Source: Marinifilum sp.
Lineage (GTDB): Bacteria > UBA9089 > CG2-30-40-21
Length of the DNA stretch: 53,488 bases
NCBI GenBank assembly: GCA_020717845.1
Contig: DYDG01000002.1
Span: forward strand, 1-53,488
Direction: 5' to 3'
Below, piece after piece: positions 1-53,488 of this stretch; position 1 is the stretch's first letter, and each line of letters begins with the position of its first letter. The translations under genes were made by a program, and so were the position numbers. The notes below the pieces were generated by a model. That model saw only the letters and a program-made list of their open reading frames with translations, did no database searches and was not told where the DNA came from.

Positions 1-42
1 TTATTCATAGCTCTGTGGTAAATTACCCTATTGCACAGGTCG

Positions 43-1053
43 CTATTTTTTACCTGTAATCCGTTTTATTTCTTTATCGAAATCAGAGATATAGTCCTTA
101 TCCTGTTGAATACGGTAAACCTCATATTCCTGTTCAGCCTTGAGTTTTGCCTCCAATGCGACTATTTTGCCCTTATCCTGCAAGATCGGATAGTTAGACA
201 ATTCCAGAAAGTTATGCAGAAATTCAACCCAGTCGGTCATTTTCATCAAAATCTGGCGATGCGCTCTGTTTTCAGCCAGATCAAGGTAGGCCGAGACGAT
301 CTGATTCAGTTCCTTGATGTGGGCTTCACCCAGGTAATTTTTAGCAACTGCAACATCAGATTTTAAGATTTTGCCATCCGGTGCATGTTTCCAGTTAGTC
401 AGCCCCATGTAGATTTTAGTCGCATCTGCTGAATCATAAATGATTTCAGCGGCTGTTTTCCCTGTGATGGCCCAATGCAGCTTGTTTTGCACTGTGGCAA
501 AAAACTCTTTGGTAATAGGCGCATTTTTATCATAATCAACAGACAGAGCGTATGTATCTGTAATTTTCTGATAAAACCGGCGTTCGCTGGCCCGGATTTC
601 CCTGATACGTTCTAACAATTCGTCAAAATAATCTTTACCAAAAACCTGATTGCCCTGCTTAAGCCGTTCATCATCCAGAACAAATCCTTTGATGATGAAC
701 TCTTTCAGAGTTTTGGTGGACCAGATACGAAATTGTGTGGCCTGATAGGAGTTGACACGGTAGCCGACAGAGATGATGGCGTCGAGGTTATAGAACCTTA
801 TGTTATAGCTTTTGCCATCACTGGCAGTTGTTAGGAATTCCCGAACAACTGAATTTTCATCAAGCTCACCTGTTTCGAAAATATTTGATAGATGCTCACT
901 AATGGTTGCTTTTGACTTTCCAAACAGCTCACCTATTGCCTTCTGGGTCAGCCAGACGGTTTCGTCTCTCAGCATTGCATTGATATTGACTTGCCCATTG
1001 TTTGATGTATAGAGAATAAAGCCAGATTGTCGTTCAGTTAGTTCATTTTTCAT
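43..1053 (-). CDS. Virulence RhuM family DNA-binding protein
   Basis: 336 aa with ETVWLTQKAIGELF, YNLDAIISVGYRVNS and ERIREIRASERRFYQKITD motifs typical of the RhuM family. Confidence 0.9.
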   Translation of the reverse strand: MKNELTERQSGFILYTSNNGQVNINAMLRDETVWLTQKAIGELFGKSKATISEHLSNIFETGELDENSVVREFLTTASDGKSYNIRFYNLDAIISVGYRVNSYQATQFRIWSTKTLKEFIIKGFVLDDERLKQGNQVFGKDYFDELLERIREIRASERRFYQKITDTYALSVDYDKNAPITKEFFATVQNKLHWAITGKTAAEIIYDSADATKIYMGLTNWKHAPDGKILKSDVAVAKNYLGEAHIKELNQIVSAYLDLAENRAHRQILMKMTDWVEFLHNFLELSNYPILQDKGKIVALEAKLKAEQEYEVYRIQQDKDYISDFDKEIKRITGKK

Positions 1054-1093
1054 GAGAACCCCCTTCTTTTTGGTTATGCCTTATCCGGAATTC

Positions 1094-1205
1094 ACACACC
1101 CCTAACCCCTCTTATTAGAGGGAAATACAAAGAATCCCCTCTTGAGAGGGGGTAGGGGGTGTGTATCTTCCCTATAGAAATTCCCCCAATTCACTGACGC
1201 ATTAC
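1094..1205. repeat. REP/MITE-like palindromic element
   Basis: acacacccctaacccctctt...gagagggggtagggggtgtgt inverted repeat. A related copy lies at about 37777-37825. The end tcactgacgcattac matches the terminal repeat of the element at 40753-40945. Confidence 0.7.
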
Positions 1206-1366
1206 AATTCCTTAGCTCTTTTATTCATTTCTACAGATATTGTTAACATCCTTTTAGCCCAGGGTTTAATAGAATTATTAATAGTCCTGCATGGTGCTGG
1301 TGAAGAGTATCTTATATAGTTTGATTTTTTATGATTCTCAAGGGATAAGTTAAGTTGTTGTGGCAT
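1202..1366 (-). pseudogene. 54-aa ORF whose N-terminus copies the leader of the 840-aa methyltransferase
   Basis: Manual translation MPQQLNLSLENHKKSNY versus MEQQLELAIENHNKPNC at 6664. The upstream RBS regions are also similar (aagaaggaaatgatcaaacATG vs agaaaggaatgaattaacATG). Confidence 0.55.
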
Positions 1367-1394
1367 GTTTGATCATTTCCTTCTTAAGTGATGA

Positions 1395-1450
1395 GACCAG
1401 AATTCAGCGGCGGCACGTAAGTGCCGTCCGCTGCAATAATTTTTTAGACA
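1395..1450 (-). other. Degenerate integron attC-like site
   Basis: Minus strand just after the HNH stop reads gtctaaa-aaatt-attgcagcggacggcac-ttac-gtgccgccgctgaat. This is an imperfect hairpin with two extrahelical bases. The R'' box is degenerate and R' is missing. Confidence 0.6.
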
Positions 1451-1466
1451 TCCTAAACTTTCTTCG

Positions 1467-1727
1467 TCATTTCTTCTTGTAAGGGTACTTATCGCTTTTC
1501 CTTCGATTCTCTTCCCAGTGGAGTGGCTGAATGTTCTTGGGAGTATCTGTTCCACCTTTTGATAGTGGGTTCTTATGATCTATCTCCCAACCATATTCTC
1601 CCTGTGTTCCATACGAAGGCTTGCGAATCAAAATTCCTAATACATCTTTTCCCCATACTTCAGGATTGCGTCCAGGAACAGGTTTGACTTTTTCCCACAC
1701 CTTGTCTATTTGCTTCTTGCTTGCCAT
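1467..1727 (-). CDS. Small HNH endonuclease
   Basis: GWEIDHKNPLSKGGTD..NIQPLHWEENRRK HNH motif; aggagg RBS. Confidence 0.9.
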   Translation of the reverse strand: MASKKQIDKVWEKVKPVPGRNPEVWGKDVLGILIRKPSYGTQGEYGWEIDHKNPLSKGGTDTPKNIQPLHWEENRRKSDKYPYKKK

Positions 1728-1796
1728 GATAACACCTCCTTTTTATCAATTTACTAATCCACCCAAATTTGATTACTTTTTAAGCCCCATTATCTA

Positions 1797-4157
1797 TCAA
1801 TAATATTTCCCATGAAACCATCTTTCTGTCATTCCCCTAATCTGTATACCATTTATAAGCCCTACCCCTGTCTTTTCAGCCTCTATCTTCCCATCCTGAG
1901 TAAAGTCAGAAGTGGTGATACATATTGCCTTATCTTTATCCCTTGCCATCTGATAGCTATGCAATCTCTGGATTGGAGTACTCCCCACATTATGCCTCCA
2001 ATTCTTGCATTGAAATATTACCTTAGAATCGTTTATCTTTGCCTCTATATCTACACCCTTATCGCTGGGACTGCCAGTGATAACAACATCTTTGTAACCT
2101 TCTTTTATTAATACCTCTTTTATGAGTACTTCAAATTCCTTGCCTGAAAGTGTATGTAAGTCAATCTTACCTGTTGCCTTAATTGGTAAAATTATCTTCT
2201 TTTCAATAAATCCCTCATTAGTTTCATCGACATAGTTTTTCAGAACACTTATAATGAAACCCTTATCCTCATTGATGGATTCTATGGCATCCTTATCACC
2301 ATTATCTAAATACAGGCTTAAATTATAAATATAATCGTTATAGTTAAACGCCTCTTTCTTTTTGAGAAGGTCTTCAACTATCCTTGGTGTCCAATCAAGG
2401 ATTCTATTTTGGATGGTTTCTTTTCTGAAGTCCTCAAAGATGGTTATATCTATCTTAGGTAAGAGTGTCTGATTGGGAAGTATATCAAAATACCTCTTGA
2501 TTAATAAATGAATGAGTTTTGCATTTAAGTAGAGTATTTTAAATCCTTGAGATCTTGCTTCGCTGAGAACTATATCTACTGCCTCAAGGAATTTCAATTC
2601 CCTTTTTTCTTTTATGTAGCGTTGCAAGGTGTTATAAACTACTTTATCAAGCCAGACATCACCTTCATAGTAATATTTTTCAGTCTCATCAAGTTTTAGG
2701 AAAAATATAAGGCTATCTGAAGTTATTGACCAATTTGACGACCAGAGGTATCTCATGGAAGGGTCAGCTTTTGCGTATGCAATTCTATGGATTGGCTCAA
2801 ATCCTGCTTTTCGAGCTGAGAGTTTTATCCTGTTTATTATCTCCATCCATCTTTTCTTACCCGCTCTGAAAAATAATACACAATAACCGTAAACCTTTAT
2901 CTTTTTACTGAAATGGTCAAATATCTCATCTAAAGAAGAACAATACTGTTCCCATCTTCTTTTATTATTCCTTTCAGGGCTATCAGTTACAATAACCTCT
3001 TTCTGTTTCATATAGTTTGAGAATTTCCATGTTTCATCACCTGTCCAAAAATACAACCAATCCCTGAAAAGCTGGTTTCTCTCAAGGTAAGGGACAAGTT
3101 CAGAATATGGAGGTTCTGAGAATATCAAATCTACTGAGCCATCAGCTACAGGAATATCATTATAACTCAAGCTGTAAATATTTCTTATAGAATCTGATTT
3201 TAATACTTCTCCAAGCCCCTCATCATCAAACTTAAACTTCATGACTTTGTTAAACCTATCCTCAAAACACAGCCATACATTCCTTTCCATACAGCATTTA
3301 TCAGGGATATGGTACAAATCTTGACTCTTTGCCTTATAATCTGTAATTTTCATTAAATGAAGTGCTGTTACCAATGCCATCTGTAGGAATTCTCTCTCAG
3401 AGGATTTTTCAAGTTCAAGAATTGCCTCTTGAAGCAAACATAAAGCATACTGGTTTCTCTTAGTGAAAAAACAATCGTAATGGTCAGTTTTGCCCGGGGT
3501 AATATTTATTCTCGCATTTATAATTAGATTATGAGAGGGAAATCTATATCCTGAGTTAAGGTTTACAGAATCAATTTTCTTCTTATCAACCTCACTAAAT
3601 TTCTTTTTACGGTTTTCACATTCAGGACATCTGTAAGCCATAACTATATTTTTACCATCATCCATATATAAGTGTGGTGTAGGGTTATAAAATTCCATTG
3701 GATTCAGGTCAAAATATAACCTATCTATGTAGTTTTGTTCCCCACAGCATACGGTAGAATACAAATCCATTATCTTTTGCTTTATTTTACCTTCTAATTC
3801 CTTAAAGAGAGTAATTATCTTCTTTTTATCCAATGACTTTAAAAATGAATCAACAAGATACCATGAATAATTATCAATATCGCCTGCTGTAATCTTACAC
3901 TTATTTCTGATAGCCTCGTAGACAATAATACCTGAACCCATAAATGGGTCGTATAGATGAATTTCGTTTGTTTGACTAATCTTTTCAAAATAGCTTATAA
4001 CTCGGGAAGCGATATCACTTGACTTTCTACCGCTGAATATATATGCGTTTTTACAACAAGCCCATGGGTTAACCTCTGCAGACATTATTAACTCACCAAT
4101 CTCTTTAATTGTAGTTCTTGTTTCCTTTTGTTTCTGTGGGTCTAATAGCCAATACAT
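1797..4157 (-). CDS. DNA methyltransferase-like domain fused to a C-terminal Mrr-family restriction endonuclease
   Basis: DPFMGSG motif I, Cys pairs and SEPPY (variant motif IV). C-terminal EFEVLI..SDKGVDI..FQCK..TTSDFT fits the Mrr catalytic domain. Confidence 0.85.
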   Translation of the reverse strand: MYWLLDPQKQKETRTTIKEIGELIMSAEVNPWACCKNAYIFSGRKSSDIASRVISYFEKISQTNEIHLYDPFMGSGIIVYEAIRNKCKITAGDIDNYSWYLVDSFLKSLDKKKIITLFKELEGKIKQKIMDLYSTVCCGEQNYIDRLYFDLNPMEFYNPTPHLYMDDGKNIVMAYRCPECENRKKKFSEVDKKKIDSVNLNSGYRFPSHNLIINARINITPGKTDHYDCFFTKRNQYALCLLQEAILELEKSSEREFLQMALVTALHLMKITDYKAKSQDLYHIPDKCCMERNVWLCFEDRFNKVMKFKFDDEGLGEVLKSDSIRNIYSLSYNDIPVADGSVDLIFSEPPYSELVPYLERNQLFRDWLYFWTGDETWKFSNYMKQKEVIVTDSPERNNKRRWEQYCSSLDEIFDHFSKKIKVYGYCVLFFRAGKKRWMEIINRIKLSARKAGFEPIHRIAYAKADPSMRYLWSSNWSITSDSLIFFLKLDETEKYYYEGDVWLDKVVYNTLQRYIKEKRELKFLEAVDIVLSEARSQGFKILYLNAKLIHLLIKRYFDILPNQTLLPKIDITIFEDFRKETIQNRILDWTPRIVEDLLKKKEAFNYNDYIYNLSLYLDNGDKDAIESINEDKGFIISVLKNYVDETNEGFIEKKIILPIKATGKIDLHTLSGKEFEVLIKEVLIKEGYKDVVITGSPSDKGVDIEAKINDSKVIFQCKNWRHNVGSTPIQRLHSYQMARDKDKAICITTSDFTQDGKIEAEKTGVGLINGIQIRGMTERWFHGKYY

Positions 4158-6664
4158 TTTTTATAATACTCCTTATCCTTAATCCTCTCCATTGCAATTT
4201 TCAGGTATTCTTCATTCCTTTCTATCCCGGTACATCCTCTTTCATAAATATCTGCTGCCAAGGGAATACTCCCTACCCCCATAAATGGGTCTATTATATT
4301 ATCCTGTGGATTTGTACATCCAAGTATAAGTCTTTTAACCACCTCTAATGGCTTCTGGGCAGGGTGTTTTCCATGTTTTTTTTCTCTTAAGGGTGTCAGG
4401 GGGACATCCCACACATTTCTCATTTGCTTGCCATTATTTAATTCCTTCATTATATTGTAATTAAAAGTCCAATTTTTAGCTTTTTTGGGATTGTTATTCA
4501 CCGCCCATATTATGTATTCTGTGCTTTCGCAAAGCATCCTCTGGGTAATATTAGGGAAGGCATTTCTCTTATACCAGGTGATAGAATTCACAATTCTTAT
4601 CTCTAATTCATTTAAAATCTCGCCTATGGTAAAAATATTATGCATACTTCCAAAGATAATGATATTACCGTTTTCCTTTACCACTCTTGTTATCTTTTGA
4701 ATCCAATCCTTAGTGAACTTCACATAATCTTTATTGGAAAACTTATCCCAATCTTCAGATATCTTTGTGAATTTCTTTTGTTCTGCCCAGTAATCATTTG
4801 ATTTAAGCCAACCAATCTTCTTTTTATGGTCATATCCGGAGATGTTGTATGGTGGGTCAGTGATGCAAGCATCAAATTCATTTTCTCCAAATTCATCCAA
4901 CAAAGACAGACTATCATCAAGATAAAATTCCAAATTCCTATCTTTAAATTTAAGATTACCTTTAGGCTTTAGTGTCCAGGTGTTTTTATCCTTATTGTAG
5001 AGACAAACATCTTCTAAACAACCTGGCAGGTCTCTGTACTTTGTAGAAAGTTTATGAAGTTCTCCTCTCTTATACAACCCTTCAATTAAACCGCTATTAA
5101 CTATCTCGGATGTAGATGCCTCTCCTCCTTTAGCAGATAAAATTTTCTTTACCAAAGTTCTAAGTTCTATCTCTGAATCCCCTGTTTTTTTCTCCTTGGT
5201 TATAGATTTCTTTCTTTTCTGAAATATCAGGAGGCATTCCCCTTTAATTGTAGACTTAGGGCTATTAATTTGCTTATAGGTATACTTATTTCTATGGACA
5301 GGGATTTGCTTAATAAAATCAAACCCGGCATTAGTACAGGCATCAAGGAAATTGCACCAATTCTCAAGTTTAGTATCATTAAACCAGACACAGGCATACT
5401 TATTGGGTTTCAGCACATCATGGATTAATTGAAAGGATTTATGTATATCCTCAAAATATCTTTTGAAGTCTTTGCCTTGTTCCCGATTGCTTACTACAAT
5501 TTCATCCTCTAACACAGCCTTATATCCAGTGAAATATTCCCAGAGTTTTAAGTATTCTGAATAAGCAACGAGGTCCATATAAGGTGGGTCTGTCAGCACA
5601 AAATCAATACTATCAGGAGGGATTTCACCATTACTTATTTTCTGGAATGGTTTATTGAGAATAACCACAGAGTTTGTATTTATATTATTGTGTGTTTTCA
5701 TCCTTATCAATTTATCAAATCTATCTTGAAATAGATACCAGATATTTCTTTCTACTCGTTCTTTAGTTGGTATCCAATAGGGGAACTGAGATTGGGACTT
5801 ACGGTCAGTGAATTTAGCAAGGTGAATACATGAACTCAATACTGCAACAAGGTCTTCTTTTTCCGAGCAGTCTTCAAGTTTAAAGATAATTTCTTTTATC
5901 CTTTTCATGAAATAAAACGCTCTGTTAGGAAAGATATCCAATATATACATTCCATTTTTAATAGCTATCCTCGAATTTGGTAAAAGTTTCATAGATTCAT
6001 CAGGCAATATTTTTAATTCCTCATTAATTGCCATTTGTATATTAACTTCTTCATTGGAGATGTCCCTTTTATAAGTTCTTCCGCAAGAAGGACAATAATA
6101 TTGTAGCATCTTTGGAATATTCACACCATCTTTATAATCATATTCTATTTTTAATAGACTTCCTGAACCTCTACATTCCAAACATAGTACCGAATAATAT
6201 TTTTCAAGTTCATCTTTTAATTCAAATTTGACTTGCGATAGAAAGGTTTGTAGACAAACCAGATCACTTTTTCTCAATATAGTATCAAGGATTTTGACAG
6301 GAAGCTCATTTATTTCCACTCCAATAGGATGTATCCCTTTATTTTGTCTTAATGCCTCAAGAATAGTTGTCCCAGACCCCATAAATGGGTCTAAGAGTGT
6401 ACCTTTATCTGGCAGGAAGGATTTTAATACTAAATCAGTTACATTATGAGGCTTTTTTGACCAGTATAAATGCCAGTCATACATAAACCCCTTTTGGGTA
6501 GGGGTAATTTTAGAAATCTCTTCTTCTAACTTATCAAAATTTATATCCATAGCTTGCTCCGAGTTTGGGATATGAATATTGATATCCTTATTCAAATGGA
6601 AGGATTTATCAAGGCAGTTTGGTTTGTTATGATTCTCAATGGCTAACTCAAGTTGTTGTTCCAT
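4142..6664 (-). CDS. Double DNA amino-methyltransferase (two MTase domains in one chain)
   Basis: N-domain has DPFMGSG, CxxC/CxxC and TDPPY. C-domain has ITDPPY, HPAQKP and DPFMGVG in beta-class order, resembling DpnA. Confidence 0.88.
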   Translation of the reverse strand: MEQQLELAIENHNKPNCLDKSFHLNKDINIHIPNSEQAMDINFDKLEEEISKITPTQKGFMYDWHLYWSKKPHNVTDLVLKSFLPDKGTLLDPFMGSGTTILEALRQNKGIHPIGVEINELPVKILDTILRKSDLVCLQTFLSQVKFELKDELEKYYSVLCLECRGSGSLLKIEYDYKDGVNIPKMLQYYCPSCGRTYKRDISNEEVNIQMAINEELKILPDESMKLLPNSRIAIKNGMYILDIFPNRAFYFMKRIKEIIFKLEDCSEKEDLVAVLSSCIHLAKFTDRKSQSQFPYWIPTKERVERNIWYLFQDRFDKLIRMKTHNNINTNSVVILNKPFQKISNGEIPPDSIDFVLTDPPYMDLVAYSEYLKLWEYFTGYKAVLEDEIVVSNREQGKDFKRYFEDIHKSFQLIHDVLKPNKYACVWFNDTKLENWCNFLDACTNAGFDFIKQIPVHRNKYTYKQINSPKSTIKGECLLIFQKRKKSITKEKKTGDSEIELRTLVKKILSAKGGEASTSEIVNSGLIEGLYKRGELHKLSTKYRDLPGCLEDVCLYNKDKNTWTLKPKGNLKFKDRNLEFYLDDSLSLLDEFGENEFDACITDPPYNISGYDHKKKIGWLKSNDYWAEQKKFTKISEDWDKFSNKDYVKFTKDWIQKITRVVKENGNIIIFGSMHNIFTIGEILNELEIRIVNSITWYKRNAFPNITQRMLCESTEYIIWAVNNNPKKAKNWTFNYNIMKELNNGKQMRNVWDVPLTPLREKKHGKHPAQKPLEVVKRLILGCTNPQDNIIDPFMGVGSIPLAADIYERGCTGIERNEEYLKIAMERIKDKEYYKKCIGY

Positions 6665-6716
6665 GTTAATTCATTCCTTTCTAAATACTTCAATGAATTC
6701 AATTGAACTCATATAT

Positions 6717-6745
6717 AATATACCATATTTTCTAAAAGCTGTCAA
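6717..6745 (-). promoter_or_regulatory. Sigma70-type promoter for the MTase operon
   Basis: TTGACA-17 nt-TATATT on the minus strand about 50 nt upstream of the ATG at 6664. Confidence 0.6.
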
Positions 6746-6753
6746 GTATTTTT

Positions 6754-7653
6754 TTACAATTCAGGCAAGACAATACTTATCTGTGTTCCGGGAAAGAAAC
6801 TAAGTGCGGATTGTTGAGGTTTTGTGGCATCCCATTGCGGGACTATGCCTACCTTTGCCATTCCTGAGCGAATCATAATTTTACCATTCCATTTTTGGAC
6901 CAATTTTCTGACGCTGGTTAATCCGTGTCCCCTGCCTATGTCATCATATCGAGATGCACTCTCAAATAAGGCAAGCCTGATGGCTACTGAATCAGACCAA
7001 TCCTTACTATACAAATGGCTATATTTTAGCGAAAGAGATTCTTTTACCCCTATTCCTAAATCCATTACAGAAATCTTCACTACCTTTTTACCAAACTTTT
7101 TCCCATAAAAATACTTTTGGATACCCACATAGCCTACATCCTGGCTATGTTCCGGAATATTCTGGCAAACCTCTGATAGGGCAACAATGAAGGAATCAAT
7201 CGCCATATTATCATAATGGAGATGCGTCCGGAGAATGATCTCGGCACCCCTCTTCACCCTATCCACTATCGAATGAATGTCATCCGAACCCTGTATTTTT
7301 GTCATCTCAAGCAAGACATCTGAATGCCTGCTTCGCAAGAATCGTTCCCCTATCTGAACTGTGGAAATATCCATCTCAAAGGGAGGGCTGGCATTCTTGA
7401 AAAAATCCATTCGCTCAAGATATTTTAATACATTCACTGATTCGGGGAAGTTCAGTATTGGAGCAATACCCAGCTTCTTCCTCAAATACCAGCCAAATTC
7501 CAGTAATCCAATCATTCCATAGGGATCGATAAACTCAATCTTTTCTAAGTTGATGATAACTTCGTTCCCTATCATGTCCCGATTAGATTGTAGCAATAGA
7601 TGCTCAAATGTATTTTCGTCTAAGTATGCAGGTGAGGATAAATTACATGGCAT
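6754..7653 (-). CDS. STAS-like plus HATPase_c-like ATP-binding protein
   Basis: INLEKIEFIDPYG (STAS-like); SEVCQNIPEHS N-box, MDLGIG G1 box and GRGHGL G2 box. Confidence 0.75.
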   Translation of the reverse strand: MPCNLSSPAYLDENTFEHLLLQSNRDMIGNEVIINLEKIEFIDPYGMIGLLEFGWYLRKKLGIAPILNFPESVNVLKYLERMDFFKNASPPFEMDISTVQIGERFLRSRHSDVLLEMTKIQGSDDIHSIVDRVKRGAEIILRTHLHYDNMAIDSFIVALSEVCQNIPEHSQDVGYVGIQKYFYGKKFGKKVVKISVMDLGIGVKESLSLKYSHLYSKDWSDSVAIRLALFESASRYDDIGRGHGLTSVRKLVQKWNGKIMIRSGMAKVGIVPQWDATKPQQSALSFFPGTQISIVLPEL

Positions 7654-7732
7654 AATGTCTCCTCCTGTTCTTAGCCAGATGACTATAATCCTAAATTTAA
7701 GGTTGACGCGGCACTATACAATCAACCCTCTG

Positions 7733-9361
7733 CTAACATTCCTGCTTCAATCGCGAAATATGACCCCTGCCCATACCCTTGACCTCACACCCCAATCTCA
7801 GGTATTCCTTGATCCTTGCATCAGAAAGGATACAGAAGCAGTCAACAACTGCTACAGGCTTACCAACCATCTCTACCAGACTGGCTGGTTCAATCTTAAG
7901 ATATTCCTCGTGTGGAACAGCAAAGATTACACAATCAACATCCTTGCCAGACAGACAAGCAGTTAAATCCTGCTGCACCCTCAAGTCTGTTAACCCTTCC
8001 TGATTCTGGAAGAATCGTGACCATGAATGACCTGGTGACGGGTATGTATCCTGCTTCTCAAGCTCCCACCAATGGGATACATAAGGGTCATGAACAGCAA
8101 CACTTGCCCCCATTTCTGTAAGCTTACGAACCACAACCTCTGAACCGCTGTAGCGTGTATCGCCAACATCCTTTCGATAAGAGGCACCCATTAAAAGGAT
8201 TTTAGCCCCTTTAACCGTTTTGCCCATGTCTTTTAATGCCCCTTCAACAAGCTCAGCTACATGAAGGCTGCGTGTATCATTGATATTTATGGCCATGGTT
8301 GTCATCTTAAAGATTTTATCATCAAATCCAAGGATATTATTGTATGCCCATGCCCCCAATGCCCCATCCTTTGGCAGGCAATAGCCGCCAATACCAGGGC
8401 CAGGGAAGATAATGTTGTTATGGGTTGGCCGCACCTTTATAGCATTAACAACCTTGATAAGGTCTACCCCTGTTTTTTCAGCATACAGGCTCCATTCATC
8501 AAGGAATGCCAGCATGGTTGCCCGAAAGCTATTTTCAATTATCTTAGCTGTTTCAGACTCAATAGGCCTATCCAGAACAGTCAAGGGATACTCTTTTGTA
8601 TTAAGCACCTCAGTAAGGAACATGGTTACCTTTTCCCGACTCTCCTTAGTCACCCCGCTGCAAACCCGCCAGAAGTCACGAATAGACTTGACATACTCTC
8701 GTCCAGGCATAACCCTTTCATACGAATGGGCAAGTAATGGCTCTGTGGAGATTCCTCTGTTTTTAAATTCTTCCTGCAAAATAGGATAGGCAACAAACTC
8801 TGTTGTGCCTGGAGCAACAGTAGTCTCGATCAAGACAAGGGCTTCTGCCTGAATATTCTGTCCAATAACACGGATAGATTTTTTTAAGGCATCCATGTCT
8901 GCATGTCCGGTAGAAAGGTCACCCATAGATTCCTTGAGATAGTCGCACTGAACATCTACCACCACCACATCAGCCAATTTGAGGGCATCATGGGTATAGG
9001 TGGCGATAAGCGTTTCCTTTTCCTTCACACACCGCTGGATCATCTCATCTACCTCTGGATCCTCTGCCTTAACCGGAGAAATACCCTCATTCAGGTAATG
9101 TATCTTCCAGAAAGACCGAACCGATGGCCGCTGCATGCCAACAACAAACTTCTTTGGCTTTCCTGTCTGCTTATCCACGCTATCCGCGACCACCCCGGCC
9201 ATAACAGCACCCACAAACCCAACACCAACCACAACAACAATTTCATACCCCTCATCTCGTTTCTTGCCGACAATTTCTTTTAGCCGTTCAAACTCCTGAA
9301 CATACTCCTCTTGCGTTGGCAGGGCAAAACCCTTGCCATCTGGACTCATTGAATACTCCAT
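7733..9361 (-). CDS. Nucleotide-sugar dehydrogenase (UDP-glucose/GDP-mannose dehydrogenase family)
   Basis: GVGFVG Rossmann motif, ETTVAPGTT, ERVMPG, PGPGIGGYCLPKD catalytic Cys motif, SYRKDVGDTR. Confidence 0.92.
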   Translation of the reverse strand: MEYSMSPDGKGFALPTQEEYVQEFERLKEIVGKKRDEGYEIVVVVGVGFVGAVMAGVVADSVDKQTGKPKKFVVGMQRPSVRSFWKIHYLNEGISPVKAEDPEVDEMIQRCVKEKETLIATYTHDALKLADVVVVDVQCDYLKESMGDLSTGHADMDALKKSIRVIGQNIQAEALVLIETTVAPGTTEFVAYPILQEEFKNRGISTEPLLAHSYERVMPGREYVKSIRDFWRVCSGVTKESREKVTMFLTEVLNTKEYPLTVLDRPIESETAKIIENSFRATMLAFLDEWSLYAEKTGVDLIKVVNAIKVRPTHNNIIFPGPGIGGYCLPKDGALGAWAYNNILGFDDKIFKMTTMAININDTRSLHVAELVEGALKDMGKTVKGAKILLMGASYRKDVGDTRYSGSEVVVRKLTEMGASVAVHDPYVSHWWELEKQDTYPSPGHSWSRFFQNQEGLTDLRVQQDLTACLSGKDVDCVIFAVPHEEYLKIEPASLVEMVGKPVAVVDCFCILSDARIKEYLRLGCEVKGMGRGHISRLKQEC

Positions 9362-9393
9362 AATATCCTCCTTATAATTGTTAGATGGTCTCC

Positions 9394-9606
9394 TTATACA
9401 TTAATTTTCTTGAACTCCTTTATTTCTTTGACTATATCATCAACTGTATATTTAGTAAAAAGTTGTTTGCGTTCTTCAGTATAGTCTCCGAAACCAACAG
9501 AGAAATAATTGATAAACCTTGCCGTGTTTGCAGGACCGATTTGAGCTGTCAGAATATGCATCGCATCACTTATGACTTCGCACATGGGTTTTTGTTCAAT
9601 AATCAT
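9394..9606 (-). CDS. Small putative antitoxin partner of the PIN protein
   Basis: 70 aa with GPANTARFI..GDYTEERKQLF; 4-nt overlap with the PIN gene. Confidence 0.65.
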   Translation of the reverse strand: MIIEQKPMCEVISDAMHILTAQIGPANTARFINYFSVGFGDYTEERKQLFTKYTVDDIVKEIKEFKKINV

Positions 9607-10043
9607 AATTTAAGCTCCTTTATCAAGTCTGTTGGTGAAAGCACTTTTACCTTGTTCACCTTCTTTGACCTTGCCTTTTTAATAATTTCATCATCACATG
9701 TACAAAAAAAGTCAGCATTGCCTGCTTCCGCAGAAGCTAAATGCAAAGAATCAACCCCTCTGAAGCCAAACTGTTCCAACTCAACTGCACGTTTTTTGAT
9801 TTCTTCTGTAAGAGATACATCTATTCTCGCTTTTTTCAGGACATCTTCAGCATATTCACGTCTGACGATATTCTGGCAGTTTCTGATTTCAAACCTTAGA
9901 ATATCCGAAGTAATCAAATCAGCATGTTTCCCTTTACAAAATTCTATGAGTCCAAGTATTGAGTCAGCTTCAAGTATAATTCTTAGTTGACGTTTTGTAT
10001 CTAAGGGTCTTTGAATACCGCAAGTGTCAATATATATTTTCAT
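9603..10043 (-). CDS. PIN domain protein (VapC-like toxin)
   Basis: IYIDTC, conserved Glu, DSLHLASA and FCTCDD acidic PIN motifs; overlaps the valS stop. Confidence 0.88.
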   Translation of the reverse strand: MKIYIDTCGIQRPLDTKRQLRIILEADSILGLIEFCKGKHADLITSDILRFEIRNCQNIVRREYAEDVLKKARIDVSLTEEIKKRAVELEQFGFRGVDSLHLASAEAGNADFFCTCDDEIIKKARSKKVNKVKVLSPTDLIKELKL

Positions 10044-12691
10044 CCCAGCATCCTCAAATTTTCCTCAAGGCTCCTCTTCTTTGCCTCAAGCAATCCCCCT
10101 TGCTCCCTCACCTTATCCACTACCTCAGAGGGTGCCTTATCAACAAAGCCTGGATTATTTAGTTTAGCCTGAACACCCTTTAAGCCCTGCAGAACCTCTT
10201 CAATCTGCTTCCCAAGCCGCATCCTTTCCTTTTCCATGTCAATTAATCCCTCAAGAGGGATGTAAATCTCCATGCCTTTGGCTACAACTACAGCTGAGGC
10301 ATGTGGTTTTTCTGCTTCAGGGTCAAAGACAATTGTTTCTATATTACCAAGCCGTTTGATATATTCGATGCACGATTTAAGCACATCAGCTGTCTCTTCT
10401 AAAGAATGCTTAACCATAATTACAGGAAGGTTTGTTTTTAGCCCAATATTCATCATGGAGCGAATATTGCGGATAGCACTAACCACCTCCATAACCAATT
10501 CCATATCCTCAATAGCCTTTTGATTGACTGATTCTGACTTTGGCCATTTAGAAAGCATTATGGTTGTCTCTTCCCTTTCGATTGACAATCTTTGCCACAA
10601 CTCCTCAGTAATAAACGGCATGAATGGATGAAGCAGTTTCAGGATAGACTCAAAGGTTGTGGCTATCAGATACTGAGCTGCTTTCTTTGTTGCACCATCC
10701 TGTCTCAGTCTGGGTTTGACCAGCTCAAGATACCAATCACAATACTCATGCCAGACAAAATGATAGATAACAGCAGAGGCCCCTGCAAACTCGAAAGACT
10801 CAAGTCCTTGAGTAACCTGAGTAATTGTTTGATTAAGCCGTGAAACTATCCACTCATCCGCTACCTCTTGTTGACATCCTTCTACAGATAAACCATCGTA
10901 GTCCTCCAGATTCATGAGGATAAACCTTGATGCATTCCATATCTTATTACAAAAGTGCTTATACCCTTCAATTCGTTCCTCAGAAAGCAGAATATCCCGT
11001 CCCTGGACAGCCATAATTGCCAGGGTAAACCTGAGGGCATCAGTCCCATAATCATCGATAACATGAAGCGGGTCAATAACATTCCCCTTTGATTTACTCA
11101 TCTTTTGACCCTCAGCATCACGAATCAGGGCATGGATATAAACCTTATGAAAGGGAATATCCTCTTGAAACTTCAAGCCCATCATGATCATTCGAGCAAC
11201 CCAGAAAAAGATGATGTCAAAACCAGTAGAAAGAACGCTGGTAGGATAAAACCGTTTCAAGTCATGGGTATCATCAGGCCAGCCAAGCGTAGAAAAAGGC
11301 CAGAGGGCAGAAGAAAACCATGTATCAAGCACATCCTCATCCTGTTTTAATTCACCACCACAGTTAGGACAATTCCCCACAGGATCTTTGCTTTCAACCA
11401 ATACCCTGCCGCATTGCTGGCAATACCAGACCGGAATACGATGCCCCCACCATATCTGTCGTGAAATGCACCAATCCTTGATATTTCTCATCCATTCAAA
11501 GTATGTCTTTTCCCAGCTCCTGGGCACAAACTCTATCCGCCCATCCTCTACAGCCTTGATTGCTTCTTCTGCAAGTCCTTTCACCCGAACAAACCATTGG
11601 GGTGAAAGATATGGCTCAACAATGGTATGGCATCGATAACAATGTCCCACAGACAGGGCATGTTCTTCAATCTTTTCCACAAGCCCTTGCTCTTGCAGAT
11701 CATGCAACAGGTGTTTACGGCAATCATATCGATCCTGTCCTTGATAGCATCCAGCGTTTTCATTCATGGTTGCATCAGGATTCAGGATATTTATCTGTGG
11801 CAGATTATGCCTCTTGCCAATCTCAAAATCATTAGGGTCATGAGCAGGGGTAACCTTTACCGCACCAGTCCCAAAGTCAGGCTCAACAAAGGAATCAGCA
11901 ACAATAGGTATCCTCCGATTTAACACAGGCAAGATCACATACCTGCCAATCAAACCCTGATACCGTTCATCATCCGGATTTACCGCAACTGCGGTATCAC
12001 CAAGCATGGTCTCTGGTCTGGTAGTAGCGACAACAATATATTTGCTATCTCCTTCCCCCTCAATAGGATACCTGAGATAATACAGGTGTCCACTCATCTC
12101 CTTATGCTCAGACTCAATATCTGAGAGAGCGGTGTGGCACCTGGGACACCAATTAACAATATAATTATCCCGATAGATGAGCCCTTCCTCATAAAGCCGG
12201 ACAAAAACCTCTCGGACTGCTTTTGACAGGCCATCATCCATAGTAAACCTTATTCGTGACCAATCGCAGGAAGAGCCAAGCCGCTTCAATTGATTGATAA
12301 TGATATCACCATACTGCTTTTTCCACTCCCATACCCGCTCAATAAATTTTTCACGACCCAGATCGCCTCGAGTTAATCCCTGCTTCTTCAGCTCTCGTTC
12401 CACCACATTCTGTGTCGCAATACCAGCATGGTCAGTGCCTGGCACCCAGAGGACACTTATCCCCTGCATCCGTTTCCACCGAGCCAGAATATCCTGAATA
12501 GTATTATTCAAGGCATGCCCCATATGAAGCGAGCCAGTCACATTTGGCGGCGGAATAACCATAGAAAAACATTCCTCCTGTTTTCCTATGGCTTGATCTG
12601 GCACAAAGCAATTATTCTCTTCCCAGTATCTGTACCATTTCTCTTCTACATCACGAGGTTCATATGCTTTTGGAATATCCAGTACATTCAT
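10040..12691 (-). CDS. valS: Valine--tRNA ligase
   Basis: PPPNVTGSLHMGH (HIGH), DWCISRQIWWGH, KMSKS and C-terminal coiled coil. Start set to the ATG at 12691, which has an aggag RBS. Confidence 0.98.
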   Translation of the reverse strand: MNVLDIPKAYEPRDVEEKWYRYWEENNCFVPDQAIGKQEECFSMVIPPPNVTGSLHMGHALNNTIQDILARWKRMQGISVLWVPGTDHAGIATQNVVERELKKQGLTRGDLGREKFIERVWEWKKQYGDIIINQLKRLGSSCDWSRIRFTMDDGLSKAVREVFVRLYEEGLIYRDNYIVNWCPRCHTALSDIESEHKEMSGHLYYLRYPIEGEGDSKYIVVATTRPETMLGDTAVAVNPDDERYQGLIGRYVILPVLNRRIPIVADSFVEPDFGTGAVKVTPAHDPNDFEIGKRHNLPQINILNPDATMNENAGCYQGQDRYDCRKHLLHDLQEQGLVEKIEEHALSVGHCYRCHTIVEPYLSPQWFVRVKGLAEEAIKAVEDGRIEFVPRSWEKTYFEWMRNIKDWCISRQIWWGHRIPVWYCQQCGRVLVESKDPVGNCPNCGGELKQDEDVLDTWFSSALWPFSTLGWPDDTHDLKRFYPTSVLSTGFDIIFFWVARMIMMGLKFQEDIPFHKVYIHALIRDAEGQKMSKSKGNVIDPLHVIDDYGTDALRFTLAIMAVQGRDILLSEERIEGYKHFCNKIWNASRFILMNLEDYDGLSVEGCQQEVADEWIVSRLNQTITQVTQGLESFEFAGASAVIYHFVWHEYCDWYLELVKPRLRQDGATKKAAQYLIATTFESILKLLHPFMPFITEELWQRLSIEREETTIMLSKWPKSESVNQKAIEDMELVMEVVSAIRNIRSMMNIGLKTNLPVIMVKHSLEETADVLKSCIEYIKRLGNIETIVFDPEAEKPHASAVVVAKGMEIYIPLEGLIDMEKERMRLGKQIEEVLQGLKGVQAKLNNPGFVDKAPSEVVDKVREQGGLLEAKKRSLEENLRMLG

Positions 12692-12823
12692 TACGTTACT
12701 CCTGTCTACAAAATACGGAATGCGTTGTCGAATTTCAAGCAACGGTTTGCATTATTTGCAAAGTTGCCTTTATGCAATTTAGCGAAGCGTTACAAATATG
12801 CTGTTATGCTGTAACCAACAAGC

Positions 12824-13039
12824 CTAAACTGCCATTTTTAATACTTCATATCTAACAGGAAAAAGTTGTTCCATATCTATATGTTTCGAAGCATCAAGAA
12901 TCTCAATTCCTACCACTTTCTCATCGTTACCTATATCCAGCACAATATCATCAGAGACTCGTCTGTTTATAATATCTTGTTTCCTATCGTCCAGCCGAAG
13001 ATATAACAAGTCAGTTTTATCATCAATCTGAATTCTCAT
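12824..13039 (-). CDS. DUF2283 domain protein
   Basis: DLLYLRL...IVLD...VVGIEILDAS pattern. Confidence 0.85.
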   Translation of the reverse strand: MRIQIDDKTDLLYLRLDDRKQDIINRRVSDDIVLDIGNDEKVVGIEILDASKHIDMEQLFPVRYEVLKMAV

Positions 13040-13077
13040 ACGATCTTCCTTTTCCCTCGTGATATTCTCTGCTTCCC

Positions 13078-13245
13078 TTAATTCTTTTCAAACTCAGAGG
13101 TTTGGGATTTTAAAGCAGCACTCTTGAGTACTGGTGGTTTTAAACTTTTAGGATCAATTTTTTCACCTTTAGGTTGATATCCTTCATTAAGTATTCTTGG
13201 TTGATAATCTCTTGTTTTAATCTCCTTCTTACTCCTCTCTTTCAT
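13078..13245 (-). CDS. 55-aa small protein with YQP/GYQP repeats, absent from the ORF track
   Basis: Manual translation MKERSKKEIKTRDYQPRILNEGYQPKGEKIDPKSLKPPVLKSAALKSQTSEFEKN; ggggg-tgg RBS upstream. Confidence 0.6.
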   Translation of the reverse strand: MKERSKKEIKTRDYQPRILNEGYQPKGEKIDPKSLKPPVLKSAALKSQTSEFEKN

Positions 13246-13367
13246 CTTTTCCACCCCCTTTTACCTGATATTCAAAAAACTCTATAAATTTAATCCTATC
13301 CACATTTGTTTAAGAACAGTTTCTTTTGTATTATCAAGAGAGCTACACAGCAGAGGTTGTTAACTTT

Positions 13368-14576
13368 TTAGATATTATCCCATAAATTTTTAAATACTAA
13401 CCCTCGAATATTCTCAAAAGCATCAACAATGGAAAGGGTTGTATCCCCAACATTATTAAAATCTTTATGCTTACCTCTAACACCATTGCTTCTAAAATAA
13501 GTTGTAAGGTCAATAGCTGCATCAAAAATCATAGATAAGTATTTTTTAGTTTCTTCATATGTCAACCCAGATACATTATCACATTGAATTTTTAGACATT
13601 GCAAATAGTGTCTAAAAGCCTCTCGTTCAGAAAAATTAACTGTTGTTGGTTGTGCTCCTTGAAATAAAATGTCAGTATAATTCGAATTGAATACTGGATC
13701 GGTTTTCATATCTTTAAGAATTCCGCCACTATGAGCTATATCCAAGAACTGTATTTGATATTCAGTTAATGCCTGTGGACAATAATACCATGTGCTTTTT
13801 CGTCCTCCTTCTTGTTCATCATCATCTATTTTAAAATCACCTAAAGGAAACATTCTGGTTTTCATCCATGTACCTGCACAAATAGCATCAACCTTTGCTA
13901 ATGATAGAAATAAAAATTGATGATTAGAATACCCAACTATTACAGTTTTTTCAAATAGTTTTAAACCAGCAACCAAATCAAATAAATTAATTAACCAAGA
14001 AGCATTATCAATCAAGTAAGAATTGTTAGGATGTATAGGTACAATATAAAAACCGTCAACAGGATAATTCTCTAAATAATCGAGCAAAGCATGAGTTTTT
14101 TCCTCATTTTTTAATAAATCTTCGCCAATACAAAGGGTCATATATTTTGGAATCTTTATATTCATTTTGTTAACAGCATTTTGAATAATAGAATTTATTT
14201 TATCAAAATCACCGTCTACATTAGAAAAATATATCCCTGGAATAATGAATGCATTGGCTTTTAAGGGCAAGACATAATCATTATATAAAACATTTAACAT
14301 TTCAGAACAGCCACTACCATTTAAAAACATGTTTGTATTGTAATTTGAAGGCCAAAAAGAATGTTCACATAGATTCTCATGAGATGTTCTGGGTACATAA
14401 AATTGAGGATCAAAAATCACCGAACCGTTATATTTCTCTAAACTATCTGACAGATTAAGCATTTTTTCGATAGTCATATTTTTAGGACTTAAAATGGATG
14501 TTGCCCCTTTCCATTTTTTATTTAGCTCAACACAATGTTCACGCATTCCATGACCCATTTGTAAATATAAATTCAT
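13368..14576 (-). CDS. Uncharacterised 402-aa protein, possibly TIM-barrel-like; third gene of the kinase cassette
   Basis: Long AT-rich ORF with gagga RBS, about 10 nt after the kinase stop. Motifs include LQMGHG, ILSP, FDPQFY and WYYCP, with an alternating beta/alpha pattern. Confidence 0.8.
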   Translation of the reverse strand: MNLYLQMGHGMREHCVELNKKWKGATSILSPKNMTIEKMLNLSDSLEKYNGSVIFDPQFYVPRTSHENLCEHSFWPSNYNTNMFLNGSGCSEMLNVLYNDYVLPLKANAFIIPGIYFSNVDGDFDKINSIIQNAVNKMNIKIPKYMTLCIGEDLLKNEEKTHALLDYLENYPVDGFYIVPIHPNNSYLIDNASWLINLFDLVAGLKLFEKTVIVGYSNHQFLFLSLAKVDAICAGTWMKTRMFPLGDFKIDDDEQEGGRKSTWYYCPQALTEYQIQFLDIAHSGGILKDMKTDPVFNSNYTDILFQGAQPTTVNFSEREAFRHYLQCLKIQCDNVSGLTYEETKKYLSMIFDAAIDLTTYFRSNGVRGKHKDFNNVGDTTLSIVDAFENIRGLVFKNLWDNI

Positions 14577-14586
14577 ACAATTATCC

Positions 14587-15453
14587 TCATTCTATTAGTG
14601 TGCTTTTAACGACATCAAAAAGAACTTTAGCTTCAGTCACATTTCTCGGTCTTCTAGAGATTCTATTATCGCCAAGTGTCTTAATAAATCTTGCTAATAG
14701 GAATTGAGTATCACCAGATATTTTTAAACGCGGTAGTGGTTGTTGCTCTATATTTTTTATAATTTGAAGAATGTCATTAGCATTTTGTATATATGGATTA
14801 TAACCAAGGATCATTTCAGCAGCAACAACACCTAATGAAAACAAATCAGTTCTGATATCAATTTCTCTCTTACAATTTCTTAACTGTTCTGAAGCTGAAT
14901 ATCCTACAGTACATGGTCCGAAAGGAGAATTTGTAGCTGTAATGGATTGTAAATCAAGATGTCTTGAAATACCAAAGTCAATTAACCAGAATTTATTTAA
15001 TTTATCTAATATAATATTTTCTGGTTTTATATCTCTATGGACGATTCTATTAGACTCAGCTTTTTCGAGTATACTTAGCATTACATCAAAAAAATTGATA
15101 ACCTCTGTTAATTGGAATTTTCTTTTTTCGCTAATTTCTTGTCGTAATGATAAGCCTTCAATATATTCCTCAACAATCCATATTAATTCATTAGGACTTG
15201 TTATCTCATCTATATTTGTCTTAATAATTACTGGTATATGACTGCTATTTAAAATGTTACAAGCTCTAACCTCACGCTTAACTCTTTCTAAAGAGTTTTC
15301 ATCAGAATGTATTATTTTTAATACAACTGTTTGATTTTCATAAAGAGCTTGATACACATGTTTTTGTCCTCCTTTTCCAATCAATTTTATTATTTTCAAA
15401 TTTTCAATTCTTGAATTTATTGAGTCAATCATTTCTTGTGTAATGTCAAACAT
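14587..15453 (-). CDS. Hanks-type serine/threonine protein kinase (stand-alone, soluble)
   Basis: GKGGQKHV glycine loop, VLK, HRDIKPEN, DFG, GYSASEQ and DLFSLG. Confidence 0.95.
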   Translation of the reverse strand: MFDITQEMIDSINSRIENLKIIKLIGKGGQKHVYQALYENQTVVLKIIHSDENSLERVKREVRACNILNSSHIPVIIKTNIDEITSPNELIWIVEEYIEGLSLRQEISEKRKFQLTEVINFFDVMLSILEKAESNRIVHRDIKPENIILDKLNKFWLIDFGISRHLDLQSITATNSPFGPCTVGYSASEQLRNCKREIDIRTDLFSLGVVAAEMILGYNPYIQNANDILQIIKNIEQQPLPRLKISGDTQFLLARFIKTLGDNRISRRPRNVTEAKVLFDVVKSTLIE

Positions 15454-16162
15454 AATTCACCCCTTTAGTTCTACCAATATATTCATGCATAAACCAGGTA
15501 GTAATATTTGAAGGCATTACATTTTTATCTGGATTCTTTATTATTTTATAATTGTTTTTGTAAGAAATAATTCCAACACTGGTATTTTTGTAACTATTTA
15601 ATAATTTTTCTGATATAGTATTTTCTGGAAAAAGAGAATATGATTTTGACGAAAAATACGTATTATTGATTGATTGCTCTAATGCTCTTTTCCAGTCCTT
15701 AAGCTTTGCTTCAATAGCAATAATTTCTTTAATAAAGAAAATATTTTTTAATGGTTTGGTTTTAAAGTTAAAACATTCCATTTCTTTGATTAGATTAATG
15801 TTACATAAAATATCAAGAGAATTTAAAATTACCTTTTTTGAAAAACCAAGCTCTGTAATTAATTCATCAATATTTTTACTATTAGATGATATATACAAAT
15901 GGTGAAGTATTTTTATGTCTGTAGTAGTCAACTTATTACGTTTTTCATCCCACTGAGTTCTCATTGATTTATCCCAAATTATACAAACTAAGTCTGGATA
16001 ACCAAAACCAGTAAAGGGTTCTTCAATTAGAGTATAATTATATTTCTCTGGATATTTATTATTATTAAAAAAATCAGATGATAAAAAATCTTTTAAAAAC
16101 AAGTATTCTTTTGTGATTTTCTGATTGGGTCTGATATAAATCATATAGCACCTTTTGGACAC
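15446..16162 (-). CDS. PD-(D/E)XK nuclease-like protein with inserted winged helix
   Basis: EP..GYPDLV then an HTH-like segment (IDELITELGFSKKVILNSLDIL) then IAIEAKLKDWKRALEQ. Overlaps the kinase start by 8 nt. The true start may be the ATG at 16144. Confidence 0.7.
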   Translation of the reverse strand: MSKRCYMIYIRPNQKITKEYLFLKDFLSSDFFNNNKYPEKYNYTLIEEPFTGFGYPDLVCIIWDKSMRTQWDEKRNKLTTTDIKILHHLYISSNSKNIDELITELGFSKKVILNSLDILCNINLIKEMECFNFKTKPLKNIFFIKEIIAIEAKLKDWKRALEQSINNTYFSSKSYSLFPENTISEKLLNSYKNTSVGIISYKNNYKIIKNPDKNVMPSNITTWFMHEYIGRTKGVNYV

Positions 16163-16211
16163 TTTTAAAATGTTTGTATCATGTCTATCTAATGCGGTTA
16201 TTTTCTACCAC

Positions 16212-16255
16212 TAAAACAAACAACACCCCATGTTTAAGCATGGGGTGTTGTTTGT
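16212..16255 (-). terminator. Rho-independent terminator after ogt
   Basis: acaaacaacaccccatg/catggggtgttgtttgt 17-bp stem followed by a T-rich run on the minus strand. Confidence 0.75.
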
Positions 16256-16293
16256 GAAACTTCAAATCGCAAGGATATGTCCCATATCTTCAC

Positions 16294-16845
16294 TTATGCA
16301 GCAAAACTTCCCATTACCTTCCCCATTCTTTCAATCTCCAATAATTTCCTTTTCCATTCAAACCCTCGAGTATAACTCTCTCTGGAGTATTCGCTGATAA
16401 CTACTCGATGGCAGGGGATGATAATTGGCAGGGGATTATATCTTAAGGCACTGGCTACTGGTCTGACTGCATCAGGGAAACCAACCTCTCTGGCAACCCA
16501 TCTATATGTCCTGATCTCACCATGAGGCACAGAACAGGTTATATCCCACACTTTTTTTTCAAATACATTTCCTCGATTAATATCTAAGGGGAAGTCAAAA
16601 ACTACCGATCTTTTTCTAAAATAATGCTTGAATGTCTCGCTTATCTCTGAAAAATAGTAAAAATCAAACAACATATTAGCATTGGGGGGGAGCTGTTTTC
16701 TCAACTCCCTGGCGACCATCTTTCGTTCCTTTTGGGGTAAGACTATAGCCCTTACCCCCTGGTCAGTAGATGCCAGTCCCATCCAACCGAGCTGGGTATT
16801 AAAATATACATAACGAAATATTTCTTGTTTTTCTGCTATTTCCAT
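16294..16845 (-). CDS. ogt: Methylated-DNA--protein-cysteine methyltransferase
   Basis: VPHGEIRTY..VA and NPLPIIIPCHRV active-site motif. Confidence 0.92.
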   Translation of the reverse strand: MEIAEKQEIFRYVYFNTQLGWMGLASTDQGVRAIVLPQKERKMVARELRKQLPPNANMLFDFYYFSEISETFKHYFRKRSVVFDFPLDINRGNVFEKKVWDITCSVPHGEIRTYRWVAREVGFPDAVRPVASALRYNPLPIIIPCHRVVISEYSRESYTRGFEWKRKLLEIERMGKVMGSFAA

Positions 16846-16875
16846 TATATTTTCACCAGATCATCAATGAAAATA

Positions 16876-16968
16876 TGGCGGAGAGGGAGAGATTCGAACT
16901 CTCGGTAAGGTTTTAGGCCCTACAACTGCTTAGCAGGCAGCCCCAATCGGCCACTCTGGCACCTCTCC
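16876..16968 (-). tRNA. tRNA-Ser(GCT)
   Basis: GGAGAGG acceptor stem, anticodon loop CT-GCT-AA, long variable arm, GTTCGAAT T-loop and encoded CCA. Confidence 0.96.
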
Positions 16969-16972
16969 GTGT

Positions 16973-17047
16973 TAGGTGTTTAGACTGAAGACTGTTAGGT
17001 TCAGATTCTTTCCTGCCTAACTAACAGCCTTTAGTCTAAACACCTTA
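16973..17047. repeat. Long hairpin between the tRNAs, member of a heptamer-based repeat family
   Basis: aggtgtttagactgaagactgttag...ctaacagcctttagtctaaacacct. Related cttcag[ct] repeats occur at about 22460-22522 and 38266-38290. Confidence 0.7.
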
Positions 17048-17051
17048 TATC

Positions 17052-17141
17052 TGGCGGCGGGAATAGGATTCGAACCTATGGATAGGTTACCCCATCAACG
17101 GTTTTCAAGACCGCCGCATTAAACCGCTCTGCCATCCCGCC
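17052..17141 (-). tRNA. tRNA-Ser(TGA)
   Basis: GGCGGGA acceptor stem, anticodon loop CT-TGA-AA, long variable arm and encoded CCA. Confidence 0.96.
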
Positions 17142-17143
17142 GT

Positions 17144-17177
17144 AAAAAGAATAAGTCCTATAAGACTTATTCTTTTC
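17144..17177. terminator. Hairpin/terminator after the outer-membrane protein gene
   Basis: aagaataagtc-ctataa-gacttattctt stem flanked by A and T runs. Confidence 0.6.
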
Positions 17178-18257
17178 TTAAAACTTCACTGTAGCCGATA
17201 AAAGATGTGTTCCACCACCATCTGATTCCAATAGACCATAATCAATCTGATACAGCATATTTGGTGCGGTTGACCCTTCTTCTGGCTTGCTTTTTAATCC
17301 AAATCCAATGGTATGCATACTCTTTCCATAGCACCCTGCCCTGACAGAGAACTTCTCGGTCAGCCATTTTTCTATCCCAATCCTGACCTCACTTTGCATC
17401 TCATTATCATATACATCCTTAACATTGAAATAATAGATGTCCACGGCAATGGTGGTATTCTCATCAGGCATCCAGGCTATACCTGGCCTGAAATTACGGG
17501 CATGTCGACGATGTAAATGATACGGTTCTATCTTTACACTCCGATCATATTTTTTCAAACATACAGGACACTCTGCACCAGGAGATACCTCAAAGGCATG
17601 TCCCCTATCGCAAACATAAATATCCTTATTAAAGTCATACCTTGGTTCGTTAACATCCTGGATTAATAATCCAAGGTTAACCTTATCAGACAGCTTATGC
17701 AGAACTCCAATATCGTATCCGTTTACCTCAGCCTCATATCCCATACCCTCGCGTGTATCCTTGCCATTCTCCCAGAGCTTAAAGTCATCCCTTTTTTCTA
17801 AGGATTGCGAATACCTGCGGATATTTACACCCATAGCTGTATTCTCAAACACCCCTGTTCCCCATCCTCCGATAGAGAGTGTCATCCAATCATCATTGGT
17901 ATAATAGGTATATTGATAAGTGCCAGTAGCAGCATCATAAATATCGAAATATGGATTTATTGCCTTAATCTGGCTTACACCAATCCCGCCACTTCCAATC
18001 TTTATCCCGCCAGCAGTCCAGTTCTGGTAATTAAGAAGAGCCTTATTATTCAATGTTTGCATATAAGTCAGCTCTGTCCCTTGCAGATTGCCCATACCAG
18101 CAGGGTTCCAATAACAGGAATGAATATCATCAGCCACCGCAACAAATGCCCCACCCATGGACAGGGGTCTTGCACCAAGACAGGCCTCTGTTATTCCCTG
18201 ATAACCAGGCAGCATCAAGATTGTTACTACCACATACCAGATCAATCTTTTCATCAA
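17178..18257 (-). CDS. Outer-membrane beta-barrel protein (PorV/UPF0164-like)
   Basis: Signal peptide, GARPLSMGGAFVAVADD...YWNPAG motif, amphipathic strands and terminal Phe. Confidence 0.8.
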   Translation of the reverse strand: MMKRLIWYVVVTILMLPGYQGITEACLGARPLSMGGAFVAVADDIHSCYWNPAGMGNLQGTELTYMQTLNNKALLNYQNWTAGGIKIGSGGIGVSQIKAINPYFDIYDAATGTYQYTYYTNDDWMTLSIGGWGTGVFENTAMGVNIRRYSQSLEKRDDFKLWENGKDTREGMGYEAEVNGYDIGVLHKLSDKVNLGLLIQDVNEPRYDFNKDIYVCDRGHAFEVSPGAECPVCLKKYDRSVKIEPYHLHRRHARNFRPGIAWMPDENTTIAVDIYYFNVKDVYDNEMQSEVRIGIEKWLTEKFSVRAGCYGKSMHTIGFGLKSKPEEGSTAPNMLYQIDYGLLESDGGGTHLLSATVKF

Positions 18258-18296
18258 TTACCTCCAGATTATTTTGTTATTCGCCTTCAGCACATA

Positions 18297-18761
18297 CTAT
18301 TTCTCAAGCCTTTTTTCTGTCCTTTCTGGCCACAACATTTCATACACCAGAGCAATCACCAGCCCAATAAACAAGCTATTTATTAATCCAGCAGCTACCC
18401 ACAACACGGTCATTTCACTTGGTATAAGCATAAAATTTTTCACTGTTCCCGGAAATTCACCAATTGCCCAGATAATAAGCCCAAAGAATATACCCTTAAC
18501 AACCCTTTTCCCTGGCAGGCTATCGTGAAGGATAGCAAAAAGGCATCCAAAAAGGATACCAATAAGCATATCAACCAGCCACATCCTTGATTCCCAGTAG
18601 GTAGCTGGCTTAAACAGCTTCCATAATTGGGAAAAAGCATGAGGCATTTCGGTCTTCATAGCAAGATAGACCTTCTCAAATGACTTCCACTCAAGAACAC
18701 TAATCCCAATCTTTAATCCGCCGGCAATAAAACCAGCGATAACACCTCTCAGGAATCTCAT
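18297..18761 (-). CDS. Hypothetical four-TM membrane protein
   Basis: Four hydrophobic segments; gaggg RBS. Confidence 0.75.
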   Translation of the reverse strand: MRFLRGVIAGFIAGGLKIGISVLEWKSFEKVYLAMKTEMPHAFSQLWKLFKPATYWESRMWLVDMLIGILFGCLFAILHDSLPGKRVVKGIFFGLIIWAIGEFPGTVKNFMLIPSEMTVLWVAAGLINSLFIGLVIALVYEMLWPERTEKRLEK

Positions 18762-18836
18762 TTATTCCCTCGCTTTTAGATGTCAAAGAGTCACATTCGC
18801 TTGCCCCTTGAACCCTAACCCCTCGAACCCTTCCTT

Positions 18837-19856
18837 TTACTTAAACATCACCTGTGCCAGTTTCCACCAATCCTCGCTAACAGTTTTCAGGGTTGATGTT
18901 GCTGCCTCAAGCGGTGCAGAGGTTATCTCATTACCAACAAGGCAGGCCATCTGGCCAAATTTAGCCTCATGAATCAATTCAACAGCCTTCACGCCAACCC
19001 GTGTCCCTAACATGCGGTCAAAAAGGGTAGGGGCACCACCCCGCTGAATATGTCCAATCACAGCCATCCTTGTCTCAATCCCTGTCTTTTCCTCGATAAC
19101 CTTAGCTATATATTCGCCAACACCCTTTTCTTTCAGAATAACATGACCAAAGGCATCAACCTCTTGCTCCCCTTCTAACTCTGAAAATTTGGTGCCCTCT
19201 GAAACCACTACTATTCCATAATTTTTTCGTTGTTTAACCACCCTTAAGTGCTCACACATCTTTTCAATATCCGGCTCAACCTCAGGGAGCAGAATCCAAT
19301 CTGCACCGCCGGCAATCCCTGTAAAAAGGGCAACCCAGCCTGCATGTCTGCCCATAACCTCCAGAACCATTATTCGGCGATGGGATCTGCCCGTATCCCT
19401 CAACCTTTCCAAAGCATCAACTGCCACGGTTACTGATGTATCAAAGCCAAAGGTATAATCTGTGCAGGAAAGGTCATTATCCATGGTTTTAGGCACACCG
19501 ACAACATTTGTTCCATATTGTTTATAAAGCTTACTGGCAACACCCAGGGTATCCTCTCCACCAATCGCAATCAAGGCATCAAGATTTTTCATATTCTCCA
19601 GAACCTTGGGCACATCACTTTCAGCTTTCTTGAAAGGATTGGTTCGAGATGTCCCAATGATAGTGCCGCCCTTACCAATTATTTCTTCCACATCACTAAG
19701 GGTCAATTGCTTCATGTTCCCATTTATCATCCCCTTCCAGCCTTCCATCACCCCAAAGAGCTCATCGCCATAATCCATGGCTTTCATAAAAGCCCCTCTA
19801 ATAGCTGGATTTAATCCAGGACAATCACCGCCGCCAGTTAATATGCCAATCCTCAT
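18837..19856 (-). CDS. pfkA: 6-phosphofructokinase, group III; signature predicts PPi dependence
   Basis: TGGGDCPGLN, GGEDT, PKTMDND, EVMGRHAGW and GHIQRGG. Confidence 0.95.
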   Translation of the reverse strand: MRIGILTGGGDCPGLNPAIRGAFMKAMDYGDELFGVMEGWKGMINGNMKQLTLSDVEEIIGKGGTIIGTSRTNPFKKAESDVPKVLENMKNLDALIAIGGEDTLGVASKLYKQYGTNVVGVPKTMDNDLSCTDYTFGFDTSVTVAVDALERLRDTGRSHRRIMVLEVMGRHAGWVALFTGIAGGADWILLPEVEPDIEKMCEHLRVVKQRKNYGIVVVSEGTKFSELEGEQEVDAFGHVILKEKGVGEYIAKVIEEKTGIETRMAVIGHIQRGGAPTLFDRMLGTRVGVKAVELIHEAKFGQMACLVGNEITSAPLEAATSTLKTVSEDWWKLAQVMFK

Positions 19857-19898
19857 ACCTTGCGAGCCTCCTTGTTTAACAATCTACAAAACAGGTAA

Positions 19899-19927
19899 AG
19901 TATATCAAATACAAGCAAAAATGTCAA
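19899..19927 (-). promoter_or_regulatory. Sigma70-type promoter of pfkA
   Basis: TTGACA-17 nt-TATACT on the minus strand. Confidence 0.65.
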
Positions 19928-19957
19928 GCATTTTCCTGTTTTTTTCGGTAATAGTTC

Positions 19958-20100
19958 ACCGCAGAGACGCAGAGGCGCTGAGAAATTAACAAAAATTAGA
20001 ATCCAGAACTATAGAAAGGTAAAAAGAAAGAATCAGTAGTCTCTCATCTGTGCTCTGTCCTCCTGATTTATTCTCTGCGTCTTTGCGTCTCTGCGGTTAG
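19958..20100. repeat. Octamer-type inverted repeat pair overlapping the YfhO 3' end
   Basis: accgcagagacgcagaggcgctgag...ctctgcgtctttgcgtctctgcggt. Confidence 0.65.
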
Positions 20101-22441
20101 CTGAACTGTTACCTTTTTCGTAATTACAGGCAATCCCTGCTATACATAACAGAAAAATTGCACAAATACTTCCAGCCATTCCAATCTTAAATACCTGCGG
20201 ATAATAGATAAACTCAATTCTGTGAGCACCAGAGTCAACCTCTATGGCTCGAAAGACATAGTTTGCTCGATATATCTTTGTTTCCTTCCCATCTACAAAA
20301 GCCTTCCATCCTGGATAATAGGCATCTGCCAGGAACAGAAAGCCTGCTACACTGTTTTTTGCCTGAACAACTATCCTGTTTGGCTGGTAGGTATCAATCT
20401 TTACCTGATTTGATTTACAACCTTGCCACTTGAGAGGTAGCACCTCTGGCAGAGGTAGCACCTCTGGCAAATGATAGGTTGGCTTTTCAAAGATAACCAC
20501 CTCTTTTGCTGGATTAAATTCTGGACGCATGATGTAATGAAATGCCTCTTTTTTGTTTGCCACAATAGTTGCTTTTGGAACAAAGAATGCCCTTGGCAAG
20601 CAGCCTGTATTCTCGTATACCCAGATATTTTGGGTCGCGTATCTACCTATCTGCACCAACCCATCATACAAGAGTGGTGTTTCAGAGGCAATATATTTAA
20701 TATTCAACATACACAAAAGATGATAGATAGAAGAAATTTCTTCATTCCTTACATGCCAGATGAGCTTTTCATAATCCCTGATGGTCATGGCCTCATACCC
20801 ATAGGCATCAGGGATACGCCAGAGAAGCCCAAGGTTGCTGAATAGGGTAGATTTAGCCTGCCAGCAAATTAAGCCTCTGCCTCTTGCATCTTGAAGATAC
20901 GTCTTTTCTGTAGCAGGATCAAGAAGGTATCGATACGGCTCTGTTTCTCTTTCCAGCAGTTTCACAAGAGCCGGCTTCTGGTCGTAAAATTTCTGTAAGA
21001 TCAAAGGATTGAGGTTTATTCCATGAAAAGAAAGGTCTGCGGCTATTATTATCAACAACCCCATTTCGGTCCCTGAGCACTGTCGAAGGGCGACAGTGCT
21101 CAATGACCGCATTTCGACAGTGCTCAATGACCGCATTAGAGAAATGTTTCCTGCTTTCTTTCTCATCAGTCCCAGACTGATAATAATTAGAATAATCGGG
21201 ATTATCGGAAGATATTGCTGTTTCCCAATTATCTGTCCCCAGAGAGGAACACCCTGCTTGAGGACACCTATACCCCAAAAACAAATACAGAGTGTAAGCA
21301 AAACAAGAAGTATCCAGATAAATTCCTTCCTGAATCTTGAGATGGAGTTAAAGCCATATCCAGTTAATACTGCCCCACAAAAGGTCATAAGAGCGACAAA
21401 CTTGACTGCATGCCTGATCATGTTGAACCCAGGCAGATATTGGTAACATAGTGGATATAAAAAAAAGCATGAACCAAGTGAAAGCATAATAGAGATGACA
21501 AAAAGCCCTATCCAGAACCATTCCATCCTTTTCTGGTTTTTCCAAAAACAAAAGATACTCAGAAATATCATGCTTAGTGGAATGATTCCCATGTATAAAC
21601 TCAAGAGAAACCCCTGCCTGGGAAGCTTCATTATGTCTGAAAAAAAAGGGGTTAATAGGCTTAACAATTCTCCTGGATGTAATGACCAATCTGTTGCCTC
21701 CCCATACCCTACCCCATGTGCCCTTGGAGAGAAAAGTGTCAACTCAAAAAAAGGCAGCAGTTGGATAAGACTTATGCCAATGCCGGCAAGAAGGATTATC
21801 GAAAAGGAACAGATAGCATATTTGCAGCCACACTGGGAACAAATTCCGTATAAAAATAATGCCATTATGGTCATATAAACCACTACCGGCTCCCCAGCCA
21901 GAATCTGGATGGATAGGCATATCCCACAAAGGATTACCTGCAATAATGACCTTTTGGACAGGGCAGTATGATATATGGAAAAGATGAGTGGCAGCCAGGT
22001 AATTGAACAGAGAATGTTTGGATGGCTGATCATACATAAGGGAAAACCACTGAACATAAAGGTAATGCCTGCTGCAAGGGATGCTTTTGTTCCCAGATTA
22101 AGCGTTTTTCCCAGACAGTACATGAAGATACCAGAAAGCAGAAAGTGAGTAATGATAAAGAGCTTTATCCCCAGCTCAAAGGGCAGCAGATGCAAAAAGA
22201 TGGATAAGGGGTAAAATGTCCCAAGCTGAATTAAAGCAAGCAAAGGTGTCCCTGAGAATAGATATGGGTTCCAGAAGGGAAAGATACCATCCTTTATCAG
22301 GTTGACCTTCAGGTGATAAAATGGGTAGTAGTAGCGGTAAATGTCCCTGAAAACAAAGGTGTTTTCTGTAAATAATACGGGTGAGAAGAAGAAGATGGTT
22401 ATGGTTGCAAGAAACAAGACGGCAAGCAGGTTTTTTTTCAT
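20033..22441 (-). CDS. YfhO family multi-pass membrane protein (GT-C-like)
   Basis: PFWNPYLFSGTP, many TM helices, C-terminal LADAYYPGWKAFVDG and GAHRIEFIY. Start set to the ATG of MKKNLL. Confidence 0.9.
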   Translation of the reverse strand: MKKNLLAVLFLATITIFFFSPVLFTENTFVFRDIYRYYYPFYHLKVNLIKDGIFPFWNPYLFSGTPLLALIQLGTFYPLSIFLHLLPFELGIKLFIITHFLLSGIFMYCLGKTLNLGTKASLAAGITFMFSGFPLCMISHPNILCSITWLPLIFSIYHTALSKRSLLQVILCGICLSIQILAGEPVVVYMTIMALFLYGICSQCGCKYAICSFSIILLAGIGISLIQLLPFFELTLFSPRAHGVGYGEATDWSLHPGELLSLLTPFFSDIMKLPRQGFLLSLYMGIIPLSMIFLSIFCFWKNQKRMEWFWIGLFVISIMLSLGSCFFLYPLCYQYLPGFNMIRHAVKFVALMTFCGAVLTGYGFNSISRFRKEFIWILLVLLTLCICFWGIGVLKQGVPLWGQIIGKQQYLPIIPIILIIISLGLMRKKAGNISLMRSLSTVEMRSLSTVALRQCSGTEMGLLIIIAADLSFHGINLNPLILQKFYDQKPALVKLLERETEPYRYLLDPATEKTYLQDARGRGLICWQAKSTLFSNLGLLWRIPDAYGYEAMTIRDYEKLIWHVRNEEISSIYHLLCMLNIKYIASETPLLYDGLVQIGRYATQNIWVYENTGCLPRAFFVPKATIVANKKEAFHYIMRPEFNPAKEVVIFEKPTYHLPEVLPLPEVLPLKWQGCKSNQVKIDTYQPNRIVVQAKNSVAGFLFLADAYYPGWKAFVDGKETKIYRANYVFRAIEVDSGAHRIEFIYYPQVFKIGMAGSICAIFLLCIAGIACNYEKGNSSANRRDAKTQRINQEDRAQMRDY
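20433..20469. repeat. Tandem 18-bp palindromic unit AGAGGTAGCACCTCTGGC, in frame within YfhO
   Basis: Two exact copies encoding PEVLPLPEVLPL. The same unit occurs at 23497, 23669 and 42797. Confidence 0.85.
21062..21137. repeat. REP-like 24-bp repeats, in frame within YfhO
   Basis: cgacagtgctcaatgaccgcatt twice plus an inverted copy, encoding MRSLSTVEMRSLSTV. Free-standing relatives lie at about 40270-40315 and 46462-46487. Confidence 0.8.
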
Positions 22442-22529
22442 AGATATTTTCCTTTTCAGTGGTTTAGGCTGAAGAGAAAAGAGCATCGTCTTCAGTCTTC
22501 AGCCTTCAGCCTTCTTCAGCCTATCTTCC

Positions 22530-24101
22530 CTACATCCATGTTACAAACTCCCGCAGCATTCGGAAAAATGCCATCCTGTCAGACGATTTTTTCAATCTTT
22601 TCCACACCTTGAATATCATCCTGGGTCTTAGGTAAAACTTTCTATATGAAAGCCGTCTGAGGTTCATGATTTCTTTTGCTGAAAGATGCGGGTAATCCAA
22701 TATAGAAAAATTTTGCTCAAACCTTGACCAATCAGTGGTATTAATCCAGTGATTGTGGCAGGCTTGTTCATACATCTCAGAACCCGGAAAGGGCACGGCA
22801 CAGTAAAACTGCACAAAATCAAGGTCAAGCTCAATGGTAAATTCTATGGTCTGCTTAATGGTTTGAGGGGTGTCAGCTGGCAATCCAATGATACAATGCC
22901 CAGAAACCTCCAGTCCAGCCTGATGGGATAATTGGACAGCCTTTCTTGTTTGTTGGACAGTAGTCCCTTTTTTGACGCTATCCAATACAGACTGACTGGC
23001 TGATTCAATTCCATAACCTATCATCCAGCAGCCAGCCTTTTTAATAGCCATTAACATCTCTAATGAGACATGATCCACGCGGCTGTTACATACCCATGAG
23101 ATTTGCAGCCCTCGTCTGATAATCTCATCACATACAGCCATAACAAATTTTGTATCCAGGGTAAATGACTCGGACCAGAAAAGGAATTCGTGAACATTAA
23201 ACTTTTCCTTGAGCCAGACCAATTCATCAACTAACTTCTGAGGAGAGCGTTTACGCAATAACTTACCATAATAGGTGCTGTCTGCACAAAAGGTGCAAGG
23301 ATATGGACAGCCTCTTGAGGTTGCAACCAGAAGAAATGGGACATTATGAAAGGGCATGATGTAGTCAGAGGTATCAATCAGATGCCAGGCTGGGAATGGC
23401 AAGCTGTCCATATCAAGCCAGGGACGAGGAGGGTTGTGAGTTACCCTGCCTTCTTCATAAAAAGAAAGCCCTTGCACACGAGGTAATCTCTCTGATAGAG
23501 GTGCTACCTCTGCCAGAGAGGCTCTCTTTAATAGAAGTTGGACATCTGTTGCTTGCAGGTCAGCCTGAATGACAGCCTTTTTGCCAGAATCAATTGTCTG
23601 GCACAGCTCTTGCAAGGTGAATTCAGGCTCTCCACGAATGATATAATCCAGGTCATAGCCAGCGTCTCTGCCAGAGGTGCTACCTCCGGCAAATGTCCTA
23701 CCTTCGGCAGAGGTCATGCCTCTGGAACAGGCACGAAAACACTCATCTGGAAGGGCTGTAGGATGGATGCCCATAATGGCTGTTTTGGCTTCTGGGCATG
23801 CCTGTTTGATGATAGATGTCATCTTAAGGTCAGATTCAATGGATGGTGTGCTGGTATTCAATACAACCAGATCCGGCTTAAACTCAGCTATTTGAAGCAT
23901 TAATTGCTCAGGCGAGGTCCCCTTGACGATACAGTCAAACAGCTTGACCTCAACCCCATCCTGTTCCAGGACAGCCGCACAAAGAGCCAGAGACAGCGGC
24001 GACCAGACCGCTGTCCAGGCTCCTTTTCTTTGCATACACCTGCCCTCTCGAACAACCTTTATCCCGTCTGGAGCCGGTGGATTAATTAAGAATACCTTCA
24101 T
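22530..24101 (-). CDS. B12-binding domain radical SAM protein
   Basis: PLSLA.CAAVL B12-binding N-terminus, SRGCPYPCTFC (CxxxCxxC) and GIESAS. Start set to the ATG at 24101, which has a ggag RBS. Confidence 0.93.
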   Translation of the reverse strand: MKVFLINPPAPDGIKVVREGRCMQRKGAWTAVWSPLSLALCAAVLEQDGVEVKLFDCIVKGTSPEQLMLQIAEFKPDLVVLNTSTPSIESDLKMTSIIKQACPEAKTAIMGIHPTALPDECFRACSRGMTSAEGRTFAGGSTSGRDAGYDLDYIIRGEPEFTLQELCQTIDSGKKAVIQADLQATDVQLLLKRASLAEVAPLSERLPRVQGLSFYEEGRVTHNPPRPWLDMDSLPFPAWHLIDTSDYIMPFHNVPFLLVATSRGCPYPCTFCADSTYYGKLLRKRSPQKLVDELVWLKEKFNVHEFLFWSESFTLDTKFVMAVCDEIIRRGLQISWVCNSRVDHVSLEMLMAIKKAGCWMIGYGIESASQSVLDSVKKGTTVQQTRKAVQLSHQAGLEVSGHCIIGLPADTPQTIKQTIEFTIELDLDFVQFYCAVPFPGSEMYEQACHNHWINTTDWSRFEQNFSILDYPHLSAKEIMNLRRLSYRKFYLRPRMIFKVWKRLKKSSDRMAFFRMLREFVTWM

Positions 24102-24139
24102 GATATCGACTCCGTTCAAGCAAAGAACGATTGCAACCG

Positions 24140-24422
24140 TTGTGTCCTCTGTGAATTTCTTCGTGTCCTCTGTGGTTAATCTTCTTAATATTTTTACCAC
24201 AGAGAACACAAAGTAGGCACAAAGTTCACTAATGTCGCGTCAACCTTAATCTGTCGCATGTAGTAGAGATGCGATTAATCGCGTCTCTACATTGGGAAAA
24301 GGCAGGGACAAGCCCTGCAGCTACATTAATAAACCATTCGACACTTGAGACTTGACACGACACCAAGATTTTTTCTTTGTGTCCTCTGTGAATTCCTCTG
24401 TGTCCTCTGTGGTTAATCTTCA
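24140..24422. repeat. Cluster of short repeats (gtgtcctctgtg family and GTAG-type REP)
   Basis: Near-identical 42-bp blocks at about 24142 and 24378. REP gtagagatgcgattaatcgcgtctctac at 24263-24290 has a relative at 50159-50186. Confidence 0.8.
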
Positions 24423-24430
24423 TACAGTAA

Positions 24431-27400
24431 TTATTCCAGCGTTATATCCCCCAGATTTGTCAAGGAGGTATCAGCTGTTTTTTTACCACGTCCATCCTCA
24501 TTGCCGTCTACAACTACCTCAATGGTATCCCCTGATGTAGAATAGCTGAAGAGCCCGGTCATATCCAATTTGCGAATGGTATTAATATCAACACTCCAGG
24601 CACCACTTGAGTTTGTCCTCGTAGATGCCCAAGCAGATACCCCTGAATCGCCGGTTGCGTCTGTATCCCTTAGCCTGACATAGACCATGGCATCCTTAGA
24701 TACACCCCCGACTTTACCGGATACGATTTTGCTTCCAGCAGCACTGATTGCCCCACCCGTCTTAAAGCTATAATGCTTCTCATTATTATCATCTGTTGAG
24801 CCGCTGGTGATAATGTCATAGTAGTAGGTGGTATTTGGTGCTAAGCCACTAAGATTGACATAGTGTTTTGTTGTCTGGCTGCCCTCACCACGAATATCAT
24901 AGACAAGATTTGTCAAAACAGCACTATTTGTGCCATACCTCAGCCAGCTTGAGACATTATCCCATGTTGTATAAGATACAACAGCTGTATTACTGCCAAC
25001 GTTAGAAAGAGTGATACGATTTGGCGAATACAAACTTCCTTCATTAGCATACACAAAGTATCCCTTGCCAAGCGTAATATCAAATGTATCGGCAAACCCA
25101 TCAGGAAACCCATCAGTAAATATTGTTGTCAACCACTTACTGGCAAGATTATTCCATGATTGAATGACAGTGCATGTGCCGTCTTGATAACGAATATCCT
25201 TGCCAAGCAGATTGCTGCTTATGGTTCCTGCTGATGGCAATCCAAGCAGCCGACCACTCATGGTTCCTATTGGCAGTCCAATCAGATTCCAGCCAGGAAC
25301 AAATTGCAGCTGCTGTGTCTTAACCTGCACACCGCTAACCGTAAACACAGACGGACTCTCACAGTAGACAAAATACCCCTTGCCAATCTCGATAGTAAAC
25401 GTATCGCCAATGCCAACATCCACCTTTCTTGTCTTCCATGCCCCGCCCTGCCATGATTGAACAATGGTGCATTTCCCGCTCTGGATGTTTATAGCCGCAC
25501 CAAGGCTCTGGGATGTGTATTTGGTTGACGACTTCAGCGGCAGGGAATACAGGTTCCAGCCTTGAGACAACCTGGTAGATGTCGATAGTGTTGGGGCAGC
25601 GTTGGTTGTTATAGATAGCTTGTTTGACAGTCCAGACCAATTCCCTATCTCATCACAACTCTTCAGGTAAAAATAATAGGTTGTTGATGGCTGCAAATCA
25701 GTAATTGGTATGTTCTGGTTCTCGCCTGCCTTTATGGGCACTGGCTCACCATCGCACTGGCTATAGCTGTCAAACACAGCTACAGGTGAAACAGAACGGC
25801 GAATATCATAGACTGTTACTGTCCCCTTGCTACCATTATCACCTGGTGATGTCCATTCCAGGGTTATGGACGACTCTGTCTTTACTGTGCTTTTGAGTAT
25901 AACAGTAGCTGGCGGCCAGATATCACCTGGTGCAGCTGATGACGGGTTGGATTGCGAGCTCTCCTCGGTTCCATCAACAGCGGTAACCACATAACAATAG
26001 GTAATATCCTCATCCATGGTTATATCAACATAGCTTGTCTTTGTGCCCAGGATGGCAATCTTGGTATATGTCCCAGCGTTGATGCCCTCGCTTCGATAGA
26101 CATTATACCCCTTTGCCGCAGTAACTGCATTCCAGCTCAGGCTAACAGAGCCTGGATGACTCGTAGCCACAAGTCCATTTGGTGCAGTCAAAATTGCTGG
26201 TGCAGCCATGATAGTCAGGCTGCCCTTGGGTGAAGGCGTAACCTTTTTACCGGTAAATGAATCCTCGAAATTGATCCCGGTTGTGGTTATCAAGGTATAT
26301 GTGGGTGCTGCTGCCCTGACAATAGGGGGAGACTTAGATGCAGCCTTCTTTGAAGCTGCCTTTAACATTGGAGCTGATGATGTCGTCCCGGCTGGCGGAG
26401 TAATGGATACGGTTATCTTTACCTCTTTAACCGCACCAGGGGCAATATCACCAAGGTTATCCCAGATAACCGTGTCCCCCTCCTTACGGCAGAGTATAGA
26501 AGAGGATCCAAGTGTTACCCCGCTTCCAAGGGTAACCGTTCCCTTAGCCTTATTGGCAATATTGTCACCCTCATTAGAAAGGGTTATCCGCAGTTCAACA
26601 TCGTTTTTCTCACCCATAATCAATTCCTTGGTTAATACCTGATTAAAACCACGTCTTACCCCATCAAGGATATAGCCCATCTCAACCCTTGGACCATGGG
26701 CAACCACGCTCTGAGATGTACTGGCAGATGTACCGATATTACTAAAGTGATCTGTATACTCAACATTTGCCCCGCTGTTAACCATCTTCATCCCGCTTGT
26801 TCCCACAGCTGTCTCAGACTTTACCACCACATAGAATGTCTTTGTCTCTGTGCCATCATATGTCCAGGGCACAGTGGTCGCCGTTGCCTTTGGGTCAGTG
26901 ATGCTGGACATCTTAAAGGTTACATTCGAACCAACCTGTGTAGTGCTGATATCTCTGCCTGCCCCTAAACCATCAAAGTATACAGAGGCACTTGTCCCTC
27001 GCGGATACTGGTCAATATCCCAGCCCATCTGGCCAATAAATGTCTCCTTCTCCGACTCTGTCATCAGCTTTGCCTTTTCAACCTGGACAAAATCAGGAAA
27101 ACCATCCTTAAGTGTAACAATATTTGCCTTGCCATAGGTAGTGGTTATCTTGCCTTGATCATCATATACCCCTATCCATGCCTCAGGGATGATGCTTTTT
27201 GTCGTATTCTCTGAAAGGTTGCGGAATTCAGTGAGTTTGCCGCCAGGGTCTGTGCAGCTAAGCTTGAACTTTATCGGATGCACCTTACCCTTAGCCTCGT
27301 CAGGAATATTATTAGTTGTTATCTTGAAATAGAGAACCCCCTTCCATGACTCATAGATAGCTGGATTCTCTGTTTGTGAGGCAAGCAAATAGACCAGATC

Positions 27401-30400
27401 ACCGTGAATAGGCGGAATGGTGTTCCATAACACATCCTGAGAAATGCTCATCCATCCTGGAACAGTAGAAGCATCTGGCTCTATCTTTACATCTGTAAGG
27501 TGATATGCTTTACCATCAAAATCCCCTAAGTTATTGCAAACCTCTATACGCACCATCGTGCTCTCACCAGAGTGCAGCCTTGAACTATAGAGATTCTCAT
27601 TCTCCCTGCCGCCAACAAATATGGTTGATGCCAGCCCGCCAAACCCATAGCTCCGTAAGTACGGATCCATCTCAAACTGTCGCGGCTCATACGGGTCCTC
27701 AACCTTGATGATATGGTAGATGGTATCGCCATAGTTGCCAATATTCACTGGTGCCACCTTTTTGGTAACCTCAACATTGTTGCCTATACCAAAGACACCT
27801 TGAACATGGGCATTGAATATCTGGTACTGGTTTGGTCCAGCCTTTGGGGTATGATAGACATACTCAGTCCCATCGTTGACCTTCATAAACCCTTCACGGT
27901 GCACATCAGGATAGGTAGTCATGGTAGCATAGACATTAATCTGCTCACGCTTGCCAGCATCTAACCTCTGTTGAAACTGGAGAACATGAAACATATCTGT
28001 ATCAAACTCCTTGACAAGCTGAGTAGGATTGCCAATCTTCTGCAAGTCATCACAACTCCAGTGTCCTCCATACTCAATGTTATACCCAAGCCCCTTGAAA
28101 ACCGAGCAGGTGATAACATTCTGATCCCGATTAAGGTTATAGATATCAGCTGGTTTAACTACATCCGGGAATTCTGTGGAGATATTGCCTGTCTTGATAA
28201 CTAAATGCAGTTTTGCCTTTTTGGTAATATCATACTCAAGGAAGAGTTTTTCATTAGTATCCCAAATGTCATTATTATTCGTATCTTCAAACAACTCAAA
28301 GGTATCATTAACCTCTGGATGCAGCTTGACTGTGGGGAAAAAGTCTGATACCTTAGCATACTGTGGATCCATTGTCCGAAGCGTAGCAGTATGCGGCCTG
28401 TTCCAGATGTCCTGATAGGTAAGCATAGGAATATCAGCCGGGTCTGTTACCCTTGGGGCATATGCCCCGGAGGATGCAAGAAGCTCACGATATGGGATTG
28501 GGTCACCACCAAGCAGGATCATAAACCCGAGTGCCGGGGCATCCATGATTACCTTGCCATTAACCACATAATTATCCGGGATATTGGGCAGGGTCTTCAT
28601 AAGAATGGTTCTGGCATACTCAACCCCGTCTGGCGGCAGCTCAATCGCTCGTATCCCATACCGGATAGCCGGCTCAAGGTAGTCATAACCCTGAATGGTA
28701 GCCCCATCTGTTCCCTTAGCCAGACTGGGCCAGGTGAGTTGATAGGCAGGCAGGATAATATCGCCAGTCTCTGTTTTCTGAATAAGCGGGACATTATGCT
28801 CTGGTCCCCATACTGCGGACTTATACCTGTCTGGAACAACAATATCTGTACTACTCCCCTCTGGCTGCTCAAAGACATAGGTTGTCTTCCCATCCCAATC
28901 ATTGATATTAAACCGCCTCTTTATATCATTCTCTGCCTCTGCTGGAAGCGGGTATTTACCATCCTGGAAAAAGTAGGCCTCATTCTGTATCCAGATAGAG
29001 TGATTATTGCCATTGTTGGTGTTCCAGACCGCAGATGGGATGCGACGATAGTTTGTCGGGTCAATGGCTGGTGAGACAAGTGCTACTAAGTCCTGGATAT
29101 ACACCTTTCTTGCCTCTGTATCCTCCTTGTTTTCAATAGGAAACTTCACATCAAAATGTGTGCCTGCACCAGAGACACCATAAACAGACTGCTTTTCCAG
29201 GGCACGGTCGCCAACAAGCCTGGCTGCCATCTGTGCCCGCATCTTTACCGGCAGGGCATAAACAGTTATTTTCTCGTCCCCTTCAGTATAAACAGCCTTT
29301 GTCTCACAGACCACTGCCTCACCCTTTTTCAAGGCATTTGCCTCGGTAAAGACCGTGTAGCAGAAGGTCAGCCTGCCTTGCAACATTTGATCAAATGTCC
29401 AGCTAAGGATAGTGGTGCCGTCTGTCCCTATTGTCTGTGTAGCCTGCGGGGTTACATTTGAATTGTCTGTTATCTTGAACCCCTTCTGGACAACAGAGAT
29501 AACCTCAACACTATTAAGTGTTGTATTCCAGAAATTAGAAAAGCTAACGCTTACATTTACCGGCACATCCGCCTCTAAGCCCGGGATAACATCCCTTTCA
29601 ACCTCTTCATTGAATTTTTGCACACCATCACAGGCAAGGCCTGCCTTCTGGCTCATTGCCCAGAGCACTGGATTAAGGGCTAAGGGATAGTATTCCCGCT
29701 TATCTGACGGGTGACCGTTCATGAGAATGACCTGTCCACGATTTTTTTCAACAGTTACAATAGCTGGCGGATTGCCAGAGACATTGGTATACCTGGCAAC
29801 CGTTGTCTGCCCTTCCTTGTCTTTAAGCATAGGGTCATCAAGAACATACATATTATTACTCAATCTGGCAAAAACAACCGGGGAGCTGTCATCCAGAATA
29901 CTCATCTGTCCAATGCTGTCTGGGATGCTTACCCTTGTGTTTAGGTCAACCGTGCCTGTGCCAACCAACCCAGCCATCTCAGCAATATAGTTTGACTCAC
30001 CCTGGCTGTATAAAAACCCGCCTGCCTCGACAAATGACCTGAGATTAGTTAACCCGCCAGCTGTAATCGCTCCACGAATTGCATCCATATATCCCTTTTT
30101 TACTGCCGGAAAGATAACCATGTCATAGTTACTCAACGCTCCGCCTGCTATCCCTGCCTCATCAATGCTTGTAAATTTCTGAGCATCCCAGAGGTACATC
30201 CTGAAAAGCCTTTCAAAGTAGCCCTCTTCCCAGGTAATCGGCTGTCCATAGGTATCCTTGACCCCACTGTAAAAAACAGCAACCCTGACCTTTTGTAAGG
30301 AATATGACTTCGTTACCCCGAGAACATTTCCCATACCAACACCCGGCTCACTGACAACAAGATCAAAGCCGGTAAGTGTCCCTACAGCGGTTAAGGTAGA

Positions 30401-33073
30401 AAAGGTTGTCCCACTGCCAGTGGAAAACTCTGAGATGAACGTGCCTCGCAGATAATTTTTCCCATCATACGGCAAGGCATTGCTTGCTGTCCAGGCAACA
30501 GAGCCGCCATTCTTCACATGCTCAAAAATAGCCTTGTAAGCATTCCTTAATTGATCAAGCTCAAGTGGTGAAGTAACAGGATTTGCCTGTTGTCCACCCA
30601 TAGGAATGATCACGCTCTGCGGTAAAAATTGATAGCCCATGCCAAGCGGCTCACCGGTTATTTCCATAGAATAATCGCTGGGATAGTTGTTGGTATTATA
30701 GGCACGAACAGCGATGTAATATTTTGTCCCATTATCAAGACCGGTCAGGGTATAGGTGCAGGCATTACCAGCGTCAACAGGCTGATTGTATGCCTGTTTA
30801 TTAGCTGTAGCCGCACAGGAGATTGTGCCATAATAGACCAAATATCCGCCAACATCAGGGACATTGGTTGGACTCCAACTGAAAATAAGCTGTGAATCCA
30901 TGGCAATGGCTGACAGATTGCCTGGCGGGGCAGGAAATTGTCCAGTAGTAATGCCATAAATACAGTTAGAAAGTGGTGAAAGGTTTCCGGCATCGTCTAT
31001 TGCCTTTAGGGCAAGATAGTATTTGGTGTTAAAGTTTAAGCCAGTGACAGTCCATGTCTGACCACTACCGCCTGCCAAAGGTTGAGGCTCACCAAAAACC
31101 TCTTGACACGATGACCAGCTTGCCTCAGTGATAGGCGAGGTTGAATAGCGAATATCATAGGCTGTAATTGTCCCGCGACTGCCATTATCCCCGGGTGCCT
31201 TCCATGAAATATCAATGGTGCTGGCTGAGACAGTCCCTGCCTTAAGGTCAGTGATATTCCCTGGCATAAGCCTGTCTATGGAGACAATGTTAGACAGCCC
31301 GGAAAAGTTTTTCTCCTCATCCATGGTTTTTATCCCAAAATAGTATTCGTCAGCATTCAAGGAAAGCCCGGAGACAATGGTTACCTGAGCCTGCCCTTCT
31401 TTGGACGGCATAGGTGCATTTGGCACAGATTTAGCATATGCCCAGTTTGCCTCAATTATAGTGGATGTTGAGTATCTAATATCATAGGTGTCTGCATGAC
31501 CTACTGCATCCCTGTGCCAGGTAAATGTACCGTCATCACCCGGCGATGTCCAAACAAGCATCAATGAATTACTGGTTGGGTTAACAATGCCCAGGTCAGT
31601 GATGGTTCCTGGCGAGGTCATGTCCTTTGTCCTGCCAGAGGCGACACTACCACCACTTGGAAAAAGGTTAGACATAGGAGAGGATGAGACACCATCTGAT
31701 GCCTTTAAGGCAAAGTAGTACTGTGTTTCCGGCTGGATGGTGCGGCTGCCAAATGGCTTCTTGAGATCACCATCAGCGATGACAACCATGTGCTCCCTTC
31801 CACCTGCCTCAGACGGGGTTGGGATAATGCCGGGGACGGTCAGGCATGAGTCAAAATTCCCCTCAGTAATAAAAGAGGTTGAATATTTTATGGTATAACT
31901 GCCGGCAATGCCCCCTGCTCCATCGCCGCCCGGTGCTGTCCAGTTTAGTATCATGCTATGATCCGTTGGGTCCATGGCATACCATGTCCCCTCCCATTTA
32001 TACTTGCTGTCAAGGTCTGTAACCTGAGATGGGGCAATGTTGGAGAGAAAGACAGAGGTGGATACTGCCGGAGAGTATTCTGGATAGGATGTAGTGGTCC
32101 CCTGTGTCATGGTCCCCTGATCCTTATAGCAAAAGACAGCGTAATGATAGGTCTCATTAAGCGTAAGGTTGTAGTTGTCCACATGCTCATCCTGCCAGAC
32201 ATTATAGCTGGTTGCCGTAGCATTGTAGATAACCGTAGCTGAACCAATCTTATCACCAACCGTATATGTTGCACCAGTAGTCGGTGTAGCCATGATTTTT
32301 ACTGTATCTCGCAGGATAAGCACACCCTTAAGACAACCTACTGGCGGGTTTTTCCACTTCAATCGGATGCTGTCATTGTTTGACTGGGCAGAAAGGTCTG
32401 TTACTGGATTAATGTTCCAATCTTTAAGGTCAAACCCAAAGGTAACCTTTGCCTTTGCCGGCAGCCTTACGTGAAACATGTCCGCCAATTGAAGGTCAAT
32501 GGTATATGTCCCTGGGGTAAGGTTGTTAAAGGTATATTCTGTATCATTGTGGAAAAATCCCATCCACGGCTCCTGCTTGGTCTGGCTGCCAACCAATGTC
32601 TCCTTCCAGAGTACAACAATAATACTCCCCTCAGCCACCTTATCCTCTCCCTCTCCAGTGGCAGTTAAAGAAAAGTCCTGCACATCGAATTTAGCGGTTA
32701 CCGTGCCATTACTTTTTGTTTGTGTTCCTGGTGTTGGCCAGATAATGCTCAAGCTTGGCACACGTTTACTGGCGGTGAAGCTGACATCAGTGATACTGGC
32801 ATTACTTATGGTACGAGTAGCTGAGCCGGGTGTAAACTTTAAGCCCGACTGCTCCGGGATGATAGTATATGTGCCGGCATTCAATCCGGTAAACTTGAAT
32901 GAGCCAGCAGAATTGGTAAGCACTGCCTTAGAGGCAGCACCAGACAGAGACACGGTGATACTTCCCACAGCAACACCGCCTGTAATCGTGCCACTAATCT
33001 CGTATGCCCAGACAGGCACACAAGCAACAAAATACAACAACGATAGAACCATAACCCTTTTGATAATGTTCAT
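24431..33073 (-). CDS. 2880-aa secreted/surface protein with multiple fibronectin type III and Ig-like domains
   Basis: Signal peptide, repeated W[TK][AS]PGD.G...YDIRYSTS.I FN3 modules, a central alpha/beta region, and C-terminal GWNL..LP repeats. Confidence 0.88.
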   Translation of the reverse strand: MNIIKRVMVLSLLYFVACVPVWAYEISGTITGGVAVGSITVSLSGAASKAVLTNSAGSFKFTGLNAGTYTIIPEQSGLKFTPGSATRTISNASITDVSFTASKRVPSLSIIWPTPGTQTKSNGTVTAKFDVQDFSLTATGEGEDKVAEGSIIVVLWKETLVGSQTKQEPWMGFFHNDTEYTFNNLTPGTYTIDLQLADMFHVRLPAKAKVTFGFDLKDWNINPVTDLSAQSNNDSIRLKWKNPPVGCLKGVLILRDTVKIMATPTTGATYTVGDKIGSATVIYNATATSYNVWQDEHVDNYNLTLNETYHYAVFCYKDQGTMTQGTTTSYPEYSPAVSTSVFLSNIAPSQVTDLDSKYKWEGTWYAMDPTDHSMILNWTAPGGDGAGGIAGSYTIKYSTSFITEGNFDSCLTVPGIIPTPSEAGGREHMVVIADGDLKKPFGSRTIQPETQYYFALKASDGVSSSPMSNLFPSGGSVASGRTKDMTSPGTITDLGIVNPTSNSLMLVWTSPGDDGTFTWHRDAVGHADTYDIRYSTSTIIEANWAYAKSVPNAPMPSKEGQAQVTIVSGLSLNADEYYFGIKTMDEEKNFSGLSNIVSIDRLMPGNITDLKAGTVSASTIDISWKAPGDNGSRGTITAYDIRYSTSPITEASWSSCQEVFGEPQPLAGGSGQTWTVTGLNFNTKYYLALKAIDDAGNLSPLSNCIYGITTGQFPAPPGNLSAIAMDSQLIFSWSPTNVPDVGGYLVYYGTISCAATANKQAYNQPVDAGNACTYTLTGLDNGTKYYIAVRAYNTNNYPSDYSMEITGEPLGMGYQFLPQSVIIPMGGQQANPVTSPLELDQLRNAYKAIFEHVKNGGSVAWTASNALPYDGKNYLRGTFISEFSTGSGTTFSTLTAVGTLTGFDLVVSEPGVGMGNVLGVTKSYSLQKVRVAVFYSGVKDTYGQPITWEEGYFERLFRMYLWDAQKFTSIDEAGIAGGALSNYDMVIFPAVKKGYMDAIRGAITAGGLTNLRSFVEAGGFLYSQGESNYIAEMAGLVGTGTVDLNTRVSIPDSIGQMSILDDSSPVVFARLSNNMYVLDDPMLKDKEGQTTVARYTNVSGNPPAIVTVEKNRGQVILMNGHPSDKREYYPLALNPVLWAMSQKAGLACDGVQKFNEEVERDVIPGLEADVPVNVSVSFSNFWNTTLNSVEVISVVQKGFKITDNSNVTPQATQTIGTDGTTILSWTFDQMLQGRLTFCYTVFTEANALKKGEAVVCETKAVYTEGDEKITVYALPVKMRAQMAARLVGDRALEKQSVYGVSGAGTHFDVKFPIENKEDTEARKVYIQDLVALVSPAIDPTNYRRIPSAVWNTNNGNNHSIWIQNEAYFFQDGKYPLPAEAENDIKRRFNINDWDGKTTYVFEQPEGSSTDIVVPDRYKSAVWGPEHNVPLIQKTETGDIILPAYQLTWPSLAKGTDGATIQGYDYLEPAIRYGIRAIELPPDGVEYARTILMKTLPNIPDNYVVNGKVIMDAPALGFMILLGGDPIPYRELLASSGAYAPRVTDPADIPMLTYQDIWNRPHTATLRTMDPQYAKVSDFFPTVKLHPEVNDTFELFEDTNNNDIWDTNEKLFLEYDITKKAKLHLVIKTGNISTEFPDVVKPADIYNLNRDQNVITCSVFKGLGYNIEYGGHWSCDDLQKIGNPTQLVKEFDTDMFHVLQFQQRLDAGKREQINVYATMTTYPDVHREGFMKVNDGTEYVYHTPKAGPNQYQIFNAHVQGVFGIGNNVEVTKKVAPVNIGNYGDTIYHIIKVEDPYEPRQFEMDPYLRSYGFGGLASTIFVGGRENENLYSSRLHSGESTMVRIEVCNNLGDFDGKAYHLTDVKIEPDASTVPGWMSISQDVLWNTIPPIHGDLVYLLASQTENPAIYESWKGVLYFKITTNNIPDEAKGKVHPIKFKLSCTDPGGKLTEFRNLSENTTKSIIPEAWIGVYDDQGKITTTYGKANIVTLKDGFPDFVQVEKAKLMTESEKETFIGQMGWDIDQYPRGTSASVYFDGLGAGRDISTTQVGSNVTFKMSSITDPKATATTVPWTYDGTETKTFYVVVKSETAVGTSGMKMVNSGANVEYTDHFSNIGTSASTSQSVVAHGPRVEMGYILDGVRRGFNQVLTKELIMGEKNDVELRITLSNEGDNIANKAKGTVTLGSGVTLGSSSILCRKEGDTVIWDNLGDIAPGAVKEVKITVSITPPAGTTSSAPMLKAASKKAASKSPPIVRAAAPTYTLITTTGINFEDSFTGKKVTPSPKGSLTIMAAPAILTAPNGLVATSHPGSVSLSWNAVTAAKGYNVYRSEGINAGTYTKIAILGTKTSYVDITMDEDITYCYVVTAVDGTEESSQSNPSSAAPGDIWPPATVILKSTVKTESSITLEWTSPGDNGSKGTVTVYDIRRSVSPVAVFDSYSQCDGEPVPIKAGENQNIPITDLQPSTTYYFYLKSCDEIGNWSGLSNKLSITTNAAPTLSTSTRLSQGWNLYSLPLKSSTKYTSQSLGAAINIQSGKCTIVQSWQGGAWKTRKVDVGIGDTFTIEIGKGYFVYCESPSVFTVSGVQVKTQQLQFVPGWNLIGLPIGTMSGRLLGLPSAGTISSNLLGKDIRYQDGTCTVIQSWNNLASKWLTTIFTDGFPDGFADTFDITLGKGYFVYANEGSLYSPNRITLSNVGSNTAVVSYTTWDNVSSWLRYGTNSAVLTNLVYDIRGEGSQTTKHYVNLSGLAPNTTYYYDIITSGSTDDNNEKHYSFKTGGAISAAGSKIVSGKVGGVSKDAMVYVRLRDTDATGDSGVSAWASTRTNSSGAWSVDINTIRKLDMTGLFSYSTSGDTIEVVVDGNEDGRGKKTADTSLTNLGDITLE

Positions 33074-33244
33074 AACATAGCCCTCCTTGTGAATTTTGAA
33101 TGATTTTCGTGAAATGGCTGCGAAGAAGCTGCGAAGAAGCGAATTTTTGCGATTTTTTTTGCTCGCAAGGGTAGTCTCTCACATCCCTTTTTCTCCTCCA
33201 GAGATAAAGAAGAGAAAAGAGATGATAATTGAAGACTATACTAT

Positions 33245-33274
33245 TATAATAACACTTAATTTGAGAAATGTCAA
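33245..33274 (-). promoter_or_regulatory. Sigma70-type promoter of the large surface-protein gene
   Basis: TTGACA-17 nt-TATTAT(AAT) on the minus strand. Confidence 0.55.
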
Positions 33275-33366
33275 GAAAAAATAAGGCAAAAGCAGGACAA
33301 AAGAAATTGGTTGGTCATTAACAGGGCAACCTGTCTTCTGCTTCAAAGCTACGTTTTCTCATCTTC

Positions 33367-33966
33367 TCATCCCTTTGAATTCATGTTCATTGCAGCCACC
33401 ACGCCAGCAGTAAGAATAGTGGCTACTGTTGTTGCGATTAGCTCAATGCTCTGAGTAATCTTTAGTTTTTCATCCTCTTCAAACCTTGACAGAACAAACT
33501 CAGCCATATCCGTCCCTTCTGGTGAAGAGCCAATTCCTATTCGTATTCTTGGAAATTCTTTGGTTCCAAGGCAATCAATTATTGATTGCACCCCATTATG
33601 TCCGCCAGAGCTCCCCTGCTGACGAACACGGATCTTTCCAACAGGAAGGCTGACATCATCATGGATAATTATTATTTGCGATAAAGGAACACGATACCGC
33701 TTACACAGTTCAACAACAGCCCTGCCGCTCAGATTCATAAATGTATCTGGCTTAGCCAGGACAACATCCTTTTCTTCGATAGTTCCTTCCCCTATCATTG
33801 CCTGGCATTTATTTTGTCCAGGCTTAATGTTGTGCAGCCTACAAAGATAATCTATGACCATAAATCCTACATTATGTCTGGTCTGATTATATTTTTGGCC
33901 AGGGTTGCCAAGTCCAACAATAATCCATTTGTCTATCGAAGTTTTATGTATTCGTGGAAATATCAT
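33367..33966 (-). CDS. pth: Peptidyl-tRNA hydrolase
   Basis: IVGLGNPG, TRHNVGF, KPDTFMNLSG, GGHNG and RIRIGIG. Start set to the ATG at 33966; this choice is uncertain. Confidence 0.96.
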   Translation of the reverse strand: MIFPRIHKTSIDKWIIVGLGNPGQKYNQTRHNVGFMVIDYLCRLHNIKPGQNKCQAMIGEGTIEEKDVVLAKPDTFMNLSGRAVVELCKRYRVPLSQIIIIHDDVSLPVGKIRVRQQGSSGGHNGVQSIIDCLGTKEFPRIRIGIGSSPEGTDMAEFVLSRFEEDEKLKITQSIELIATTVATILTAGVVAAMNMNSKG

Positions 33967-33982
33967 CCGAAAATCCGTCCTG

Positions 33983-34593
33983 TTAGAAATAGGCTGTTTT
34001 ATCCAAAGTTTTTTCAAATTCATCTCTAAATCTTTCAACTATATCTTCATTTTCTTTTTTCCATCGGTTAAACAATTTCGAACATCCGCTTCCCCAATAT
34101 TGTGCTTGGAACATAAACCATTTTTTCATTATTTCTCTATTATCACTAATATTTGCCAAATTCCTAAAACAAACTTGTTGAGTGTATTGTCCTGTTCCAC
34201 CCCAGAAAGGATCGTTTGCAGGTAAATCTCTCAAAAATTCATAAAAAATGTCTTCTGTCCTTTTACCTCCGGGTAACAAAAGAACTCGAGGAATATTGCA
34301 CGGACAATATCCCCATTATCTAATTCAACAGAGTACTTATGTTCTCCTGTTTTATCATTGTTTGGATAAGAAAATCTGAATACTTCCGAAAACTTAATTT
34401 CAAATGGTTTATCACTTATTGTCTTAATATTCTTCCCTTTTTCTCTAAAACTAAAGATATTTCCAGCAAGTCCTAAAATAGATGATTTCCCAGTACCATT
34501 CTGTCCTGCAATTGCAGTTATTAATTTCCCAAATTTTATCTCAATGTTTTCTATGTGCCTAAACTTTTCAATTTTCAATGTATTAATTTTCAT
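33983..34593 (-). pseudogene. Internally deleted, frameshifted ABC/AAA ATPase of the OLD/AriA-like defence type
   Basis: N-terminal FRHI..GQNGTGKS Walker A with no Walker B. A second frame carries a C-terminal-like piece (LPGGK..EDIFYEFL..DPFW..KKWF). Confidence 0.7.
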
Positions 34594-34598
34594 AATAA

Positions 34599-35426
34599 TT
34601 ACTTCTCCACAATATCATAATTTGCAATCAACAATTCTTTCCCCTTTTGTGCTGTTTGCTGTTTATAATTGTTCATTCCGTATTGCAATTCCCACTCAAC
34701 CTGATAAAAGTCTCTAAATAATGTTCGGATATATTCATTATTATCATAGGTTATTAACCATTTATGTTTACATTGCTTGAGATTTTCAAAAAATATTTTG
34801 TGATCAAACCCTACATGAAGACACCCCTTTTTCCCATATAACCTTGACTGAGTAGTTGAATAATATGGTGGGTCCAAAAAAATAAACACATTTTCTCCAT
34901 TTCTATATAAAAGCTCAGTATAATCTTTTGGGCTGAATTCTATATGTTTAACAATATTGTAAGCGTTTTCTAATCGCTCAATTGAAGACAGTGTAAATCG
35001 TTTTTCAAATGCTTGTTCTGAATATCCTCCACTATCTACAACACCAGAAAATGTAATTCTGTTTAGTACAAAAAAATCAATTGCTCGCTGAAAATCTGAT
35101 AATGCCTGCTTTCGTTTAGCAATAAGTTCTTGAAATAATTCTCTTCCATTGACATATTCTTTTTTTACTCGGAGGATTTCTTTGATTAAATTATCCTTAT
35201 TTGATTGTAATTCCTTCCAAAAACAATATAAGTCATAATTTGCATCACTTGCATAATACCGAGTAGATGATTTTTTTTGAACACAATAAAATGAAAATGA
35301 CCCTCCTCCAAAAAACGGTTCTCTCAACTCTTCATATTGAGGAATGAAAGCAGAAAGATAGCCTACTGCCCTGGATTTTCCTCCTGGATAACGCAAAGGA
35401 CTCTTAATCATCTTTTTTCCTCTCAC
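34599..35426 (-). CDS. Dam-like (D12 class) N6-adenine DNA methyltransferase
   Basis: SPLRYPGGKS, EPFFGGGS, FLDPPY and WLITYD. Confidence 0.93.
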   Translation of the reverse strand: MRGKKMIKSPLRYPGGKSRAVGYLSAFIPQYEELREPFFGGGSFSFYCVQKKSSTRYYASDANYDLYCFWKELQSNKDNLIKEILRVKKEYVNGRELFQELIAKRKQALSDFQRAIDFFVLNRITFSGVVDSGGYSEQAFEKRFTLSSIERLENAYNIVKHIEFSPKDYTELLYRNGENVFIFLDPPYYSTTQSRLYGKKGCLHVGFDHKIFFENLKQCKHKWLITYDNNEYIRTLFRDFYQVEWELQYGMNNYKQQTAQKGKELLIANYDIVEK

Positions 35427-36555
35427 CGTATTCTATTACGACCTCAAAGTTGTTTGCTCTTGCTTCCTTGAACAAGGTATTAACAAATTCTTCTTTATTT
35501 TTCCTGAAACGGTTCTCATGGAAGAATGTTTTAATCTCACTTTCGTTCATATTTGTTGTAATTTTGCCCTGTATTTTTTCGGATGTTAGCCTGAGTACAG
35601 GAATAAAATTGACAAGCGTTTTTGAGTTAATATCTGTTTCTTCATAAAGTTTATCTATATTTGAAAAAAGCATCATCTTGATAAGCCCATCTTTTATATC
35701 ATTTTCTCCAGGTAAAATTGACTTTTTGGAATGTTTGCTTTCGATAAGTTCATACCTGTTGTCATGAATAATCACATCATCAACTGTTAGAAAATATTTA
35801 CCGCCCAAATAATTCTCTATTTCGATAGGTGTTTTTACTCCTACGCTTAATACCTCTTTTGGTTGAGTCGTCCCTATTTCTCTTTTCTGTGCCTGAGCAG
35901 ATTTGAGTCTTGAAAAGGCTAAAAAACTCTCTTGACTTATAATGATACGTTCTCTGAAGGCTTCTATCCCTGCTTCATTATGAAGCTTAACGCCTGTCTT
36001 ATTTGAAATTAGTCGATAACTGAGAATGACTTTTTCCATAAGACCATCTAATTTTTCAGGGCTCAATTGATTTAAGTTCCAGTGTAGAGCAGATGAATGA
36101 TAGTTGGATAACTCCTTTAATTGAGCTTTTACGAAATCACCATCCAACTGTTGTTTTGTTATTCTATTTGGTTTTTGAGCGTCTCGATAATTCTTTTGGG
36201 CATCCATATAATAAGCAAGGATGACATATACATTTAACAAGCTCATTAATTGGACAGTGTCCCATTGGAGATAGTCTATGTTTTGAGAATCTGCTCCTTC
36301 ATCTTTTACAATAGGTATAACCGTAATGGTTTTTCCTCCACAAGTAGATAAAGTGTCATACACACTGGCGAATGGATATGTTCTTGTTCTTTTCGGACCA
36401 GTCCATTTACTGACTGCATAAATTGTATCGTTATCCTTAATACAACATCTTGATTGCCAAGCATTCACATCAGTATCAAATAATACGGTTAACAAAGGGC
36501 TTTTAAGAAAACTTTCGTACCTCATATTCATTATTTTGCCAATTAATTTGGACAT
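35404..36555 (-). CDS. Putative type II restriction endonuclease
   Basis: Lies between two MTases and overlaps the Dam-like gene; TVDD...IESK PD-(D/E)XK-like motif. Confidence 0.7.
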   Translation of the reverse strand: MSKLIGKIMNMRYESFLKSPLLTVLFDTDVNAWQSRCCIKDNDTIYAVSKWTGPKRTRTYPFASVYDTLSTCGGKTITVIPIVKDEGADSQNIDYLQWDTVQLMSLLNVYVILAYYMDAQKNYRDAQKPNRITKQQLDGDFVKAQLKELSNYHSSALHWNLNQLSPEKLDGLMEKVILSYRLISNKTGVKLHNEAGIEAFRERIIISQESFLAFSRLKSAQAQKREIGTTQPKEVLSVGVKTPIEIENYLGGKYFLTVDDVIIHDNRYELIESKHSKKSILPGENDIKDGLIKMMLFSNIDKLYEETDINSKTLVNFIPVLRLTSEKIQGKITTNMNESEIKTFFHENRFRKNKEEFVNTLFKEARANNFEVVIEYGERKKDD

Positions 36556-36571
36556 ATTTACAACCCCCTGT

Positions 36572-37687
36572 TTATTTAGTTATTTGGTTTAATCGTTCAA
36601 TAGCATATTGAACATACTTTTCCTGAGTATCAATCCCAATATGTTTCCGTCCTAATTTCTCAGCAACTATATTTGTTTGTCCGCTTCCAGCAAATATATC
36701 GATAACAGTATCGTCTTTATATGAATAAAACTGAATAATTCTTTTGGCTAATTCTTCTGGAAAAGGACAGGGATGAAGATTTTGTTGGGGAGCAACCGGG
36801 GGAATCTTCCAGACATTTTTGCTCAGTTCTCCTTGATAATCTCTCAAATCAATCTTATTTGTTTGCTTATCTTCACGTGAACGAAAGTAGTAGATATTAT
36901 TTTCTTCCTTTTTACCTGCTGGCTTTTGGAAAACCAATACATATTCAGCAACCAAACTTGGATAATAATAACCTGGATATGGGTGTTGCATTAACACACC
37001 GCTTCTCTTATCTTTTGCAATCTCTTTTTCCCAAATAATATCTTCCTTGAACTGCCAGCCTATTTCCTCCATCCATCCTGTAAAATGAAAAGGTAATGGT
37101 ACTCGGATACCGTTCCATCCTACTGGAGAAATATTCACAACATTATATCCTCCTGGCTTAATAATACGATATAATTCCTTAAATCGATCAGTCAAAAATG
37201 TTCGATAAAAGTCGTAGGAAACTTCTTTGCGTGTCCAATACTCGATTTTTCCCTCAAGTTTTTGGATATGTTCCTCATAATTGATAGCGTTATGATATGG
37301 AGGAGAAGTAAAGGCAAGGATAATAGAATCATCAGCAATAGATTTCATAGCTTCCAGACAGTCGCCTTGAATAATTTCTCCTCGTCCAATTTCATGAACT
37401 CTGATCTTCTCTTGTGTCCATTTAAATCGTCTCCCTAATTCTAAGGCTGAAATAATCTGTAACGCTTTCGTGGTTCCAATCCCTGGGAATTCGCTTAATT
37501 TTTCTATAGAAATCGAATTGTTTAGATTTGTGCGGATATATTCAACCAGTTCTTTGCTTAAATCAAAGACATTTTTCCCTTTAGAACCATGCCCCAAAAT
37601 AATAGCAATCAAATCTTCAGTACTTATTTGTGTAGGATTTTTAATTTCAAGTAATTTTTCTCTTGGTTTTTTAGATTCGGTATTCAT
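36572..37687 (-). CDS. RadC N-terminal (HhH) domain fused to a beta-class N4-C/N6-A DNA methyltransferase
   Basis: KPREKLL..EDLIAIILGHG..GIGTTKALQIISALELGRR (RadC N-terminus), then TSPPY, HPCPFP and DIFAGSG. Confidence 0.85.
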   Translation of the reverse strand: MNTESKKPREKLLEIKNPTQISTEDLIAIILGHGSKGKNVFDLSKELVEYIRTNLNNSISIEKLSEFPGIGTTKALQIISALELGRRFKWTQEKIRVHEIGRGEIIQGDCLEAMKSIADDSIILAFTSPPYHNAINYEEHIQKLEGKIEYWTRKEVSYDFYRTFLTDRFKELYRIIKPGGYNVVNISPVGWNGIRVPLPFHFTGWMEEIGWQFKEDIIWEKEIAKDKRSGVLMQHPYPGYYYPSLVAEYVLVFQKPAGKKEENNIYYFRSREDKQTNKIDLRDYQGELSKNVWKIPPVAPQQNLHPCPFPEELAKRIIQFYSYKDDTVIDIFAGSGQTNIVAEKLGRKHIGIDTQEKYVQYAIERLNQITK

Positions 37688-37745
37688 CGTACCTTAAACT
37701 TCCTGTCTTGAATTCGATTTATTATGATTTCTTAACAAATCGCAG

Positions 37746-37825
37746 GTGAACTTCACATAATCTTTATTGGAAAACTCCCCTAAATCCACTCTTGAGAGTG
37801 GGTAGGAAGTGTGTAATCCCCTAAA
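37746..37825. repeat. 31-bp exact copy of 4713-4743 joined to a REP-like repeat
   Basis: gtgaacttcacataatctttattggaaaact is identical at both sites. It is followed by ccactcttgagagtgggtaggaagtgtgt, a relative of 1135-1165. Confidence 0.85.
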
Positions 37826-37865
37826 CCACTAAAAGCAAATGGCATGGGTGTACTATCATGAAATG

Positions 37866-38240
37866 TCAAAGTCCCCATACTTCTTCCATATTCTCAATCT
37901 CCGGATCATCATATCTATTCGCGAGCCATTCAGGCATTTCTTCTTTTATTGATTCCTTCAAAGTAGAAAAAGCTTCTTCCGATATTTTACTTTGCTCATA
38001 CATGAAAAGGCATTGGTACCTTGTCCTTTGATTCTCGCAAATCCACTTGTCTTTCAACGAACCACAACTCAACAAATGGGGTTTTTCGGACTCGGATTTC
38101 CTTTTTCTGGCTTTGACCACCATCCACTGCAACCTCCAACTTAATAACTGATTCTTCCACAGTAACCTCAACGGCATCCGCAAAAGGAGATACTCAAGTT
38201 CGTACTAACACCAGACTTACGATAGACCTTTTATTGGACA
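37866..38240 (-). pseudogene. Probable gene remnant(s) of unknown function
   Basis: Broken reading frames with an acidic C-terminal-like tail and no recognisable motif. Confidence 0.3.
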
Positions 38241-38303
38241 TTAGGCGTATCCTACTCTTTCCCTTCCTAACAGCCTTCAGTCTTCATCCTATCCCTGCAC
38301 ATA

Positions 38304-40037
38304 CTATTCCTTTACTACTGTCTGTGTCTGCGTACTGCTTCCATGTCTAATATTTGGGTTTGGAAGAAGATGACGATATGGAAGAACTCTTTTGCATATC
38401 TCTCTAAATGCCGGGGCAGCCACGGTTCCACCCCAATATTCACTGGTTTTTGGCTCATCAATAATAACAGTAATCAAAAGTTGTGGGTCATCTGCAGGCA
38501 GATAACCAATAAATGAGGCAATATATTTATCCTTTGAATATCCCTTTGACCCGGCAACAACCTTTTGTGCTGTTCCTGTTTTTCCTGCAATCTCGTATCC
38601 ATCGATTTGAGCTTTTATCCCAGTGCCTTCATCCACAGCCTTTTTTAACAACTTGTTAATATTTCTCGCTGTATTGGCAGAAACCACCCTTTTCTCTTGA
38701 GTTGGCTGATAAGACTTGACAGTTTTATTTTTACTATCCTTAATTGTCTTGACTATCATGGGTTTCATAAGAATACCATCATTAGCTATAGCTGCCAGTG
38801 CCAGAGAAAGCTGGATAGGGGTTGTAGATATTCCCTGTCCAATAGATAATACCGACATAGACAGCCTTGACCATTGTGCAGGCTTAGATAATATTCCTCC
38901 TTCTTCTCCAGGCAATTCTATCCCTGTTGGTTTTGTTAAGCCAAAGGAATCAAGATAGGAATAAAGCTTTTGAGGGGATAATCGTTTTACAGATTGAATC
39001 ATACCAATATTACATGATTTAGATAGGACCTCAGCAAAGGATACCTTGTCATGAACATGGGCACAATGGATAACCTTTTTCCCAACATGAGTTTCTCCTG
39101 AGCAATAAAATTCTTCAAATGGAGATATTACCCCTTCCTCAAGAAGACAGGCTGCAACCAGAGGCTTAAAAGTAGAACCAGGCTCAAGTGTATCTGAAAT
39201 GGCCTTGTTTCTTCGGCAATATGTTGGATACCTTGAAAAGTAATTGGGATTATACGCAGGATATGAAGCCAGAGCCAATATCTCCCCTGTTTTAGGATTC
39301 ATGACAAGAGCACACCCGCCAAGGGCATTATACTCCATACAGGTTTTTCGTATCTCTGCCTCTGCTGCATATTGGATCACCTCATCAATAGTCAGGGTAA
39401 CATCACATCCCTTATCAAAGAAAAAAGACATGTTTTTTTTATCTACAATTATATGTCCAGTTGCATCCCTTGTCAGAACAATAGATTTTGTTGGTCCTTT
39501 CAATGACTTATCAAAGGAAAGCTCAACACCCTCCAGCCCGCAATTATCTATTCCAGCAAAGCCAAGAATATGGGCACCCAATTCCATCTTAGGATAAAAT
39601 CGTTTGTATTCCTTGACAAAGTTAACAGAGGGAAGTTTTAGTTTGGCAATCCGCGATGCTTCTCTTGTGGTAAGCTTTCTTTTTATCCAGACAAAAGAGG
39701 ATTTTTTTTTCAGCAAAGATACTATATGATTTCTTTTCATCTGAATAATGGGGGCTAATTTATCAGCAATAGCCTCTGGGCAGCTAATCTCCCTTGGAGA
39801 GGCATATAAAGAATCAACCTCAATGCTTACCGCCAATTCTCGTTGATGACAATCGTATATTGTCCCTCGTTTCATTTCAAGGGTCATCAGCCTTTCCTGA
39901 CTCTCAGAGGCAAACTCCTTCATCCTTTGTCCAGATATTAATTGAATATATACCAGACGGCTGATAAGAATCGCTGCTATAAAAAATATTAGAAAAAAAC
40001 CAACAACTACCCGCTCTTTATATGTTTTAACAGACAT
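38304..40037 (-). CDS. ftsI: Class B penicillin-binding protein (FtsI/SpoVD-like transpeptidase)
   Basis: N-terminal TM helix, RGTIYD, RFYP, GLEGVE, EPGSTFK (SxxK), SCN and KTGTAQ. Confidence 0.9.
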   Translation of the reverse strand: MSVKTYKERVVVGFFLIFFIAAILISRLVYIQLISGQRMKEFASESQERLMTLEMKRGTIYDCHQRELAVSIEVDSLYASPREISCPEAIADKLAPIIQMKRNHIVSLLKKKSSFVWIKRKLTTREASRIAKLKLPSVNFVKEYKRFYPKMELGAHILGFAGIDNCGLEGVELSFDKSLKGPTKSIVLTRDATGHIIVDKKNMSFFFDKGCDVTLTIDEVIQYAAEAEIRKTCMEYNALGGCALVMNPKTGEILALASYPAYNPNYFSRYPTYCRRNKAISDTLEPGSTFKPLVAACLLEEGVISPFEEFYCSGETHVGKKVIHCAHVHDKVSFAEVLSKSCNIGMIQSVKRLSPQKLYSYLDSFGLTKPTGIELPGEEGGILSKPAQWSRLSMSVLSIGQGISTTPIQLSLALAAIANDGILMKPMIVKTIKDSKNKTVKSYQPTQEKRVVSANTARNINKLLKKAVDEGTGIKAQIDGYEIAGKTGTAQKVVAGSKGYSKDKYIASFIGYLPADDPQLLITVIIDEPKTSEYWGGTVAAPAFREICKRVLPYRHLLPNPNIRHGSSTQTQTVVKE

Positions 40038-40086
40038 TACTTTTTTTGTCCTCTTTTGTCCTCTTTTGTCCTTTCAAAAATTAGCG

Positions 40087-40158
40087 AGCCGACGAGAGGA
40101 ATTGAACCTCCGACCAACTGATTACGAATCAGTTGCTCTACCCCTGAGCTACGTCGGC
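40087..40158 (-). tRNA. tRNA-Thr(CGT), CCA not encoded
   Basis: GCCGACG acceptor stem, anticodon loop TT-CGT-AA and GGTTCAATT T-arm. Confidence 0.95.
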
Positions 40159-40405
40159 ATAATTTATTTTACGCCCTTTTATAATGAGCGACTATTGATA
40201 ATCAATAATTATATACTCAATAGCGTTATAATTTGTGATTTTCAATTTTGTCAAGTTCAGGCATAATCGTTTCGACATTTCGACTTCGCTCAATGACCGC
40301 TCCGCTCAACGACCATGTTCCCAACGTTATCTGCAAGCAAAGAAAATCACAATTTGTGCCAGTGTTGAGTATAATTTAGATAATGCTTAATACCGCAGCT
40401 TCCAA

Positions 40406-40490
40406 CTTGAGCAAGCAAGACCACAAGCAGGATGCTTGTAATACTATAACAACTCAAGCCCCCAGCTTGATAGGCAGGAGATACCACACA
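40406..40490. repeat. About 85-bp dispersed repeat, copy 1
   Basis: cttgagcaag..ccacaagcaggatgcttgt..cagcttga.agg.aggagataccaca; second copy at about 50570-50652. Confidence 0.8.
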
Positions 40491-40609
40491 CTATGTGTCC
40501 TATTATCCATAACACAAGCAGGATGCTTGCAGGACATGCAGAAGCAAAGAATCATATTTAGATAAATTGAGTTGATTTCTCACAATACAACAGTTTCATG
40601 AGCATAAAA

Positions 40610-40685
<76 letters not shown>

Positions 40686-40703
40686 ACAAGAAAGATTTTT
40701 CTT

Positions 40704-40732
40704 ATTATACTATGATTTCCCCTGATTGTCAA
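40704..40732 (-). promoter_or_regulatory. Consensus sigma70 promoter of tRNA-Phe
   Basis: TTGACA-17 nt-TATAAT on the minus strand, about 18 nt upstream of the tRNA. Confidence 0.8.
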
Positions 40733-40752
40733 GATAATTTTTATATTTTTGT

Positions 40753-40945
40753 GTAATGCGTCAGTGATTGGTAGGGAAGATGTGTAAGAAGAAGGAGAAG
40801 TGGAAAAAGGGAGAATTGGAGAAAAAGCTTTAAGGTGTTGCAATAACAGATATTTTCCCCTTTTCTCCATCTTCTCCTTTTCCCCTTTTTTACACCTCTG
40901 GACAATGCACTATCTTCTTTTACCTACCAATCACTAACGCATTAC
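40753..40945. mobile_element. MITE-like element with 23-bp terminal inverted repeats
   Basis: gtaatgcgtcagtgattggtagg / cctaccaatcactaacgcattac (22 of 23 match), enclosing purine-rich and pyrimidine-rich arms. Confidence 0.65.
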
Positions 40946-41000
40946 TTCTCACCTAAAAAAACACTTGCAAATCACTACCATTTATGATATAGTTAAAATC

Positions 41001-44000
41001 ATGATGAAGATCAGGGATTTGATTGAAACACCACAGGTTAAAACGGTTATCCAGTTAGAAGATGTGCATTCAAAGGATAGGGGTGTTCTTGAAGAGCTGC
41101 TGAATTCCTTTGTCTTTACTGAAGAGGTATCATTTAACCTTGAAGTACTATTTGATGCCTTTAGTAAACCCACAGGCACAGGCTGTTTTTTGAAAGGCAA
41201 TTATGGCAGTGGAAAGTCACACTTTCTGGCAGTTCTCTCCATCTTGCTGGAACACATGCCTCTGGTTGATAAAAGGGAGATTGCTTCCAGATACTTATTG
41301 AGGGAAAAGAGATTTCTGACGGTTAAGATCCCATTGGTACGCTACCCCAGCTCGCTCAAGTTAGAGGAGATTATCCTCTCTTCTATTGAGAAGGAATTTC
41401 CTACACCTATCATTTTAGCCAACCATAACCGTTTGGTCAATGATTTTAACAAATATATCCTGCCTCAGCACCCAGAATTCCTCAAAGAACGTACCCAGCA
41501 GCAGTGGCAGGGATTAATCCAGGAGGATTCACTGACCGCTGCTCGGGAGATTGTCAGCTACTTAAATACCCTTGAGTCTGTCCCCTTAAAGTATCATTAT
41601 GACCGGGAAGAGGCTTTTGAAAGGATAAGGGCAGCGATTAATGGTGAGGGATTAGTTCTGCTTATTGATGAGCTTTCAGAATTCCTTAAGGCAAAGCAAA
41701 AAACTACTGATTTTAATGAGGATGTGCGTTATCTGCAATATCTGGGTGAGAAGGCAGCATCCTCGCCGCTCTGGATAATTGCCTCCCTGCAGGAAGGGAT
41801 TGAGGAGATAGGCTATTTAGAGGAGGCATTGTTTAACCGCATCAAGGACCGCTATCCAAAACGGCTCACCCTTTCCTCACGCCACATCGAGGAGCTGATT
41901 GACAAAAGACTGATTATCAAGAAACAGGGAGCCACAGCACACATCAGCCAGGTCTACACCAATCTCAGGCACGCCTTCCCACACTTAGTCATGGATAAGG
42001 AGAAATTCATCCAGCTTTATCCAACTCATCCAGCAACCATTCGCATGTTAGAAGGGTTGTCCCTGCTCTTTTCCCAGCATCGCGGGGTAGTTGATTACAT
42101 CCACTACCAGATTGCCGGCGACATGAGCCGACAGATTGAAGGGATGCTGGATAAACCTGCTGACACACTTCTTACCCCTGATACCATCTTTGACCATTTT
42201 AGCCATCGTATCAAGGAGACGGTTGAGATTGCCCCTTATTATAATATTGCCTTCAGCTATTTTCAGCGGGAGATACCTGAGCTCTTTAAGAAAGAGTTTG
42301 ACCAGAAGATTGCCTTAAATCTGGTTAAGCTATTGATCCTTACCGAGCTGTCACCACTGGAAAAAAGGCATACCGTCAGAGAACTCACCAATATGCTGGT
42401 CAAGAAGGTAACAGATCTGGAAAGCGGGTTTAATTATGACTATATCAAAGAGGCTATCTTAGACAGATTGCTGATAGAGGCAGCCTATATTAAGAGTGAG
42501 CCTGCGGAAAATCCTTTAGATGCTATTTATTACCTTGACCTTGAGGCAAATATCAACCAGCTTATTGCCCGCTATACCAAGGAACTCATCAAGGAATTGA
42601 AGACAAAGGAACAAAGTTGTTTGGGGCTGCTTAAGGCTATTAACCCCACCTACCTACCTCTGTCTGGTCTGTCTGAAGGCAGACAGAAACAATTTATCCG
42701 CTGGGAAAATACAACCAGAGAGGGGATAGTAACCCTGTGTGATTTGCGAGACGTCTCATTAAGTGAGATGGAATTGCTTTCTCAAAACCTGCTTAAAGAG
42801 GTAGCACCTCTGGCACAGGAGACAGATTTTGTCCTTTTAATGGGGTTGCCTGTTTCTATTGATGAGCAAAAGGAGTATATCACTAAACTATTGGGTTATC
42901 AGCAGGCTAATGCCCTTTTGCAGAATATTGTTGTCTGGCTGCCAACTTATCTAACCCCGCAGGATGAGGACTATTGTTTTACTACCTACAGCCATCAGAT
43001 ACTTATGCAAAGGTGCCAGAATAATGACCCGCATCAACTCAAGCCTGTCCTGAGCAAGATGGTGGAAAAAGAAATGCCAAGGATGCGTGAAATCTTAACT
43101 GAGGTCTACTTTAGGGGTAGTTTGTTTAATGCCCAGGGAGAGAGGAAAACCGCATTAAAGGATCTGGGTTATCCTGCCTTTGAGCATTTATTAAAGACCA
43201 TATTCAGCCCGCTGCTTTCTTTAAGCTATCCCAAACATACCGAGATTATGCCTTACACAGATTATATCACCCCGCATACCATCGAAACGCTCTGGACAGA
43301 ATTCATCACCCTCGAAAAAATTACCCTGAAGCAGGCACAGGAAAAGGATGTGCAAAATAGTATTGAAACAATTGCTATCCCTATGGGATTGGCTAAAAAA
43401 ACCGCTAATTATTTTATCTTGAATGTAGAGGCAACCAAAAATGAATTAATTATCGATTATCTGTCCCATCTTTTGCCGGGTAAAAGGGTGAAGCTTGAAA
43501 ATCTTTACTGGCGATTGCGTAAAAGCCCATGGGGGATAGACAGACACCAATTTAATCTCCTGACCGCAGCCCTTATCCATACAGGCTATCTCACCCCTTA
43601 CAAGGAAGGACGCATCAGCCCATTTCCTTCACCAGCAAAGCTTTATTCATTTGGGATAGACGAGCTGGGTGAAGGGAAATTATTGGAAAAGGAATATCTT
43701 GAGCTTTTGCCTTTGGGCAATTTTATCTGGGGTGGGGTAAGCAGGACACCCTTTACCCTGATTACCCAACGTCAGCTCTGGGATGAGGCATTGAAATTCA
43801 AATCAAAGACAGACACCAGCCAATCGGCAAGGGTTTATACCCGTTTCAGCGATTATTCGGCATTCAAATCACTCATCGTGGATGAAATCAATAAAATTGT
43901 CTTATCAGTAGAGGATTTTCTGGATGAGATTAAAATAAGCTATGATTCTAAGAATGGCCTGGAGCGAATTCTCTCCTACCTTCAAGAGCATTCTGATGTT

Positions 44001-46229
44001 AGTAATGATTATACTGCCTTTCAAAATTTACTAACCTTTTTCCCCCCCTTTTCTCAATACGCCCAGGAGTATAACCGTATTTATAATTATATCCATCATC
44101 CGCAGCTTTATATTCCAGCTAATGAGGAATTCAGCTATCTGAGGCAGAAAAAGGAGAGGCTTGACACTATCAATTTAAGCGAGATTATCTTTAATGGTGA
44201 GTTTGGGGAGGTGCAAAGCGATTATGGTGACTTTGTTACTGCCTTTGGAGAGGTTTACAGCCAGCACCATCAAGATTATTATAACCAGAGCTATTTCAGT
44301 CAGATAAAGGAATTTCGACAGGAATTGGAGTATAACCTCTTAGAGCGTCTGTCAAGGACAAACCTGATTTCAGTAGAAAATGACCTGGTTTTTATAGAAC
44401 GACTGCTCTCTTCTGGGCAAAAAGAGTGTACAAAAAGATTAAACGAGGAGCTTGAGCTTAAACCTATATGCAGCTGTCAGTATCGACTGGGACAGGAGGG
44501 CTGCTTCCCGAACCTGGAAGAGGTGCGAATGAAGATACGCAGCGGTATTGTGGAATATATTCAGGCAATTAAAGAGCCAAACATCCGTGCCCCACTTGAG
44601 AGTCATATCCGTGGTTTGAGTGAACTCGGCCGTCAGGAGGCAGAAGACTTGAGAAAACTTATTCAACTGGATACCTCTAATCAGGAACGGTTAATCACCC
44701 AGTTGCGTTATCTTCTAACCGATAACCTGATTGACCAATTAAATCAGGCACTTGAAGGCAGACAGCTGATTGTTAAACGGAATCTGGAGGATTTGATTGA
44801 CCGAATTGTCCAACGCAAGTTTCAGAAGGCAAAACTCAAGAAATGCTTTGAGGATTGGCTGGATGGTGGTGAGAAACTCAGCGAAGAGGTTTATGTCTCA
44901 ATTAATTCAGGGAAAACAAATGTTGAGTATGCTGGCTTAGAAGAGATTGTCAAGGAAGAGGACGAAAGATTTTTAACTGCTTTCTGGGCAGTTTGTGCCT
45001 TAGCCCAGCATAAACCTATGGAGGTATTAAGGCAAAGCCTGTTTTTACGCAGCTCTTATCAGATTGACCTGAATCGATTGGATGAGGTTATCAACAAGGG
45101 CAGTGAATTAAAAAAACAGCCGCAAGCTGTAAATCAGATTGAGCTTGCAGAGCAAAGGATAAGGGATCAGAACCAGACAGAGCAGTTTTTAAGGGAGCTG
45201 AACCTTGCTGCCAGGACTGTTGATGAGCTATTGCAGCTGATTGGTGGTGAGGAAATATTCAGGTTTGTGTCCAAAGAGGCGGTCAGGCTGTTGCTTACTC
45301 GATTATTGAGCGAAGAGATCCAGCAGCCATTAAGTATTGAGTTGGTGAGACCTGACTGGTATCACCTGCAGATGGCAAATGATTTGTCCATGCTCCTGTC
45401 GCGGATGAAAAGCTATCAGACAGAAAAGGCAGAAACGGATCTTTTCAATGCCTACATCAACCATATCTCGCCAATCAACTTTTTGATAGAACGGCTTGCT
45501 AATAACAACTTCAGGGAAGGTATTCTGGTTGATAGCACGCTTAAGGAATTGAGACAGAGGGTCAGTCAATTGACTAAGGAGTATCAGCAGCGGTTCTCTA
45601 CAGAGCTGTCAAGGCACAAGCATTGGACAACAGCTGATTTTCTTAAAAAGATATTCCATCCCACCCGGGCAAAATATTCTGAGACAACCTGTTTTATCCT
45701 TATCCTGGACGCTGGCCGCTGGGATGTGTTTGAGTATCTTCTGCCTGACATAAAAGCCTGCCTGTCCAATCACGAATTATCCATGATAACCCCGTTAGAG
45801 GCACTTGAGCCAACAACCACGGAGGTTAACCGCCAGGCAATGGTGGGTGCATTGTTAGAAAAAGAGGAAGAAAAGGCTGAGGCTGTTTTTTATACCTATG
45901 TTGAGGGAATAAACAAACGGGAAGAGATCGGGCAGGTATTAAGCGATGAAAAACCTATCAAAATATTCAACTTCAATTTTATTGACAAGCGGCTTCATAC
46001 CTCCATGCTTGAACCTCCTCTTCTTTACCAGGAGCTCAAGTTAGAGCTAAAAGCCAATATCCTGCCGTATTTCAAGAACATACCCAGACAGAGCCTGATT
46101 TTCATCCTTTCTGACCACGGTTTTTCATATCAGCCATCAAAAAAGGAAGCCTACGCACACGGCGGTAGCTCGGTGTTTGAAAAGGTTGTTCCCTGCGGGG
46201 TATGGGTGCCGAAGGTGGGAAATTGGTAG
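41001..46229 (+). CDS. BrxC/PglY-like (DUF6079-type) P-loop ATPase fused to a C-terminal PglZ-like alkaline-phosphatase domain
   Basis: GNYGSGKSH Walker A, LLIDELSEFL Walker B, YPTHP and CxC. C-terminal ILDAGRWD, IDKRLH, SDHGF and HGGSS..EKVVP. Start set to the ATG at 41001. Confidence 0.85.
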   Translation: MMKIRDLIETPQVKTVIQLEDVHSKDRGVLEELLNSFVFTEEVSFNLEVLFDAFSKPTGTGCFLKGNYGSGKSHFLAVLSILLEHMPLVDKREIASRYLLREKRFLTVKIPLVRYPSSLKLEEIILSSIEKEFPTPIILANHNRLVNDFNKYILPQHPEFLKERTQQQWQGLIQEDSLTAAREIVSYLNTLESVPLKYHYDREEAFERIRAAINGEGLVLLIDELSEFLKAKQKTTDFNEDVRYLQYLGEKAASSPLWIIASLQEGIEEIGYLEEALFNRIKDRYPKRLTLSSRHIEELIDKRLIIKKQGATAHISQVYTNLRHAFPHLVMDKEKFIQLYPTHPATIRMLEGLSLLFSQHRGVVDYIHYQIAGDMSRQIEGMLDKPADTLLTPDTIFDHFSHRIKETVEIAPYYNIAFSYFQREIPELFKKEFDQKIALNLVKLLILTELSPLEKRHTVRELTNMLVKKVTDLESGFNYDYIKEAILDRLLIEAAYIKSEPAENPLDAIYYLDLEANINQLIARYTKELIKELKTKEQSCLGLLKAINPTYLPLSGLSEGRQKQFIRWENTTREGIVTLCDLRDVSLSEMELLSQNLLKEVAPLAQETDFVLLMGLPVSIDEQKEYITKLLGYQQANALLQNIVVWLPTYLTPQDEDYCFTTYSHQILMQRCQNNDPHQLKPVLSKMVEKEMPRMREILTEVYFRGSLFNAQGERKTALKDLGYPAFEHLLKTIFSPLLSLSYPKHTEIMPYTDYITPHTIETLWTEFITLEKITLKQAQEKDVQNSIETIAIPMGLAKKTANYFILNVEATKNELIIDYLSHLLPGKRVKLENLYWRLRKSPWGIDRHQFNLLTAALIHTGYLTPYKEGRISPFPSPAKLYSFGIDELGEGKLLEKEYLELLPLGNFIWGGVSRTPFTLITQRQLWDEALKFKSKTDTSQSARVYTRFSDYSAFKSLIVDEINKIVLSVEDFLDEIKISYDSKNGLERILSYLQEHSDVSNDYTAFQNLLTFFPPFSQYAQEYNRIYNYIHHPQLYIPANEEFSYLRQKKERLDTINLSEIIFNGEFGEVQSDYGDFVTAFGEVYSQHHQDYYNQSYFSQIKEFRQELEYNLLERLSRTNLISVENDLVFIERLLSSGQKECTKRLNEELELKPICSCQYRLGQEGCFPNLEEVRMKIRSGIVEYIQAIKEPNIRAPLESHIRGLSELGRQEAEDLRKLIQLDTSNQERLITQLRYLLTDNLIDQLNQALEGRQLIVKRNLEDLIDRIVQRKFQKAKLKKCFEDWLDGGEKLSEEVYVSINSGKTNVEYAGLEEIVKEEDERFLTAFWAVCALAQHKPMEVLRQSLFLRSSYQIDLNRLDEVINKGSELKKQPQAVNQIELAEQRIRDQNQTEQFLRELNLAARTVDELLQLIGGEEIFRFVSKEAVRLLLTRLLSEEIQQPLSIELVRPDWYHLQMANDLSMLLSRMKSYQTEKAETDLFNAYINHISPINFLIERLANNNFREGILVDSTLKELRQRVSQLTKEYQQRFSTELSRHKHWTTADFLKKIFHPTRAKYSETTCFILILDAGRWDVFEYLLPDIKACLSNHELSMITPLEALEPTTTEVNRQAMVGALLEKEEEKAEAVFYTYVEGINKREEIGQVLSDEKPIKIFNFNFIDKRLHTSMLEPPLLYQELKLELKANILPYFKNIPRQSLIFILSDHGFSYQPSKKEAYAHGGSSVFEKVVPCGVWVPKVGNW

Positions 46230-46236
46230 GCGTTCA

Positions 46237-46343
46237 GGTGTAAATAAGGGAAAAGAGGAAAGTTGAAAAAAGGGGAAATCTAATTATTCCATAGATTCTT
46301 TTTTCCATTTTCCCCTATTTCCCCTTTTCCCTTCATTACACCC
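46237..46343. repeat. Purine/pyrimidine-arm inverted repeat downstream of the ATPase-PglZ gene
   Basis: ggtgtaaataagggaaaagagg...ccccttttcccttcattacacc; similar to the interior of 40753-40945. Confidence 0.6.
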
Positions 46344-46879
46344 TGATGGGTGGTCAGCTTGAGTGTCTTGTTCAGTGATTATTCCTGGAATTTCATATTC
46401 TATACGCCCATTTTTCCACACCGGAATTTTATATTTGTTTTTTCGTGAGCGTTGCATGGCAACATTTCGACTCTGCTCAATGACCACCAAAGCCATATGG
46501 ACACTCGTAAGCAATGATTGACTCCCTTTTCTGCCATATTTCAGGGCAAACGCATTTAAATCCCACAATTGCATCTGCCGATCGTTCAGGATGTGTATCC
46601 TGAACACAAAGTTGAGGACTGTCAGCAGTTAAGATTTATCTTGACTGCCATGCAGATTTGTGATATATTAATTCAAAAAGTAAAAGAGGATCTGCAAGCC
46701 TATTTGAGCATAAGATGCCCGGGGAATAAGCAATCAAATTTTCCAAGTAAACGACTGCTGAATAGACATAAATAGTCATAATGGTTAGCACACTCATCCA
46801 AAAATCACAGTGTGAAGCTCATAACATTGCTCGAGGATGAAAACAATGAGTAATGTGTCAAATTCCTTAAGAGGTTGCT

Positions 46880-47205
46880 ATGAAAGAAACCCAGACAATT
46901 GAATACAAACAGTCATGGCGGGATGAATATCTGAAATGGATTTGTGGCTATGCCAATGCCAATGGTGGACCGGCTACTGGGAGATACTTGGGGATCATTC
47001 AGACAAACAAAAAAAGGTAGATGCTACCCAAGAAAAAATCATTGATCTTATCAAAGCACAGCCATACATTACACGTAGCGAATTAGCTAAAAAAATTAGC
47101 ATGAGCAGCGATGGGGTCAAGTATCACTTAGACAACTTGAAATCTGCCGGAATCATTCAGCATGTTGGTTCTACTAAATCCGGCCACTGGGAGATATTAA
47201 AATGA
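46880..47205 (+). pseudogene. Internally deleted AlbA_2 (Schlafen-like)/wHTH regulator
   Basis: The ATG at 46880 gives MKETQTIEYKQSWRDEYLKWICGYANANGG (AlbA_2 start). It is joined out of frame to a C-terminal wHTH (PYITRSELA...[13 protein letters not shown]). Confidence 0.8.
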
Positions 47206-48230
47206 GCATTATGAAAGAAGGTCCAACAACACCAACCAGAACAACTGAGGACAAAGAGATTGAAAGGTCTCTTAGACCGGGTGGTTTTTCTGATTTTATA
47301 GGTCAAAGCAAGTTAAAGGAAAACTTAGCGGTATTTATTCAGGCTGCTACTGCTCGCGGGGATTCCCTGGATCACATCCTTTTTTATGGTCCACCTGGGT
47401 TGGGAAAGACAACCCTGTCAAATATCATTGCCTCTGAATTAGGGGTCAATATAAAGTCTATTGCCGCACCTGTTCTGGAAAAACCAGGGGATCTGGCAGC
47501 TATGCTGACAGACCTTTCCCCATTTGATGTTTTGTTTATCGATGAGATCCATCGATTAAACCGCATGACTGAAGAGCTGCTTTATCTGGCAATGGAAGAT
47601 TTTAAGCTGGACATCCTTATCGGCAATGGTCCGTCTGCAAAGAGTGTCCGAATTGATCTGCCAAAATTCACCTTAGTTGGAGCAACTACCCGTGCAGGAC
47701 AGCTTACCTCACCCCTAAGGGATAGGTTTGGAATAATCAATCGGATGGACTTTTACACACAAGAAGAGATGGAGCAGATAGTTAAACGGGCAGCTGAGAT
47801 ACTTTGTGTAGGAATAGATGGATTTGGAATAGAAGAGATTGCCCGTCGCTCCCGCGGAACACCCAGAATATCCAATCGGCTATTGAAAAGAATCCGTGAC
47901 TTTGCCCAGGTCAAGGGGGATGGCAGGATTACAAAGGAGATGGCCTGCCTTGGGCTTGATGCCTTAGAGGTAGATGAGTATGGCCTGGATGCTATGGATA
48001 GAAAGATAATGGAGACATTAATTGATAAGTTCCGTGGCGGACCAGTAGGGCTTAATACCCTAACTATCGCTGTTAGCGAAGAGACTGTAACGGTTGAGGA
48101 TGTGTATGAGCCTTATCTGGTAAAAATAGGGTTTCTTGAAAGAACACCTCGCGGCAGAATGGCAACAGAGCTGGCATATAAGTATTTTAAGCGGGATCTG
48201 TGGAAACAGGTAAAGGCAGAGCAAGGATAA
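47202..48230 (+). CDS. ruvB: Holliday junction branch migration helicase RuvB
   Basis: [36 protein letters not shown] and RTPRGR. Confidence 0.98.
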
Positions 48231-48292
48231 CATCATTGCATTTCAGAGAGCGTTGCAGAGTCAATTCAATATTTATAAGGCTAATTTATACC

Positions 48293-48321
48293 TTGACATC
48301 CAATAGCCTGTATGATAAACT
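48293..48321 (+). promoter_or_regulatory. Sigma70-type promoter
   Basis: TTGACA-17 nt-TAAACT with an extended -10 TG. Confidence 0.5.
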
Positions 48322-48809
48322 TAATCTATAAAAAGATGGTATGGTGAGACTGTGCTAAGGCTGCTTACCAGAAAGGGGATCTTGAGGAGTCGATTAGGAT
48401 ACTATCAATAGCTCTTAGCTTGATACAGAAACAAAAGAGAAGATAACTCACTGGCACTATGACAAATACCCTTTTCTGTTTCTCGATATGGGAAGCTTAG
48501 GAACTGTAGCGTCGGTGATTAACAAAAGTTGGATAAAGCCCAATGAGCTATACAAAAAAAAACAGATGTGATTAACGCAGAGGAACTTGGGAAGAATCAA
48601 TAACTTCAACACTCACTGTTAGTCGGCAAAACATGGAGACGTAATAAATGGAACACAGCGATAGGGTTAAGAACGAACTACACAAGGGGAATAGGGACAG
48701 AGTGACCGTTTTTTGATTGACAAATTAAGGTGGACAAGGTGAACTATCCAGAAAAGAATTAAAATTGGACGATAAGAAAGGAATATCAAGAAGGAAGAAA
48801 GGAGGAAAA

Positions 48810-50012
48810 ATGTCAACACAACCAAAAACGGGGCCAAAAAAAATTGTTCTGGCTTATTCAGGCGGATTGGATACATCGGTGATGATCCAGTGGCTGAAGG
48901 AGCAGTATGATGCAGAGATCATTGCCTTTGCTGCTGATCTGGGGCAGGGTGAGGATCTGGAGCCTTTAAGACAAAAAGCGATTGCTACTGGTGCAAGTAA
49001 GATATATATCGAGGATCTCAAGCAAGAGTTTGTTCAAGACTATATCTTTCCTGCCCTTAAGGCAGATGCTGTCTATGAAAAAAAATACCTGTTAGCCACA
49101 GCCCTTTCAAGGCCGTTGATTGCTAAGAAATTGGTAGAAATAGCCAGACTTGAATCAGCAGATGCGGTTGCTCATGGGTGTACAGGTAAGGGAAACGATC
49201 AGGTCCGATTTGAGGTAGGCATCTCTACCCTTGCCCCGGAGATTCAGATCCTTGCTCCGGCCAGGGGATGGGAGTTTAAGTCAAGAGAGGAAGAGATGGA
49301 GTATGCTCAGAAGCATAATATCCCTGTTTCAGTGAAAAAAGGCAGTCTTTATAGCATTGATAAAAACCTCTGGGGAATAAGTGTGGAGTGCGGGGTTATC
49401 GAAAACCCTGCCATTGAGCCGCCGGATGACAGCTATCAAGTAGTTGCTCCTGTAAACAATACGCCTGATACACCTGAATATGTGGAGATAGAGTTTGAGG
49501 CAGGTGTGCCAGTGGGTATGAATGGTGAACGAATGAACCCTGTAGAGCTTATCACGAGATTAAATACACTTGGCGGCAAACACGGTGTGGGCAGGGTAGA
49601 TATGGTGGAAAACAGGATCGTAGGGATTAAGTCCAGAGAGGTCTATGAAGCACCTGGGGCATATATCCTGCATGAGGCACATTGGGCACTTCAGGCTCTG
49701 ATTCTGGATCGTGAATGCAGCCATTTTAAGGAAATGGTGGCTTTGAGGTATGCAGAGTTGATATATTATGGGCTGTGGTGGACCCCATTGAAAAAAGCAC
49801 TGGATGCTTTTGTGGAGACAACACAGGCTAATGTTACTGGCATGGTCCGGTTGCGGCTATACAAGGGCACGGTAAGTATTGCTGGCAGAACATCCCCATT
49901 TTCTCTATACAGCTATAAAATGGCTACCTATGATGCGGCCGATGCCTTTGATCATCAAGCAGCAGAAGGCTTTGTGAAAATATGGGGGCTGCCGTATAAA
50001 TATATGCCATGA
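48810..50012 (+). CDS. argG: Argininosuccinate synthase
   Basis: LAYSGGLDTS, HGCTGKGNDQVRFE and ENRIVGIKSREVYEAP; ATG at 48810 with ggagg RBS. Confidence 0.98.
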   Translation: MSTQPKTGPKKIVLAYSGGLDTSVMIQWLKEQYDAEIIAFAADLGQGEDLEPLRQKAIATGASKIYIEDLKQEFVQDYIFPALKADAVYEKKYLLATALSRPLIAKKLVEIARLESADAVAHGCTGKGNDQVRFEVGISTLAPEIQILAPARGWEFKSREEEMEYAQKHNIPVSVKKGSLYSIDKNLWGISVECGVIENPAIEPPDDSYQVVAPVNNTPDTPEYVEIEFEAGVPVGMNGERMNPVELITRLNTLGGKHGVGRVDMVENRIVGIKSREVYEAPGAYILHEAHWALQALILDRECSHFKEMVALRYAELIYYGLWWTPLKKALDAFVETTQANVTGMVRLRLYKGTVSIAGRTSPFSLYSYKMATYDAADAFDHQAAEGFVKIWGLPYKYMP

Positions 50013-50158
50013 TATGGATAAGCCAGAAGTAAATAGGTGATCAGTGATCGGTAAGAGGTAATCATGTAGCAGATTGATCACCAGTGTTGCATAGAGTTGT
50101 AGGATGGGTGCTAACTCATCTATCCCATCTGTATACGTCGTTATGTTTGACGCATGTA

Positions 50159-50186
50159 GTAGAGACGCAAGATGTTGCGTCTCTAC
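50159..50186. repeat. GTAG-type REP palindrome
   Basis: gtagagacgcaagatgttgcgtctctac, preceded by cgcatgta as at 24263. Confidence 0.75.
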
Positions 50187-50340
50187 GTTGGAAAAAGACA
50201 AGGAGCAAGGAGACGAAAGCTGCCAGCGAGTGGAGAGAAAACAGCGGTGGCAGGAATCATTGCCCCACCAAAGAAGCTGATGCAGCAATTCTCAATAGTA
50301 GGGCAAGCATCCTTGCTTGCCTTTGTGTGCCCCAAAATAA

Positions 50341-50549
50341 GGTGGTGTCTGAGAATAGCTTAGCTTGTTAGTTGTCGGATAATTTCTGCCACAAAGGCAC
50401 TAAGACACGAAGGTTCTCTAAGACATATCTTATAAAATTATCCGTTCTTTCCGTTCTTAATGAGTGCTTTAAAATTTTCTTTGTGCATCTTAGTGCCTTA
50501 GTGCCTTTGTGCCTTTGTGGCAAACTTTTAGCTAATTTCAGACACCACC
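50341..50549. mobile_element. MITE-like element with 20-bp terminal inverted repeats
   Basis: ggtggtgtctgagaatagct / agctaatttcagacaccacc (18 of 20 match), with inner inverted ccacaaaggcactaag / cttagtgcctttgt octamers. Confidence 0.65.
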
Positions 50550-50569
50550 GTTTTTTCTTATTGAACCGC

Positions 50570-50652
50570 CTTGAGCAAGTAAAACCACAAGCAGGATGCT
50601 TGTGATACTAAAGTAAGTCAAGCTTCCAGCTTGACAGGTAGGAGATACCACA
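50570..50652. repeat. About 85-bp dispersed repeat, copy 2
   Basis: Homologous to 40406-40490. Confidence 0.8.
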
Positions 50653-50732
50653 GCACTGTTTCACTGCTAAAGTGCCAATGGTGGCAAAAAACTTGAACAT
50701 CGAGTTATAGCGAAGCAATAAAGAGGTGTTGA

Positions 50733-51122
50733 ATGGATGTCAAAGAAAAGATAGAATATTGGCTTGATATTTCTTGCTATGATATGGACACTGCAGAGGC
50801 AATGCAAAGAAGTGGAAGATACCTGTATGCTGTTTTTATGTGTCAGCAAGCCATAGAGAAGCTATTAAAAACTCTTCATATTCAAAAGCTTGGGACAGAG
50901 TCCCCTTTTTCTCATAATTTGGTTTACCTCCAGAGCTTGCTTGATATTAGTCCTGATAAATCCTATTTAGAATCAATGGCAGAGTTGACTGCCTATTACC
51001 TGGAAGGACGGTACCCTACTTATAAGCAGAAACTCTCTTCGTTAATCACTCAAGAGAAGGCAGAAGATATTTTGAAGAAAACAAAGGAAATATTTCAATG
51101 GTTAATATCTCTCCTGAAATAA
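50733..51122 (+). CDS. HEPN domain protein
   Basis: FMCQQAIEKLLK, SHNL and GRYP motifs; paired with an MNT gene. Confidence 0.9.
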   Translation: MDVKEKIEYWLDISCYDMDTAEAMQRSGRYLYAVFMCQQAIEKLLKTLHIQKLGTESPFSHNLVYLQSLLDISPDKSYLESMAELTAYYLEGRYPTYKQKLSSLITQEKAEDILKKTKEIFQWLISLLK

Positions 51123-51430
51123 GAAAGGCTATTATGAGTTATATTGGTGAAATAAATAATATCTGTTCAATAGATAAGGCTATTGTCTTTGGATCATATG
51201 CCTCAGGACATCATTCTCTAAATAGTGATATTGATATAGCCATATTTTCCAGAGAGATTAACGATAATAACCGTCTGGAATTTACAAAAACCTTCTTTAT
51301 GAAGATTGATAAGTATAAATTGGATATTCAACCTTTAGCTTTTGCTTTGACTGACCTTATGAATGAGAATAATGACTTTATTATTAATGAAATAAAAAAT
51401 AAGGGGATAGAAATATATAGTCGGGGTTAA
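51098..51430 (+). CDS. Minimal nucleotidyltransferase (MNT), partner of the HEPN protein
   Basis: FGSYASG...SDIDIAI motif. Confidence 0.9.
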   Translation: MVNISPEIRKAIMSYIGEINNICSIDKAIVFGSYASGHHSLNSDIDIAIFSREINDNNRLEFTKTFFMKIDKYKLDIQPLAFALTDLMNENNDFIINEIKNKGIEIYSRG

Positions 51431-51479
51431 AACTATACATAGTACCTCATGACATTTAATCTTAGGGGTAGGGTGGGCA

Positions 51480-51784
51480 AAGGCAAGTATTTAGGGAAAA
51501 CAACACCAGTTGGAAGTTATCCGCCCAATGCCTTTGGGCTTTATGATATGCATGGCAATGTTTGGGAGTGGTGTTCTGATTGGTATGGAGAAAAGTACTA
51601 CGATGAGTGCAAGGAACAGGGGGTTGCAGAGAATCCTGAGGGGCCGGAAACCGGTTCGCACCGTGTGCTGCGCGGCGGTAGCTGGGGCGACTTTGCCATG
51701 CCCTGCCGCTGTGCGTCTCGCCACTACTACAGCCCGGGCTACCGCGGCGGCACTATCGGTTTCCGCCTGGTCTTCGTCCCGTAG
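51480..51784 (+). pseudogene. 3' fragment of an FGE-sulfatase (SUMF1/C-type lectin fold) gene with a DGR-like variable region
   Basis: PNAFGLYDMHGNVWEWCSDWY...RVLRGGSW...GFRLV. The 5' part is missing and the ORF start is supplied by the inverted repeat. Confidence 0.85.
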
Positions 51785-51905
51785 TCAGTTGGCGGTTGTT
51801 CGACTTTACCTATGAGCATACGAGTTGTTTGAACGGAAGGAGTGGGAGCGGAGGGACGAAGCGACCGACGAGTGGAGTGAATTAACCAAAGAGGAGGATA
51901 AAACT

Positions 51906-52259
51906 ATGGGCGTTACTTATGTTGAAGGCCAGGTGAAAGGGTTGGCGGGTAAACAAGAAAATGTGAAATTTCTTGTTGATAGTGGAGCAACTTACTCACT
52001 TTTACCTAAAGCTGTGTGGGAAACAGTTGGATTGGAGCCTAAACGGAAATTATCTTTCACCCTTGCTGATGGTACCACAATTGAGAGATCGGTGTCCGAA
52101 GCTTTTGTTGTCTTTCCACAAGGAGAAGCTCATACACCAGTAATTTTGGGCGAAGAAGGCGATGAAGCATTGTTAGGTGTAGTTACCTTAGAAATTTTGG
52201 GTCTTGTATTGAATCCTTTTGATCGCACCCTTCATCCTATGCATATGTTGTTGTGTTGA
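51906..52259 (+). CDS. Clan AA (retropepsin-like) aspartic protease
   Basis: FLVDSGA catalytic motif, TLADG and ALLGVVTLE; ATG at 51906 with gaggagg RBS. Confidence 0.88.
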   Translation: MGVTYVEGQVKGLAGKQENVKFLVDSGATYSLLPKAVWETVGLEPKRKLSFTLADGTTIERSVSEAFVVFPQGEAHTPVILGEEGDEALLGVVTLEILGLVLNPFDRTLHPMHMLLC

Positions 52260-52408
52260 TTAAAAAGGTGTAGCTGATGGAAATAGATTGGTGGGCAATG
52301 CCCACCCTACCCCTAAGATTAAATGTTATGAGGTAGTGGTGTTGTGTCAACCATCAATTACTTACCTTCTCCTCTACCTGACTACTTCTTAAAAGCAGGT
52401 GTTTGTTC

Positions 52409-53386
52409 ATGAATAAACTCAAATGGCTTGGCTTATTTATCAGTGCTGTCCTATTGGGGTTGATCGTCTGGAAGATAGATATAGCCACCTTTGGGAAATG
52501 CTTGATTGGGCTAAATTATCCTGTTCTCATAGCCGGGGTATTGGTCTACCTTCTGGGCTATGCAGTCAGGGCTGTCAGGTGGTACTATCTGTTATCCCAC
52601 GCCAAAAAGATAAGGTTTAGCAGCCTGCTCAGCATCATGATTATTGGATTCATGGCAAACAATGTCCTGCCGGCAAGGGCTGGGGAGTTTGTGCGGGCAT
52701 ACATGCTGGGGATAAAGGAATCTCAGAGCAAGAGCCTTGCCTTAGCAACAGTGGTTATGGAAAGGATTCTTGATGGGCTGGTATTTGTTTTCTTGCTCAT
52801 TATCATCTGGCTGTTCTTCCCTCTGCCTGAATGGATAAAGACAACAGGGATCTTTGCCGCAGCCATCTTTGGGTGTGCCATTTTATTTATGTTCTGGCTT
52901 CACTCCTATAAACTTCATGCCTTAGAATTATTTCGCAAATTTTTTTCATGGCTGCCTCAAAAACTATTGGATAAGATAATCTATCTGCTTAAATACTTTA
53001 TCGAAGGTTTGCAGGTTCTTCAAAGCAAAAAGGATTTTTTAAGGGTTTGCCTGCTTTCGTTGATTACCTGGGGTATAGAATTGGGGATGTACTACCTCAC
53101 CATCCTCTCCTTTGGCATAAATCTGCCCTTTTATGGAATAGTCCTTCTCATGGTTATGGTTAATCTCTGTATCATGATCCCTTCAGCTCCAGCCTATATT
53201 GGTGTATTTCAGGTTGCGGTATTGGGTGTCCTGTGTAAATGCTTTATGCTTGAATATAACTTAGCCTTATCTGTCTCTGTTGTTCTTCATGGGATTATTG
53301 TTATTCCAGTGACGATACTTGGGTTTATCTTTATGGCAAGAGAGCATATGTCGCTTGCAGGAATAATTAAGCAGACTAAAAGTTAA
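52409..53386 (+). CDS. Lysylphosphatidylglycerol synthase TM / flippase-like protein (UPF0104)
   Basis: RAVRWYYLL, NNVLPARAGEFVRA, ERILD and PSAPAYIG; multiple TM helices. Confidence 0.9.
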   Translation: MNKLKWLGLFISAVLLGLIVWKIDIATFGKCLIGLNYPVLIAGVLVYLLGYAVRAVRWYYLLSHAKKIRFSSLLSIMIIGFMANNVLPARAGEFVRAYMLGIKESQSKSLALATVVMERILDGLVFVFLLIIIWLFFPLPEWIKTTGIFAAAIFGCAILFMFWLHSYKLHALELFRKFFSWLPQKLLDKIIYLLKYFIEGLQVLQSKKDFLRVCLLSLITWGIELGMYYLTILSFGINLPFYGIVLLMVMVNLCIMIPSAPAYIGVFQVAVLGVLCKCFMLEYNLALSVSVVLHGIIVIPVTILGFIFMAREHMSLAGIIKQTKS

Positions 53387-53395
53387 GATAACTAC

Positions 53396-53424
53396 TTGAC
53401 TGCTAAGGCATGAGATGGTATAAT
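53396..53424 (+). promoter_or_regulatory. Sigma70-type promoter for a feature beyond the window
   Basis: TTGACT-17 nt-TATAAT. Confidence 0.65.
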
Positions 53425-53488
53425 ATGTATATCTCGATGTTCAAGGTTTTTGTGGCTCATAGGAACCACCAGTCCAGAACGGTAAAAT

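What the first reader, a model, noticed from the sequence alone, without database searches (positions are those of the whole stretch)
1797..6664. Two-gene R-M-like operon with three methyltransferase domains and an Mrr nuclease
Seen: the N-terminal MTase domains of the 840-aa and 786-aa proteins are clear paralogues (DPFMGSG, Cys pairs, HL.K.TD.K..SQ..Y.IP...ERN.W, DPPY vs EPPY). The first adds a second, beta-class DpnA-like MTase. The second adds an Mrr catalytic domain. The genes overlap by 16 nt behind their own promoter. Known: Mrr domains usually cut modified DNA, and type IIG/III systems have other layouts. Inference: a heterodimeric system in which the EPPY copy may be a weak or inactive MTase used as a specificity or methyl-sensing module for the nuclease.
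Basis: partly seen in the sequence, partly recalled or inferred. Interest (0 to 1): 0.72.

Follow-up and report, generated by a model that had tools for sequence, protein, structure and literature searches.

The report
BtgZI-like restriction system with three methylases
Two overlapping genes encode what is most likely a restriction-modification system: one protein carries two DNA methylases predicted to mark the two strands of a target site, and the other joins a duplicated, loosened methylase fold to a DNA-cutting domain, a rare layout already described for the commercial enzyme BtgZI.

Summary
The 840-aa protein is an alpha-order methyltransferase (A, DPPY) fused to a beta methyltransferase. 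The 786-aa protein (B) is a paralogue of A (EPPY) ending in an intact Mrr-type PD-QxK nuclease. The layout is a conserved family: of 78 related loci with enough flank, 76 have A beside B plus a second methylase (Dam-like in 73, beta in 3). B's domain order is the one described for the Type IIC enzyme BtgZI. A nuclease-methylase fusion with two companion methylases is the BpuSI/BseRI plan. So B most likely cuts unmethylated, not methylated, DNA. EPPY itself occurs only in this lineage. The heterodimer idea has no support from gene context: the genes face each other in 79 of 119 loci. This scan noted the same family before on other DNA (e1-4283152).

The parts
6717..6745 (-). sigma-70-type promoter-like site (TTGACA, 17 nt, extended -10), 53 nt upstream of the first gene
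   Evidence: 11 of 12 consensus matches; kept in G003 and G008; function not shown
6693..6712 (.). 20-bp palindrome just downstream of the -10 box, operator-like
   Evidence: one mismatch in the window, perfect in G003 and G008; binding protein unknown
4142..6664 (-). gene 1, 840 aa (P0001): fused double methyltransferase A~beta
   Evidence: orthologues 92% and 78% identical
5207..6532 (-). methyltransferase A core (aa 45-486): alpha motif order, motif I DPFMGSG, about 260-aa insertion with Cys pairs (predicted target-recognition region), motif IV DPPY at 5579-5590
   Evidence: PADLOC MTase_II PDLC03319 E 9e-31; model pLDDT 88.5; DPPY in 51 of 51 family representatives; dN/dS 0.13
4970..5176 (-). 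predicted winged-helix-like domain of A (aa 497-565)
   Evidence: three helices and a hairpin in the model; label inferred from that pattern
4169..4951 (-). beta-class amino-methyltransferase (aa 572-832), DPPY at 4847-4858
   Evidence: 56-64% identical to beta domains linked to other A proteins; dN/dS 0.18
1797..4157 (-). gene 2, 786 aa (P0002): methyltransferase-like~wH~wH~Mrr-type nuclease, the predicted restriction enzyme
   Evidence: 122 complete B~Mrr ORFs among 134 loci
2688..4082 (-). methyltransferase-like core of B (aa 26-490), paralogue of A; motif IV EPPY at 3105-3116
   Evidence: relaxed motifs I and IV in the family; dN/dS 0.18
2202..2651 (-). two predicted winged-helix-like domains of B (aa 503-567 and 579-652), likely a spacer and DNA-binding arm
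   Evidence: secondary structure of the model; weak winged-helix Pfam hits in distant relatives; label inferred
1836..2156 (-). Mrr-type nuclease domain (aa 668-774): E676, D699-x-G-V-D703, Q716-x-K718
   Evidence: Pfam Mrr_cat E 3e-22; these residues in 80 of 80 representatives; structural matches to MspJI 4f0p and AF1548 1y88 over about 125 columns

Best explanation
This is most likely a Type IIC/IIG-style restriction-modification system of the BtgZI layout, in which the 786-aa protein would bind an asymmetric, unmethylated site through its methylase-derived half and cut at a distance, while the two methylase domains of the 840-aa protein would each mark one strand to protect the host. Shown here: the domain content, the A/B paralogy, the conserved three-module family, co-inheritance of A and B, an invariant nuclease site, and relaxed methylase motifs in B. 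Inferred by analogy with BtgZI, BpuSI and BseRI: A methylates the base that B's paralogous pocket reads, the beta domain (a Dam-like D12 enzyme in most relatives) methylates the other strand, and the single nuclease site of B cuts both strands by transient dimerisation. Because A makes B's own methylation redundant, B's methyl transfer is likely weak or lost (about even odds), while its SAM and base pocket is likely kept as a reader.
For: Family: 76 of 78 loci with at least 3.5 kb on both sides have A next to B~Mrr, always with a second methylase (D12 73, beta 3) (loci include near-duplicates). A and B tree distances correlate at r 0.97 over 57 matched loci. Nuclease residues are kept in 80 of 80 B representatives. 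A controller-like HTH gene lies directly upstream of B in 60 of 76 convergent loci, as is usual for restriction genes (established knowledge). Decay fits a toxic nuclease in two cases: G008 keeps A~beta and has lost aa about 65-546 of B, and L054 has lost the methylase gene (49 aa left; not found elsewhere in that genome with one query) and its B stops inside the nuclease domain. Relaxation: at the 11 canonical columns of motifs I and IV (D, P, F, G, S, G; T, D, P, P, Y), A shows 1 parsimony change and B 23, while the two cores diverge equally overall (14.0 versus 14.0 changes per column). All domains are under purifying selection between G000 and G003 (dN/dS 0.13-0.19). Precedents: PMC4081073 section 27 and PMC3874165 Table 4 and section 37 passages.
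Against: No activity, target site or modification type was measured. L107 has an intact B followed by an insertion sequence with no methylase gene in the 7.6 kb fetched; the rest of that contig could not be searched. B's motif columns are still far more conserved than background, 39 of 80 B proteins keep DPPY, and DFPY is fixed in a large clade (32 of 80), so B may remain an active methylase. Variants such as DPPF, DPPW and NLPY occur in active enzymes (recalled, not from a call). Mrr and MspJI, the nearest named nuclease relatives, are modification-dependent.
Confidence: 0.78

Rival explanations
1. Same system, but B is still a fully active bifunctional methylase-nuclease like Eco57I or BpuSI, and the motif changes (EPPY, DFPY, DPPW, DPPF) are tolerated variants. 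This differs from the best explanation only in B's methyl transfer.
For: 39 of 80 B proteins keep DPPY; G74, P350, K45 and F72 never change in 57 matched loci. B core dN/dS is 0.18. Distant 800-860-aa relatives with the same domain order mostly keep TDPPY, and two examined loci show no companion methylase nearby. BtgZI is filed as a combined enzyme.
Against: At least four separate departures at motif IV and many at the glycine loop of motif I occur in B and none at motif IV in A. The window's B departs at T347, D348, D353 and Q354 together.
Confidence: 0.4
2. A and B form an obligate heterodimer (Type III Mod2-like or METTL3/14-like) in which A methylates and B's inactive copy reads the site and carries the nuclease.
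For: A and B are paralogues, co-inherited (r 0.97), and translationally coupled by a 16-nt overlap in this lineage. B's catalytic motifs are relaxed.
Against: The genes are convergent in 79 and divergent in 4 of 119 loci. B has its own regulator gene in most convergent loci. A carries a D12 domain at its N-terminus, a beta domain at its C-terminus, or neither. A~beta persists in G008 after B's core was deleted. Co-inheritance is equally expected from a shared target site.
Confidence: 0.1
3. B is a modification-dependent (Type IV-like) nuclease whose methylase fold senses methylated bases in foreign DNA, and the neighbouring methylases serve a separate role.
For: The nuclease is of the Mrr family and structurally matches MspJI; Mrr and MspJI are listed as modification-dependent in PMC4081073.
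Against: Two companion methylases are kept in 76 of 78 loci, one of them B's own paralogue with a congruent tree; a nuclease aimed at that methylated site would attack its host. BtgZI has the same Q-variant nuclease and is a site-specific Type II enzyme.
Confidence: 0.06
4. The window's copy is a decaying R-M remnant: EPPY is a loss-of-function change, and the locus now works mostly as a methylase.
For: EPPY is confined to this lineage, and the related genome G008 has lost most of B.
Against: Open frames, all nuclease residues intact, EPPY shared with the G003 orthologue, and dN/dS 0.17-0.19 in all parts of B.
Confidence: 0.06

Closest known systems
BtgZI (Type IIC, GCGATG 10/14), as described in PMC4081073, section 'Type IIC' (section read in full)
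   Same: [quoted passage not shown]
   Different: The review gives no companion methylases, linker domains or motif IV for BtgZI. Sequence kinship, target and cut position could not be tested. Here motif IV is EPPY and the family shows relaxed catalytic motifs.
BseRI and BpuSI (monomeric Type IIG with two companion MTases), PMC3874165 Table 4 and section 37 (passages seen)
   Same: An R-M fusion accompanied by two methylases, fused (BseRI, M1~M2) or separate (BpuSI), one of the same class as the fusion's own MTase domain.
   Different: Those fusions have an N-terminal nuclease and a gamma-class MTase; here the MTase has alpha motif order and the nuclease is C-terminal and Mrr-type.
Mrr and MspJI (Type IV, modification-dependent)
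   Same: Mrr_cat nuclease domain with the QxK site.
   Different: B carries a whole methylase fold in front of the nuclease and travels with two methylases; no methyl-binding SRA-type domain was seen.
CcrM / DpnA / M.MboIIA beta-class methylases
   Same: Closest solved relatives of aa 572-832 of the 840-aa protein.
   Different: Here the domain is fused behind an alpha-order methylase and is replaced by a Dam-like D12 enzyme in most related loci; its specificity is unknown.
BREX PglXI / DUF1156 alpha-order methylases
   Same: PADLOC PglXI model matches the A and B cores (E 2e-24 and 9e-11).
   Different: No BREX genes occur beside the pair in the window or among the recurring neighbours of the 134 loci (neighbours clustered by similarity, not annotated one by one).

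Membership tests
BtgZI-type Type IIC | N-terminal amino-MTase with alpha motif order (motif I, target-recognition insertion, motif IV) | tested here: met
   Motif I at aa 70, motif IV at aa 348, insertion between; the model aligns end to end with T4 Dam over about 456 columns, weakly
BtgZI-type Type IIC | C-terminal PD-(D/E)xK nuclease with Q in place of E | tested here: met
   D703, Q716-x-K718; kept in 80 of 80 representatives
BtgZI-type Type IIC | Sequence homology to RM.BtgZI | not testable with these tools
   No tool holds REBASE or a named BtgZI sequence
Type IIC/IIG (general) | Methyltransferase activity in the same chain as the nuclease | tested here: inconclusive
   Domain present and under purifying selection, but motif IV is EPPY and the family's motifs are relaxed; activity needs an assay
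Type IIC/IIG (general) | Cleavage of unmethylated DNA at a fixed distance from an asymmetric site | not testable with these tools
   A site-avoidance test on 57 loci showed no clear motif
BseRI/BpuSI-type IIG | Two companion MTases, fused or separate | tested here: met
   A~beta in the window; A plus a second MTase in 76 of 78 loci
BseRI/BpuSI-type IIG | N-terminal nuclease followed by a gamma-class MTase | tested here: not met
   The order is reversed and the motif order is alpha
Type III R-M | Res subunit with SF2 helicase/ATPase and a beta-class Mod subunit as sole specificity unit | tested here: not met
   No helicase domain in either protein. A helicase-like neighbour appeared in only 10 of 134 loci
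Type IV (Mrr/MspJI) | No cognate methylase; cuts modified DNA | tested here: not met
   Companion methylases in 76 of 78 loci; substrate preference itself not testable
Heterodimeric methylase (active plus inactive paralogue) | Physical complex of A and B | not testable with these tools
   Needs co-purification; see Tried and rejected for the complex job

The most novel reading that the evidence does not exclude
B is a pseudo-methyltransferase restriction enzyme. After a single-chain alpha-MTase~wH~wH~nuclease gene duplicated, the copy that lost the nuclease (A) took over methylation, and B's methylase fold became a catalytically dead, base-flipping site reader. The opposite-strand methylase is a swappable part (Dam-like or beta). 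The family would then be a living series from active IIC fusion (DPPY) to recognition-only enzyme (DFPY, EPPY), a route from Type IIG to Type IIS-like enzymes that I found in none of ten literature searches.
Probability: 0.4. Interest if true: 0.58.

Novelty: new variant of a known kind. Interest (0 to 1): 0.38.

Why it matters
The layout has one published precedent that I found (BtgZI, one sentence in a review) and no solved close relative. The family offers at least 80 distinct members with graded methylase motifs. That allows a direct test of a point raised in PMC3874165: that the intrinsic methylase of IIG enzymes with two companion methylases may do something other than protect the host. 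Members may also give new cut-outside-site enzymes. It is not a new class of defence system.

Tried and rejected
Complex prediction of A (aa 45-570) with B (aa 26-495), each with its alignment: no verdict, score 0.00 in two runs, controls not folded; it counts neither way. Target-site inference from k-mer avoidance in the system's own genes (57 loci, 299 kb, 20 synonymous-codon shuffles): only general CG, GATC and CTAG-type depletion; GCGATG 40 observed versus 63 expected, rank 63 of 2071, not distinctive. Sequence and structure searches of the PDB found only generic methylase folds and the beta domain's relatives; VIA-align was run for A only, and long models can hide single-domain matches. 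The protein Atlas could not be queried. Ten paper searches found no description of this family beyond the BtgZI sentence; the library lacks most subscription journals, patents and REBASE. Six supplementary files of PMC4752239 held none of six terms, including GCGATG and BtgZI; one supplement of PMC4081073 could not be searched. An internal start at Met26 of B (no overlap) was rejected because homologues share the longer N-terminus. The downstream HNH (1467-1727) and RhuM (43-1053) genes were rejected as parts: G003 and G008 have other genes there, and contigs of two runs go on in unlike sequence right at 1796. Contigs from two RNA libraries cover parts of the region, but this does not show transcription. 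The nuclease partner of the 22 distant A~beta proteins (800-884 aa) could not be found: no locus was reachable. The search of earlier findings by sequence returned nothing.

Full report
1. Observation. Both ORFs are present as described: 4142-6664 (840 aa, P0001) and 1797-4157 (786 aa, P0002), minus strand, overlapping by 16 nt, in a 33-35% GC stretch within 40-45% GC surroundings. Their N-terminal halves are paralogues (25% over 465 columns, E 4e-32; profile-profile over 526 columns). P0001 ends in a beta-class methylase and P0002 in Mrr_cat. A promoter-like site at 6745-6717 is kept in two related genomes.

2. Anatomy. AlphaFold2 models with family alignments are confident (B: pLDDT 89.1; first 575 aa of P0001: 88.5). 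Both have a methylase core with alpha motif order: motif I, an insertion of about 260-270 aa with Cys pairs, then motif IV. A is followed by one and B by two three-helix-plus-hairpin domains that I read as winged helices (inferred from the pattern), and B ends in the nuclease. No solved structure is close.

3. The family. P0002 has 17 full-length homologues in the 90% cluster database and 18 among the top hits of the 50% representatives. A profile scan gave 54 genome and 80 metagenome loci (the best 80 of 135), mostly Bacillota where named; some are near-duplicates. Of 134 loci, 78 have at least 3.5 kb on both sides of B. In 76 of these, A lies beside B, always with a second methylase: Dam-like D12 in 73 (fused as D12~A or separate) and beta in 3 (fused in L001, separate in L055 and L057, which look alike). 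Among 119 A homologues from a second search, 57 are D12~A, 25 A~beta and 37 A alone, so the window's fusion is one of two recurring forms. Gene order varies: convergent 79, tandem 36, divergent 4 of 119. An HTH gene sits directly upstream of B in 60 of 76 convergent and 0 of 34 tandem loci. A and B distances correlate at r 0.97 over 57 matched, dereplicated loci. Among 60 genomes picked as relatives, the close A~beta orthologue was found in 2 (G003, G008), so it is patchy, as R-M systems are.

4. Which sites are intact. After dereplication at 80% identity, motif IV is DPPY in 51 of 51 A proteins. In 80 B proteins it is DPPY 39, DFPY 32, DPPF 3, DPPW 3, EPPY 1, DIPY 1, DFTY 1, and the glycine loop of motif I often departs (GSA, GGG, GSN, GTC and others). 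The nuclease residues E, D.G(V/I)D and Q.K are in 80 of 80. On a FastTree tree the motif IV departures arise at least four times, and EPPY is confined to the window's lineage. In the 57 matched loci the cores diverge equally (14.0 changes per column in both), yet 11 canonical motif columns show 1 change in A and 23 in B (parsimony on approximate trees, columns chosen by motif). Against a dead domain: those columns are still much more conserved than background, B has 26 invariant core columns to A's 33, and between G000 and G003 dN/dS is 0.18 for the B core, 0.17 for the nuclease, 0.13 for the A core and 0.18 for beta. The pocket is loosened, not discarded.

5. Broken copies. G008 keeps A~beta and has lost aa about 65-546 of B. 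L054 has lost nearly all of D12~A, with no other copy found in that genome by one query, and its B ends at aa 719. Both fit a nuclease that needs the methylases. L107 is the exception: intact B, then an insertion sequence, no methylase gene in the fetched flank.

6. Mechanism. The most likely reading is a restriction-modification system for an asymmetric site. B would recognise the site with its methylase-derived half and cut at a distance; A and the second methylase would protect the two strands. Cutting of unmethylated DNA, strand assignment, transient dimerisation and weak methyl transfer by B are inferred, not shown. Whether A writes m6A or m4C is open: PMC3874165 notes that alpha and beta classes do either. 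Distant 800-860-aa proteins with the same domain order, mostly intact TDPPY and other PD-(D/E)xK tails exist, and two loci examined show no companion methylase nearby. They suggest a single-chain ancestor from which A arose by duplication and loss of the nuclease; the direction was not tested with a rooted tree.

7. Comparison with what is known. [quoted passage not shown] PMC3874165 (passages, Tables 3 and 4) lists BseRI as R~M plus M1~M2 and BpuSI as R~M plus M1 and M2, and remarks that the fusion's own methylation may serve another role. PMC2731913, PMC2441816 and PMC4752239 (passages only) did not describe this family. So the system works like BtgZI in protein layout and like BseRI in system plan. 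Membership of the BtgZI family could not be tested. I had listed BtgZI as a guess, where that paper did not mention it; the pointer to the review passage came from earlier notes of this scan and I checked it myself.

8. Verdict. The finding is a real, conserved, apparently unstudied family built on a known but rare plan. What is new here is the relaxed methylase site in the nuclease-bearing paralogue and the swappable second methylase. Novelty: new variant of a known kind; it would drop to new member if REBASE shows BtgZI in this family with the same companions. Interest 0.38.

Noticed in passing
window 6693-6712: A 20-bp palindrome right after the -10 box, perfect in G003 and G008. This lineage has no controller gene, whereas other clades have a separate HTH gene upstream of B or, as in P0066, an HTH_17 domain fused to A~beta.
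   Followed up: partly
window 6754-7653; L153 3037-9119; L154 1864-9662: The upstream HATPase-like gene is the same in G000, G003 and G008. In G003 and G008 a 194-197-aa gene follows the cassette after one variable gene, so the slot looks like an insertion site with changing cargo.
   Followed up: partly
window 43-1727: An 86-aa HNH protein and a RhuM-family protein (PADLOC PDC-S05, E 3e-147) lie just downstream; not conserved beside the system.
   Followed up: partly
window 34599-37687: A second R-M locus: D12 methylase, Type II REase (PADLOC REase_II, E 3e-76), and a beta methylase fused behind a UPF0758_N (RadC N-terminal) domain.
   Followed up: partly
window 13368-16162: A low-GC (26-32%) three-gene cassette: a 238-aa and a 402-aa protein with no Pfam or PADLOC match around a Ser/Thr kinase; possibly a defence module.
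   Followed up: no
window 40965-46229: A 1754-aa protein with BrxC/PglY-like ATPase matches (E 1e-26), longer than the models.
   Followed up: no
L155 825-3419; L156 6700-9234: Single-chain 844-864-aa methylase-nuclease fusions with intact TDPPY, each behind a gene that resembles the RadC N-terminal domain (by eye) and without a companion methylase nearby; part of a larger family (P0021-P0023, P0184, P0189 and others).
   Followed up: partly
L063 922-1878 and 22 other loci: A 318-aa protein with a weak PvuII-endonuclease match (E 4e-5) recurs near the system in 23 of 134 loci.
   Followed up: no
L160, L161, L162, L135, hit H22: Members occur on viral contigs (complete in L160 and L161, cut off in L162), on a phage record, and beside phage-like genes on a Clostridium butyricum megaplasmid.
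   Followed up: partly
P0182, P0279: Longer fusions with more methylase modules (1101 aa with D12 and N6_N4 matches; 1308 aa with an HTH and three N6_N4 stretches).
   Followed up: no

Follow-up and report, generated by a model that had tools for sequence, protein, structure and literature searches.

A BrxC–PglZ fusion protein as a possible single-gene derivative of the BREX core

Introduction

How BREX systems stop phage is still open. With its four to six required proteins, a type 1 system is hard to reconstitute, and BrxC and PglZ are the two universal BREX components. A naturally occurring chain of BrxC and PglZ that has neither BrxB nor a methyltransferase isolates these two components and may offer the simplest natural setting for studying BREX core function.

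Rakesh and Krishnan (PMC12839542) report BrxA- and BrxB-like genes to be universal in BREX. They also describe BR type 3 systems, in which a DUF499 ATPase goes with a methyltransferase, a helicase, iSTAND and a cap-bearing PglZ, and BRC systems (HerA, STAND and DUF4007). In these, as here, a BrxC-like ATPase and a reduced PglZ occur outside canonical BREX, but the two are encoded by separate genes. Here we analyse a gene in which the two are joined, found in a 53,488-nucleotide stretch of DNA (the window). No description of a BrxC–PglZ fusion family, or of a module of this fusion with a TPR gene, was found in the literature searched, and the term TPR has zero occurrences in the main text of PMC12839542.

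Results and discussion

The fusion gene

The fusion is encoded by one uninterrupted open frame on the forward strand (40965–46229, 1754 codons from TTG), matching the single ORF of about 1740 residues given in the preliminary description. The features of the gene are as follows.

40965..40993, forward strand: sigma70-like site TTGCAA-17-TATAGT with extended -10, roughly 10 nt ahead of the start
41004..46229, forward strand: BrxC–PglZ fusion gene, 1741 aa from the likely ATG (frame opens at TTG 40965)
41004..42640 (end approximate), forward strand: BrxC AAA+ ATPase and first wHTH, with Walker A K84, Walker B D235/E236 and arginine-finger segment R292/R296
42641..44870 (limits approximate), forward strand: remaining BrxC, with central domains, coiled coil, H1102/C1155/C1169/C1171 cluster and C-terminal subdomain
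44922..45680, forward strand: PglZ-derived helical region, residues ~1320–1572, matching BREX PglZ from about its residue 165 on
45681..46214, forward strand: cap-less PglZ catalytic core, with D1582, T1619, D1674, H1678, D1717, H1718 and H1732

Residue numbers are counted from 40965; numbering from 41004 is lower by 13. The ATG at 41004 is kept in the sister genome G002 and in two further relatives (G008 and L023), whereas that at 41001 is kept only in G002. The promoter-like site is conserved in the same three relatives. It is one of 21 consensus matches against 12.3 expected and is thus weak by itself; transcription from it would need no upstream gene and would yield a nearly leaderless mRNA. 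Pieces from RNA runs that fall on the gene were rejected as a sign of transcription, which such pieces do not show.

An assembly artefact was rejected. The preliminary description had called for the junction to be checked by read mapping and for full-length fusions to be sought in other genomes. One contig from a sequencing run, which may derive from the source sample, spans 40906–46296 with zero differences and a flat depth of 13.7. When sequences are clustered at 50% identity, 388 clusters contain the fusion (E at most 1e-30), and they come from many phyla.

A BrxC ATPase joined to a cap-less PglZ

Judged by profile comparison, a complete BrxC/DUF6079 ATPase takes up the first ~1,300 residues. 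The protein matches DUF6079 (PF19557) at E 6.7e-35 and the PADLOC BrxC model at 1.2e-26. Aligned with a DUF6079 protein (P0049) in hhalign, the family profile gave a probability of 99.9 over 1126 columns (profile positions 3–1291), so that homology to BrxC/PglY is full-length over ~1,290 profile positions. The P-loop GNYGSGKS (residues 78–85), Walker B (232–236) and the arginine finger align with the Acinetobacter BrxC structures 9zdx, 9zll and 9zn5 (E 5e-18 to 9e-16 for the ATPase region), and the BrxC-like P-loop ATPase first proposed for the N-terminus is therefore confirmed. The conserved H1102/C1155/C1169/C1171 cluster is a likely Zn site. However, in a tree of ATPase regions the fusion falls in a clade apart from the type 1, type 3-like and DUF6079-type BrxC rows, it scores 86 with NCBIfam BREX_BrxC against a cut-off of 400, and its chain runs on into PglZ.

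PglZ forms the last 435 residues. Folding of the C-terminus from the single sequence gave a pLDDT of 35, and an alignment-based model was used in its place; the AlphaFold model (pLDDT 93) resembles both BREX PglZ and PorX. Residues 281–714 of the model align with PglZ residues 167–756 in 9zn5 (Z 19.3, 401 residues, rmsd 4.2), and the model aligns with residues 163–739 in 9nv3 (Z 15.5). The PglZ domain of PorX (7pv7, 8ted) is the best fold match (Z 21.9, 270 residues). The family profile likewise matches PorX (E 5e-14), 9nv3 (5e-11) and 9zn5 (9e-7). In PorX, as in the fusion, a helical bundle is followed by the catalytic core, and the seven catalytic positions listed above correspond to PorX D239, T272, D361, H365, D415, H416 and H500, in that order. 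The motifs ILDAGR, SDHG and HGG are present, with ligands invariant in 135/135 aligned rows. The earlier assignment of a phosphatase-like, PglZ-type C-terminus with intact ligands thus stands on profile, model and conservation, but the Pfam HMM it had named (PF08665) gave no match on the window protein; the relative P0013 passes its cut-off.

Type 1 BREX PglZ superimposes over ~400 residues of helical region and alkaline-phosphatase core, with metal ligands and catalytic Thr kept. However, the model places the start of the fusion's PglZ part at about residue 165 of BREX PglZ, that is, without the N-terminal BrxB-binding domain, and the cap and C-terminal Ig domain are also missing. Loss of the cap leaves an H-to-H spacing of 14 residues, compared with 84 in PorX, which carries a receiver domain where the fusion carries a whole BrxC. 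In the BrxC:BrxB:PglZ core complex, BrxB bridges PglZ to the head of BrxC, whereas PglZ in the fusion is tethered to the BrxC tail.

Search for other BREX genes

A scan of the main ORFs of the window placed no pglX, brxA, brxB or brxL near the fusion, as had been noted at first. The accompanying suggestion that partners are encoded elsewhere found no support: no brxA, brxB, brxL, pglX or second pglZ was over cut-off in this 94%-complete genome, and controls gave matches. PF08849 and PF08747 (BrxA-/BrxB-like) had no match in this genome but matched in control genomes. A fold search over residues 1040–1754 revealed no fused BrxA or BrxB equivalent; for residues 560–1040 the comparison was by profile alone. 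DNA-modifying genes (PglX/PglXI methyltransferase or PAPS reductase) were absent from the window neighbours and, with PADLOC, from 114 family neighbours, no recurring neighbour cluster was of this kind, and NF033452 gave partial matches at 22 bits only in the genome.

Set beside BREX types 1–6, the fusion therefore has the BrxC/PglY P-loop ATPase and a PglZ domain of alkaline-phosphatase fold with intact ligands, but there is no modifying gene in the locus, no BrxA- or BrxB-like gene and no multi-gene operon with separate BrxC and PglZ. The gene sets of BR type 3 and BRC do not recur beside the family either, where only TPR and helicase genes do, and the ATPase is of DUF6079 type, not DUF499 as in BR type 3.

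A TPR gene accompanies most fusions

As a rule, the fusion comes in a two-gene module together with a TPR gene of ~330 aa. This TPR gene was present in 31/35 fusion-bearing genomes of two sampled taxa, the four exceptions being fragments or broken copies, and in 7/9 of the phylum of the window genome, unlinked in five. No TPR orthologue was detected in the window genome (94% complete) or its sister G002 (96%), where best scores were 105 and 121 bits versus 263–348 for full-length orthologues, and tblastn with ten close TPRs found no match in the window genome. The next-closest relative (P0004, 83%) has a TPR gene (P0204) five accession numbers away, the contig of the two being equal in length. 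The window thus holds a single-chain BrxC–cap-less PglZ but, in a 94%-complete draft, no ~330-aa TPR partner, which it apparently lacks and appears to have lost. Of the minimal one-gene BREX-derived system proposed earlier, the genuine, recurring single-chain fusion and the lack of a BREX remainder stand; the one-gene state does not describe the family, being found only in the window genome and G002.

In the sequencing runs the TPR gene of genome G003 had no cover and its hemA neighbour did; such a lack of cover is no proof of absence, and the G003-type TPR is not the type matching this fusion. Complex prediction for a TPR with the C-terminal 647 residues of its cognate fusion (L029) scored 0.00, which speaks neither for nor against binding, and ESM Atlas returned generic TPR clusters only. 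TPR was not found, among the matches listed, in the genomes of 9/10 PglZ-less derivatives, including one single-chromosome record; the tenth gave an ambiguous 139-bit match. Loss of TPR together with PglZ is only a trend, because G017 keeps TPR though its fusion ends before the PglZ core, and TPR is kept in 3/8 closed PglZ-less loci, probably frameshifted members.

Distribution and selection

Nearly all family members in this analysis came from metagenome-assembled genomes, a possible reason why the family is undescribed. The fusion is accessory and single-copy (12/61 genomes in one family, 23/72 in one order, 1/13 of other orders in its own phylum), a distribution typical of conflict genes. 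However, all five genomes of the same genus carry a copy, which suggests long retention. The gene tree conflicts with the genus (AU p 2e-7): the window and G002 copies group with those of another family (79–82% identity) and share 41–45% with same-genus copies, compared with 69–88% for neighbouring genes. Instead of a transfer, an ancient duplication whose copies were lost differentially may lie behind this. Broken copies occur in G004, G132, G173 and L043. In the TPR-less pair the frame is intact in both genomes, and purifying selection is evident (dN/dS 0.11 overall and 0.14 in the PglZ core, dS 0.56). Viral contigs and plasmids yielded no family member: the best viral matches were canonical BrxC, and 0/6 plasmid matches cover 80% of the query.

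Proposed function

Our preferred reading, held tentatively and at somewhat less than even confidence, is that the fusion acts as a methylation-independent, ATP-driven, BREX-derived DNA nuclease against foreign or aberrant DNA, regulated by TPR in most relatives and apparently deprived of it here. BrxC precedes PglZ in one chain, with Walker A and B, the arginine finger and the seven PglZ catalytic positions intact. The covalent link would stand in for the BrxB bridge. By analogy with BrxC biochemistry, the protein may dimerise through the BrxC tail and form oligomers on DNA under ATP control, and such a dimer would pair two PglZ domains, as in the phosphorylation-driven dimerisation of PorX. 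Loss of the cap may open the active site to polymeric DNA, which the fusion would nick or cut in the manner of PglZ from type 1 BREX. With no methyltransferase, self would be unmarked and cutting would be licensed by a trigger, either an invader protein read by TPR or a DNA structure or fall in ATP read by BrxC itself; for the window copy only the latter route would remain.

We infer the defence function from the intact architecture and residues, the patchy single-copy spread, the gene-tree conflict, the broken copies and the purifying selection on the TPR-less pair, PglZ core included. However, fusion neighbourhoods are not defence islands. Only 11/114 scanned neighbours (144 listed) match PADLOC at 1e-20, mostly as generic helicases or other partial domain matches, with no BREX core gene, methyltransferase or restriction enzyme among them. 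The absence from viral contigs and plasmids, the copy in every same-genus genome and possible paralogy also count against defence, and the helicase neighbours described below fit repair as well.

It is possible, if doubtful, that the BREX core has here been cut down to one gene, in which an ORC/Cdc6-type ATPase would load on DNA and a cap-less PglZ cut it, self being told apart without DNA modification and, in this lineage, without TPR. If so, BrxC plus PglZ would suffice for restriction, or would have become a DNA-repair nuclease, and a one-protein system would be available for asking how ATP gates PglZ. The fusion makes it testable whether BrxC and PglZ are sufficient on DNA, what licenses cutting without self methylation and what TPR does. 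The window copy is a natural minus-TPR control, and relatives supply plus-TPR and minus-PglZ forms.

Alternative explanations

A repair role is the main rival to the nuclease and defence reading. The BREX core may have been domesticated for repairing DNA or processing replication forks. Its ATPase, an ORC/Cdc6-like loader equipped with a coiled-coil arm and a Zn site, would bring the nuclease to ends or forks together with helicases, and TPR would serve as scaffold. We consider this unlikely, though worth serious weight. Of 73 family loci, 21 have an SF1/SF2 helicase gene no more than 3 kb away (14 without the seven query-supplying loci), compared with 2.4% of random points in this genome and four helicase ORFs in 354 kb of distal flanks. 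In one Desulfobacterota-like clade (L043, L124, L127, L128, L277) the operon itself includes RecQ, placed between TPR and fusion, a SWIM-SNF2 helicase adjoins the fusion in several phyla, RecD2, Pif1-like and AddAB-like genes occur once each, and in the window ruvB starts 973 nt downstream. The lack of defence-island or mobile-element context fits repair too, as do fragments without ATPase and nuclease at a conserved chromosomal site in 4/4 Halanaerobiales-order loci examined. However, it is unusual for core repair genes to be patchily distributed, to conflict in their tree and to decay. Helicases of these types are also part of defence systems (as the PADLOC matches show), the RecQ cases are one clade and 52/73 loci have no helicase nearby.

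Alternatively, the window copy may be an orphan unable to work alone, its required TPR either lost recently or encoded in the 6% of the genome that is unassembled, so that the one-gene system is only apparent. The prevalence of TPR among fusion-bearing genomes, its presence in P0004 and an assembly of 181 contigs broken at repeats speak for this. We nevertheless consider it less likely than repair: both sisters lack a full-scoring TPR, tblastn found none, and the frame has stayed intact under constraint over their divergence.

Improbable, in our judgement, is a PglZ domain that works as a PorX-like oligonucleotide phosphodiesterase, degrading cyclic or linear signalling nucleotides under ATPase control rather than DNA. 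PorX is the best structural and profile match, PorX and BREX PglZ both cleave cyclic oligoadenylates, and N358 and R276, which contact the nucleotide in PorX, have their counterparts in N1671 and R1623. However, both contacts are variable in the family (N in 53/135 rows and R in 49/135), the site has lost its cap, and family neighbourhoods showed neither CRISPR type III nor cyclase genes. DNA as the substrate is also suggested by the complete DNA-binding BrxC and by the nearby helicases.

An ordinary BREX system with its other genes elsewhere, or a brxC–pglZ assembly chimera, is very improbable and already largely refuted. In its favour are the incompleteness of the draft, a set of methyltransferase genes 34 kb from the fusion in the window that match PglXI-like models in part, and a BrxB gene in 10/34 genomes searched, but the genome-wide searches were negative with working controls, 24/34 genomes have no BrxB match, and the recurrence and run contig noted above contradict a chimera.

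Flanking sequence and composition

The gene is bordered by the following features.

40610..40685, reverse strand: tRNA-Phe(GAA), divergent neighbour, incidental
40753..40945, no strand assigned: upstream dispersed hairpin repeat, copies in 18 contigs, not gene-specific
46237..46342, no strand assigned: downstream, related dispersed hairpin repeat, copies in 12 contigs, not gene-specific

The divergent tRNA-Phe and related flanking hairpins pointed out at first are both present but carry no signal as context. The hairpins are purine/pyrimidine-rich, genome-wide dispersed repeats (11–18 contigs each). A tRNA integration site with island ends was rejected, there being no tRNA in the eight relative loci scanned and no second tRNA 3′ end. 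The high GC3 of the fusion (0.49 versus 0.39) was likewise rejected as a sign of recent transfer, since GC3 is raised in every relative checked (0.44–0.50).

A single-chain BrxC–PglZ protein

The fusion is a real, conserved BREX-core variant, apparently undescribed, and lies in a single open frame (window 40965–46229, +; 1754 codons counting from a TTG at 40965, from which residues are numbered here). The likely start is the ATG at 41004, giving 1741 aa; this ATG is kept in three close relatives, and a sigma70-like site at 40965–40993, inside the 40 nt before it, is conserved in close relatives as well. The uninterrupted frame described from sequence alone is confirmed, and a 5391-nt contig from a sequencing run that may be the source sample spans 40906–46296, crossing the whole gene and its junction with zero differences and flat depth. 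A second sequencing study covers the gene in part, with strain differences.

By sequence comparison, the first 1,300 residues are an entire BrxC. DUF6079 was the sole Pfam match (E 6.7e-35) and 13 PADLOC BrxC models matched (best 1.2e-26), bearing out the proposed N-terminal P-loop ATPase; NCBIfam BREX_BrxC scored 86 against a cut-off of 400. A family profile of 39 sequences gave a 1126-column alignment (probability 99.9, positions 3–1291) with a DUF6079 protein that stands alone, and matched the BrxC chains of solved Acinetobacter structures (E 5e-18 to 9e-16). In the family alignment the Walker A residue K84, Walker B D235/E236 and arginine finger R296 are all invariant, R292 and R296 being the counterparts of K326 and R330 in solved BrxC. 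C1155, C1169 and C1171 are invariant in every row covering them (126–127 of 135; the remaining rows are gapped) and with H1102, itself an invariant residue, likely form a zinc site.

A trimmed PglZ makes up the final 435 residues. PF08665 gave no match to the window copy; among 18 proteins scanned it scored above cut-off on one relative (P0013) and below cut-off on 5 more. A profile built on the last 715 residues matched PorX, a PglZ-domain protein with a receiver domain (5e-14), and the BREX PglZ structures 9nv3 (5e-11) and 9zn5 (9e-7). An AlphaFold2 model of the region (84 sequences, mean pLDDT 93) was compared with 48,161 chains. The top match was PorX (Z 21.9, 270 residues, rmsd 3.7), followed by 9zn5 (Z 19.3, 401 residues, rmsd 4.2) and 9nv3 (Z 15.5), the remaining alkaline-phosphatase folds scoring Z <=12.9; Foldseek was concordant. 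The match runs from residue 1320, opposite about residue 165 of BREX PglZ, to the end of the catalytic core. Therefore both the N-terminal domain that binds BrxB in a ternary crystal (PglZ 1–98; 10.64898/2026.04.09.717308) and the C-terminal Ig domain of BREX PglZ (PMC12839542) are absent. The seven PorX catalytic positions (PMC9757075) correspond to D1582, T1619, D1674, H1678, D1717, H1718 and H1732. Across all 135 rows the metal ligands (six positions) never vary; at the nucleophile position T stands in 131, S in 3 and A in 1. Whereas PorX has about 80 residues between DHG and the last His, the fusion family has 8–19 (108 of 135 rows, those caught by the pattern), the cap subdomain being deleted. 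The phosphatase-like C-terminus with intact metal ligands is borne out by profile, model and ligand conservation, PF08665 itself giving no match on this copy.

Breadth and history of the family

An initial search scored 7984 candidates and returned 49 proteins, mostly of 1,400–1,800 aa; 47, counting the query itself, had E <1e-80. Source names included Desantisbacteria, Marinimicrobia, Nitrospirae, Nitrospinae, KSB1 and Spirochaetia. With the C-terminal profile, 388 clusters at 50% identity were found (E <=1e-30), so full-length fusions do recur in other genomes, and an assembly artefact is ruled out by this recurrence. No family member was found on the plasmids searched or on viral contigs (57 loci, every match weak). 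A FastTree built on 104 ATPase regions, midpoint-rooted and weakly supported along its backbone, sets the family off from the type 1, type 3-like and DUF6079-type BrxC rows.

The copies of the window genome and its sister genome G002 share 79–82% identity with those of another family but only 41–45% with those of congeneric genomes; within the genus, neighbouring genes share 69–88%. In a quick tree of 16 rows, the AU test rejected monophyly of the genus copies (p 2e-7). This conflict could reflect transfer or old paralogy.

Other BREX genes

The window genome (93.98% complete) was searched for other brx genes, which the preliminary description had not seen nearby. No PF08665 match, DUF6079 gene beyond the fusion, BrxB or TIGR02688 (BrxL) was found; nor was BrxA, for which the same search was positive in 4/4 control genomes. 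The PglX model gave just two partial 22-bit matches against a cut-off of 500. Of 34 genomes (32 carrying the fusion and 2 carrying PglZ-less forms), 24 had no BrxB match. Among the 144 neighbours listed for family loci, 114 were scanned, and at 1e-20 not one matched a restriction enzyme, a methyltransferase or a gene of the BREX core. Unlike BREX, with its modification gene, BrxA/BrxB and multi-gene locus, the fusion locus has none of these, and for that reason the fusion is not BREX by membership.

A TPR partner, apparently missing here

When the neighbours at 67 loci were clustered, one group dominated: a protein of 300–350 aa made of TPRs throughout, encoded immediately upstream and often with a 4-nt overlap (42 members, of which L024 proved unrelated and was removed). 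The TPR gene occurred in 47 of 65 family loci with sufficient upstream DNA and in 32 of the 37 of those with a complete PglZ; these counts derive from 71 family members among 160 loci in two collection scans, many of which also supplied the TPR profile. Whole-genome counts are more independent. In one family (61 genomes), 12 had the fusion and 11 the TPR gene, every one of the 11 among the 12. In one order (72 genomes) the figures were 23 and 21, with 20 having both. The 4 fusion-only genomes all carry fragmentary or broken fusions. Within the window's phylum the TPR gene is linked to the fusion in G003 and G005, and unlinked yet present in G001, G004, G007, G008 and G017.

Full-length TPR orthologues score 263–348 bits. 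None was found in G002 or in the window genome: the best scores were 121 and 105 bits respectively, the latter for a partial match to a protein of 2217 aa, and tblastn with ten close TPR proteins found none in the window genome. In the fusion tree the two genomes pair as sisters (SH-aLRT 97); for P0004, which branches next, the TPR gene lies five accession numbers away. The sister fusions are under purifying selection, with dN/dS of 0.11 at dS 0.56 (0.14 in the PglZ core). The simplest reading is a single loss of the TPR gene with function continuing, which the fusion's own putative promoter would have made possible; less probably, both assemblies have a gap at this gene. The proposed one-gene system therefore needs qualifying: the window copy seems to stand without a TPR partner, but the family normally has one, upstream or elsewhere in the genome.

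Proposed action and alternatives

Family neighbourhoods are mainly metabolic or housekeeping genes. At 21 of 73 family loci a gene for a DNA helicase sits no more than 3 kb away (7 of the 21 supplied queries, and at least 5 RecQ cases belong to one clade). For comparison, the distal flanks hold 4 helicase ORFs in 354 kb, and in the window genome 2.4% of random points have one as near. A SWIM-SNF2 helicase adjoins the fusion in several phyla, ruvB lies 973 nt downstream of the window's fusion gene, and tight TPR–RecQ–fusion operons occur in the RecQ clade at loci L124, L127, L128, L043 and L277 (RecQ of 791 aa with RQC and HRDC). This enrichment points to action on DNA, and is compatible with defence as well as repair.

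The fusion is predicted to work like BrxC:PglZ. It would dimerise via the BrxC tail and assemble ATP-dependently on DNA, as BrxC does (PMC13326643); its PglZ domains would be paired, as in PorX, and may cut DNA metal-dependently, as BREX PglZ does (ATP inhibits isolated PglZ; PMC12205998). A trigger could take the place of methylation, read either by BrxC or by the TPR protein; TPR domains can serve as invader sensors in STAND-type defence.

We tentatively favour an anti-invader nuclease, which the fusion may be. A repair role, with which the helicases also agree, is less likely but the main contender. More doubtful is that the window copy is an orphan requiring the missing TPR protein. A signal phosphodiesterase is quite improbable. 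Ordinary BREX or an artefact is hardly credible.

A full-text literature search found a natural BrxC–PglZ fusion or TPR-linked BREX derivative in no title or abstract opening; most subscription papers fell outside its scope, and the PMC12839542 supplement may list such fusions. The preprint 10.64898/2026.04.09.717308 (of PMC13326643) describes an engineered BrxC–BrxB fusion, whereas the present one is natural and BrxC–PglZ.

Derivatives and surrounding features

PglZ-less derivatives of 1,140–1,450 aa (L045, L059, L060, L108, L138, L145, L074–L077, L080, L081) nest within the family tree, and the TPR gene is mostly absent. One fusion copy, L105 (G004:C202), is broken across three frames; another, L107 (G017:C819), ends at 1507 aa, short of the PglZ core, with the TPR gene retained. 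Proteins of 410–700 aa in Halanaerobiales-order genomes lack both ATPase and PglZ and comprise the coiled-coil/Cys-cluster/tail region alone, at one conserved chromosomal site (9/72 genomes match); they are possibly a domesticated fragment:

L271, 5771–7000: coiled-coil/Cys-cluster/tail protein
L272, 5627–6883: coiled-coil/Cys-cluster/tail protein
L273, 6203–7483: coiled-coil/Cys-cluster/tail protein
L274, 5218–7311: coiled-coil/Cys-cluster/tail protein

The tRNA-Phe and flanking hairpins, first described as the setting of the fusion gene, are incidental to it. Other features of the window are:

1797–6664 (-): two large methyltransferase-domain genes, one with a C-terminal Mrr-type nuclease, 34 kb from the fusion (partial PADLOC PglXI matches, 1.6e-24 and 9e-11; DUF1156 weak)
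24431–33073: fibronectin-III-rich protein of 2880 aa, probably a surface protein
34599–37687 (-): type II restriction-modification cluster, 3.3 kb upstream of the fusion
within 34599–37687 (-): Dam-like methyltransferase (Pfam/PADLOC scan)
within 34599–37687 (-): restriction enzyme (PADLOC REase_II 3e-76)
within 34599–37687 (-): N4/N6 methyltransferase fused to a RadC N-terminal (UPF0758_N) domain
40212–40945, 46237–46600 and 50334–50652: dispersed REP/MITE-like palindromic repeats of several families, in 10–38 contigs each, often at contig ends
50733–51430: HEPN–nucleotidyltransferase pair
51443–52335: FGE-sulfatase fragment and small aspartyl protease gene between 37-nt inverted repeats (97%), resembling a miniature mobile cassette; the repeat arm is present in 7 contigs
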